A DNA stretch of 64,000 nt from Psilocybe cubensis. Lineage: Eukaryota. Below the pieces are notes generated by a model. The model had not been told where the DNA came from. It worked only from the letters and a program-made list of their open reading frames with translations, and searched no databases. Positions 1 to 64,000 of this stretch are shown in pieces (within the stretch, counting starts at the first letter, position 1; the number at the start of each line of letters is the position of its first letter). A program made the translations under genes and the position numbers. The stretch is from the NCBI GenBank assembly GCA_017499595.2, contig CM039005.1, forward strand, positions 2,542,001 through 2,606,000, read 5' to 3'.

Positions 1-1370
1 AGTGTCCTTGACCGTGTATTTTGTGCAATATAAGGTTTCTGTATTGGCGACTAAGCCTTCTCAGTTCCCAATAGCGGTTCAGAACCTTTTTGGGAAATGA
101 AGATGAGGTAATGCGTCTGAGCTTTTGATAATATTGATAGCCCAAGGTTTTGCATTCAAGGTTGGTAACCCTAAAATCCTCTAGCATGTCCAGTGTAAAC
201 AAGGTTCGGATATTCTGAAAACTAGTAGCAAAAAGACCCATTTCCAGATATTGCAAATCTAAAGGCAGCACGGCAGATTGGCAAGTACAAGTCCAAATGG
301 GTAGATAGTGTACTCCGGATGTATGAATAATAACTTTGAATGGGATACCGTCATTATCTTCTGCCCTTGGATGGGGTTGATCGTGGAAGCTTGTATCAAG
401 TTCTCCATACAAGTTGATATCCTCATTGTCTCCATCATCCAGTTCAAACAGAATTGGGATTTCAGGATCTGCAAAAAGCTGAGATGTGAAAGACTCTTTG
501 TCATTGTTTGCTGGGATTGGACCAATGTCATGAGTATCCGTAACTTTGGCGGCATCACGAGTCCCGCTCCTGTAGTATTCATTGGCGGCATCATGATTCC
601 CGCTCCTGCTATATTCATTGGCAGCAAGTGATGTGCCGCTCCAATAGTTGTTTTTAGCGGCAGATTGAATCCTGTTTCCAATATATCCTTCGGCTCCAAT
701 GCTTGTCCTGTGGGTACTCTTGTTTAAGGGCAATTTTACTGGACACTTCTTTCCATTATGACCAAGATACAACCTAATACCTACTTCCCATAAACCTCCA
801 GGACAAAAGTACTCCCCTGTCCATTTCTCGACTCGGTGAAATGGAACCAGTTGATGGTTTTGTCTCAGACAGTGAGGGCAAACAAGCTGAGATCTGAAAC
901 ATTCAAGGCATCTCTAACATTCCGGGAGTCTTTGGCATTGCTGGCATTGATTATCCCAACGCGGAGAAGGCGCCTCCCAGCCAATGAGTGTCCCGAGGTA
1001 TATTTCTCTTTTTGGAAGCCACTCTCTAAGGTAGTCATTTTGAGACTAAGATAATAATTTGTGAGCAAGAACATCTCAATATATTGACACAGATATACCT
1101 TTTCTCTTGTCCTAACATCCTGTAACTCTCTCAAGTTGTCAATTACCTGCTGGTCTGTCAGATCTTCCGGATAGTGAGGTATGTTTACTTCATCTATATT
1201 GTGTTCAAAGTGTTGTAACATGTTTTGGGCAGGTGGAGGAATAGAAGTGGAAGATTGGCTTGTATCAGGTCTATATTTCCTTGGCCTTCCTCTTTTCCTT
1301 CAAGCCCCAGAAGACCAGCTTGCCTCCTTGGGGCCGTTGCTATCTGATCCATTACCTGGCACAGTATGAA
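1..1370 (-). mobile_element. KDZ (Kyakuja-Dileera-Zisupton) transposase relic, CxC2-type N-terminal region; continues off the left edge
   Basis: Manual minus-strand translation gives RCLECFRSQLVCPHCLRQNHQLVPFHRVEKWTGEYFCPGGLWEVGIRLYLGHNGKKCP (about 735-915) and LEMGLFATSFQNIRTLFTLDMLEDF...YQYYQKLRRIT...NRYWELRRLSRQYRNL (about 1-260), both typical CxC2/KDZ motifs. An in-frame TAG near 916 indicates decay. The upstream boundary is approximate. Confidence 0.8.
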
Positions 1371-1708
1371 AGCCTATGGAAGTGGGAAGCAAAGTGTCTG
1401 AGCACCTGTGAATTTCATTCTAAATACAGTATTCCATTGATAGCTCTTCACCATGTGCATTAAATTTATTTTAGTCTACATAATCTTTTTGAGGGAAAAA
1501 ATAGCTTTCATATGACCTATCTTGCAAGAAATTTGGAGAACTGTAGCCAATTTTATGAACAAGTTTTATTTTAGATGTGCAGAAAATGGTTGTGATCCCA
1601 ACAGAAATGCATAATGTGATCTACATACAATGACCTTTCAAAACCACTCTCCTGAAGTATTTTGGCCATAACTCTCCATGCACATACTCCCTACTCCTCC
1701 GGCATATA

Positions 1709-4277
1709 CACTAGTACCTACCACTTTTTATGATAATACTTGGGCAATTACCCGCACACTTGTTTATATGGTGGGCACCTTTTTATGATATATATCATTA
1801 CTGCCCCAACCTATATCATATTACTGATATCAGTATTCTGCATCATTGCACTTAAAACCTATATCATAAAGACTTTATCATAGCTGCCCTAAGTCTGTAT
1901 CATTACTGTTTGAATCCGTATCATTAATTTTCCAAGCTCTATCATTAATTTTCCAAGCTGTATCATTAATCTTTAGAAGCTATATCATTCTTTTGTGGAT
2001 TACTTAATAAACTAATCTGATGTCATGGGCCCATTTTAGAATTAGGCTTTGGGCTATTATTGATGGACATGACATCATGCTCAATTAAAGTTCTAGGCTT
2101 TTTCCTGTGCCTTGGCCCCTGGGTTTATAAATAGTGCTCATCCTATGCTACTTTTGTGCATTGCTGGCAATGGATTGGGCGCTTTTGGGGGCATTTCTGG
2201 ACCATTTCTCTTGGTGTTTTTTGGTAGACCTATAATTTTAAGGTGTACCAATTCGAATCTGAAATCAGAATTACAATATCTGTACTCATTATTGCGCAAT
2301 TAAGCGTACAATATTTTGGTCAAAAAGCGCACCTTCAATAGCACCCTCCAGTGGTTGGTATGCATTTTTTTGACCATGCCATTATTTTTTATTTATGTCA
2401 AATAGGGTACATGCTAAGTTTTAGCTTAATTGGAGCAGTAGAACCTATTGAACTAGAATGTGCACCCTACCCCTCCTCCTACCCCTTGTATGAATGCCTT
2501 CCTGATCAGATAAATTCAGGCCCAACTCGGGCTGGCTAGGCGCCTATTATGCCAATTTTTAGAGCCTAAAATCTTGGTGCAATTCCAAGATTTAAGGGTA
2601 CTACCCCCTATCCTCTCCAGAATTTGTATATTTTATTATCACACAGGATGGGCTTTCAGACCATTAAAAACATGTAGATCTACTACTAACAGTACATAGA
2701 GTCCAAAATTTATTCTTGAAAGCCCTCTGCAGCAAGGAAACATACTGATTCAAGGGGGGTATGAGGAGTGGTATGGTAGCTTATTGATCAGGCCATATCT
2801 CTACCAATACTTTGTCATAAATCATATTCCTAATGTCTACAGATACCTATAAGTGTCTCCTAAATATCTTTCTCAGTGTCTAAAAAGACCCATCCATTAG
2901 ATGAGATACTGCAGAGAGAATACCATTCTTCATCAAAATGCACAGTATTTTTGCATTTACCATATATAAACATTCAAGATCAGGAAATATAAAAGCAGGA
3001 TAGTATAGCCCCAAAATGCAGCTTTCTAGAACATCAAGGATGTTGTGCATCGGACCAGTGATTGTTGAGATATGGAAAGAAAGGTGTTGAAGAACCCATT
3101 AGAGACCCGGAAGGATATTGGCCTTTATTTATGCTTTGCTTGTGGTCACCTCTTTGGCCTTTTACCTTCTTATTAGCCTCATAACCAAGGTGTTCCCCTT
3201 CATCCTGAATGTTTCAAAGATATGTATTATGTTTGTGGTACTATATAGAGCAGATTTACATATCTATATGTGCTGGGAATAGTCATTCTATCCCATAATA
3301 AAATACACAAGTTCTAGAGGGAGTGGGGGGTAGTACCCTTAAATCTTGAAGTTATACCAATATTTTGGGCTCTAAAAATTGGTATAATGGGCGCCTACCC
3401 TGCCCCAGTTGGGCCTAAATTTATCTAATCAGAAAGGCATTTATACAAGGGGTAGGAGGAGAGATAGGGTGCACATTCTAGTTCAATAGATTCCACTGCT
3501 CCAATTAAGCTGAAACTTGGCAAGTACTCTATCTAATATAAATAAAAAATAATGACATAGTCAGAAGGGTGCATACCAACCCCTGGAGGGTGCTATTCAA
3601 GGTACGCCTTTTGACCAAAACCTCGTACGCTTAATTGCACAATAATGAGTAAAGATATTGCAATTCTGATTTCAGATTCGGATTGCGACACCTTAAAACT
3701 ATAGGTCTACCAAAAAAAACCAAGGAAAACGGTCCAGAAATGCCCCCAAAAGCGCCCAATCCATTGCCAGCAATGCACAAAAGTAGCATAGGATGAGCAC
3801 TATTTATAAACCCAGGGGCCGAGGCAAAGGAAAAAGCCCAGGACCCTAATTGAGCATGATGTCATGTTTATCAATGATGGTCCAAAGCCTAATTCTAATC
3901 AGATCAATGACATCAAGATCATTTCATTAAGTAATCTAGAAAGAATGATGCAGCCATTAAGTAATCTAAAAAAGAATGATGTAGCTCTTGGACAATTAAT
4001 GATGCAGCTCCGGAAATTAATGATATAGCTTTAAAATCAATGATACAAGCTTTGGGCAGCTATGATACAGATTTGGGTGGCTATGATATAAACTTTGGGC
4101 AGCTATGATACAGATTTAGGCGGCTATGATACAGATTTGGGCAGCTATGATACAGATTTATGATACAGCTTGGCCTATAATGATATATATTTTGCATCTA
4201 AAAAAGGTGGGCACCATATAAACAGGTGTGCAGGGCAAGTGCTCAAGTTATATTAAATAAAGTGGTAGGTACTAGTG
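1709..4277. mobile_element. Foldback-like non-autonomous DNA element with about 0.9-kb diverged inverted arms and CACTAG...CTAGTG termini
   Basis: cactagtacctaccact at 1709 is the reverse complement of agtggtaggtactagtg ending at 4277. Arms 1709-~2640 and ~3290-4277 align in inverted orientation (e.g. 2110-2280 vs 3660-3830). No credible ORF. Flanks are ata/aga, so there is no perfect TSD. Confidence 0.8.
4040..4170. repeat. Subterminal tandem repeat of about 20 bp (gctatgatacagatttgggca-like); diverged inverted counterpart at about 1790-1990
   Basis: Five to six consecutive gctatgatac/tatgatat units are directly visible. Confidence 0.85.
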
Positions 4278-4870
4278 AGAAAACCACTTCTTGGCGGATT
4301 CACCTCTACCTACATCAACTAAATAGGCAGTAGATTACAATGCTATGTAAACCAATACAATAAATTTTTGGTCTTACAAATCCACCCAATTTTTGGGGCC
4401 CGGTTTACATTGTCAAGCAATATCTTTATTAACTTTACAATATCCAAACAATTATTTGTTTTATCCTGCAAATTCAAGTAAGAATTTTTGTATGTTTATA
4501 ACAAGTCCGGTTGACCGGCCATTACATAACTGGTCGATATAGGGGCCGTATGTCTTGGCCCGGCGCGTGTGTTAAATATAATATATGATTGCTCATTTGA
4601 AGTTTCACACACGGTAAGCGTTGTATTTCCATATGTATACATAAAATAAATACGCTAATCCATTAAAAACTCGTCAATATCAAGCTCATCGTCGACGACA
4701 ATGACCAAAATGGGTGTGGCAAAGCGCGCCGCAGTCGTCAACGATGGCAGCGTGCTTTTTTTTTTCAACACTACCACCACAACCACCACAACCAAAACCC
4801 GCCACAGTACGCCAGCAACTCGTCACCACCATCATATAACAGCATCAGCAGAGTTAACAGAAGAGTACAT

Positions 4871-5262
4871 ATGGATGAGCAAGGTGAGTCTTCAATATTC
4901 AAAGTAAGTACTCACTGTTAATTTTTTTTGCACTCCCAGGAGTACAATTTGGCCTCGTGATTGATCACGACGGCCTCAGGCTCAACGTCACCGTTGATGG
5001 CCACAACGGGCATACCAAAATTGGTGTCAATGTTGATACCGACAACAAGATTGAGATAGTGTTCAGCGTCGACAAGCCAGCGACCGGGCGAGTCCATACC
5101 AACCCTGTCGCTTCAACCAACGGCCAAATTCGAGAGGGGCAGGAAGCTGGGCAGCCGGTTGTTGCTGTTGAGAATCGTATCAAGGCATCAAGGACCATTG
5201 AAGCCAGGGACGTCGAGATACGCAATGGGGAGGGGGATGATCAGGACATTGAGATGGAGTAA
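4871..5262 (+). CDS. Small hypothetical protein (about 111 aa, 2 exons)
   Basis: ATG at 4871 and intron 4884-4939 (GTGAGT...CTCAC...CAG) splice in frame into ORF 4957-5262: MDEQGVQFGLVIDHDGLRLNVTVDG... Confidence 0.5.
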
Positions 5263-5839
5263 AAGGTCCATGGTACAACAATGAAATATCAATTTATTTT
5301 TGCAAATCTACTCTTGAGAATACAACCAACGTTTAAACAGACTGGGGAGAGCCATTATAACCCCGCGTGTCCTCCTTTGATATGTCTTGTACACTCTGCC
5401 AGGCCTTCAACGGACTCTTTGCACCTTTCACAGCATCCAAACACGGCGCACCTTCTGGGTCCTAGCTGGTGCTCACCAAGAATGGCCAGTATGTGCACAG
5501 TCAACATCGACGCGTCTCAAAAATGATGGGTTGTAAAAGGCGTGAGGTCGATGGGTAACCGGCTAGAACAGGTGAGTGGTGATATATTGCGAGGCACGCT
5601 GTAGCAGGTGTTGACGGGATGTAGCCAATGGACGTGATCATTCCCTCCCCAAAATAACACATCCCTCTTCCAAAACGACACAATCCTTCGAGTTGCGGGT
5701 ACATTTCCGTCAATTTGCATCCAGCGCGCTGGGCCGTGAAGGAAAAGGGTGTTGGTGACATAGTCTGGTTGCAGAAGAGACGCCGCATTGCAGACAGTTG
5801 CGTTGCCATGGTGCGCATCAAGCGCATTCCCGGATGCGC

Positions 5840-5930
5840 ATCAAACGCGTGGACGTGCGCATGCACATCAAATGCATGGACGCGCGCATGCACATCAAAT
5901 GCGTGGACGCGCGCATGCGCGTTTGATGCG
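5840..5930. repeat. 27-bp tandem repeat, about 3 copies (HARVHAFDV on the minus-strand ORF 5501-6136)
   Basis: Repeated gcgtggacgcgcgcatgcacatcaaat units. Confidence 0.8.
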
Positions 5931-8926
5931 TATACGTTCCCACTCCCCATATATTCATGAGAAGGCGACAAAGACATGACGCCAAACTCTGAATAGTGAG
6001 GATGTGGGGGTGGGGACACATATGAGCTTGTCCTGTAGTTCTGGTTCTGGGTTGAAGGAGGCGGAAACTGTGATTGAGGGCGTGGGTACGCGTATGGGTG
6101 TAGATATTGTTGTAGAGTATGCGGATGTGAATGCAATGGAATGTGGTGACTTGAGTGCGAGTTTGGTTGAGATTATGAATGCGAATATAGGCAAGTTACA
6201 ATAAAATTTTAGTTAAATATCAATACACTTCCTTACCAAATCACGTGAAAATCAAGAAAAGGTACATGTATTACTTGCCAAGACAAGGATACATCTAAAA
6301 AGGTGTTAGTAGAGGTACAAGAAAATTTACAACAGACTTACATAAAGCTATAGTTAGTATTCAGTGAACCCAAGTTCATCGAGGTTACCTCGGTCCTTAT
6401 CCTCATCGCTCTCCTCCTCCTCCTCCTCTTCAGAATTGGTATGCTGGTTGCTGTTGTCTTCATTGTCATCAGAATTGGCGCTGTTTTCAGGTGCCACTTC
6501 AGCCTGGTCCTAAGTGTCGTGCTCCTAGTCTGAGGCCCCATCTGGTTCCAGATCAGGATCAGGTGCTTCATGTGCCTCGCGGCGCTTTTTGCGAGAGGCA
6601 ATGTCATCTGCACGTCAGTCTTGCCTAAGAGAATCGGTAGCGGCTCGCGTGCTAGCATGGGCAACTCCACCCCCTCTGTACAGCATGACCATGTCGCGAT
6701 CCACAAAACTGTAAAAAATTAGTAAAGGGTAAGAAGTGACTAAATGTACTCACAAATTGACATAATATCTCTCCCATTCTTCCCCTTCATTATTTTCTTT
6801 GCTTCTATAAGCTACAGATGGGCCGAGAGTTGGTATTTTTCCAAGATTAAAGTGAGGGATCAAATGGGTTGCACAAATTACGAGGAATGGGTCCACAAAA
6901 CCAAATGACGCAGAGTCATTGATATCACCAAACGCCAACTGTGGAAGCCTTCTATATTTCCAACCGTAATGGCAATCTTCACAATCACCAAGCCATCAGA
7001 CATGAAGAAAATCCACTTTGTGCTTGGAGGCACGGTAGTAATCATCAGGAGTAGATATTACCACATTGGCGTGGTAGATTCCAATGATACGGGCATACTA
7101 ATAAGGATGAACCTGCTGATCTGCATCTTTGTTGCTAGCAAGTACCATGATGTCACATTGGGAAGAGTTTGGCTTCAAGGTATCTTGTATTTGACGCATA
7201 TCATATGAGGTATAGTTGATGCGTAAAACCTGATGTTCGTAAATTTGGTCACCGAGTATAGTGATTTGGAGTCACTCATGGGTACCAATACTATCACTGA
7301 ATTTGTTTGCCCCTGTTAAGCAGGCATAAAAGTGAGTTTTGAGACAAAGCATAAAGCCCTAAATATGACATTGAGTATATAAAAACAAGCAAAACATTCA
7401 GCTTACCCTTGTTGCCGGATCGTTTTGGTTTTGTGACATCCAGAGTAGTATTTCTAACTTTTGACGCACATCTGATGAGATGTGATAATGTAAATCAGGA
7501 GGAGTGGGCTCCAGTAACTCCCTGTCCTCACGCAGCAGCTTGCGCATCTCGACACGGTTAGTGCGGTGTACCACACGTTCTTGATAGATGTGTTTGGCAA
7601 TACCTCGAATATGATCACCTTTCTTGACCCGTTTGTAGAAGAGTTTCGCTCTCTTGTGCTCGCTTTTGCCCATCTGAGTGCTTATGCCGTTGGTAGTGCC
7701 AAATTGGCGAATAGAATTGACGTAATCGGGAAGGGAATGCAATTTGTACGTTTGCATATTGAACGTGCGGGTCTTGGGTTCATTGGATTGAGTCGGAGGT
7801 ACTGGCAGACCCGCACTTGCTGCCTTTTTGGCCTTGGCTGCCTGTCTTCTTCCTCTCGCGGCTGTTTCTGATGGAAGCTTGCGAGTGGCGTACTGACTAC
7901 AAACCTCCTTTTAGAACTGACGAAGGAGATCACATAACTGAGTACACAAATTCCCCAACTTGTCCAGAGTGGTATCGGTGTGAAGTCGAAGCTTGGCTAG
8001 GGCGTGCCATGTCGCCATTTCAAACAAGAGGTTTTGAATAATTTTATTGTGTGCAGGTTCTGGCAACAAGCCCTCAAAGACTGGTATAGAGCACTATTAT
8101 GGAATCATTAATAATTAAAATCAAACATCACATGCAATTGAGGCCTACCTGAAGGAGATCTTCAAAATCCCATGCTGCCAGTTTCTTCATATCTGAAGCA
8201 TTCCTAGCAAAACGTCGGATAGTTGTGAGGCCAAAAGGGGAGACTTGGCGGTATCTAAATCTATAGTTAGTTTGAGTAAGAATCGAGATATCACGACAAT
8301 ACCTTTTGTTCAGAGTTGCAATGGCGTTCTGGTTGCTAGAGGTATAAAGAATCCGGAGTAGGTAACTAAATAGGGCCTTCCAGACACCCAGTTCCACTTC
8401 GTGCATGAAGTCAACAGTAAACATCCGATAAAAGTTGAAGCCATATTCAAATAAAGCCTTGGAAAAAGTGTTCTATGTAATATTCTTAGACAAAATATAT
8501 AGATATGAGGAAATAAAAATATACCCGAGTTGGAAAAGCAGAGGTCTGTTGCAGCAAGCCATTAACCACCTTGCTGTTAACCTTTTTCCCCAAGAACAAT
8601 GCTTTACGGGCAGTTTTGATGTCAAATTGACGAGTTTTGCTGTCAACGCGAGCTAACTTGAGCCGGTTTTGCATATCCATCTTTGATCCAACCTTTGGGA
8701 CATTCATAGTCTGAATTAAACAACGTGGACACAAGCAAGTGCCACGACACTTGCAGCAGGACTGCAGGATTCTGCTTGTACATTAGTTATCAATCGAAAT
8801 AGCGAGTAGAAGTAGTCATTTGAACTAAAAATAAAACGGAAATACATAGCTTGACATACTCTGGCGGCCAGTTCTACGGCCTCTCCTTCAGCATATGCTC
8901 GTTTGACATCCTCATCAAGTAATAGC

Positions 8927-9217
8927 TGTTAAAGATGTTAAGTAGCTTTCGCCATTCTTATGGCGTATCATTAGCTATCACGTGTTCTCATTCTGCACCC
9001 TGTTATCTTCTAAATCTTTCCATCTTCGCACCTCAGTCCGTTATATATACGCAAACGGCTGAGGTACGTTCATCTTGTTTGTTCTATGTTATTTACAATG
9101 TTTTCTGATACCTATGTAGACGCATACTTGCGTGTATTATAGGTACTGTTAAATTCTAGTCCGTTATATATACGCAAACGGCTGAGACGCATACTTGCGT
9201 GTATTATAGATTTATCA
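8927..9217 (+). repeat. Copia-1 5' LTR (291 bp) with internal A-intron-B / AB duplication
   Basis: Direct repeat of 14020-14310. A = agtccgttatatatacgcaaacggctgag (9035-9063, 9158-9186). B = acgcatacttgcgtgtattatag (9120-9142, 9187-9209). Confidence 0.97.
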
Positions 9218-9230
9218 GGTTATGGGCCCC
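9218..9230 (+). other. Primer-binding site of the half-tRNA-iMet type (Drosophila copia/Ty5, Hemivirus-like)
   Basis: GGTTATGGGCCC lies immediately 3' of the LTR and is complementary to the tRNA-iMet anticodon arm rather than the CCA end. Confidence 0.9.
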
Positions 9231-9377
9231 GCTTGCGCGATCTAACCCCACTCAAAAGAATCTACGGACTCAGAAGCTCTCATATCAGCTTCCTCAACCC
9301 CATAGGCAGCCGGATCCCACGCGATCTACGCAGATCTCCACATTGATCAATTCACGCCATAGCACCACCAAGCAAAC

Positions 9378-12300
9378 ATGTTGTCCAAAGACGTCACCGC
9401 TTGCCCCGTTCTTGAGAACGCGAAAGACTTTCAGATATGGCAAATACGCATTATCGGAAAGCTAAAAAGGGAAAAGGTTTATGATGTTATCACCAATCCT
9501 CGAGTGGATTCCTCATCCATCACAAATCCCAGCATCTATCCCTCTACTACATTCCTTGCTACTCATGTTGATTCATGGGAAGTTAGAGACGGAAAAGCAC
9601 ACGGCATTATCACAGATCACATTTCCGATCGCCTTGCTCTTGCTACCCAAAACGAGCGCACCGCAGCTGAGCTGTATGCCAAACTAGTGGATCTCCATCA
9701 AAACCAGAACGTTGGCGCCAGCGCATTTTACATGTTCATCAGTATGCTAGAGAGAAGTGGGACGGCGATCCAGAGACCGTTCAAGACCATATCTCCTCCC
9801 TCGCTGCCGGAGACTCAAAACTTGTGGCCATGAAAAAACCAATCGACTCCGAATTCCTTGGTTTCCTTCTTCTCCACTCTCTTCCTGACGACCCTGTCTG
9901 GGAAATGTTCAAAACTTCCATCCTGAACGCCATGCCTAAAGACTCAAAGATCACCTTTTCTGATATCGCTGACCGGCTTGTATTCAACGCCATGCGGCAG
10001 CAAGGCACTGAATCAGCTATGAAAGCAAAGGCCATGACGTCGAAGGGAAAGGTGTCAAAGCACAAACCAAATGCGCCAAAGACTGAGCGCTTCTGCTCCT
10101 TCCACAAGTCTAACAGTCACAACACTGAAGACTGTAACGCATTGAAGAAAAGGGGCAAGCACAAAACAAAACCAAAGGAGCGGGGAAAGGATTCAGCGAA
10201 CCGCAGCAGTCACGATTCAAGTGATTCATCATCATCTGAATCTGACTCTGGGTCCGACACCAAAAGCGCACATTTTTCAGTTAATACATCTCATGTAAAA
10301 GTTTCAAAGTCTTTAATGTCACGCGTTCAAGCCTACTGCACCTCCACTAAGAAAACAAAAACTCTCCAAACAGTAGTTTTAGACTCTGGTGCCTCAACAC
10401 ACATGACGCCTCGGAGAGACTGGTTTGTGCCAAATGCCTTCAAAACCTTAAATCCCCCAAGACTCGTACGATTTGGCGATGAGTCAGGAGTGCCAGCAAC
10501 AGGCATAGGAAATGTCATTCTGCATCAAACCATCAATGGAAAGGAAGTTGAAGTAACTGTCCGGAATGTACTTTATGTTCCAGCTTTCACACTCACACTC
10601 CTTTCCGTTCGACGTTTCAACAAAGCCGGGTTCTACTCAACCTTTAAGGGAGAAGACTGCACTGTCAAATCAATTGTGACAAAGCGCAAAATATTAAAAG
10701 GGAGAATTAGGAAAGGCCTTTACCGAATTGATTGCAAAGTTGAACCTCACAAACATATGACTCCAAGGTCGGACGCAAATGACAGAAGAAACGAGTCTGC
10801 GCATACAACAATTGACATAAACGTTCTGCACCGCCGGATGGGTCACGTTGCAATCCCTTGACTAAAGAAGATGGTTGATGACGGACACATATCTGGCATA
10901 AACAAAACAACCGGGAAGGCAAAGTTTTGTGAACCATGTGCAATGGGAAAGATGAAAAAGCTGCCATTCACTCACGAGGGGCACCGAGCAACTCGCCCAC
11001 TCCAGATCATTCACTCGGATGTTGGCGGCCCTGTTCTACTACAGGACAGGCACGGGCACAGATATTGGATCACCTTCATTGATGATTTCAAGCGAATGCC
11101 CTGGGTTTACTTCATGAAAAAGAAATCAGAGGCGATCGAAATCTTCAAACGATGGAAATCAGAAGTACGAGCCTTATTCAAAGTTGACATCGAGGAGATC
11201 CATATCTCCAAAAACTTTCTAAGTTTCTTCCAAAGTGACGGAGGCGGCGAGTACACTTCAAAGCAGTTTGAGAAGGAACTCAAAAGCAGCGGAACTGTCC
11301 ATCTTACAACTGCCGCAGACACGCCTGAGCAAAACGGCCTAGCTGAAAGGATGAATCAGACTTTAGTGACACTCTCCACAACAATGCTTGCAGACTCAAA
11401 CCTTGCAAAATCATACTGGTCCGACGCAATGGCCACAGCGGCTTTCATGATGGCAAGACTCCCAGGCCCTGACCAAGGCGGAGAATCCCTATTCAAGGGG
11501 CTATTCAAACTGGACGTTGATGTATCGTGGTTTCGACCATTTGGAAGTACTGGCTATGCACTCATACCAAAAGAAATGCGAACCGGGAAGTTTTCTTCTA
11601 AAGCTCGCAAATGCATCTTGCTCGGATATACAAGTGGAAAGAAAGCATACCGATTACTAGACCCAAAAACCAAAGCTGTCTTCCATAGTCGGCATGTCAA
11701 GTTTGACGAATCAAACAGCAAGACCTCCCGCACTGTTGAGCTTTGTGACGTTCAAGGCGAGTCAGACCCCATCCAATGGGGATCAGAGTCAATTGATGGA
11801 TACTTCCACCCACTCTCAAAGCCAGGAAATAGAAAAGGCAAAGACAGTAGAAGCTTGTCAGACGGTGAATCGGATGACGACACACCATTTGATAACTCAC
11901 CAAACACACATCACAATGCCGAATTCACTCCAACCAAATCATCTCAAACGCCCCCACGCACCTCTCAGTCGACTTCGAGTACACCCCCTCGAAAGACAGA
12001 GAATGCTAACCCGCCAGCGGCTCCAAAGAAACGTTTGAAAAAAATCTGGGTGCCTGATCCAAGCTCTGTGGCAGTCAGCCGACCACGAAGAACTGGGACA
12101 GGAAGTCAAAATCGTTTCTCAGTACTTGAAAACAATGACGACTCACCTGAAGACAAGTCAAGCAGCCAGCGTCAAGATAGTGGGAGTGCTGCACTCCCAA
12201 GCAACAATCCTAATCGCCAAGTGAGTGGGAGCAGTTCAAACACGTGAGATGCAAGCCGTACAAATGAAGGCACCGGGGAAAACATGTCAACGCCACAGCC

Positions 12301-14038
12301 ACAGGAAATTTCCTCCGATGACGTCAATGACGACGATGACACATTCTTTGCCGGCCTTGCAAACACCAGACCAGATTTCGCGCTGAACAACACCTCGACG
12401 CCTGCAACGACGAAGGAAGCATTCTCAGGCCCTGACAAGGCAAAGTGGGAGGCGGCATTGGAAGATGAACTTCGCAGTCTGAGAGATAATGATGTGTACG
12501 ACGTTGTGCCAATCCCAACACACACAAAGCCAATCACCTCAAAGATTGTTATGCGAATAAAACTTGACAGCAACGGAAACGTTGAACGGCATAAAATTCG
12601 CATTGTCGCCAGAGGTTACTCTCAAAAGGAAGGAATCGACTACAAAGAGGTTTTTGCTCCCGTAGCAAACCTTGAGTCAATCCGGGTCATTGTCGCCCTT
12701 GCAGCCAAATATGATCTAGAGTTGGATCAAATGGACGTGTCAACCGCATACCTCAATGGAGAATTAGTTGAAGAGTTATACCTCATGCCGCCTCCTGAGG
12801 TTGAGATACCATCAGGACATTGCTGGCGACTTAAACGATCACTTTACGGACTAAAGCAGGCAGGACGAACCTGGAACCACACGCTCGACAAGAAGCTCAA
12901 GTCAATGAATTTTGTTCGCCTCAATGCCGAGACATGTCTTTACATATACCGTGAACCAAACGGCGAGGTCTGCTTCCTAGTGGTATATGTCGATGATTTT
13001 ATTCTAGCAGCGACCTCTCGACCATTTATGAATAAAGTCAAGACCATGCTCTCCGGCGCCTTCAAAATGAAAGACTTAGGCCCTGCTTCGTACATACTTG
13101 GCATACAGCTAATACGTGATCGTAAGAATTGAACGATTTCCCTTTCTCAATCTCAATACTGCAAAACAGTTGTTGACCGATGTGGAATGAAAGATTCAAA
13201 ACCCATGTGGACCCCAATGGCACCCGGCGTCCACCTTATGGCTGAAGACCCGACTCCAGACGCCGACAACTCAATCAGATTTGAGATGGAAATTAATGGG
13301 AAGACAGTGTCGTACGCCAGCGCCATAGGATCCCTTGGATACGCAGTTGCAGGCACGCGCCCAGATCTCGCATACACCGTGGGTGTGTTGGGTCGCTTCA
13401 GCTCATGTCCCAAGCTTCACCACTGGAAAGCCGTCAAACGAGCTCTCCGATATCTAAACACTACGTCAGATATGGTATTACGCTACGATGGACGTGATAT
13501 CGGCTTAGACATGGATTTCAAGCTTCACAATGACTTCACGTTTGAAGGATTCAGTGATGCAGACTGGTCAGGCGACTCCGACACATCAAAATCCACTTTG
13601 GGCTTCTGTTTCATCACAGCACAGGGAGCAATTGGATGGGCCAGCAAGCTCCAGTCAATGGTTGCCCTCTCTTCTACAGAATCTGAATATATAGGTTTGT
13701 GCAATGCCGCACAACACCTAGTCTGGCTACGTACCTTTTTCGAAGATATTGACAAGAAACAAAAGGATCCAACAAAGCTTCACTGCAACAATCAGTCAGT
13801 GATCATTCTATCTAAGGACGCACAATTCCGTGCGCGAACAAAGCACATCCAAAGAAAGTATCATTTCATACGTGATGATGTTGTTGCCAGAGGACAAGCC
13901 TCCATTATCTATATCCCTACAGAAGACATGGTTGCCGACATTCTCACAAAATCTCTATCACGCGACAAACATTGGAAGTTTATGAAGGCTCTAGGTCTCC
14001 GCCTGAACACGAGTGGGAGTGTTAAAGATGTTAAGTAG
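9378..14038 (+). pseudogene. Copia-1 gag-pol polyprotein with one frameshift (about 9750) and three in-frame TGA stops
   Basis: ORFs 9824-10861, 10871-12247, 12284-13132 and 13187-14038 are all in one frame; ORF 9378-9833 joins it by a frameshift. Confidence 0.93.
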
Positions 14039-14310
14039 CTTTCGCCATTCTTATGGCGTATCATTAGCTATTACGTGTTCTCATTCTGCGCCCTGTTATC
14101 TTTTAAATCTTTCCATCTTCGCACCTCAGTCCGTTATATATACGCAAACGGCTGAGGTACGTTCATCTTGTTTGTTCTATGTTATTTACAATGTTTTCTG
14201 ATACCTATGTAGACGCATACTTGCGTGTATTATAGGTACTGTTAAATTCTAGTCCGTTATATATACGCAAACGGCTGAGACGCATACTTGCGTGTATTAT
14301 AGATTTATCA
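14020..14310 (+). repeat. Copia-1 3' LTR
   Basis: Copy of 8927-9217, preceded by the PPT and followed by TSD ATAGC. Confidence 0.97.
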
Positions 14311-15199
14311 ATAGCCCCCAGACACCTGTATTGACCTTGCGTCTCATATGGGTGAGCATTTCAGATGTCGCAGCTTTGCCAAACTGTTGCTGATGCCAAT
14401 CTTGAAAAGTGTCTGTGAGCTATGACCCAAACATTAATATGAATAGTACATGCCAGTCAATACAAACTTACTTTAGGGATATACGCAATATGGTGTGCAG
14501 CGAATTCTTTAGGTTTTCTTCTGGTGTATTTTGACTGGTTGAAGATATACATAAGGATCGGCCATATAGAAGCATCGCCAAAACTGGTCAGGTGGATAGA
14601 GTCTGAAAAGATCCTGATACCAACGACAAAGGGCTCCAGGTGTCTGTGGAGACCTGTGCATGGCTCTGACTTGATCTTTTCATACTCTTCATTGAAAATG
14701 TCCGCCATGTAGGACTCTGAGAATAAGTGTTTGGGTGGTTTGTTGGGTGAGGGACGCCAAAATTCTCTGTACGGTATGGTCGTATACGTCTCAGAGGTGC
14801 ATTCTGCAAAGGCCTGTTTGATAACTTCTAGAGGTTTTTAATACATGACGTTTTCAACAACAAATTGAGGAGCCTTTTCTTCCAACTCGAATATGAAACT
14901 GTCGCATGGCACTGGTATTGAAAAGCTGCCCTTGATCCACCCAGCTTCCGGTTGACACACTTCTGACAAAGTAGGATCTGTAGAATTTTTTTGGGTGGAG
15001 ATTTTGTCCAGACGCGCTGCCTCTTGAGCAGTAGAAAAGGAGGAATCAAAGTTCTTGGGGTCAAAATCCGGGTCCAGTACGACTTGGTGAATCAATTTGT
15101 CAGTATCAGCGTAGGATTTAGTACCGTGGCTGTTGTAAAACCAAGACATGATAAGTTGAGTAGAACAATTTTTAAAAACTGATAGGAAAATGCTCATGT

Positions 15200-18100
15200 A
15201 TATGGCTACTCAAGTGGGGAAATATTCCCTATAAATATATTTTCCTTATTTTTGAAAAGTGCATCAAGAATGAAACAAAATTTGTTGGCAAAAATATTTG
15301 TTTGGTGCATGGATTGCTTTTTGGCCTATCTTGATGTTGCCATGAACACAATTGGCTGTGCAAAAACATATTTCAAGCATAATTTGCAAGTGCTAGTGCA
15401 TTATTTCTTCCCCAAAATATATTTAATGTGTAAATTACATGCACATAAGTATATTTTGTCTACTGAACAAACCTTTTACAGTGGGCAAAAAAACCGTTTG
15501 AGTATTGGTCACGTATGAAAAGATTAATTTATAACTTTGAAATTAAAAATGTTAAAAATATGAGATTATTCACAGATATACTATATGGTGTTAGCTAAAG
15601 GATGACACACTGATCATGTGATTTATCCAAGAATTGACCAAACAGCAGCATACACAATTTGCTAAGTCATTCGAACAGTTTTTTTGCTAGTAATTTAAAT
15701 GCTATAAACTATGTATTATCACATGACTTTGTTGATATACCAAACAACTATCAATAAAATCATGTGACTACATGTTGAATAGGTATATAATAGCTACAAC
15801 CAATCTCTTTATCCCCCCAATCAAGCATGAAACCCCTCTTTAAAGCAACCATTGCTACTATTGTCTCTCTTCTTACTTCTGGTCACTTTTATGCCTCTAT
15901 CAAGGCCCAGACTGGAGCTAGTGCTGGTTCTATCACCAAGATTTGCCAAGACTACTGTCCTGAGGCAGTGGTTTCCCATGGAGGACGCCCAAAGAAGCTG
16001 ACTAGTGCCAATATCACCTATACCAAGTGTGGAATTCGAACTGAACAAATCAAGAATGCTGTGCAAGCTGCCAAGTCTCTGGCTACTATTAATGGCCAGA
16101 ATATCAGTCCTCAAACAGTTAGGAATGCACTCAAATCAACTGGCATGGTCTCAGTGGCAAAACAAAAGAAGCCTTTGTTATCAAAAAAGCATAAGAGGGC
16201 TAGATTGGAGTTTGCAGAAAGGCACTTGGAGTGGACTGTGGATGAGTGGATGACTGGGCAAGGGTCTGGTGGTCAGATGAAACCAAAATCAACAGATTGG
16301 GTTCAGATGGCAGAGATCAGGTGTGGATAGACAAGGAAAACAGACAGGACCCCAGGAGGATCAAGTAAACTGTGAAGTTTGGAGGAGGAAACTTAATGAT
16401 GTGGGGTTGTATGGGATGGGAAGGAATTAGATTTCCTACTAGAATTGATGGGAAGATGGATGCTCAGTTATACACTGAGATCCTAGGTGATGAGCTCCTA
16501 AAATTCTTGGAGTGGTATGATCAATAGGTAGAAGATATCCACTTTCAGCAAGACAATGACCCCAAGCACACCTCAAAATTGGCCAAGAAATGGTTTGAAG
16601 AGCAGAATTTTAGGGTTCTCATATGGCCTGCACAATCTCCAGATCTCAACCCCATTGAACATCTATGGGAATACCTCAAAAGAAGACTTAATGAACATGA
16701 AGTCCCACCAAAGGGTATCCATGAACTTTGGAAGAGGGTTGAGAATGAATGGAATGGAATACCCAAGGAAGTGGTGCAGAATTTGATTGCTAGCATGCCT
16801 AGAAGGTGTGCAGCAGTGATTAAGGCCAAGGGTGGACATACAAAGTACTAGTAGATATGATTTATTGATACTCAAGTGTTTAGCAAAAAAACTGTTCAAA
16901 TGACTTAGCAAATTGTGTATGCTGCTGTTTGGTCAATTCTTGGACAAATCACATGATCAGTGTGTCATCCTTTAGCTAACACCATATAGTATATCCGTAA
17001 ATAATCTCATATTTTTAACATTTTTAATTTCAAAATTATAAATTAATCTTTTTATACGTGACCAACACTCAAACGGTTTTTTTGCCCACTGTATCTTTGG
17101 ATGCAAAAACAATAATCTTTCAAAACATATGTCAGTTACAAATATTAGTACCAATATACAAATACCTTTGATATATCTTCATACTTTGTTCCATCTGTGA
17201 ACTCTCCTGCTGATTTCATAAGTGTTTTGAAGTGATTAAGCCCACTCCAATGCGGAATTTCGTCTACTCTAAAATTATCAAAATAAGCGCCCAAGCATAC
17301 TAGTGATAATTATAGAGTACAATTATACCTTTTGTCAACGAGTGCTGCAGTTTTTTTACCTAGATTGTTTACAATCTTCTGGTACTCCTCCCATAAGTGA
17401 TCAGAAAATACACCTCTATGGTTGTTGTGTAAGCGGTCAAATAATAGAGCTTCATAAATGTCAGTGTTCTGGATTTGTTGGAAGACATTCTGTGAAAAAT
17501 TTTGGCATTAATCAACGAGTTTATTGTCCAGTATAATGTCAATACATACCTCTACGTTGCGCAAACCATACATCTGCAGAAGCTTATCTGCATCTGTTTT
17601 GTTTAATTCCTAAGCTTCATCAAATATGTTTCCCATTTCTTTAGCTGATCGTAAGGGATATATTGTTGTAAGATCAGTGAGATTTTGATGTGGCACAAGA
17701 CATCTAGGGCAAGGAAAATTACTGTTTGTACCACGAATTAACGCCATAACACATCTAAAAGCTTGTGGTCAATAGATTTATAGTTTGGCTATCAAATAAG
17801 TGACGTACTGCTCCTCATAATCAGCCGATAAAATTAGTATCACAGGGTATATCCATTGTTGAAAGTCCTTTTGAGAGAAATAGAACCCAGTTTTTGCATG
17901 ATCTACTAGACTTTGGATGATTTCATAGAAGGATTTGTGCCAAACAACCCATTTAAAGTTGACAAATCCTTTTTTACCTGTTTCCCCTGCATTTTCCTCA
18001 ATCTGTATATGATATAGTTTTCTTTAGATTTGTAAAGGCTTAAAAAAAGAAATATATTAATCACTTACAATCGGTAATAAGCCTACAACTCTACCACCAC

Positions 18101-18981
18101 CTACACCTTCACCATTTCGCAGATTTATAGGGAGATTTCCACATCGAGCCATGACTGGATATCCCTTTTGTGTTCCAAATGAGGATAACCATGTTTTATC
18201 AGCATACAAAATTATGCACAGTAGTCCTGCACTATCGGGTAGCTTTGACTATTAACAAAGGTAATAGAAGTTATAGTATTTTTCTTTTTAAAGCATGTAT
18301 ACTACTTACCTGTGCTTTCCACCATGCATTTCCAGTCCACGGCTCATCAATAAATCGCTTCCACCTTTGGGCGCTAGCATCAAATTTGTAATGCCGCTCC
18401 GCATCCCATTTGAATTTAGGTGCAAGAGTTGGATTTTCTAATAAGCTTAAGCACCAGTCCCAAATTGGACAAAAAGCGAGATCAAAGCTGTTCTCTTCAC
18501 CTTTGTATGGAACTGTAATAGTCCAAGTAGAAAACTAGACAACATTGTCTGATTAATATAATAATCTCTCAAGTAAAAAATAATTTAAACATACTCCTTG
18601 AGCCTTAAGCACTTGTGCATGTTCCCAACAGGCTTCAAGATCCTTTCTATCCTTGATTGTAAAAGTGCCCGGGTCTTTTATACATTGGTGAATAATTGAT
18701 AAGAGTGTGGAAGATTGGGATGAATTTAAATGCGAGTCATGCATGAACTCTGCAAGCTCAAAGTCAAGGCGAGTATGGAATGGAAGCCATGGTTTCCTAT
18801 CCACATTCTTAGGCTTAGTCTCTGGGAGTGTTGATTTGTAGTCCTCAAAATGGAAGATCTCTTCAACCCGTTTGGATTTCGGATGGTATTCAATCTTTAT
18901 ATCATCAGCGACGGCTTGTATTAGTATGTTTTCATCCTCACCCCCACCGTCATGATGATCTGAGCTTATATTCTGATCTGA
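15200..18981 (-). mobile_element. Second, divergent Plavaka-type transposase relic, interrupted by Tc1 copy 1 and truncated at its 5' end by Tc1 copy 2
   Basis: [18 protein letters not shown] (about 18740-18800), RFIDEPWTGNAWWKAQ (about 18310-18360), YADKTWLSSFGTQKGYPVMARCGNLP (about 18130-18210), SADYEEQ and NFPCPRCLVP (about 17690-17830). The left boundary is approximate. Confidence 0.8.
15479..17091 (+). mobile_element. Tc1/mariner (DD34E) DNA transposon, full length (1,613 bp), transposase disrupted
   Basis: TA TSD at 15477-78 and 17092-93. TIRs of about 211 bp start with CAGTGGGCAAAAAAACCG. Motifs WSDETK and FQQDNDPKH...SPDLNPIE with 34 residues between D and E. Lesions: 8-bp duplication gtggatga near 16240, stops near 16366 and 16525. 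Confidence 0.97.
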
Positions 18982-20235
18982 AACCCTCTCCCAAAGTTCA
19001 TGGATACCCTTTGGTGGGACTTCATGTTTATTAAGTCTTCTTTTGAGGTATTCCCATAGATGTTCAATGGGGTTGAGATCTGGAGATTGTGCAGGCCATA
19101 TGAGGACCCTAAAATTCTGCTCTTCAAACCATTTCTTAGCCAATTTTGAGGTGTGCTTGGGGTCATTGTCTTGCTGAAAGTGGATATCTTCTACCTGTTG
19201 ACTATACTACTCCAAGGATTTTAGGAGCTCATCACCTAGGATCTCAGTATATAACTGAGCATCCATCTTTCCATCAATTCTAGTGGCAAATCCAATTCCT
19301 TTCCATCCTATACAACCCCATATCATCAAGTTTCCTCCTCCAAACTTCACAGTTTGCTTGATCCTCCTGGGGTCCTGTCTGTTTTCCTTGTCTATCCACA
19401 CCTGATTTCTGCCATCTGAACCCAATCTGTTGATTTTGGTCTTATCTGACCACCAGACCCTTGCCCAGTCATCCACAGTCCACTCCAAATGCCTTTCTGC
19501 AAACTCCAATCTAGCCCTCCTATGCTTTTTTGATAACAAAGGCTTCTTTTGTTTTGCCACTGAGACCATGCCAATTGATTTGAGTGCATTCCTAACTGTT
19601 TGAGGACTGATATTCTGGCCCATTAATAGTAGCCAGAGACTTGGCAGCTTGCATAGCATTCTTGATTTGTCCAGTTCGAATTCCACACTTGGTATAGGTG
19701 ATATTGGCACCAGTCAGCTTCTTTGAGTGTCTTCCATGGGAAACCACTGCCTCAGGATAGTAGTCTTGGCGAATCTTGGTGATAAAACCAGCACTAGCTC
19801 CAGTCTGGGCCTTGATAGAGGCATAGGAGTGACCAGAAGTAAGAAGGGAGACAATAGTAGCAATGGTTGCTTTAGAGAGGGGTTTCATGCTTGATTGGGG
19901 GGATAAAGAGGTTGGTTGTAGCTATTATATACCTATTCAACATGTAGTCACATGATTTTATTGATAGTTGTTTGGTATATCAACAAAGTCATGTGATAAT
20001 ACATAGTTATAGCATTTAAATTACTAGCAAAAAAACTGTTCGAATGACTTAGCAAATTGTGTATGCTGCTGTTTGGTCAATTCTTGGACAAATCACATGA
20101 TCAGTGTTTCATCCTTTAGCTAACACCATATAGTATACCTGTGAATAATCTCATATTTTTAACATTTTTAATTTCAAAGTTATAAATTAATCTTTTCATA
20201 CGTGACCAACACTCGAACGGTTTTTTTGCCCACTG
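18982..20235 (-). mobile_element. Second copy of the same Tc1 family, inverted and 3'-truncated
   Basis: One TIR ending gcccactg|TA at 20235. Transposase fragments 19592-19888, 19207-19710 and 18982-19143 are nearly identical to copy 1. Homology stops at 18982. Confidence 0.95.
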
Positions 20236-20339
20236 TACTTAAATGAGTCTATCATGGTTGAGAAGAGCCTTTGACTCTACACAATGAAATCAACCTCATG
20301 GAACGGGTTATCAACCACAGTGAATAAAGAAAGCTACCC

Positions 20340-22560
20340 AATATACAAGCCATCCTTTTTGGTAACTTAGTTTCTCTTTTAGGAGTGGCGGGTGCCAGGT
20401 GACATGTCAAAGATTGAGGGAGGCTGGAAACAAACAAGAACATACCATGGGAGAGTATAAGAATTGGACGGACAGGGAGGAGACCCCCATCATCTCTTGA
20501 CTTTCTTCCACTGTCATCCCACTACATTTCAGAAGACCTACTGCATATATCTTTGACGACAATGTCAACTCTTATCCTTGTGTTAGCTTCAATCCACCAA
20601 GGTAAGTTAAAGACAGCCCACCTTTATCAAACTTTCTAATAACATTGTTTGGTAGCACTTTCATCATCCCGCCTTGAGCTATCTTCACTGTTATTGGCCT
20701 GACATCTCCTCACATGCGTAAGTCCATCTCGCCTAGGTTAAAACGCCTCTCACAATGCCTCACAGCAATTTCATCAACCCGCCTTGGACCAACCAATGTC
20801 TGTCCCATCTCCCTGAAACACACTAACCAATCCCACATAATGCAGGCTCACCCACACACAACGGTCAAGAAGCCCAGCACAGAAGTATACCACTCCATTC
20901 AGGTTGCGTATCTTCAGTCCGCTGGTGTCAGGCTGGAGTGTGCAATTGTCTTATGACATGCGGGGCAGCTGAAATTGACCCTACCTGCTCGATGTGTGGC
21001 ACCCCCCCGCCGCCACCCCCTTTTGATTGGGGGTCGTGGAAACCAGAGTGTGAGGTACGGAGTGCTGGTTGGTTTGCCCACCCCCCTAAGCAGTAGCGGT
21101 AGACTTGCAGGACATCGTCGCTTTTACCGTGAATTGCAGGGGTGGAGATTGATAAAAGCTTGCTTTGGACCTTGTGTGTTGGGTGGGCTTAGGCGAGTGG
21201 TGGTTGGCATGAGGTCAGTTTGTCTCATCTGTTGTTTGATATAGTTGACTTATTTTTTGTAGCCTTGGACAACAAGCACCATGATGCCGCAAATACTATG
21301 ATTGCAATACTTTAACATGTTTTGTTCCTTGAAATTGACCTAATACACTTGCTTATTAGTTTATGTGATAGTATCAAAATCTGGTTGGGAAATGAATGGG
21401 CAGTACTCTGGAAAGGGCACCTTCAGTGAGTTTCGTACATTCCTTAATGTTCCAACATCTGATATGCAATGTTTTTAGCATTCCTCGAGATATTCAAGAT
21501 CATCTTTGCTCTGCCTTGTATTGGAAAGATCATGACTTGTAAGTTAATTGGCCTTTATCGTGACCGCCTAATTTCTTTTTAGCAGTGCTTGCAGTTAAAC
21601 TTTACCTAGGCCTCCTGCAATACATGCACACTGGCAGCAAATCAACGACAGTTATTCAGTCATAACTTAATAATTGAGCCATTGGGAGTCAAGTTGGATC
21701 TTGGGGCATCTGTATTCCTTTCAGCTGTAAGTCCGCCCATTGGGTATCCTCACTTTAAAGCCTTATTGACTAATTACTGTTCCTTAAGCTTTTTTCTTAT
21801 TTTCTGTTTTTGTTTTCGCGTTCAATTTCATTCTTCTCTTTTAGTTTTGCTCTCAAAGTAGTTCCTATGTTATGCGTAAGGTCTTTGTGTCAAAAGATCT
21901 CATCTCTGGTGAGTAAAATCTGTCAGGACTCGTACTTCTATCCCACATCACTAAACTGCTGTCTTTGTCATCACAAAAACAATAAAGGCTTGAGGAGTCA
22001 TTTTATTTGTCACAAGAATTTCCGAATGCCTCCAACCGGGAATCTTCAAGTCCTCTCAAACATAAACATCAAAGCACACTATCTCCTCCAATACCACACC
22101 CCCACCTTTGTAGAGCACCCGAATCTCAAGAGATCTGATGCGGTGGACCTCATTGTTCTATGTAAGTTTTCCCTTTAATTCCATCATGATGTGAAAATAT
22201 ACTAACTTTGTTAGATTCTATGTTGATTTCTTTTTCTTTCTAGGTAGATAGTCACAACCGTCCGTGATCCAAAAACACAATCACAACGTATACTGGCCAC
22301 AATTGAAGTTGCCACTCACCACACTCGTCGGACTTTCTCTTATACATTTGTCTTGCCATTCTATTCTTCCAAAGGACCTTTTTTTAATACTATCACCTGT
22401 TATTGTTTAGAACGTGTTGTTGTAATGCCTAGTATAATACCTAGTCGGGCTTCTAATGCCACGCATACTTGAATCGGAATGGCCACAGTGACTACTGAGC
22501 AAAGTTCTAAAATTATTCATGGTTTGTAGTGGTGTTGCGTCGAATTGCGCAACCTCAAGG
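20340..22560 (+). ncRNA. Putative spliced long non-coding unit, copy A, with a structured core at about 20843-21213
   Basis: Diverged direct repeat of 36000-38760. Several GT..AG intron-like segments sit at matching positions in both copies, and no ORF is shared. The core is much better conserved than its flanks and is self-complementary. Confidence 0.45.
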
Positions 22561-22981
22561 CCTCAAGGTTCACACGCATGAACGTACCTTGCTGCCGACA
22601 CGCAACATGGCTATGCCCTTGTTGTACAATGAATAAACAATGTCTGTCAAAAATGCCTCAAAGTTATAACATTTTGACCTCGAGTCTGTATAAAACAGGA
22701 TTCTTTGGACTGGAACTGCGGTATTGATCATGAATGGGTACACTACTCCAGTGTGTCAGCACTGCATGGGAAATGAATAACAGCCTCAATAAATCACTTT
22801 GCATCCAACAAGTGTGTCAACCACTCAGTCAATTCAGGTAATTAGTGGAAGACTACAACCTCATGTACACATAAGACAGTTTATTTTTAACGTACATTAC
22901 CTAAGATTTAATATCTAGGAGATTGCGTGAAACACGGTCTATTTTTGCTTACTAGCAATCTAGGAGATTGACGTGATGTAC

Positions 22982-25900
22982 TGTTGGAATGATAGTCGGC
23001 GAGCGACTTCGTTGCTAAGTCATTATCTTTCTATTGTAGTTATCTTATCATATTTTTCTAGATCATTCTACTACAGGTTCCGTAGCTACTGTAGGTACAG
23101 GTGTATAGTTACGTCGTGAACATAGATACCTTTCACCACTGCGCATTTTACTTACAACAGGTTATGGGCCCCGAGAGGTCATAACTAAAGCTCGCTTTGT
23201 TCTAAACTCGTTCTATTCTTATCGATCTATATCTAAACTTGTACTCGACGTCAAATGGCTGACTCGACAACCGCGGAAGTCAACATCGGCGGATATTGCA
23301 TTGACACACTGAAGGCCCACAATTGGATGCCGTGGAAGCGGCGCATGCTAGCAGTACTGGTGGACCTCGGACTGGAGAAATACGTGGACGGCACGTCGCT
23401 TCGACCAGGATCAGCGAAACCGAACGCACCCACGGCGGAAGAAATCGCAGCTCAGACAGCGTGGGATAAGGGAGATGCGAAAGCGCGATGCAGGATCGAA
23501 CTCGCGTTAAGCGATGCGGAGATGGTACACGTCCTGGGAGCGCGCACGGCGCGCGAGATGTGGACACAGTTGTGCACAGTGAAGGAATCCAAGGGACGAC
23601 TCGGTGTTTTGGCGACACGACGAGCACTTTTCCGGGCAACCGCAGAGGAGGGATGCGACATGGCAGAGCACATCGCAAAGCTACGTCAATTCCAGGAGGA
23701 GCTGCACATCATGGGCAGCATTGTTTCGGACGAAGATTTCGTCATGATTTTGCTCACCTCGTTGCCGGAATCTTGGGAGAATTATGCGTCATCCTTTTTG
23801 GGCTCGAGCGGGAATCGTCCTACGCTCACTTCGCAAGAGCTCGTTGGTGTTCTCCTTGAAGAAGCTCGTCGTCGGAAGGAGCGTGGAGGTGATGGTGCCG
23901 GAGGGACTACGCTTCAAGTTCGTGGAGGTCAAGGGTCGTCGGATGGAAAGGGTAATGGTTCGAGGGATGGCAGCGGCGGGAAGGAGTGCTATAATTGCCA
24001 CAAGATGGGGCACATTTCGAAGGATTGCTGGGCGAAGGGCGGAGGTCGTGAAGGAAAGGGTCCGAGGGGGCGGAAGACGAAGAATAGAGGGCGGACGAAT
24101 CAGGCTCGGGAGGACGTCAACACTACGCTCAACGATGAGGTTGCGTACCACACGTACTCGACGTCGAACTTTTCTTGTTACGACTGGATTTACGATTCTG
24201 CAACCACCAGTCACGTTTGTCCCGTCCGTGAAGCCTTCATCGAGTATACGCCACTCGTTAATTCCTCCGTTCGTGGTGTCGGAAAGAGTCCAGCTATCAT
24301 TGCAGGCCGCGGAACAGTCATCCTCAACTTCGATGTCGACGGGCAGATGATTACTCATCGTTTGAAAGACGTTTTACACATCCCTGAAGCCGAAAATGCT
24401 TTGATGTCGCTCGGAAGGTTTGAGAGGGATGGGAGGAGCTCGTCGTTTAAGAATGGGAAGGTTCTTTTGATGGATGCGAAGGATAAGGTTATTGGAAAAG
24501 GGTCGAAACGCGGTCAGATGTATATTCTTCACGCTCGCGCTCAGCTTAATTCAGGGGAACAGGTCAACTACGTCTCGCCGAAACTCACCTGGGATCAATG
24601 GCATCGTCGTTTTGGCCATATCTCAGTGTCGTCGTTGCAGAAACTCGTCCGGAACGATCTCGTCGTTGGTCTTTCCGTGGACGAAACGTCTATTCCATCC
24701 CCATCGTGCGAGGCGTGCATCCAAGCAAAGCAGACGCATAAACCTTTCCCTGGAGAAGCAGAAAATCGATCCACGGTTCCTGGAGAGCGAACCATGAGCG
24801 ACGTATGGGGTCCTATCGGAACACGCTCGGTAAATGGATTTTATTACTACATTACGTTTATGGACGACGCGAAGCGATACAACGGCGTGGTTTTCTTGAA
24901 GGACAAGAAGGAGGCGGCGAAGGCGATTGAGAATCATGGGGAGCGAGTGAAGAGGAGGTTTGGGCAGTATCCGAGGTATATTCGCATGGACAATGGCAAG
25001 GAACTTGTGAACGAGCGGATTAAGAAGTGGGCAGCGGAGAGAGGCATTGAAATCGAGACGACAGCGCCATATTCCCCATCTCAGAACGGCGTCGCAGAGC
25101 GCTACAATCGTACGCTGTTGGAGCTAGCACGTGCGATGATTATTGCGAAGAATTTACCTCTCTTTCTCTGGGACGAAGCGGTCAATTACGCAAATTATTT
25201 ACGCAACCGCGCGCCTACTCGAGCACTCGACGACAAGACACCATATGAAGGCTGGCACAATAAGAAACCGGATGTTTCTCACCTTCGGGAGTTCGGATGC
25301 GATGTATGGGTGTTAGACGAGACGAAGGGGCTTTCGAAGCTCAAGCCACGGTTGAAGAAGAAGGTATTCGTTGGTTTTAATGAAGGCTCGAAGTCTGTGC
25401 GTTATTACGATCCCAAATCGCGCACAGTGAAGTCATCGCGAAACGTATCGTTTAACGAAAACGAAACGCCGCAGAACGTCAAAATTCCTGGATTATCGTC
25501 TGAGGGGGAGCGTAACGAATCGACAGACGTTAAATCCAGCGAAAACGAGCCAGAAACCGTCAAGAACAAACCTATTTCGTCTACAGCATCGATTCCACAG
25601 CCCAGCATACGTCGATCAGCTCGTGAACACAATTTCATCGATTACAAGAAGGCAAACAACCCGAATGCTCGTTTACCGACTACACGATCCCAAACAACTC
25701 CAAACGCACCACAAATCGCTACAAAATCGACCGAGACCTCGAGCGCAAAGTCTACAGCAACGGAGCAAGCAAACGTTGTCAAAGAACAGCTGTGGGGCGC
25801 AATTTTAGACGATTCGGAACGTGTATTTGCCATGCGCGAATCGGACGTACCTCGGACACTTGAAGAAGCTTTGGAAAGCTGTGAGGCAGCTGCGTGGAAG

Positions 25901-27605
25901 GCAGCTATGGACGAAGAAATCGAGACGCTTTTACGGATGGGTACTTGGGAGATGATGAAGATTCCGGATGGAAGGAAACTGGTTGGATGCTGTTGGGTCT
26001 ATGCGAAGAAACGGGACGAAAACGGGAACGTCATCAAGTACAAGGCCCGACTAGTCGTTCAGGGATGCTCTCAGAGACCTGGTACAGACTACAGCGAGGA
26101 CGGAACATTCGCACCAGTCATGCGATTCGACACGCCTCGCTACTCGCATATTCGGCTGTACACAATCTCAAGATGCGTCAATTCGATATAAAGGGTGCAT
26201 ATTTGCACGGTTACATCTCGGAGGAGATTTATATGGTCCAACCACCCGGTTATGACGATGGCACTGGTCAGGCATGCCGTCTCATTCGTTCGCTTTACGG
26301 TCTCAAGCAGGCAGGAAACGTATGGAACCATGAACTTGATAACGCTCTCACTTCATTTGGTTTTACGAAACTCAAGAGCGATTACTGCTGCTACATCCGT
26401 CGAGCTGAAAATGGCGATTTTACAATTTTAGTTACCTGGGTGGACGACATAATCAGTTTCTCAACGAACGACTCGCTCAACGACCAGCTGGAGCGTGAAT
26501 TAGGCTCGAAATTCGACGTTAAATCGATGGGTCAGCCCTCGATGATGCTAGGATTCAAGCTCGAGCAAAAGGACCATTACATTTCGCTCTCGCAAGCATA
26601 CTACATCGACAAACTCCTTGAGAAGTTTGGTTTACAAGATGCGAACCCCGTTTTGATGCCTATGGACCCGAACGTGCGATTGGATAAGGATGAAGGTGTT
26701 CGGGAGGATGGAGACGGTCAGGGGGAGGTTAATTCGCGTTTAGGATTCAGTTATGCAACGGTCATTGGCTCGCTCATGTATCTGGCACTCGGAACTTGTC
26801 CAGACATCGCGTTTGCGGTATACAAACTCGCGCAATTCACCAGCAAGCCAAAATCGACTCATTGGACCGCTGTCAAACGTATATTTCGCTATCTGAAGGG
26901 CACGCGCAATCACAAACTCACTTACGGCGGCGATTCACAAGTTTTGGACGTAAATCTCAATGTTTATTGCGACGCCGATTGGGCTGAAAACTACGATCGG
27001 AAATCAATCAGCGGATACGTGGTTACGATAGCAGGCGGCGCTGTGGCATGGAGCTCGAAGAAACAGAATACGGTCGCACTTTCAACCACTGAAGCAGAAT
27101 ACGTTTCCACAACACATGCGGCGAAGCAAGTCTTATGGCACCGCTCACTCTTCACGGAGCTCGGTTTCCACATTCCATCGACGTCAACCATCTTTACCGA
27201 CAATACGGCAGCCATTTCGATTGCGCATCATCCAGAATTCCATGCCCGTACGAAGCACATTGACATTGCATTTCATTTCCTACGCGACTTGGTGGAGAAG
27301 AAGACACTCGACACTGTTTACATCAACACTTCAAACAATTTGGCGGATATATTTACGAAGGCCTTACCTCGAGTTGCACACGACGGTTTCATTTTGCAGT
27401 TGGGAGTTTTGGCCGACTAAGGGGGAGTGTTGGAATGATAGTCGGCGAGCGACTTCGTCGCTAAGTCATTATCTTTCTATTGTAGTTATCTTATCATATT
27501 TTTCTAGATCATTCTACTACAGGTTCCGTAGCTACTGTAGGTACAGGTGTATAGTTACGTCGTGAACATAGATACCTTTCACCACTGCGCATTTTACTTA
27601 CAACA
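22982..27605 (+). mobile_element. Ty1/Copia LTR retrotransposon (Copia-2), very recent, inserted in the left TIR of the foldback element
   Basis: 178-bp LTRs at 22982-23159 and 27428-27605 (one C/T difference seen). TSD TGTAC at 22977-22981 and 27606-27610. PBS ggttatgggcccc at 23160, PPT aagggggag at 27419-27427. The right TIR preserves the empty site. Confidence 0.98.
23255..27420 (+). pseudogene. Copia-2 gag-pol polyprotein with a single frameshift in RT (about 26130)
   Basis: CYNCHKMGHISKDC zinc knuckle, YDSATT protease, WHRRFGH/CEAC/SDVWGP/MDNGKE/NGVAER integrase, WVDD RT and CDADW RNase H. The sequence APVMRFDT switches frame to SLLAYSAVHNLKMRQFDIKGAYLHG. Confidence 0.95.
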
Positions 27606-27879
27606 TGTACGTGTCATTTAGACTAGAAAATCATAGCGTGGAACACGGGCCATTTAGCCTAAATGGCCCTGCCACCTATCTAGCTCGGAAAAAGAACATT
27701 CCGTGAGCCTGGCAACACGGACAAATACTGTTCCGTGTTTTTGATTATTTTTGAATGCATGAAAGACCAATGACTTTGATGCATAATACCAATATCTTAC
27801 ATATGTATATTCAATGTTTATAATGTTTTGTTACTCAGTGAGAGACTAAATATTGACAGCTTGATTATACTTTGGCGGA

Positions 27880-28990
27880 AAGATGTGTTCCGTGTCAAAA
27901 ACACAGAGGAAACTGGTGTTCCATGTCAAGGATGTTCTGTATCAAGAAAACCCTGTCAAAAACGCGGTGGAAAGTGTTATTCTGTGTCAGATGCATTCAT
28001 GGTGGAACCTAGATGTTCCATGTCAAAAACACGGCGGAAAAATGTGTTCCGTGTCAAAAACACGGAGGAAAGATGTGTTCCGTGTCAAAAACACGGAGGA
28101 AACTAGTGTTCCGCGTCAAGGATGTTCTGTATCAAGAAAACCCTGTCAAAAATGCGGTGGAAAGTGTTATTCCGTGTCAGATGCATTCATGGTGGAACCT
28201 GGATGTTCCATGTCAAAAACACAGAGGAAAATGGTGTTCCGTGTCAAAAACGCGGAGCAGGGGGTGTTCCGTGTCAAGAACTTAGTGGAAACTAGTGTTC
28301 CATGTCAAGTATGTTCTATGTTAAAAAAACCCTGTCAAAAATGCGGTGGAAAGTGTTATTCCATGTCAGATGCATTCATGGTAGAACTAGGATGTTCCAT
28401 GTCAAAAACACGGAGGAAAATGGTGTTCCGTGTCAAAAACGCGGAGCAGGGGGTGTTCCGTGTCAAGAACTTAGTGGAAACTAGTGTTCCATGTCAAGTA
28501 TGTTCTATGTCAAAAAAACCCTGTCAAAAACGCGGTGGAAAGTGTTATTCCATGTCAGATGCATTCATGGTAGAACCAGGATGTTCCATGTCAAAAACAC
28601 GGAGGAAAATGGTGTTCCGTGTCAAAAACGCGGAGCAGGGGGTGTTCCGTGTCAAGAACTTAGTGGAAACTAGTGTTCCATGTCAAGTAAGTTTTACGTC
28701 AAAAAAACCATATCAAAAACGTGGTGGAAAGTGTTATTCTATGTTAGATGCATCCATGGTGGAACCAGGATGTTCCATATCAAAAACACGGAGGAAAGTG
28801 GTATTCCATGTCAAAAACACGGAGCACAGGTGTTGCATGTCAAAAACGCAAAGCACAGGTGTTCCGTGTCAAAAACATGGTGGAAGAAGATATTCCATCT
28901 TAACAACTTGGTGGAAAGAGATGTTCTATTTCAAGGATGTTCCATGTCAAGTGCATCCATGGGGGAAAAGAATATTCCATGTCAACTGCA
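27880..28990. repeat. 189-bp higher-order tandem array built from about 21-bp gtgttccRtgtcaaaaac subunits (left TIR)
   Basis: The period of 189 is visible from repeated ORF starts at 28302, 28491 and 28680; the array degenerates inward. Confidence 0.93.
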
Positions 28991-30859
28991 TCCACCAAAA
29001 AGAAAACATTTTTGTATCAAACTTTTACTGATCAGATAACCTCAAGCACAACTGGGTCATATTAAGCACCCATTATTCCAAATTTTAAAGCCAATAACTG
29101 ATGTGAAATTCCTATCATGGGTGGCACTATTCCCCATCTTTTTCTGACACAGCATCTTTTATTATCTGTCAAGATAGAGTTTTAGCCATCTATTACCTAT
29201 GTTTATTTGCTGTTCAAAGTGCCTACTATCAAATACATGGTACTGTAGCTGTCCTGGAGAATGAGAACATCCTGATTTAAGGTGGCCATGATAAGAAATG
29301 TTGAGTGTTGGTGATCAGATCATATCTTTACAAACACCTTACAATAATCTATCTTCTTGACAGCTATATATACCTTTATACATTCTCTAAACATGTTTGT
29401 CAATAAGTGTAAAATTACATACATTATGGGAGATGGTGCAAGGTGAATAACATTGTCTATTAAATATGCAGTATTGTTCCATTTACCATATATAAATGAC
29501 CATGATCAATATATATAAAAGCAGATTTGTGTAGCCCCAGATTCTAGCTCTTCAGAATATAGAGGATGTTGTGCATCAGACCAGTGGTTGCTGAGATATG
29601 CAAAGAAAGATGTTAAAGAACCCATCTGAGACCCGGATGGATATTGGTCTTTATTTATACTTTGTTTGTGGTCACCACTTTGACATTTTTCTGAGATACA
29701 TTTTGACATATCTCAGTCCAGACACCTCGGAATCTCATGATCCTTTTAACTTTCTGTAGGTATTTTCTAGAGCTACAGGTCTGTACTACTCATTTATTTT
29801 ATAACCAATGTCTTTGCTTGTATATATCACATTTTGTCTATTCTTGGAATATGTTTAATATTCTTCATCTACCATCTTGAGGGTTGGTTGAAAGGCCTAC
29901 ATGTATTACTGTAACATATAAGGGACATTGATAGCTACTTATAAATGTCCATTTTGTGGAATATAGACTAGTTTAAAGGAAGCTATGCTTGTATTATGTA
30001 CACCACACAACTTCTTTGTTGTAGCTTCCTACCCAAGCTGTTTCTTTGTATATAATATATTCCTAGATACTGTCCTATGTTAATAACATACTGTAAAGTA
30101 GCTCTAAGATGTTATTTCAGAGCTCAAGACTTTTTCTGCCCCATCAGAGAATATACAGTATTTACAAGAGGTGGGGAATACTACTCTTCATACTAGGAAT
30201 TTAATCATGATTCTGGGTTCTAAAAGCTCTTGTAAAAGATGCCTATGACTTCCCAGTTGGGCTTCAAATTATCTGATTATTAAGGCATTGATACAAGGAG
30301 AAGAGGAGGGGTAGAATACACATTATGGTTCAATCAATTCAAATGCTCTATTTGAGCTCAAACTTGGCATACAATCTATTTAACCTAATTAAAAAATAAT
30401 GAAATAGTTCAAAAGATCCAGGCTAACCCCTTGAAAATGCTACTAAAAAAAAGCATGTTAATCAAATATTGTACAGTTTATTACACAGAAATATGTTGAT
30501 ATATTATAAGTTCATTTTCATATTCAGTATAGAATTACCAAAAAACCCAAAAAAAAACGACACATTGGTGCTCCAGAAAGCACACAATGGGTTTCTAGCA
30601 ATGCACAAAAGTATCAAAGGATGAGCACTATTAATAGATTCAGGAAGCAAGCTTGATGACACAACGGAAAACCCTTATTTGTTATATTTTTAGACAACAC
30701 CACAAAGCCAAACAAATAACAATATATTACTTCAACAAAGAGACACATTACACCAAGGTATATTTTGATATAGATATGCTTTCTACCATGTATGCTGTTT
30801 TGACATAAATGCACTTTTCATTATGAATGCACTTTACTCAGAAAATTGTCTTTTCAAAC

Positions 30860-31465
30860 ACCAGTTTCCACTAAGTTCTTGACATGGAACACCCCCTACT
30901 CCGTGTTTTTGACACGGAGCACCATCTTCCTCCGTGTTTTTGACATGGAACATCCTGGTTCTACCATGAATGCATCTGATACGGAATAACACTTTCCACC
31001 GCATTTTTGACAGGGTTTTTTTGACATAGAACATACTTGACATGGAACACTAGTTTCCACTAAGTTCTTGACACGGAACACCCCCTGCTCCGCGTTTTTG
31101 ACATGGAACACCATTTTCCTCCGTGTTTTTGACATGGAACATCCTGGTTCTACCATGAATGCATCTGACATGGAATAACACTTTCCACCGCGTTTTTGAC
31201 AGGGTTTTTTTGACATAGAACATACTTGACATGGAACACTAGTTTCCACTAAGTTCTTGACACGGAACACCCCCTGCTCCGCGTTTTTGACACGGAACAC
31301 CATTTTCCTCCGTGTTTTTGACATGGAACATTCTGGTTCTACCATGAATGCATCTGACACGGAATAACACTTTCCACCGCGTTTTTGACAGGGTTTTCTT
31401 GATACAGAACATCCTTGACATGGAACACCAGTTTCCTCTGTGTTTTTGACACGGAACACATCTTT
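30860..31465. repeat. Inverted copy of the 189-bp array (right TIR)
   Basis: Minus-strand ORF starts at 31421, 31232 and 31043 give period 189. Confidence 0.93.
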
Positions 31466-32000
31466 CCGCCGAAGTATAATCAAGCTGTCAATATTTAGTC
31501 TCTCACTGAGTAACAAAACATTATAAACATTGAATATACATATGTAAGATATTGGTATTATGCATCAAAGTCATTGGTCTTTCATGCATTCAAAAATAAT
31601 CAAAAACACGGAACAGTATTTGTCCGTGTTGCCAGGCTCACGGAATGTTCTTTTTCCGTGTTGCCAGGCTCACGGAATGTTCTTTTTCTGAGCTAGATAG
31701 GTGGCAGGGCCATTTAGGCTAAATGGCCCGTGTTCCACGCTATGATTTTCTAGTCTAAATGACATGTACATCACGTCAATCTTCTAGATTGCTAGTAAGC
31801 AAAAATAGACCGTGTTTCACGCAATCTCCTAGATATTAAATCTTAGGTAATGTACGTTAAAACTAAACTGTCTTATGTGTCATGTACATACGCACCGTCA
31901 GAACCAATCTCAAATATTTAAATGACGCATTCTGCGATTTTCTTCACGTCAATCTTCTCCATCTCCTACAAAGAACGTTATCTTTACAAACTCGCACATT

Positions 32001-33305
32001 ATGGACAGGGCTTGCTCGCAATCTAAGAACCTAGGCCTGTTGGGAATCAACTTGCAAGGTAGTCGTCAATTAAAGCTCGAAATTAAGATGTTATTTATCT
32101 GACATTTTATTCATGCAGCATCCAACAACAACATCTCCGGCATTTTTACAACATTGCTACAGCCACCCAACACCTCAGATTTTTCTGAATTCCTATTTCC
32201 TCATGATACGATTCTTCCATATAAAGAATTTACGTTACCTTTGGATTCTGTGTTCTCTCTTACTGGCGATGCCTTCAACCCGGAGAGAAATGACACAGAA
32301 CCGGGGGAACTGAGTCAAGCATATGATGCTCCAGGCCAGAACATACAGCCAGGACCTACCAATGACGAGTCTTCTATTCCTCATGAAATCAGTGGCAATG
32401 ACTGGAGCAATGGTTACGGTATAACATTGGGTACCACGCACCTTCAGGATGAATGTCGTTTGCCCGGTTCGTTTGACTGGGTGGAACGTGGCATGCATTC
32501 AGCGGGATGGAATGACGCCTACGATGTTCCATTTCAAAATCTGTCCAGAAATTTTTGTTCTATAATCGAGGAATCTGCTCTTCAGCTTCATACCAACAAC
32601 AGCAGGAGTGAATGGAGCGATACTGGTGGTACAAGTCTTGGTACCACGCACCCTCATTTAAACCCATCTCCTTTCGTTGATCATAACATGCAGTTTGAGC
32701 AGCCACCCATAGTCACTGCGCCTCAAAGAAATCCACCGTTGCATAGGAGACTCAGTCATAACATGATGTCCCAGGCAGCATTCTCCGCACCAGCAAGGGA
32801 AAACAGCCAAAATATTTTAACATTTGAGCCGGAGGTGGTCCCAATGATGGGAATACACCCTGTGGGATTACAAGGGTGTAACACAACCCACCCCCAAAGG
32901 TAAGAATTTTGGTTTTCCCCCTCACATTGAATGAATGTCTGATTTATGGAATGGATAGCCAATCAAGCAGTGTAGGAAAGCCCAGGAAGAGAAAATGGGG
33001 GGACGAGCCGATTCAAAGCGGCAGTGGGTCGAGGTACGTGCTTGCAAACACCATTGATCAATACTACCGATGCCTGATATGTTGCGTGTGATGCCTCTAG
33101 GTCTCCAAAAGCCTCAAAGAAAGCAAAAGAGGAGCAGATGGAACCGGATGTAGTGTGTATCTGCCTACAGCTGGGAGCAGATGGTGAACCGTTGCCTTTT
33201 GAGACATATTATGGTGCCCGAAGGTGCCTAGGAAGAGGATGTTGGTCAAAGGAATCAATGACATTGGTAGTGAGATGTGCAAATTGTCATAGAATAGTAG
33301 AGTAG
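32001..33305 (+). CDS. Hypothetical protein (about 372 aa, 4 exons): acidic/disordered N-terminus, RKRK NLS-like motif, C-terminal Cys cluster
   Basis: Exons 32001-32058, 32119-32899, 32959-33033 and 33101-33305 splice in frame (1,119 nt) through GT..AG introns. The tail is VCICLQLG...CLGRGC...RCANCHR. An intact paralog lies at 61417-62692. Confidence 0.7.
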
Positions 33306-35107
33306 ATAAGTACTCACATAGGCTTCTACTTTTATACAAAAGTTCAAACTGAGTAGATAGCAGGACAGTGGACCAAGTGTTTGGAAGCAGAGGCATCGAT
33401 GGGACGAGGTTAGGAGTGCGAGGAGCATGCTGGTCGTGCACATGCCATCCAAATATATTTATCTGATTCCCACCAACGATGTGATTGGCCATGGTGCGAT
33501 AATTAAGCAAGCGAGAGTGTCTTCAGCGATCTTCTATCTGCTTCTGCAACGAATCAGATAAATGGATGAGAAGTCAAAAAGTGGCATATTCGAGGGAAGC
33601 ACTTTGAAAATTAGAATTTAAATGTCATACGACTAGACAGATTGAATCTATTAAGTACATGTATTTTAACCTCCACAGCTTCAGAAAAGTCAGCTGTTCG
33701 AAGCATCCAATATTAATTTTGATATTGACTGGTCATTGTTATCCATACACACGGTGGGGAATGACAGCGAAATTGTCCTCTAGGTAAGAACACACATATG
33801 CACACACATATCAAGTTTATCTGTCTATACCTTCAAAGGCAAGTTCTATATCTCACCAAACCAGGGCAGATCTTTAAGAACTACTGCCTTGATGTGGTAC
33901 AGAAGAGGACATGCACATACGGGTGATACAAAAATTCTTTGAAAAAAGGGGTCAATTTGAATAGATATATGTATGGTTATAATTATGGCATTCCTGACGG
34001 GGGCTGCGGGGAGACAATGCACCAAAGGAAAAAGCGCGTCGCTATACATAGATAACAAAACCAAAGTCCTAAGTTACAGTGACAGAGTGGTCAGCGAAGA
34101 AGAATGAGAATGCCCCCAAAAAAGACGCGCTGAAGGTGGTTTAGGGTGCTGCTGTCGATATTGCATATCACCGTCATTCACACATGATGTTGCAAAGTAC
34201 GAGGGACGATACCCTGACGCATCTTCCTAGCAAAAGAAGGGGGTCCCAGTCCATGCGGCTCACATCGGAGGAGAGCTGGTGGATAAGGATTGGAGACAGT
34301 GGATAAAAACCCGAGAACAAACCTCTGTGGCGCATGCAAACTGTATTTGGTGCATTCAATTACTCGAACTTGTACATGTAATTGCGTTTGCGTCCAATAC
34401 AAAGCGAGCACAAGGTTATCTCGAGATAGAGGCGCAAAAATGATTTACATGCGCCATTCTTTCTGCAGTTAGAAAGTAGGGAAGTAGGGCAGGGGTAATG
34501 GAGGAAAAAGGATCTCACAATGTAAAGGGAGAGATGATGAAAATATGAACAAAGAAAAAGGTGAGCAAACACGAAGGAGTCAAGGTCTGGAAACGCCCAT
34601 GTGCGCCACGAATCGCATCGAGAGTGTAGACTCTGAGAACAGCTGAACATCTAAAGATGACACAATGGCAGTTAATGGGAAGGACCGTGCCACTGACGCA
34701 CCAATGATGGACAACGAAGATCAATTCCTTCTGTCTTTCTTTCAAATCCATTACAAACCGTAAGACCGAAGCCCATTGTCAGTGCTTGTATGTCTACGAG
34801 TTATTCTGTATGTGCAAGGGTGGTAAATATCAAAGATTGCACTTCTGAGAAGGGAGGAAACTGCAACAGACGGTGATGACGAATGAGGATGTTTCCAAGG
34901 TAAGTAAATGGAGAGAAACACTCACCTGTATACACATCTAAAGATTGCAGTGCCTCCACCAATTTTGAGAGATTCACAGTGGAGCATGCCCTGAACGAAC
35001 CTCTCCTTTAAGGCGTGAGGTGAGTGTCGACAGTCAAAAGCAACACAAAGGCACGAGTCCAATCAAAGGGATAAACGGAAAGCGTGGCGTGGCACGTGGG
35101 TATTGCC

Positions 35108-35300
35108 TTAGACAATGATAGCGCACCAAGGCCGCTTCAATGACGCACCTATGCCGGTGCCCAACCCTCCTCCTCCACCGCCGCCATTCCCGTCTGCAGA
35201 AACAGAAGCAAAAGCGGAGTACATCACCTGCATATCCATATATGAACCCGCACCCGCCCGCATCATCATCTGCTTCCCTTTTGGAATCTGCATCTGCATC
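35108..35300 (-). pseudogene. Relic duplicate of the wc-1 C-terminal coding end
   Basis: AGAGSYMDMQVMYSA...GGGGGGLGTGIGASLKRPWCAI matches the wc-1 end AGSGAHMDVQAMYAA...GGGGRGTGMGVSLKRPWSAI (45900-46080). Confidence 0.8.
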
Positions 35301-35999
35301 CATCTTCACATGGCCATCGCCATCCTAATCGACGTGAGCTTCTGTTGCTAGTGTCGCTTCCCGAACTGTAGCTGACTCCGAGTACAAGCCTTAAAACTCT
35401 ATGTACCCATGCTCTATGAAGATGAGTCCTTGCTGTCCGGGTCCGTGTCTGCGCAAAACCCAAAACCAATGTTGTGTTGCAATGTATCCGTATATTTTAT
35501 CCCGCAAGCAGCTTCGGGTGCACTGAATTCTGAACCGGTACTGATGAATAAATGACCGCAACTGAATCAAGTAGTACCTTAGAAGCGCAGCACCTATAGC
35601 ACGTCTTGTAAACCATAAAAATTCCCAAAGAAGATTACTTACAAAGGCTTATTTTATCTGTGAATTTCAATTTGGAATATCAGTGAAACTTGAAGGGCGT
35701 AGCACATTCGATGTGGCTGGAAGCATAGGGATATAGGGAACGGGGTTTCTAGTTCAGAGTGCATGTCACCGTGTCAAGTCGCGTTCACGTCTCGCTCCGC
35801 CGTAAACAATCGGAGTTTTAATGTGGTCACCACGCATGTGAATTATGCCGTCAAGCCGAACGGGGCGTCAATTATCTTGAAGTCATCGTAGTTATCAACC
35901 TTGATTCCAGCTTTAAACAGGATATTTCGTCTAGTAAGTTCGTTATTTACCCATAAGACGCCAATCCCGGTTTGTCCTGTATTGCGCGTGTACTGATGA

Positions 36000-38760
36000 C
36001 GTACAAATAACCCTTTTTAGTAATTTAAGTTCTCTTTTCGGAGTGGCGGATGACATGTCAGAGTTCGAGAGAGGCTGGAAACAAACAAGAACATACCCTG
36101 AGAGGGTATAAGAATCGGACAGGCAAGCAGAGAGACCCCCATCGTCTCTTGACTCTCTTCCACCATCATCTCGTCGCATATTTGAAGAGTTCCTCTAATA
36201 CCCTTGACGATAAGGTAGACTCTTATTGCGGTGATGGCTCTCAATCAGGCAACGTAAGTTAAAGTCAACCCGCATTTATCAAACTACCTATTAACATTAT
36301 TTGCAGTAATTTCATCACCCCGCCCTGAGCCATCTTCACCATACATGGGGTGGCAAGTCCCAATATGTGTAAGCTCATCTCGCCTAGGTTAAAACACCTC
36401 TAACAACACCTCACAGCAATTTCATCAACCCGCCTTGGACCAAACCACGTCTGTTTCATCTTCCTAAAGTCACTAACCATCCCCACACAACGCAGGCTCA
36501 CCCACATACAACGGTCAAGAAGCCCAGCACAGAAGTATACCACTCCATTCAGGTCGCGTATCTTCAGTCTGCTGGTGTTAGGCTGGAGTGCGCGATTGTC
36601 TTAGGACATGCGGGGCAGCTGAAATTTGACCCTACCCGCTCGATGTGTGGCACCCCCCCGCCGCCACCCCTGTAAATCGGGGGTCGTGGAAACCAGGGGG
36701 TGAGGTACGGAGTGCTGGTTGGTTTGCCCACCCCCCTAAGCAGTAGCGGTAGACTTGCAGGACATCGTCGCTTCTACCGTGAATCGCAGGGGTGGAGATT
36801 GAGAAAAGCTTGCTTTGGACCTTGTGTGTTGGGTGGGCTTAGGCGAGCGGTGGTTGGCATGAGGTCAGTTTAACCCTTTGGTTGTTTGATATTAATGTTG
36901 ACTTATTCCTCCGCAGCCTCAGACGATATGACCATACCGTACAGTGTTGGACAACTGGCGCAATCCCACGCAACCTTACATATGTTCAACATCTTCAATT
37001 CCTCAAGTTTGATTTATTGCATTTTTGCTTATTGTTTTGTGCTGTAGTATCATACCGGTTTGGTTGGGATATGGACAAACATTATGTGGAAAGGGCCCTC
37101 AGTGAGTATCTAATGTCCATTAGTCTTTCAACTTTTGAGATGCAATGTTAGAGACATAGAGTTATCCTCCTTATAGTCGAAATATCCATTGCCCTGTCGT
37201 GTCTTTGGAAAGATCATGACTGGTGGGTTTAGTATCCCTCTGACAGTACCATCTAATTTCGCCCCCGCAGAGCTGCTTTTCTAATGGCCTATCCTTCTGC
37301 ACTTCAACCACATTATAACTTGTCACACTCAGTGCATCTACTATTCGCTCATTGGCATACATCGGATCACCAATCGAGTAGCCATTCGCTGTCAGGTCAG
37401 ATCTTGGAGTACTTGTTTCCTTTTCATATGTGAGTCTGCCCATCGATTAATGTTCCTAATTAAACCTGATCTTTTTACTATTGCGTAGGCATTTTTGTTT
37501 TTGCTTTTTTTTCGTTTTCGTTTTCTATTTCATTTCTTTGGTTTTGCTCCTTTAAGTAGTTAATAGCTTATGCGTCAGGTCTTTACATGGAAAGATCTCT
37601 TCTCTGGTGAGTGTGAACTGTCCCTTCTTTAATTCATCGCCTCAAATGTTATCCCAGGTGTTCACGACTCGTACCCCCATGCAACTTCACTAAATTTCTG
37701 CTTTCGCCATCACACAAACAATCAAGTTTAGGAGGTCATATAATCCGCCACAAATGTTTCCGAACGAATAGAATGGGAAATCATCAAGTACTCTTAAACA
37801 TAAACATCAAAGCACACTATCGCCTCCGTTGCCATATTATTAAAGCACCCCCAGCTCTGTCAAGCACCCGAGTCTCAAGAGATCTGATGCGTTGGACCTC
37901 ATTATTCCATGTACGTTTGCCTTCTACTTTCATCATAATGTGAATATACTAACTTCTCGTTAGATTCTCTGTTGTTTCTTTTTCTTTCTAAGTAGTAAGG
38001 CTCCAACCGTTTAGTTTCCGTTTAAATTTTATTACAAACTAAACGGAAACGGTAATAAACAGTTTACAAACGTTTATAAACGTTTGTAAACAGTAAGCTC
38101 GAGGGTGGCTACAAGGGCAGGCGTTCAACAGCGTTCAACGCATCATTTGTCCTAATGCGGCCGATTTGCCAAGGAAGATAATAGTCGGCACCTAATTGGT
38201 ACAAAAATGGGACCAAAACAAGAGTGCAAATGAGTTAGTTTGGTGTAAAGAATAAAAGATGAATCATTTGATGTAATACGCACCCAATATTGTCCAAAAA
38301 AGAGATATACTTTAGCACAAAAATCTGTTACCGTTTGAACCGTTTATAAACGTTTGTAAACTGTTTAGCAAGGCTCGTAAACTAAACGAAACGGTAAATG
38401 GTATATACCGTTTACAAACGATAAACAAACGAAACGGTTGGAGCCTTACTAAGTAGGTAGATAAGATACTCACAGCCGTCCGTGATCCAAAAACACAATC
38501 ACAGCGTATACTGTCGCCAGTTGAAGTTTCCGCTTACAGCTATGCTCGACGGACCTTCTCTCGTACATTTGTATTCCCTTTTTCAACGCTTGCACTTGTT
38601 ATCGTTTCGAATGCGTTGTTGTAATATCTAGTAGAACACGTTAGTCGGGCTTCTAATGCCACATATACTTTATTCGGAATGAACGGAGTGACTCCTGAGC
38701 AAAGTGCTCAAATTATCTGGTTTATAGAGGTTTGAGACGAATTGGCCGACCTCAAGCTGA
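36000..38760 (+). ncRNA. Putative spliced long non-coding unit, copy B (core about 36493-36863), carrying a hAT MITE
   Basis: Paralog of 20340-22560, with the same splice-like sites and near-identical core. Confidence 0.45.
37996..38448. mobile_element. hAT-family MITE (453 bp)
   Basis: TIR TAAGGCTCCAACCGTTT...AAACGGTTGGAGCCTTA (YARNG end) with 8-bp TSD CTAAGTAG (37988-37995, 38449-38456). It has subterminal aaacgtttataaacg repeats and is absent from the paralogous site near 22240. Confidence 0.92.
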
Positions 38761-41059
38761 CTATCTATGACTACGACTATGACTATGTGCCTCTATGTAC
38801 CTTGGTAGTAGCAGAAGGAAACGGCAGTGAACTGTTCAAAGCAGCAGGGAACGGTAATGAACTGTCCACTTCGTAAGATGCAAATATGCACGCTGCGCAC
38901 GGCAAACATATCTGTCTATTGCTACAAAGGCGCGTTCTGTGTCCTGCCTGAACCAGGGGAGCGGAGGACATCGGAGAAGCGCTGCCTTAATGTGATAGAG
39001 CAGAAGACAAGCCGTGCGGGTGATATGTGATATGTGGTTAGGTAGGAAATTGTTGAGAGTGTACGAAATTGTAGAATGGCGCATGCAAGAATCATATCCT
39101 CCATATACGTTACTCGAAGGTGTACCTGAGGAAAATCATGGCATCGCATTTGCAGTTACACGTTGCGTGTCCGTTTGCAGGGACGCAGGTGTGATGCAAA
39201 TAGGAGCGAGAGTCTAAGCCTGAGGTTATCCTTCGAGATCCGGGCGCGATATGATTCGTGATTTGCATGTGCCATTCTTGTGAGTGTTTCTAGGGTGGAA
39301 AGTTAGCAAGGGGTGATGAGGGTGTGTAAGCGATGTTGGATGCATGAAAGGGGCCGACAAGACAGACAAAGGCATCATGCATCATGATCCGAAAACGCCC
39401 GCGCGTGGTAGACGATACCGTATCACATCGCATCGCGACTGAAGACTCGGAAAACAAGTCAATGTCCAACGATGGATGAAACACACGTACGCACATGCGC
39501 GCGCCTGCCGATATGGTGCAATCTACTGCAAAGTGGGAGGGGATGCGTTGTCAGTGGCACGGGAGCTTGGATGCAAGTGGACATCTATCGACCGGAGCGA
39601 GCTGAGGCAACATGGCCCCCGGACTTTGAGTGCACGTACACACGGTGGCTGACGAGCGTAGATGCGCTTGAAGATCCATTTCTGTGCGTGATATACGTGT
39701 ATAATGGTGATGATCTGATAAAACCCGGCACGGTGAGAACTAATAGGAAAGGTGCCACTGACGAACCAGACGGCGAATATGAATTTCTTGAAAGATATTG
39801 CGGTCTCGAATAATGGTAAAGGTGTCTTGACATGAGTTACTCGTGATTTTCTGACCTGCTGGAATATCCTGAAACGCTCGATCTAGCAGGGGTATCGAAA
39901 TGTGTGGCACATAGCGATGGTGTCACTGGTGAACAAACCTGCGGCAACAATGAGGTATACAGAGGAATTCAAGAGCAACACTTACCTTTATCATTGAAAC
40001 TGAACGCCTCCAGAGATAGTTTGAGAGTGGCAAAAGTTTTGAGGTGAGTGTTGCACAAAGAAACGCGATCGAGCGCAGTCGATGGGATAAATAGGCGGAG
40101 TTTGAATGCGCGGCGCTATCCCGACATACCTCCGACAGAGACTCAGATGCCTTTTAGACTGGAGGGAGATCCCATTATTCGTGGAGAGCGCAAATCACCA
40201 TTTATGTGCATTCTAAGCTCCCATGTGCATTCACCGCGGACTCGGAAATGTCTGTGTCTATGAAGTATTTCGGCCAGCAAGCACACTATCGCCTGCGCAT
40301 TATCTCTCCTCGCATTCTTCTTCATCATGCTCCTCCAAGTCCCTGACCGCCCCCCCCAGAAGCCTCCTCCGCCCGTCCCATAAGCGCATCCCCGAAGGCC
40401 CAGACCCGAACTGAGGAACGTGACAGCCTTTACTGACGTTTCGCCAAGGAGACCCCGTTCTTATTGGTGTGCGTATTACTGCAGGTGCAGGGCGGATACG
40501 GCGGGTGAGAGTTCTATGCTGCGAGTTGGTTTTGATATCAGAATTGAACTGTTCCCTTTATCCTTCTCCGTCTCATTTTCTCCAGTCTCTCTCCCCTCCC
40601 CGTTTCACTTTCCGCCCCCCTCCATCCCCCTTGCCTGTGTCACTTTTATCTCTGTCTCCCGCCCCATCAGCATAATTGCCTTCTTCCTCTTTCCGGCATT
40701 GACGTGTAGGCATTTACGACGGTACACTCCATTCACACGAACACCCGATTTTGGTGCATGTACAGAAAAAGAGGTCGACGGAGTGTGGGGAGGCATCTGC
40801 TAGATGGGATGTGTCGAGGGATCATGAACGCTGGAGCTGGTAGAGGCAGAGGCAGAAATGGATAAAAAGACAGCGCAGATTTGAGTAAGTCACGGTCCCC
40901 CACCACACTCCTTCCGTTCCTATCCCTCCAAACCCCACGCCCACACGCACACCTGCCACCGCCTCCACATCATCTGCAACACACATCGCACTGCGCCTTT
41001 TCAACTTTCTCATCTCATCAACAACACAGAATGATCCCCATCCACCACAGACCGCTCCA

Positions 41060-41145
41060 CTGCACCCAATCTACAAGCTGCCTGAGCGTCGTACCCACGC
41101 ACGCGTTTGACGAGGGAGAAATGTTCAAAAACGCGGCGCCTCAGG
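41060..41145 (-). pseudogene. Possible relic of a wc-1 PAS segment
   Basis: With one frameshift it reads AAFLNISP-VKRVRGYDA, versus wc-1 PAS-B FLYVSPAVKRVLGYDA. Confidence 0.45.
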
Positions 41146-43049
41146 CCAGAGGGCAAGGGAATTGACGTCGGGTATCTGTATGCGGACGGTAAGCGACGAG
41201 CATGCCAGGTGTTGCGTCGTGTGGGTGTTATATTCTGTTCCAGGTGGTGGTGTTTTAGCTGTAGCTGACTACGAGCTTCGTTCGATATCTTGTGGTTGTG
41301 TACATGCGCTTCGTGATGAGGAGTGCACCTTTGTTTGTATCAGCGTCATGATAGGTGTTCAAAAACATGAAAATCACAATGAATCGAAACATTAATTACG
41401 GTTCAGAGAGCCTACATCGCTGTTGGATTGTAATTCAGATCATCAGGGAGTGTATGTGGCTGGAAGCATAAGGAAACATGTATGTACGAATTGAGAGTCA
41501 CAGCATCAAGTCAAAGTGAACAAGCGGAGTTCTAATGTGCTGCACTGCGCATCATGCCGTCAAGCCGAACAAGCACTTTTAATTTCGCCTTGAAGTCGAT
41601 GCAGTGTAAACTGCCACTCGCACTCATCAACCAGCAGTCATCAACCTCGAGGTCCAACGTTAAACAGGAAATTTGGATACATTCATGACCCCGGAGCTCC
41701 CAAATACTTGGAGGTGCAGTTCTGACAATTGCCTTGAAGTCGATGGATGTGGACCGCCACTCGCAGTCATCACCCTCTCCTCGAGTCCAACGTTAAACAG
41801 GAAATTACGCTCTCAAATACATACATGGAAATGAGTTTGAAACGAGGTACGTTGTCTCCCATAAGTCCAACATACAACTCAATTTTGAGTCATCTCAGTA
41901 ACAAGTACTCGACCTCATGTAGATATAGGATGAGTATAAAACTACGAGCTCAAAAATTCCGTAGATTCAGTGTCTTGTCGTCCGTGTGCCTTCTTTTATC
42001 TAACCTCGAAACCTCGACTCTGGTGTTTTTGTTTCATCATGATACCATCCGTTTACCCATCCAAAGTGACTTCTGATCACGCTGAAGGAACAATATCCGC
42101 ACGTAAATGATCCATCTTCATATTCTGATAAATTCACTTATTCAATACCGTTCTTTATAGCTTCAAACGTACACCTCGATCCTAAAAACCATCACATACC
42201 CATATCTAAGGAGTTGGACTCATCATCTCACTTCCAAGACGAATCACTCTCGTCACAACTATTTCCCGGATCACCATTAGTCGATTTTTCTACCTTTTCC
42301 ACACTTCTCCCAGATACGCATACTCCTACACAACATTCAAATGTCGAATTTTTAATACCCCGGGCCCCGGAGGTGAAATCGCCATTTCATGGGGTCAGAC
42401 GGAGACGTTCAGCACGGAAGAAGACTACAAAAAAAGGAGAGCTTGGATGTACAGTGCATAGGCGCCCCGGGCAGGGATTCCGATCTGATTTGGCGCTGTA
42501 GAGTACGCAATGATCATGAGAGGCACAGCAGATATATATTGAGGGGTTTGTCAATATTGTAGGAAATGGGATTGCAGCTTAGGAATGACATGCTGTCTAG
42601 GATAAATAATATATCTAAATCAATGTTGTCTTAGCTCAAGGTCAAAATAGAAAACACCACAATACGCAGATAAGTATCTGATTGTAAATACTATCATATG
42701 ACGCTGCTGCAGAAGACTTGACTCTGGCTCACGCAAGCCATCCGGTTAGTTATCATGATTGGCCGTGACAGACAAAAGGCTCCGAGATTTCCCTAGCAGA
42801 TAGGTTTACACCGTTTGGAATTTGACCCCTGTTTTTCCGTTAGATTAGTTGCGGATTGGGCGAGATTGGGCGACTTGAAAGTTTCACACGCATATCCACC
42901 TCACTGCCACCACGTTGCATGGATAATGCGCATGCCGCACGAGGGACGAGGAAGGAATGATATCGGTCAAACTGATTTGAAGTGAGATTTTTTCCACGAG
43001 TCGGTATAAAACTGGATTATTTGGGCTGGAACAGTGGTATCGATCACAT

Positions 43050-43900
43050 ATGAATACACTCCAGTGTGCAGAATTTCCTCATCTCCCTCACCGGACACAC
43101 ACTCTCACCCATACAGTAACGTCTGGTCCATACAACACGCGGCGGGTCTCATCGCAAGCCACAATCGGTGTGCCTCAAGCAGCGGCAAAGTTTCAGAGAG
43201 GAGGAAACCACAGCGCAACAGCACAGCCAATGTTCTCTCAATGGGAGAGAGAATCTAGGACAGAAATTTTTACATTTGATCTGGAGGAGATTCCAGAAAC
43301 TGGAATTCTGTCCCCAGCCGGAGTGCACGGGCGCGATCCAGCCCAAAATCAAAGGTATGAAAATTTTGTCTTTGTTCCCTCTCGTTGGATAGAGGTCTGA
43401 TGCATGGAGTGAATAGGAAATCAAACGAGGGCCAGGACAGAGTGTCCAGGAAGAGAAACCAGGGGGATGAGCCGCTTCAGAGCGGCAGTGGGTCAAGGTA
43501 TGTGTCTGCAAACTCCTTTAATGAACGTCGCTTGCTCAACTGACACTGATTGCACTCACGCAGGCCCACCACAAATATGGATACAAATATCCGAGGAGCC
43601 CGCTGGCTCAGATTTCGTATTTCCTGCTGATTTAACGATCCAGTTTCCTTTGAGCAGAAAGCCCGCTATACCCCTAGACCTGTTTGCATCGCCTCAGCAA
43701 TCAGGTCTCCTTTCAATCGAAGAGGACAGCTTTGCCAGGGATTACTTAGCTGGCGACTCATCTGTGTGGGATGGACATGACATGATGGGTCCAACAAATT
43801 GGAACAAAGGCTATAACATTGGAAGCAGGCTTGGAGGAGGAGCACATACCGGACATGCAGTATATATACATACCATCAAAATATACTTATCTGATTACCA
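43050..43900 (+). pseudogene. Rearranged (exon-permuted) paralog of the 61417-62692 gene
   Basis: It has the same modules (PQAAAKFQRG...QNQR, DEPLQSGSGSR, GPPQIWIQISEEPAGSDFVF) in a different order. A splice-phase mismatch would stop translation at 43630, and the Cys tail is missing. Confidence 0.7.
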
Positions 43901-44561
43901 CTGATGATGTGATGAGCGATGGTGTGAATAAGTGAAGAAGCCAGAGAAAATCTTCATTATGGAATGCTCTATCTGCTGCCGCGACGAATCCGATAATTTG
44001 AAGAGATATAACAGATGGCGACAGAAAAAATAAGCAACACATTTCGGTTAAGTGATTTGAACAATTGTGTTTAGATGGCACACGACTCCATTCGATCTGA
44101 GCTTGACGTTTGAAGTTTCTCTAGGATGATCATTCTTCGAGAAAGGTTGGGTGACAAGGACAAGGACTCGCAGCTTCTACTCGCTCCTTCTTGTTTACTC
44201 ACAATGTACGTACCCAAGGCAATAAGTGAGCAAATTGTCTTACTGTTTCTGGGCTGTATGTGGGATCTCGACCATCTATGGCTGCTCTACCGCTTCCAAA
44301 CATGTGCTTCCAGCCACTGGATGTGTCGGATATGCGTGAACCATCGACTGTGAAATGACATCGAAGCATCATCAAGACGACAAGAGAGTTAAATTCACAT
44401 TCAAGAGAGAGTGGTAATCTCCTGTAGTAGGCAGCACATCCGTCGACGTGAACGGGACTTTGGGACCGTCAAATAGCCAGTCTCCTGTACTCCTGTACTA
44501 CAGTAGCCAGACTAGAGCTTTGCGTACTTTTAAATGTAACGGCACAACTCCAAATTTTCTC

Positions 44562-44705
44562 GCTTTTTATTTTCATCGAGCATCTTGTAAGGCCCATCTG
44601 TTCAGAGTGTGTACACTGACTGGCCTTACTTTGGCTTTTTATTTTCATCGAGCATCTTGTAAGGCCCATCTGTTCAGAGTGTGTACACTGACTGGCCTTA
44701 CTTTG
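44562..44705. repeat. Perfect 72-bp tandem duplication
   Basis: gctttttattttcatcgagc...ggccttactttg occurs twice. Confidence 0.95.
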
Positions 44706-44859
44706 TTGTTAATTCATAGCATGTAATAAAAATGAGAAAGAATACTTGCTCGTACATTAATGATAGGCAGACACACACCTCCTCCGGGTCTAGTTCAAAG
44801 GAAACATTGAGCAATTATAATGTCCGTGTATACGTGTATATTCAATACGAGATAAGCTA

Positions 44860-45860
44860 CACCATGTATGTATATATGTATGTATGTATGTATGTGTATG
44901 TATGTGTATGTATGTGGAAGTATACTAGTGAAATGCAACAGCGAGCGAGCCAATACCGCGTGTTGCACCGCCGACGCTAGTGCTAGTGCTAGTGCTACTA
45001 TTATCAAGTTTACAGTTGTGTATAGTATAGGGTAGAAGGAGTATCAGATGGGTGATGGAGAGCGTCGTGTATGGGGGTAATATTGTACAAATGCATGAGT
45101 CTCAGACGAGACGAGACGAGACGAGACGAGACGAGATGAGATAACAGAAAGAAACCTTGGTAGTAAGTAATATACATGCACATGACAGGAACTGAACTGA
45201 AGCAACCGAAAAAAAAAGAAACCTGACGAGACACCCGGGGAAATGTAGGTAGCGTAGCAGAGTAGAGAGTAGAGAGGAACCGAAATGCGAAATGCGAATT
45301 GAGAAGGCGAAAAGCGAAAAGCGAGAGAAAAGAAAAGAAAAAAGAAAATTTAAACCGGACATTATCCATATCATGAACACCTCCCTTTGCGTCCCATTCC
45401 CAGCAGCTACGTACAAAACAGACGACGAGCGAGCAAGCAAGCAAACAAGCAAAAAGAGCAAACAAGCATACAAACGAACAAAAAAACGAACGAACGAACG
45501 AGCAAACGAACGAACGAAAAAAATGAAAAAATCACACAAGCAATTCAGAAATGCACTTGGGTGTGGATGCAGCATAAAAAAGACAGACGATGCAAAGCCG
45601 TAGATATATAGAAGCTGGGAGCACGATCGATAGTTCGAGGGTCGAGGTTTCGGATTCGAAGATTTGGATTCGAGGGTCAAGGTCGAGTGTCGAGTGTCGA
45701 AAGTCAAGTGTCAAGAGTCGATGGTGCAGTCTGGTGGCGTGTCGAGTGTCAATGTAAAGATATATTTCGTGTCTGTGATTGGCTTCGTGTTTGTATTCGC
45801 GTGCGCATTCGTGTGTGTGTGTGCGTTCGTGTGTGTGTTCGCGCGCGCGCGTGTGTACCA
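44860..45860. repeat. Microsatellite cluster downstream of wc-1: (GTAT)n, (GCTAGT)n, (AGACG)n, (GAAC)n, (GT)n
   Basis: Directly visible simple repeats. Confidence 0.9.
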
Positions 45861-45899
45861 CATCACTTTGAAGAAAAAGAAATCATCATGCATCATGGT

Positions 45900-48800
45900 C
45901 TACGGCCCAATAGCGCTCCAAGGCCTCTTCAACGACACACCCATACCCGTCCCTCTTCCACCACCACCACCACCACCACCACCACCACCACCCCCGCCGC
46001 TTCCAGCAGCAACAGCAGCAGCAGCGGCGTACATCGCCTGCACATCCATATGCGCACCCGAACCCGCACCCGCACCCGCACCCTCCCCTGCTCTATCCCC
46101 TTCTCTTCTTCTATCTGCTTCTCTATCGAGATCTGTATCCAGATCCATATCCAGATCCGCATGCGCATCTCTATCGCTGTCAGTGTGCATCATGTCGATG
46201 TCCAGCTTATCACCCGCACCGCGCTCATGCTCGCGCTCGCGCATGGACCGCGCACGGCGTCTCGCCAGCAATGACGACGACGGTGACGACGACGAGGACG
46301 ACAAAACAGGGGCCGAAGCGGAAGTAGACGAGGAGGAAGGGTGCTGGTACATCACGCTAGGCGGCGGCATCGACACGGGGACGTGTAGAGGCGGCATCGC
46401 ACCCGTGCCCCACGTCTGGGTCTGGGTCTGCGTTTGCGTAGGCTGCTGAGGCTGCGTGTGCGTACGCGGCCGCGCCGACGATGACAGAGGATACCCTTCT
46501 TCCTGCTGGTGCTGATATGAATAAGAATACGACTGTGGATGCGAATGCGAGAGTGACGCGGGCGTATACGCGCGCCGCGGGGTAGCGTATGGAGCGGGGT
46601 ATCCCAGCGCGGAGGATAACCCGTCTCTCTCCCTCTCCCTCTCAGCCCCCCTGTCTCTTTCCCTTTCCCTCTCCATTTCTCTCTCTCTTTCCCTTTCCCT
46701 TTCCCTTTCCCTGTCCCTGTCACGCTCTCTCTCGCGCTCCTTCTCTCTCTCTCGCTCTCTCTCTCTATCTCTCTCCCTCTCCCTCTCGCGCTGCTGCACA
46801 GGAATCGGCAACGACAACGACAGCGGTACCGGTAACGAATAAAGCGGTTTCGGATGATGCAGCGTCCCATTTCCATTTCCATTTCCATTTACACCCGCGC
46901 CCGCACCGCCCTCTGAATTGGAATTCGAACTTGTACTCGAATGCAAACGTGAGTTCGAATGAGAAATCGAATGAGAAATCGAATGCAAGTTCGAATGCGA
47001 GCTTGAATGCGAATGCGAATTCGAATGCGACAGAGGCAGAGGCAAAACCCCATCATACAAACTCCCATGCACAACATTCACAGTTCCATTCTGCGCAGAC
47101 GGTGGAAATGGGACGTTCTTCATATACGCGCCGCGCTCCTTTTGCTGGTGCTGCTCCTTCTGCTGGTGCTGCTCCTTCTGCTGGTGCTGTTCCCGCTGCT
47201 GCTGCTGGAGCTGGCGCTGTTGCTGAAGATGATTGTATTGATGCAAATGTGCCTGTCCTTGTGGTTGTTGTCGCTGAGACTGATGTCGATGATGCGCAGA
47301 GACAACCAGTTCACCGCGCGAAAACAGGTCCTGCTGCTGCTTTGGCTGGGTCTGTGTCTGTATCTGTGTATGTGTCTGCGGTGTCTGCGATGTTGACTGG
47401 TTTTGTTGGTGTGGGTGATGATAGCGTGCCATATCACTGTACCCACCCAAACCCATACCTAAACCCAAACCCATACCCATATCCAAGCCCATATCCATAT
47501 CCATCCCCAAATCCATATCGAACCCTAAATCCAAATCCATACGCGCGCCTCCCTCCTCCCTCCCCATCCCACTCTCCATCCTACTCACACCCGCACTCAA
47601 AGTATCCACCCCATTCCCATTCCCATTCCCATTCCCATTCCCCTTGCCCTTACTTTTCTCGGACCCCCGCCCGCGATCCAGCCCCATCCCCATCCCCAGC
47701 CCCAGCCCAAGCGCACCCACCTTCCCCTGCAGCACACACACCTCCTCCTCAAGCCGCGCATTCGCAAAGCGCAGCTGCTGCAGCTCGTACTGCCAGCTCG
47801 TCCCGCGCGCTGGTGCGAGTTCTGCGAACATGTCGGTTGATGGGGGTGGCGCTGGGGCGGCGGCGGCGGTGGAGGTGGAGGCGGCGGCGGCGGGGGAGGA
47901 GGTGGTGGAGGAGGAGGAGGAGGAAGAGGATATGGAAGAAGAAGAGGTGGTGGTGGAGGCGGTGGAGGTGGAAGCCGGCGGATGACCTTGAGGACGTGTT
48001 TGCGACTGTGTATCCGACGATGGGAAAGACGAGAACATCGGCGCTGACACCGACGATGACGACGACGAAGATGACGACGAGGAATTCATCGACGCCGCCG
48101 ACATCGCGAACAACCTCGACGGCACCGGCGTCGCACCACTCACACTCCCGCTCGTACTCCCACTCCCACTCATACTCCCATTCGCACTCCCGCTCGACGT
48201 CGTCCTCGACGAACCCGCCCCCGCCGGACTACCACTCGCACTCCACCGCACCGCCGCACTCCCATCCCACAACGCGCGCTCCGACGGCACATCCCCCGGC
48301 GCACACCCGATCGTCTGTGCACCCGCTATACGGATCTGGTAGACGAGCGCGGCGGGTGTGATGTTGCATCCTCTTTCCTCGTCGTATTCCTCTTCCTCTT
48401 CTTGTGCTTCTCCTCCGTCTTCGTCGTCGTCGTCGTCGTCTTTTTCTTCTGCTTCTGCTTCGTCTGTATCTTCTTGATTATCTTCTTGCTCTACTTCATC
48501 GCCCCCCTTTTCTTTATGCTCGTAGACAGATTCACCTCGCTCGCTCGACGTCGAAGATTCCTCCCCCTCCTCATCCTCATCCTCAACATCCGCCCGATAA
48601 ATCACAAACCACACATCCACGACCCTCCCGCCCTTCGCACGCATCGCACAGCGCACTTTGCGCCATCGCGCGCTTATACCCGGGAGGTTGGCTCTCGCTT
48701 GGGCATGTGCCTTCGCTTTCTCCTTCGCCTTCTCCTTTGCTTGTGCGTGTGCTTGTGCTTGTGCGTTTGCGTGTGCGTGTGCTTTGGCGTTTGCGTTCGC

Positions 48801-51800
48801 CTTTTCCTTCAGCGTATGTTGAACAGCAGAAGTGTCATCGCGTTTCCGCTTCCCAGTAACACCCGCACCCGCACCACCCGCACCAGCACCCCCCTTCCTC
48901 GCACCCCCCGCACCCATCCCCCTCCCCTTCCTCGCACGCGCACGATCCCGAGCAGCAACAAACGCCTCCCGATCCAACACCCGCCTCAACGCGCGCTGAT
49001 ACGTTCTCATCCCGCCCACAATCTCTCCGATCTCCTGCATCGCTCTGCATTGCTTTCGCGCGTCTGTTCCACCACCTGCACAACCAGAATCCCCACCACG
49101 CACACCAGAACCCCCACCAGGCTCCGCACACACACCAGCATCCCCACCACCAGCATCCCCACCATGCACACCAGTATCCGCACCCGCAGCAGAATCTAAA
49201 TCCCCCCCCTCCAAATCAACAACAAACTCCCCAACACCCCTCCCCACCACCTCCTCCCCGCTCCATCCCAACACATCCGCAAGACCCATACCCACCGTCA
49301 AAAACGCAGCCGTACACGCAGACGAGCCAGATAAAAGACCCCATATTTCTTGGTGTGCGTAGCGCTGCTGTTTTTCGGGGTGCGGGTGGGAGTGGGTTGG
49401 GTGGAGAGTGTGTGCGTTGCCTTTCGTGCTGTCTTCACTTTGCTCTTCACCCTCCACATCCGTCTCCTTATCCATCTCCATGCCCTTCCGCCCCTCCATA
49501 TCCCCCTCTTCTCCCCCTCCCCCTTTCTCTCCCGCACCCACACCACCACCCCCTCCCGCACCCCCTCCCGCACCACCCCCCCTCCCCCCAACCCAAACCC
49601 CCCGCGCAACCCCCCCAGCCCCCCCCACATCCTCCCACCTCAAAAGCATCCTCTCCCTCGCCCTCCCACTCAACACAATCGCCTTCCGCCCCTTCCCCGG
49701 CTCGACATGAAGACGCCCGCGACACTCGAGCCAGACGTATCGGCCCATTTTGGTGAGGGCGCGGAAGAGGAGGTCGACTGCGCGCGGGGAGGGGTGGGTG
49801 TGGGAGGAGGAGGTGGGCATGGAATGCGCGTGGGTATGTGCTGCTGAGGCTGCTGACGCTGACGCTGAGGATAACGCTGACGCTGAAGACAGATGCACAT
49901 CCCCCTCCCCCCCTCCCCCACCCCCATTCCCTCCCAAACCCCCTCCCCCAAAACCGCCCCCCGCCCCAGCCGCAACACCAACCGCACTGCTCTCCTTCAA
50001 CTCCCTCACAACAGGCACCACATCCGCCTCATACGCCACATCCAACACGCCCCTCCCAACCAGCTCCCGCGCATCATACCCAAGCACGCGCTTGACGGCG
50101 GGCGAGACGTAGAGGAAGGATCCTTTGAGGGAGACGACGTGGATGAAGTCGGGGGTTTGGGCGAGGAGGAGGAGGTGGAGGGGGTGGGAGTGGGAGTGGG
50201 AGTTGTTGGGTTGGGATTGGGATTGGGAGTTGTTGGGTTGGGTGGGTTGAGTTTGGGTGGTGGTGGTGGTATCGTCCACCGCCATCGAATAGCTGCGACT
50301 CCGACTCCGGCTCGCCCCCACCCCCGCTGGTGCACTCTGCATCGTACTCGCCACCGCCGCCGCCACCGACGAAGAGCCATCGACAGCAGCGAGCAGCGCA
50401 GGCTTGATAAACCCGGGTTTATCAAGCAACCTCTTCAAATGGCGCGACATATGCACCTGCCTCCCTTGTCCCTGTCCCTGTCCCTGTCCTGCTCCCGCTC
50501 CTCCTACAGCAGGCGCAACGCCAGATCCCAATGCACCCCCCGCTTTACGCGCGCCATTCCCACTCACATCCAACCCAGCAGACGAAAGAGGATGAGAGAG
50601 AGGAAGCGGAGGTGGCGGAGGAGGCGGAGGAGGCTCGTAATGGGTGGTATACGTCCCATCCCTCAATTTCTCCAGTATCGCCGTAGGCTGCTCCGTCAAA
50701 TCGACCTGAAATCCGACATGCCAAAGCGGTTCTCTCTCCTTCCCCTGTCCCTGTCCCTCAAGTTTAACAACACCCCCATCGTCAAAAACCGTAATAACCG
50801 TAACAAGATTCATAAACGCCTCCCCGCCCTTCTTATAATTGACCACACAAACCTGCACATCCTCGCCTTTCCCCACCGCCTTGCGCATCCGCTCAACAGC
50901 CTCCCCGCTCGTCCACTCCCTCTTCGCACCGCGCACCACCGCGGGGGCGCGGGGCGGCGGCGGCGCCTGCAAAAACCTACAATTCCTCCCGACAACCTCC
51001 CGCTCGCTATACCCCGTCAGCGCACAGAATGTAGGGGAGCAATAGACGATGGGCGCGTCGAAGCGGCGCGGGTCGACGACGACGAAGGAGCATGTGAGGT
51101 CGACGGGCCCGAGGTGGACGGTTGCGTTGGGCCGGCTGTGCACGCGGGAGAGGATGGAGAGGATGTCGTACCCTGAGACGGAGTACACGGGGAGGCCGTA
51201 CGGTGCGGTGGGGGTTGGGGAGAGGAGGGAGAGGTTGGCGGGGGATGGGAGGGGGAGGGGCAGGGGCAGGGGGAGGAGGGACGGGTTGAGGAGTGGTGGG
51301 ATTTGGAGCGAGAAATCGGGGGCGGGGGCGATGAAGGCGCTGTGTGCGGGATGCTGATGCTGTTGGTCGTCGGCGGCGGGATCGTCGTCGGCAAAGTCAA
51401 AGGGCGACGAGGACGAGTTGGCGACGACGGCGGCGGCGGCGGCGCTTTTGCCTTTGCCCATACTCAATCCCAAAATAGATCCATGCTCCACCTCCGCCGA
51501 TGAGATCAACGGCGTCGCTGACACCAACGACGACGAGGCCTGCTGCTGCTGCTGGCCCGAAAATCTGCACCACCCAATCCAATCCAATCCAATCCAATCC
51601 AAAAAACGAAAACGAAAAACGAACGACACCAAAAACAAATAAGAATAAAAATAAAGAGGGCGGAAATGAGAATCAGCACCCAAACACCCTCAAAAGCCTA
51701 AAAAAAGATCAAAACGCACCCTTCGCCTTCGCCGCCGCCACCAACAGCGCCGCCTTCGTCGTGCGCCGTACTCGCTCCCCCAAGTCCGAGTGCGAGTCCG

Positions 51801-52756
51801 CGTGGATGTCGATCAGCCTTATCGTCCAATCCCATAGCCTGCCCCATCCCCCCCGCCCCCTCCGCCAACCCCGCCCCCTCCGCCAACCCCGCCCCCTCCG
51901 TCAATCTCTCCCCCTCCCCCAACCCCAAAGACGACCCCACTGCCAAAGAAGACCCCTCCCCCTCCCCCGCCCCAACAAACCCATCCACAAAACTAAACCC
52001 GCCCGAAAACCCACTGTTCACGAACCACTCCGTGCTGGTGAGCGGGACGACCTCGGCGCCTCCGCCTGGGACGAGCGTGGGCGCGGATGTGTAGAGGTAT
52101 TGCGGGAGCTGGAGGCGCAGGGGTTGGGGTTGGGGTTGGGGTTGGGTGGGTTGGTGCGATTGGGGGTGCGGGTGGGTGTGCGGGTGCGGGTGCGGGGGGT
52201 GTGAGGGGTGTTGTTGGGGGTGGTGGTGGTGGTGGTGTGGGGGATGTTGTTGTGGATGTTGTGGGTGGTGCTGGTGTTGCAGCTCCTGCTGCTGTAGTTC
52301 AACCCGACTCTGCTCCTCGTCCATACTCTTCTGCACATGTATCCCCTGCTGTATCCCCTGTCCATACCCGTATCCATACCCGTACCCATATCCATGCAAA
52401 CCCCCCGTTCCATGGCTAGTAGTTGTAGTAGTAGAAGTAGCACCCGGCTGCCCATGACCATGTCGGCTATGATGAGACATCCCATACTCTACACCAGCGC
52501 CGACACCGTCAAGTTCGAGGTCCATATCCGTAGGATTAGGCACACCGCGCTCGTGCTCGTGCTGGGGCAGGTCAGACTTTCCGTAGTCGGGCACGAGGTC
52601 GATGTCGAGGTCGATCTCGGGGTGTTGTTGTTGTTGTTGATGTGGATGGTGTTGTTGTTGTTGGTGTGGGTGCTGTTGTCGCTCTTGTTGTGCGTGTTGG
52701 CGGTGGTGAGGAAGAGGAAACGGAAGAGGAAGAGCGTGATGGTGATGGTGGTCCAT
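45900..52756 (-). CDS. wc-1: White Collar-1 blue-light photoreceptor (LOV + PAS, basidiomycete type without GATA finger), about 2,233 aa
   Basis: LOV domain GYDILSILSRV...LGPVDLTCSF...GRNCRFLQ (signature at about 50967-50990). PAS domain PDFIHVVSLKGSFLYVSP...WLECRGRLHVEPGKGRKAI. C-terminal DMFAEL...TSWQYELQQLRFAN. Exons 52756-51720 and 51564-45900 join in frame through a GTGCGT..CAG intron (51719-51565); further in-frame introns cannot be excluded. Confidence 0.93.
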
Positions 52757-52799
52757 GAACAAGCACAAGCAAGCACGAGCACAACGACGTCAACCTAGG

Positions 52800-53839
52800 C
52801 GAACTAGGCCGGTTTCGGATTCGGTTTTTCATCACGCTTCGCTTCGCTCTTCGCTTACATCGCTTACTTTGACTTTGTTGCTTTCTTCTTTAGTTGATTA
52901 TTTGATTATTTGATTATTTACTTGCTTGATTATTTAGTTGCTTGAGTATTTGATTATTTGATTGCTTTCTTCTTTACCTACTTACTTACTTGCTTTGTTC
53001 ATTACTCAAATTGAAGTTACTTTCCGCCGCTCTTTACTTTACTTACCTTGCTTTGACTTACTTCCTTATCTACTTCTTTACTTATACTTATACTATAGCT
53101 TACCTCCCTCCCTCCCTCCTCCTTCCTCCCTCCTCCCTCCTTCCTTCCTTTCTTCCTTTCTTTCTTCCTTCCTTGCGTCGTTCCTTCCTCGCTTCGTTCC
53201 TCAGCCTCACTCATTCTCCATTCCTCATAACCTACAAATCACATCCACATCCAAATTCCAACCCTTTCCGAACCTTACGCACCTCCTTACCACACGATCA
53301 TCCCATATGCAGTACGACTACGTACTACGTACCCCCTTGCCCTCGCCGGCTTTTCCTATTTTCCCATTTTCCCCACTCCACCAACTAAATTGGACTCAAT
53401 TGTATCGAATCGAATCGAATTGAATTGACCGCGTTTTAATTGGCTTACCATACCTTATTTCATAGTACCTTATAAATAAAGCCATCCTGGACCTTACCTC
53501 ACCTCACTTCACCGCACCTCACCGCACCTTACTTCACCGCACCTCACATTACTTCGCCTTACTTCACCTCACCCGGCACCACCGCACTTTACCGCACCTC
53601 ACCTCACCTTACCTTATCGCACTTCACCGCACCTCACCGCGTCCCTGCACCTATTCCATAAAAAATAACAAATAACATAAACAATGCACTTCCACGACAC
53701 ACGACCCACACGGAACGGGTAACGGGTAACGGGTAACGGGGGACACGGCGCACGGGGAACGATCGTCATTCCGCCATTGTCATTGTCATTGTCATTGTCA
53801 AAGCCTCAAAGGTGCGACGTACGTAAAGTAGGTACATGT

Positions 53840-53875
<36 letters not shown>

Positions 53876-56150
53876 AAAGAAGTAGACCTAAGTACTTAGC
53901 CCACCAAAGCTCAAATGGCAAGTACGCCTACGCCGTTATCCCGTTCAATCAAGCCCCGTTCAATTACGCCAGTTGCCAGTCGTGTCGTCGAAATTTTACA
54001 TAAAGCTAACCCATTTCCGAGCCCAGATTCCGACTTTGACTTTGACTTTGACTTTGATTTCATCCCAATTTTATCTCAATCCCACCAATTGTATCCCATT
54101 TCATTTCATCCAATTCATTTCATCATTCATTCATTCATTCATTCATTCACTCAAATATAGTACCCCCACGCGTTCACGAACTTGAATCCGAACGTGAACC
54201 TGAACGTGATAATCATAATCATAACCATAATCATATTTATAAAGCGAGCAGATGTAAATAGATATAAGTAGACAGATATATGTACAGGTACACAACCATT
54301 TATATAAAGACCCACGACAACGACGACAACGACGACCTTCGATTCTGAAAGATGAGCAAAGCGAGGTACTTGCTAGTATCACTATCAATATTAGCAGCAC
54401 CTCTCCCACTCGGAGTCTTCGCTTTGCCATTCATTCGTTCTTCAGCCTCTTCAGCCTCTTCAGCCAGCCAGCCAGCCAACCAGTCAGTCAGTCAGTCAGT
54501 CAGTCAGTCATTGCATCCAGATTCCAGACTCCAGACTCGGAACTCCAGATTCCAGACTCCAGACTCTCGACTTCAGACTCCAGACGGGAACGCTCATCTC
54601 TCCAAAGCGACAAAGTCCAAGCTCCAATAGCAAAATCAAAGCAAAATGAAAGGCAAAAAAAAAAAAAATCGACAGGAAATCAAAGGTAAAAAAAATCAAC
54701 AAAAAAATCAAAGGTAAAAATCAACAGGAAATCAAAGCTAAACTTGAAAATCGACGGGAAATCAGCGGAAAATCAACGAAAAATCAACGAAAAATCAGTG
54801 AAAAAAATCAGCGTAAAATCAATGAAAAATTGAGTTTAAAAAAATCAACGGGAAATCAATTATCAAAGAAATTTACGAAAAATCACGAAAAATCAACGGG
54901 GAGTCAGAGCCACCGTAACTGTAAGTCGCGACACAGGTACAGGTACAGGAACATTCTCTACAAGCACGCGACATACACCCATATGCATTATCCATTGTAT
55001 TATCCACCGTGTCATCCAATCAGTCTAAGAAACATCACTAAATAAAACACCACTGAATATTGAATATTAAATATTGAATAATGACAGGAATACACCAAAA
55101 ATAACATAACATAAAGCTAAAGTCAAAGTTCAAGTCAAAGTCCACTCCCATCTCCGCCTCCACCTCCATGCCCGTCTCGTCTCCGTCTCGCCCCCGTCCC
55201 ATCCCATCCCATCCCATCCCTGATCACGTACCAACACCAACACCCTGTCCCTGTACATCTCAACGGCGAACTCCCGCCGAACGTAAACCGATATCGTATG
55301 ACGTAGATATATATTCATGTCAACGCCCACTTACACGTCCAACAAACTCAAATCCCACCGCAAATCCCACCGAAAATCCTAGCGAAATCAGTATCAGTAT
55401 CAATATCAACATCTATCCATCGCATGTAAGTACCTGTAAGTCTGTAACAGCGTCACATATTTTAAATACCTGCGCCGATCGCCACTGGCAAACGAATTTA
55501 CAAAAGTGGCCAAATTCCGACTTTACGAAATTGCGACTTCACGAGTTCACGAATTTGCGAGTTCAGCGGTTTACGAATTTACGAAACTCCGAATTCACGA
55601 ATTTGAGTTCAATTCACGAGTTCACGAATTTACAAAAGTGACGAGGTTCACGAAACTCCGAATTTATGAGCTCACGAGTTCACTAAATTACGAAAGTGAC
55701 AATTTCACGAAATCCCGCACGAGCTCACGAAATTCAAACCAATTTACGAGCTCACGAAATTCAACCCATTCACGAAACTCCGAAATTCACGAGTTCACGA
55801 AACTGAGAACTCTGAATTTCGCGAATTTCCGAGTTTACGAATCTACGAACTCCGAATGACGGCACGAATTAACGAAAGCAAGAATGAACGAACAAGCTTG
55901 AATACACGAAAACACGAACGGCACGAACAGACGGTGATCATGATCAACGACCACCGAAATCTAACACTAGATCAGACATGAACAACGAACAACGAATATT
56001 GATATTAATAACGAATTATTCAAAAATAAGATCGACCCCACCGAACTCGAAGTCTCGAATTCAACCATAGAAATCGAAATAGAAACGGAAATCGAAACCA
56101 ACTCAACCTCCCGAAAATATAAAAAATCCACCCACCCATCATACCATCAT
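52800..56150. repeat. Low-complexity upstream region of wc-1: (TGATTATT)n, (CCTT)n, (CACCT/CACCG)n, (GAAA)n, (CATT)n, (CAGT)n, (CTCCAGA)n, aaaatcaac-like and ttcacgaa-like degenerate arrays
   Basis: Directly visible, e.g. GAAA run at 53840-53878 and cacgaa array at 55490-55860. Confidence 0.85.
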
Positions 56151-56926
56151 ACCACCCACTCACCCGTGCGCCACACCACCATCCACGCGGAACGAAGAAT
56201 CAAACGACGAAGGACGATCAACGAAGCATGAGGAACGAAGAAATCATTAATCACTCCCCGCACACCCGCACCTTCGAACAACCACACAACCTTCACAACA
56301 TACCTTATCACAGCCTATCACAGCCTATCATATCTTATCCCACCCGTCGTGCCCAGCCCCTTCGAGCCTATCTTCAATGCACCGGACCAACATCCAAACC
56401 CGCACACCATTTCCACCACACCATACACATACAAAATCTCATCCACACCCGCACCCACACATTGCCCATCACAAACAAATCCCTCCTCTCTCCACACCTC
56501 GAAAAGCACAAGAATACAACTAACCACCAATATAAAAAAACCCTCAAGCCCAAGCTCAAGCTCAGGCCCGCCAATAATATCCCATAAATCACATCACAAC
56601 AAGTAAAACGCATTGAACACATCGAATGCAATCAAACCACCCTCGATGCGGCGACCTTTGCTAAATTTACCACATTACCACACTGGCACCAGATCGAACA
56701 GAGGTCTAAACTCTCTCTCACGAAAATCCCGCACGTACGTACGTACGTACGAATTCTCAAAGAAGCAAAGATAGAAGGAAGGGCCAGTGTAAAATTATCA
56801 TCATCATCATGTGCACCCTTCATTCAATACACAATACAATCAATCAAAAGCCCGGCCTAGTGATACTCGGAAAATGAAAGGCGCGTGGACATGCGACGCC
56901 CCCCAAAGTCAAAGTCAAAATCAAAC

Positions 56927-57761
56927 TCAAGCACGGAGTTGATTGCGCAAGTTCTCCTCCAAGGGGCCCTTGGGGCGAATGAACTGCACGTAAGCACCAT
57001 CCCTACAATGACATCAGCCATCATACCCCGAAAAAAAAATGAGAAAAAAACGCACTGCAACACCCTCTTCTCCTCCTTGAGCTTAAGGTAGTCAACCTTG
57101 TCAACGTTGGTGAATCCCCACTTCTTCGAGACGATGATCTTCTGCCTTCCAGGGAACTTGTAGCGGGCACGGCGGAGAGCCTCCATCACGACAGCGGCGT
57201 TCGAGTCCTTTGTGCGGATCGACAGGATAACCTGTCCAATGTTGACACGGGCGACAGTGCCATAAGGCTTACCCCAAGCACCACGCATACCAGTCTGAAG
57301 CCTGTTGCCCCACCAACATTCAAAATCCCATGCGAATGTCTGTGTTATAAATAGCCAACGCACCTATCAGCTCCGGCGCAGGACAACATCTTGTTGATGC
57401 GGATGACGTGGAAAGGGTGGGGGCGGACGCGGAGATGGAACGAGTCCTTGCCAGAGGTCTTGGTCACATACTTGTTGGCGCAGATACGGGCCGCCTCGAG
57501 AGCCTCAGACGACAGCTGCTCGTACTCGTTGGACACCAGGTGGCAGCAGAAGGGGAACTCGTCGACGTTGGCACGCTTGCGGCCGAGATCGAAGATCCTG
57601 ATCTAAGAAGTGAAAAAAATGCAGAATGTGAGGATTGTGTTGGAGATACGGATGGATGGAGGGAGACGCACTTTGGGGTCAGGCACACCACGGTTGTACC
57701 TCGACTTGGGGTACGGCTTGTTCTTGCAGTAGCGGTAGCAGCGAGCGGGACGGCGACCCAT
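56927..57761 (-). CDS. rpl10: 60S ribosomal protein L10 (uL16), 216 aa, 4 coding exons
   Basis: [28 protein letters not shown]...[28 protein letters not shown]. Exons 57761-57672, 57602-57364, 57301-57056 and 57002-56927 total 651 nt. A probable 5'UTR intron lies at about 57768-58051. Confidence 0.98.
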
Positions 57762-59485
57762 TTTTTCTATGTCGAAAAAGAATAATCAGCATCCCATCCA
57801 GGAATCCGAGCATGACCCAGCGCAGCCCAATCTAAACGTATCGCATCGCATCGCTTCCAACGCTCATCCAAGGCCTTCAGAGCACCTTCCCATCCCATCC
57901 CTCCGAAACGTCATCCAACTTCTCGATCTCCAATCCATCCCTTCCCACCCTCCAAGTCCCGAAAATCCACCCAAAACGCATGCATCCAGTGTCCACCTTT
58001 CCATCCATCCCTCGAAAGCGCTATCCCAGGGCGAAAAAACGGCATACTCACATCCTAGACGTTGAGGGGGGGCGGTTAGTTAGACGTGGGGGACCCGTTG
58101 CACGGTGACCAAGCGCTTTTTGTATTTATTTGGCTGCGGCCTTAGTAAGACTCCGCGAAGAGGATGAGTAAGGTGTGTTACGTAAGTGGATGACGCAATT
58201 GAATAGCGTGGACTTATAAATTCACAGCGGTGCCGTGCTATGGCTGTTGACTCGATGCTGTTGCTTTGCTTTGTCAAGGATGTAGTTGCCGTCGAAACCC
58301 GACTCTGAGTCTGTCTATTCTCTGGCAATTTCTTCCACCTTCTTACTTCTTAACCTCCTCCGTTCTCTGGCGACATTTTCAAGGCCGACCCTCTCGTCGT
58401 CTTATCTCAGGGTGCTCATAAAATACCTATTTGCAACTCTCTCTCTGTGCTACCATTGTCTTCTCTTGCTCGTCTGCGCCCCATTCTCACACATTTCAAT
58501 TGCCCACCACGCCCCCATCTCTAGCCTCATTGAATGCCCGCCGTCAGTAGTGCATCACGCTACGAACCGCTCCGGTCCCCTGCCACGTATACACAGGGGT
58601 TCCATGGTCGTGGCTCCAGGAATTCCTACATTTGTCGCGCGGGCTGAGTCAACATTGGCAATAGGGGGGTGTACAAGTGATACTATAACCTCGAATCCAC
58701 ACACCATCTACACATACGTACACGCTCTGTCTTTCTCTCTATCTCCACACAGAGACGACGCACAGGAATATGACTTGTATCTTTCCCCTATGAGGCCCTT
58801 TTAATGTGAATGTACAAGGGCCCCAACGGAAAGATCTATGCTTTCTATTAGCTTTCTGTGCGTCAGACTGTGGGATTAGAGTCCACAGTCTGCTCTTGTT
58901 CCTGCGAAGCTCTGCTCGATTTTGTTTGTATTCCTGACGGCATGGGATCGTACAAAATGTGATTCCGAATCGTTCCTCGCTTACTCTTTTCCGACTGCAA
59001 CTAGCACAATATTTTATCGTGATTCTTGTATATCCTTGACGTCTTCACTTACACCTGTAACTACTTTTTGATTTATTCGTGCACTGTGCAATATTCTCAA
59101 TTCATTCAATTCAACAGTCACGGAGAGCGGTATCAGTACCTAACACACCATTCCTCCCATGTTTTTTACTAATCCCAGCATTGATAGATTGCATTTTTGA
59201 AGCATGAGTGTCACAACGCCCCGTCGCCCCGCCCCATCTTTCGATTTTCCCGGAACATTGAGGACGCGTAGATGTTCCCTTCTTGTGCACTTTCGACTCG
59301 GTTTAAACCGCTCGCACACCAAGTTGCGTTAACCTGGAAGGTTTATTGCTTTTACCATCCCGAATCCATGTGTTGATGGTGTCAGGGGTACAGACCCTGC
59401 GTGCGTGGGAGTAGCCACGATCGTGTACTTTTAGAACAAATGAGTTTAGCTTCTATCGACATCGATTAAAGCAAACGCACAAATC

Positions 59486-60755
59486 ATGTCCCAAGAGCAG
59501 AAAACCCCAGACGAAGAAGCTTACCGGCCGGTCCATCTCCTGTCCGACAAATCTACTCGGTTAAAGCGAGATATATTCCTCTGGGAGGCCTCGGGATGTA
59601 TGAAAGGAGGTGTGTATTTTGTATCATTAACGTACTAACAAATATTCTCTCTCATTCTCATTACATGGTAGGCCTTAACCACAGAATAACTCCAGTCAGC
59701 GTACACACTCTGAATAGATGGGCCAAGATGATTGATGAAAAAGCGAGAAAATTCGGACTTGTTCCCTTAAAAGTACTCAAAACTCCAGGATGACCACTGT
59801 ACTACAGGAGACTATTCGACGGTCCCAAAATCCCATCCACATCAACGGATATACTTCCTGCGGGAGATTACCACCTTTCTCTGGAAGGTAAATTTGACAC
59901 TCTTATCGTCTTGTAGAATATGCTTCATAGCTATTTCACAGTTAATGGTTCACGCATATTCACACCTCCAGTGTACGGACAAACATTTCTGGCAGATAAA
60001 GAAGCCATACAAGGTCAGAATCCCACATTAAAACCAGAACTAGTAAAACAATTTGCTCATTTATTGCCTTGGGTGTGTACCTTGCCTTACATGTTGAATA
60101 TTGACGGTTAACACACGCCACCTACGCAGCTCAACATTCCCAATGAAGTAGAAAAGGCAGTCGCTGAACGCGATCAGGGCTACTGCATCATGTCTGGTGC
60201 ATGTGGCCAGGACAAAGTAGCAGTTACGTGGATCATTCCTCCTGCTTTCCTCCCCATAGTAAATTTATTCATAATGATATGTTATTCTTTTCTGAAAATT
60301 CTTTTGTCCGCTCAGGTGTCAGCGGTGCCTGGCACTGGATTCAAGCATTACGCCGACATTTGTATTCCGTCAAATGCCTTGACCATGCACAGGGATCTTG
60401 TTGATGATTTCTGGGATAATGCTTTTGGTGTCGACGTTGAAGTGAGTCGGTATTCATTCCCCCATTTACAGCCTACAATGAAACCTACATACCCTTCTGA
60501 ATCTTTAAAACACAGGACAACTATCGACTTGTTATATTTCGGGACCTCGGACAAGCCGGAAAGCTACTGGAAGGCATCACTACACCATTCTATCGAAGTC
60601 AAGGCCGTAGCGGGCCAGACGATATATTTTTTCGTATCCATTTCATTCAGTGCTTGCTAACACATTTCATTGGGGGAGATATCAAAGACCAGTACACGAA
60701 GGATGATATCAGAGAATGGCGTGACCGTATGGAGGACGAGGATGGGTCATTCTGA
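59486..60755 (+). pseudogene. Fungal HNH_2-like (degenerate HNH nuclease fold) gene, multi-exon, with an in-frame TGA at 59791
   Basis: AVAERDQGYCIMSG...AVTWIIPP, NALTMHRDLVDDFWDNAFGVDVE and DNYRLVIF...GPDDIFFRIHFIQCL resemble the fungal RDxxCxxSG..AHIxP..NG..L..D.H pattern, but the His positions are substituted. Confidence 0.55.
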
Positions 60756-61416
60756 CCCATCCTCTAGGCCGAGAAGTTTATGAGGTCATTGTATCTAGCG
60801 AGGACTATGAATTGTAGGTACACTCTTGTAATTGTGTCCTGACATTGCAAAATATTGTGCTTTTCGCCGCCTCCACAAGTCTGGCTGCACTATAGAAGCA
60901 CATCAAGGCCACTCTATCTGATGGTTTGCCGTCGTTTGCTGATCTGTGGACGTATATATAGTCAATCCAAACAGGTGATTTATCTCTAACCGTTGACGCT
61001 GATATGTACGAACCTACTAGATCCAATATACAAAATAAATTATTCTATAGATTAGCAAGAAGGAGCGAGTCCAGGCGAGTCATGAGCCTCAGCCTTTCTC
61101 GCTCCTGGAGAACATCAAGCTCAGAGTTAATGGAGTTGTATTCCATCTAAATCCAATCATTGTTCAAATCATTTACCCCAAAAGTGTTACTTTTTTTTTC
61201 TGTCGCCATCTACAAATTATGTTCAATTTATCGGAGTCATCGCGGAAGCAGATAGATCATTCCCTAATGTAGATTTCCTCTTCCTTCTTAAATTATCACA
61301 CCATCGCTCATCACATCATCAGTGTAATCAGATAAGTATATTTTGATGTTATGTATATATACTGCATGCCCAGCATGCTCCTTGCACTCCGAGCCTTCTT
61401 CCCATCGATTCCCCCA

Positions 61417-62692
61417 CTAGCGACTCCTACGTGCGGGGCCTAGTATCCTAGTACATAACAGACATCTCTGTTTGTATTCCTTCGATTCCTCAGTCCGACA
61501 GCCTTGTTTTGGCCGCCTTTGAGTGCCATCATATGTCCCGACCGGCCATCTTTTGCCATCCGGTCCCAGTTGCCGACAGAGGCATACCTTCTTCTCTTCT
61601 GTGCACTCTTCTTCGGCTTTCTTGGACAATTTTGGGGCCCTGGAGGTATTATATGCAACATATCAGTCATCAGCAATGTTCATTAATGATAGAGTTCGTA
61701 GACACGTACCTCGACCCACTGCCACTCTGAAGTGGCTCATCCTCCCACTTCCTCTTCCTGGAATTTTCCGCCTGCCCCTCACTCAATGCCCTATTCACTC
61801 CATGAATCAGACATGTATCCAACGAGAGGGAACAAAGACAAAAATTTCATACCTTTGATTTTGGGCTGGATTGTGCCCGTCCGCTCCAACGAGGGGTAGA
61901 ATTCCAATTTCTGGAATCTCCTCCGAATCAAATGTAAAAATTTTTGCTTTTAGTTCTCTCTCCTGTTGAGAGAACATTGGCTGGGTTGTCGTGCCGTGAC
62001 TGGTTCCTCTTTGAAACCGTGCCGCTGCTTGAGGCATACTAATTGTGGTTTGTGACGCAACCCGCATGTCGTATGGATCAGACATAGCTGATGAAAATGC
62101 ATTCAAAGTTATTGAATGCGAATATGGGTATGCGGCACCGAACTCTCCCAACATGGACCCTAACTGGGGACTCTGGAACAGACCTTGAGTGCCGTAGCCG
62201 TTGTTCCAATTCGTCGGACCCACCAGGACACTTGCATGTCCATCCCGGACAAATGAGTCGCCAGATAGGTAATCCCTGGCAAACCTGTCCTCGTCGTTTG
62301 AAACAAGACCTGATTGCTGAGCCAATGCAAAGAGGTCCACGGGTATAGCAGGCTCGCTGCTCGAATGATAGTGGATTGTTAAATCGGGAGGAAAGACAAA
62401 ATCTGAGCCAGCGGGCTCCTCGGATATTTGTATCCATATTTCTGGTGGGCCTGCGTGAGTGAAATCAATATCAGTTGAGTATAGCTGCACTTTTCAAATA
62501 TAACGAGCCACTACCTGTGGAGATGGAGTTCCTGGCTGCTGGGCCTATGGGAATAGAGGGTGATTTAGCTGTGAGTGAAATCAATGTCAGTTGAGTATAG
62601 CTTCGCGTTAGAACTTAATGATCACTACCTGTGGAGGTGGAGTTTCTGGCTGCTGGGCCTGCGGGAGTAGAGGGTGATTTAGCAGCGTCCAT
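61417..62692 (-). CDS. Hypothetical protein (about 339 aa, 5 exons), paralog of 32001-33305
   Basis: Exons 62692-62629, 62568-62515, 62450-61853, 61790-61710 and 61639-61417 splice in frame (1,020 nt). It contains SRKRKWEDEPLQSGSGSR and VCLCRQLG...GC...RCLLC. Confidence 0.72.
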
Positions 62693-63882
62693 TCTGTATG
62701 TATGATTGGGAGAGTGCGTTCGGTGAGTGAGATGAAAAAATTGATGTCTAAAAGTATAGAAAGGTGGCCTTTTAAATCGTCAAGTTGAGGTAGGGTGTGC
62801 CTATGTACGTGAGGTTTGGGTCTTTCACTAATTACTCGAATTGAATGTATGGCTGACACACTTGCCGATGCGCAGTGAATGATCGCTGTTCATTTCCGAT
62901 TGACATGCATTGCAGTGCACTGGAGTGTACCCATACGTGATCGATACCACTGTTCCAGTCCAAATAATCCAGTTTTATACTGACTCGAGGTTGAAATTTC
63001 ACTTTGAGGCAGTTTGACCGACATCACTTGTTCCTCGCGGCATGCGCATCACGCATGCAACGTGGTGGCAGTGAGGTGGATATGCCAGTGCGTGTGAACC
63101 TTTCAAGTCGCCCAATCTCGTCCAATCCGCAACTTATCTAACTGAAAAACAGGGGTCAAATCCCAAACAGTGTAGAACTACCTGCCAGGATCTCGGAGCC
63201 TATCGTCTGTCACGGCCAATTATGATAATTAACCGGATGGCTTGCGTGAGCCAGAGTCAAGTCTTCTGAGCAGCAGCATTATATTATAGTATTCACAATC
63301 GTATGTTTTTCGGCGTATTGGGATGTTGTCTATCCCGACCTCGAACCAAGAATATGCTCGCTTAAATATATTCAGTATCCCAGACAGCATGCCTTTCTCA
63401 TATACCCATTTTTCCGTTCCTATTGCAGTTCCCATACACCGTTCCCTCCCATCTACATGCTCATCTAAGCTACAATCCCAATTCTTAAAATATTGACAAA
63501 CCCCTCAATATATATCTGCTGCGCCTCTCATTGCGTAATCCACAGCAATAAATCAGAGCGGAATCCCGCCCGGGGCTATTAAGCACTGTACGTCCCAGGG
63601 AGTCTTGCTTTGCAGTCTTCTTCCGTGCTGAACGTCCCTGTCGGATTCCATGAAATGCCCGTTTCACGCCCGAGGCCCGGGATATTGCAGAGTCAATATT
63701 TGACGGTTGCGTGGGAGGTGTATCTTCTGGAATTGTGATGGCATAAGTGAACTTTTCACAATATAAAGATGGGTCATTTACATGTGGACATCGTTTCTTC
63801 AGCGCTATTGGCAGTCACTTTGATGGGTGAACTGACGGTATCATAATTTGATACTTCGAGTTTGCCATGACTATCTGCGATG

Positions 63883-64000
63883 CTAGAAACAAGAACAACA
63901 TGCAGCATATCAGTCAACAGCGACGTTCATTAAAGAAGTTTTCAGACACGTACCTTGACCCACTACCGCTCTGAAGCGGCTCATCCCCCTGGTTTCTCTT
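63883..64000 (-). other. Fragment of a further family member (KRNQGDEPLQSGSGSR exon plus intron), continuing off the right edge
   Basis: Near-identical to the reverse complement of 43451-43530. Confidence 0.7.

Follow-up and report, generated by a model that had tools for sequence, protein, structure and literature searches.

Reverse transcription normally removes introns from whatever it copies. How some retroelements keep introns in their leaders is an open point, Penelope being one example according to the relevant sections of its description (PMC2377424). The locus presented here raises this question for an LTR retrotransposon. In the window, which is the whole 64-kb stretch of DNA that was analyzed, both LTRs of a Ty1/copia element hold a segment that resembles a short intron and, beside it, a contiguous copy of the two sequences flanking that segment. 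This is a Copia element with an undescribed LTR organization; full-text literature searches, supplements aside, returned no earlier description of an LTR that holds an intron together with its spliced copy. From the DNA alone, a concrete and testable mechanism can be proposed, in which the spliced copy embedded in the LTR would enable strong-stop DNA made from spliced RNA to rebuild the intron-bearing LTR.

The element spans 5,384 bp (8927-14310), and its parts are listed in Table 1 with those of the LTR of a distant relative, L001. TG...CA LTRs, a 5-bp target-site duplication, an integrase located before the reverse transcriptase (RT), a primer-binding site (PBS) and a polypurine tract (PPT) were all found, as in Ty1/copia elements (Pseudoviridae). 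The Pfam matches along 9378-13129 are, in order, Retrotran_gag_2, Pol_BBD, rve with SH3_retrovirus, and RVT_2, which is the Copia order; no Pfam match was obtained for the last piece of gag-pol, in which RNase H would be expected. The PBS appears to be of the type that pairs with initiator tRNA-Met at its anticodon stem-loop, and half-tRNA priming with a PBS of this type is described for copia and Ty5 in the part of the literature that treats their priming (PMC5371799). No tRNA gene was found in the 64-kb window, nor was a further copy of the element in the rest of it. As to the host, the one lead is a PAS protein encoded nearby, for which the closest Atlas cluster consists mostly of Basidiomycota; the RT had no taxon assigned in Atlas. 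The gag-pol region has one frame break in gag near 9800 and in-frame TGA stops at 10859, 12245, and 13130, and this copy of the element is dead. The two LTRs are identical at 288 of 291 positions, and the three differences (8979, 8997, and 9010) are all transitions that fall within the first 108 nt, upstream of A. A derivation of the LTR from a small-RNA gene was also considered and is unsupported, as no Rfam match was obtained in 8850-9400 at E up to 1.

Table 1 Parts of the Copia element in the window and of the LTR of its relative L001 (L001 positions are those of its own contig)
Feature	Position	Strand	Length	Remarks
5' target-site duplication, ATAGC	8922-8926	+	5 nt	repeated at 14311-14315
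5' LTR, TG...CA	8927-9217	+	291 bp	direct repeat with 14020-14310
Putative U3	8927-9034	+		TAAAT block at 9011-9015, CT-rich tract, then CCTCAGTC; presumed function
A1, putative exon 1	9035-9063	+	29 nt	exact copy at 9158-9186
Putative intron 1	9064-9119	+	56 nt	GTACGT...CTGAT...TAG; removal yields AB exactly
B1, putative micro-exon	9120-9142	+	23 nt	exact copy at 9187-9209
Putative intron 2	9143-9209	+	67 nt	GTACTG...TAG; spacer plus joined copy; predicted splicing
Spacer	9143-9157	+	15 nt	
A2B2, joined intron-free copy of A1 and B1	9158-9209	+	52 nt	A+B identical to AB
LTR tail, ATTTATCA	9210-9217	+	8 nt	putative end of R / U5; last 8 nt before PBS
PBS, GGTTATGGGCCCC	9218-9230	+		directly 3' of 5' LTR
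gag-pol, degenerate	9378-14038	+		ORF list, translation, Pfam
PPT, GAGTGGGAG	14011-14019	+		directly before 3' LTR; identical in L001 and L003
3' LTR	14020-14310	+		same parts as 5' LTR
A1 of 3' LTR	14128-14156			
Intron of 3' LTR	14157-14212			
B1 of 3' LTR	14213-14235			
Spacer of 3' LTR	14236-14250			
AB of 3' LTR	14251-14302			
Tail of 3' LTR	14303-14310			
3' target-site duplication, ATAGC	14311-14315	+	5 nt	matches 5' copy
L001 U3			91 nt	
L001 X	4894-4933		40 nt	
L001 GT..AG segment	4934-4989		56 nt	donor GTATTT, without G at +5
L001 Y			15 nt	between the 56-nt segment and the spacer
L001 spacer			6 nt	
L001 copy of X+Y			55 nt	exact
L001 tail			17 nt	followed by PBS

The sequence-only reading from which this analysis started had claimed that both LTRs contain, in this order, A, 56 nt, B, an intervening sequence, and then AB. 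This layout is exact: in each LTR the order is A(29)-56 nt-B(23)-15 nt-AB(52)-8 nt, with the PBS after the 5' LTR, and A followed by B equals AB letter for letter. The 3' LTR is identical to the 5' LTR from A through the tail. The arrangement differs from a plain head-to-tail tandem repeat of U3, as 56 nt with the ends of an intron interrupt one copy, while the other is contiguous.

Fungal introns are generally of the GT..AG type and about 50-60 nt long, with a GTRNGT-like donor and a CTRAY branch site located 10-30 nt before YAG. The fungal donor, CTRAY branch site, and TAG acceptor that had been claimed for the 56-nt segment are all present, and 9064-9119 fits these signals, with GTACGT, CTGAT (its A lying 12 nt before the end), TAG, and a length of 56 nt. 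Such a combination is rare in the 64-kb window. Indeed, among the 127,888 intervals of 56 nt on both strands, 427 start with GT and end with AG, and 32 start with GTNNGT and end with AG (14 of these also end with YAG); the full motif, including CTRAY at 5-35 nt from the end, was found in three, two of which are these LTRs. The cut carries a 2-nt AG microhomology, and three placements of the segment yield AB, just one of them being GT..AG. This microhomology would suit an origin without any splicing, by tandem duplication followed by slippage or by an AG-microhomology deletion or insertion of 56 nt. We consider such an origin extremely unlikely, given the full intron motif at the cut, its rarity among the intervals counted, and the presence in L001 of a 56-nt GT..AG segment at the equivalent place, again with an exact joined copy.

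The second GT..AG interval that had been proposed, at 9143-9209 (67 nt, with the weaker donor GTACTG), is also present. It lacks a G at +5, with CTGAG as its sole branch-like motif.

In the cycle of LTR elements, U3 is supplied by the RNA's 3' end, and R-U5 by the strong-stop DNA copied at its 5' end. In the scheme that we infer for this element, which comprises the start site, both splicing events, the poly(A) site, spliced RNA as a template, and any benefit, transcription would start at the first base of A1 (9035, the putative transcription start). The leader would then contain, in order, A1, intron 1 (56 nt), the micro-exon B1, intron 2 (the spacer and A2B2, 67 nt), and the tail, PBS, and gag. 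Full splicing would give A-B-tail-PBS, colinear with A2B2-tail, which forms the distal end of the LTR. With a poly(A) site that would be located at or after the tail, minus-strand strong-stop DNA made from the spliced leader could pair, at the RNA's 3' end, with the unspliced A2B2-tail; the paired stretch, consisting of the joined copy and the tail, would be 60 nt in the window element and 72 nt in L001. Extension through the spacer, B1, intron 1, A1, and U3 would then give a progeny LTR that has regained both introns, and the joined copy would be rewritten from the split copy in the same cycle. Unspliced RNA would transmit the layout unchanged. Under this scheme, the left edge of the repeat would correspond to the 5' end of the RNA, the inner joint to splice junction 1, and the right edge to splice junction 2. 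Possible benefits would be intron-dependent expression and the removal of three upstream ATGs, which sit in intron 1. We see the case for a two-intron leader regenerated by strong-stop DNA landing on an embedded spliced copy as evenly balanced between right and wrong. A slightly more doubtful claim is the general one that a fungal Copia clade routinely replicates from a fully spliced leader and keeps its two introns through a cDNA copy of exons 1 and 2 inside intron 2.

The outcomes for the various RNA isoforms were derived by reasoning, without computation. An unspliced 5' leader would transmit the layout, whatever the state of the 3' end, and a doubly spliced 5' leader combined with an unspliced 3' LTR would rebuild the layout with a rewritten joined copy. 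A leader spliced at intron 1 only would lead to the loss of intron 1 or to the addition of a joined copy, and one spliced at intron 2 only would lead to the loss of the joined copy. Finally, if the 5' leader were doubly spliced and the 3' LTR spliced as well, an LTR devoid of introns would result, and the protection would for this reason be partial. The terms 'splicing-proof' and 'indefinitely' used in the sequence-only reading are thus overstated, as the layout would, by this reasoning, protect against splicing of the 5' leader only. It should be noted that, in a short-intron (intron-definition) system, the copy in the 3' LTR should be spliced as readily as the one at the 5' end, and the layout should be erased, which speaks against the model.

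Searching metagenome contigs at the protein level, with the RT piece of the window element as the query, yielded 23 loci, of which L001 was the best, with 65% identity in RT and 52% in Pol (609/1167). L001 is a single metagenome contig of 5,042 nt whose ends share an overlap of 99 nt. One LTR and the internal part form a closed cycle in it, as expected when two identical LTRs collapse in assembly. Its reading frames are open (gag, 517-1296; pol, 1314-4823), and it has in common with the window element the junction of PPT and LTR start (GAGTGGGAG followed by TGTTAAA) as well as the PBS type. The LTR of L001 is 280 nt long, and its parts, in the order given, are U3-X-56 nt-Y-spacer-XY-tail, followed by the PBS. 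X and Y resemble A and B at their ends only and differ from them in length (40 versus 29 nt and 15 versus 23 nt, respectively). The joined copy is nevertheless exact in both elements, despite the unrelated letters of their exons. An indirect trace of the removal of intron 1 is that, in two families, the DNA of the joined copy matches the predicted spliced product. The spacers of 15 and 6 nt show no clear homology. Spliced leaders, when folded, were no more structured than shuffled sequences in either element (z = 0.12 for the window element and -1.37 for L001).

As their exon lengths differ, the LTRs of the window element and L001 aligned poorly in a global MAFFT alignment, and conserved islands were therefore read by segment. 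These islands lie at the splice-site positions that the model would require, namely CTGAG/GTA, TGTAG/, and AG/GTA after the micro-exon (strokes mark the putative splice sites). In putative intron 2, GT..AG and AG/GTA are conserved between the window element and L001. The donors of this second intron are weak, being GTACTG in the window and GTAATA in L001, neither with G at +5, which speaks against the model; this need not be disqualifying, because the joined copy of L001 suggests removal at GTATTT, which is equally weak. CCTCAGTC is found in both elements at the split copy's left edge, and we take it to be an initiator-like pattern. In both, it is preceded by a CT-rich tract, with an AT-rich block located ~25 nt upstream: the TAAAT block at 9011-9015 lies ~24 nt upstream of 9035 in the window element, and the AT-rich TATTATTT of L001 lies upstream of CCTCAGTC at a matching distance. 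The conservation of CCTCAGTC and of the AT-rich block fits a start site near 9035.

We then turned to sequencing reads. The element is contained in 6 of 14 public runs, none of these six being recorded as RNA, and four DNA runs were mapped onto 8600-9900. In X1, the source assembly, the depth is 96 over the LTR and 46 over the internal part, i.e., about twofold; therefore, the element is single-copy in X1, which, like the decay of its reading frames, counts against the model. Its insertion site in X1 is a host repeat of approximately ten-fold depth, and empty sites of this repeat (break at 8926) were present in the reads and contigs of all four runs. X6, which carries the same species label and comes from another study, has a copy behind a different flank; therefore, the family has moved. 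The internal part of this copy diverges from that of the window at 11 of 739 positions, by transitions only. Its LTR contig (8927-9192) shows three differences from the 5' LTR of the window, at 8997, 9069, and 9095. The one at 8997, in U3, is a G, as in the 3' LTR of the window, and the other two fall in intron 1; A1, B1, the spacer, and A2 are the same as in the window. The transition-only differences, together with an arginine in L001 at two of the three positions where the window has TGA stops, point to C-to-T decay of the window copy. Separately, two runs that were guessed to be RNA contained almost none of the words of the element.

In X8, raw reads of another strain, the element is absent, and a diverged relative of its LTR is present. 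Among the matches listed, B1 of this relative differs from that of the window at 9128, 9135, and 9136 in 11 of 11 reads, and B2 has the matching changes, with the same letters, at 9195, 9202, and 9203 in 21 of 21 reads. Its spacer is homologous to that of the window, with changes at 9147 and 9151 and small insertions after 9156 (again among the matches listed). At least five short reads of this relative reach position 9069 in the intron. Split and joined copies thus co-evolve, as can be seen from the changes shared by B1 and B2 in X8 and from the exact copies, with different exons, in L001. Copies that are identical within an element and different between elements must be either homogenized or re-made, and a homologous spacer combined with co-varying B copies in X8 argues for homogenization within one lineage. 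Such co-evolution is predicted by the strong-stop model of the sequence-only reading and fits the idea that spliced leader RNA serves to rewrite the joined copy.

One alternative is that the duplication in U3 is static: transcription would start at or after the joined copy (~9158), the split copy would be promoter DNA, and the joined copy would have been acquired once from a spliced read-through RNA. We judge this rather unlikely. It would be the reading that accommodates the standard U3-R-U5 scheme most simply, A1 contains the strong TATATATA, and CTAGTCC at 9156-9162 is also initiator-like; moreover, the identity of the copies within the window is uninformative when taken alone, with LTRs that differ by 1%. 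However, a static duplication would have no means of keeping the copies identical, whereas the exons of the window and L001 are wholly different and each joined copy is exact, and B1 and B2 in X8 share three changes although the spacer is homologous to that of the window. In addition, no TATA-like block lies 25-30 nt before the joined copy of L001.

The role of TATATATA as a TATA box, which would place the start downstream of A1, was down-weighted, as this sequence is absent from L001 and the X8 relative. Its TATATA, found inside A, is missing from X of L001 and from the X8 relative, where a stretch containing C/G takes the place of the TATATA core in A2 (among the matches listed); this TATATA therefore does not represent a conserved promoter box that would put the start site downstream. 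On this comparison, TATATATA in A of the window is lineage-specific, and it could lead to a start inside intron 1 in the window element.

Another possibility is that the layout is a recurrent accident in a clade with two introns, where spliced strong-stop DNA would prime by microhomology in intron 2 of the 3' R, without maintenance or function, and where the window lineage and L001 would be independent recent products. The 15-nt spacer of the window and the 6-nt spacer of L001 lack clear homology, as would be expected in this case, and few lineages have been seen. We find it quite unlikely, as the X8 relative combines a spacer homologous to that of the window with co-varying B copies, the layout has survived at least one transposition (it is in both LTRs of the window and in X6 at another locus), and L001 is an intact element. 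On the sequences compared here, the layout is conserved across families and is no one-off fossil, and it accompanies an intact element in L001. It may have arisen independently in the families of the window and L001, since only two or three lineages are known.

The only other homogenizing route that we saw involves a single intron. In this case, intron 1 would be spliced, the spacer and joined copy would stay in the leader, and the strong-stop DNA would pair out of register; the A1B1 end would land on A2B2 of the 3' R, adding a joined copy, and template switching would delete one. Co-variation would then be explained without use of the weak donors GTACTG and GTAATA, and deletion between direct repeats during reverse transcription is, as general knowledge, well known. 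We hold this to be unlikely: it predicts members with at least two joined copies and a frequent loss of intron 1, whereas exactly one joined copy is found in all LTRs seen (the two of the window, X6, and L001), and it leaves unexplained both the conserved AG/GTA after the micro-exon and the ending of the joined copy at that AG. The model of strong-stop DNA copied from a fully spliced leader is the only route we found that would keep intron 1 and rewrite the joined copy at a fixed copy number. The sequence-only reading had called the structure a candidate self-regenerating LTR. What stands is that the layout is a conserved family feature (L001, X8, and X6) with co-varying copies; the mechanism itself is one that we infer.

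The sequence-only reading had also proposed comparing family members for a fixed GT..AG boundary and searching for X-GT..AG-Y...XY patterns elsewhere. The comparison found the layout kept in L001 and X6, with co-varying B copies in X8, and the search, over 23-29 loci, found the pattern in L001 beyond the LTRs of the window. A strict scan for split repeats (window and 23 loci, both strands, microhomology of up to 4 nt) yielded 14, and a GT..AG placement was possible in 3 of these, namely the two LTRs of the window and L001. In a loose scan of the window and 29 loci, a GT..AG placement was obtained in 3 of 141 split repeats, in these same LTRs only. We estimate that ~1-2 placements among the 141 would be expected by chance, and the strength of the case therefore lies in long exact copies adjoining a PBS rather than in the scan count.

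Exact-run scans and reading showed no such layout in three more distant Copia lineages, namely the second Copia element of the window (RT 40%), L003, and L008. The same PBS type follows the LTRs of L001, L003, L008, and the second Copia element. Most other loci were too short to contain an LTR and were thus uninformative about the layout. The joined A-B junction, used as an exact pattern, had no match in metagenome contigs, and no relative was found in a protein scan of viral contigs, where the 16-nt pattern of PPT and LTR start matched four times, presumably by chance. In prokaryote genome contigs, just two distant Copia fragments (43-45%) were detected, both in one MAG.

If the mechanism is true, spliced mRNA could serve as a replication template for an LTR element, and the loss of introns that reverse transcription imposes as a rule would be overcome in a new way. 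The LTR would store in its own DNA where its transcription starts and where its splice junctions lie, and the start sites and splice junctions of LTR elements would be readable from genomes alone. Two reports describe introns as needed for expression in several basidiomycetes, such as Armillaria (PMC4935854) and Cryptococcus (PMC3744415); the mechanism would explain how such elements retain introns in fungi that need them for expression. It would also offer a natural design for intron-carrying retro-vectors in fungi.

Among known systems, the closest in appearance are direct repeats in U3, which arise as enhancer or promoter duplications and change in number through template switching. Like these, the LTR of the window has direct repeats within it; unlike these, one copy is split by an intron and the other has the spliced form, and the number of joined copies is one in all LTRs seen. 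In the leaders of retroviruses and LTR retrotransposons, the major splice donor is located after the PBS, or in R in the HTLV-1/BLV type, and the unspliced RNA is the genome. These retroviral systems avoid intron loss because only unspliced RNA is packaged or because no acceptor lies inside the LTR. The window element resembles them in that its splice signals lie within or beside the terminal redundancy and differs in that its LTR holds a whole intron, probably two, with the spliced copy alongside.

DIRS elements contain an internal complementary region that is thought to act as a template or bridge from which complete ends are rebuilt during reverse transcription. As in the window element, an internal pre-joined copy is carried of sequences that lie apart in the genomic element, a parallel that is conceptual only. 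DIRS elements have a tyrosine recombinase and inverted or split repeats, and their bridge joins termini rather than exons, without splicing; the window element has direct LTRs and a DDE integrase (rve).

For maize LTR retrotransposons, a 2026 preprint (PMC13192763) reports spliced transcripts contained in LTRs, often of three exons with a short middle exon, and its authors present this as the first evidence of introns within LTRs themselves. In contrast to those of the window element, these plant introns are long (mean 1303 bp) and the transcripts are read as non-coding RNAs; the relevant sections mention no intron-free copy in the LTR and propose no role in replication (PMC13192763).

Penelope of Drosophila virilis has a 75-bp spliceosomal intron in its leader, located 46 bp after the start site; according to the sections that treat it, this intron is needed for expression, and its splice sites are conserved in relatives that are 67% identical (PMC2377424). 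These sections describe no intron-free copy beside the intron and leave the route of its retention unexplained (PMC2377424). Penelope-like elements, characterized by a telomerase-like RT and a GIY-YIG endonuclease, have no integrase and no tRNA-primed LTR cycle, unlike the window element, in which rve and RVT_2 were found. The likeness between the two is therefore functional only: Penelope, like the window element, keeps a short leader intron through transposition.

Differences between the first Copia element of the window and its copy at another locus in a public DNA run (X6) were all transitions (11/11, with window 9218-9900 compared), as were the three that separate its 5' and 3' LTRs (8979, 8997, and 9010). 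The internal stops of this element (10859, 12245, and 13130) are all TGA, and arginine is found at the sites of two of the three in L001, an intact Copia relative on a metagenome contig. The exclusive presence of transitions and TGA stops, two of them opposite L001 arginines, suggests a C-to-T decay of repeats that would be methylation-linked or RIP-like.

The first Copia is enclosed by a host repeat of approximately ten-fold depth (window 8600-8926 and 14311 onward). An empty, uninterrupted form across the insertion point was present in 4/4 runs, in reads as well as in contigs. Two domains of the Tc1/mariner type were matched in nearby ORFs (see the table). One X6 contig departs from the LTR six bases into B2, within the joined A2B2 copy (behind window 9192), and continues into unrelated sequence; this break may represent a truncated or interrupted LTR in the X6 strain. 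In the raw reads of another strain (X8), a diverged LTR relative is followed, behind window 9217, by the reverse complement of an LTR start (9 nt) and not by a PBS. The relative may be a solo LTR nested within an inverted LTR.

A second Copia family, Copia no. 2, was found in the window, and its RT is 40% identical to that of the first Copia. The split/joined repeat was looked for in the LTR of Copia no. 2 and was absent. Two tandem-repeat arrays gave rise to many spurious matches in the split-repeat scan, which searches for a repeat with one copy interrupted and the other contiguous. For the PAS-domain protein, the closest Atlas cluster is mostly Basidiomycota, and this is the sole pointer to the taxon of the host.

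Additional features of the window
Feature	Window position	Strand	Description
HTH_Tnp_Tc3_2	15794-16327		domain match in ORF near first Copia
DDE_3	18556-19206	minus	domain match in ORF near first Copia
Copia no. 2	22982-27608		long gag-pol ORFs
Copia no. 2 LTRs	22982-23162 and 27428-27608		about 178-181 bp, 99% identical
Copia no. 2 PBS	23160		PBS type as in first Copia
189-nt tandem repeat arrays	27885-28941 and 30857-31459		5 and 3 copies, just past Copia no. 2
PAS_9 + PAS_3 open frame	45903-51689	minus	1,929 aa

The scan of prokaryote genome contigs returned Copia RT (43-45% identity) encoded on only two contigs, L028 and L029, binned in an uncultured Sideroxydans MAG, which probably reflects eukaryotic contamination of the bin.

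Finally, L001 and the first Copia differ in how gag relates to pol. In L001, gag (517-1296) and pol (1314-4823) occupy separate frames, whereas in the first Copia the C-terminal part of gag lies in the frame of pol and the N-terminal part alone is shifted.
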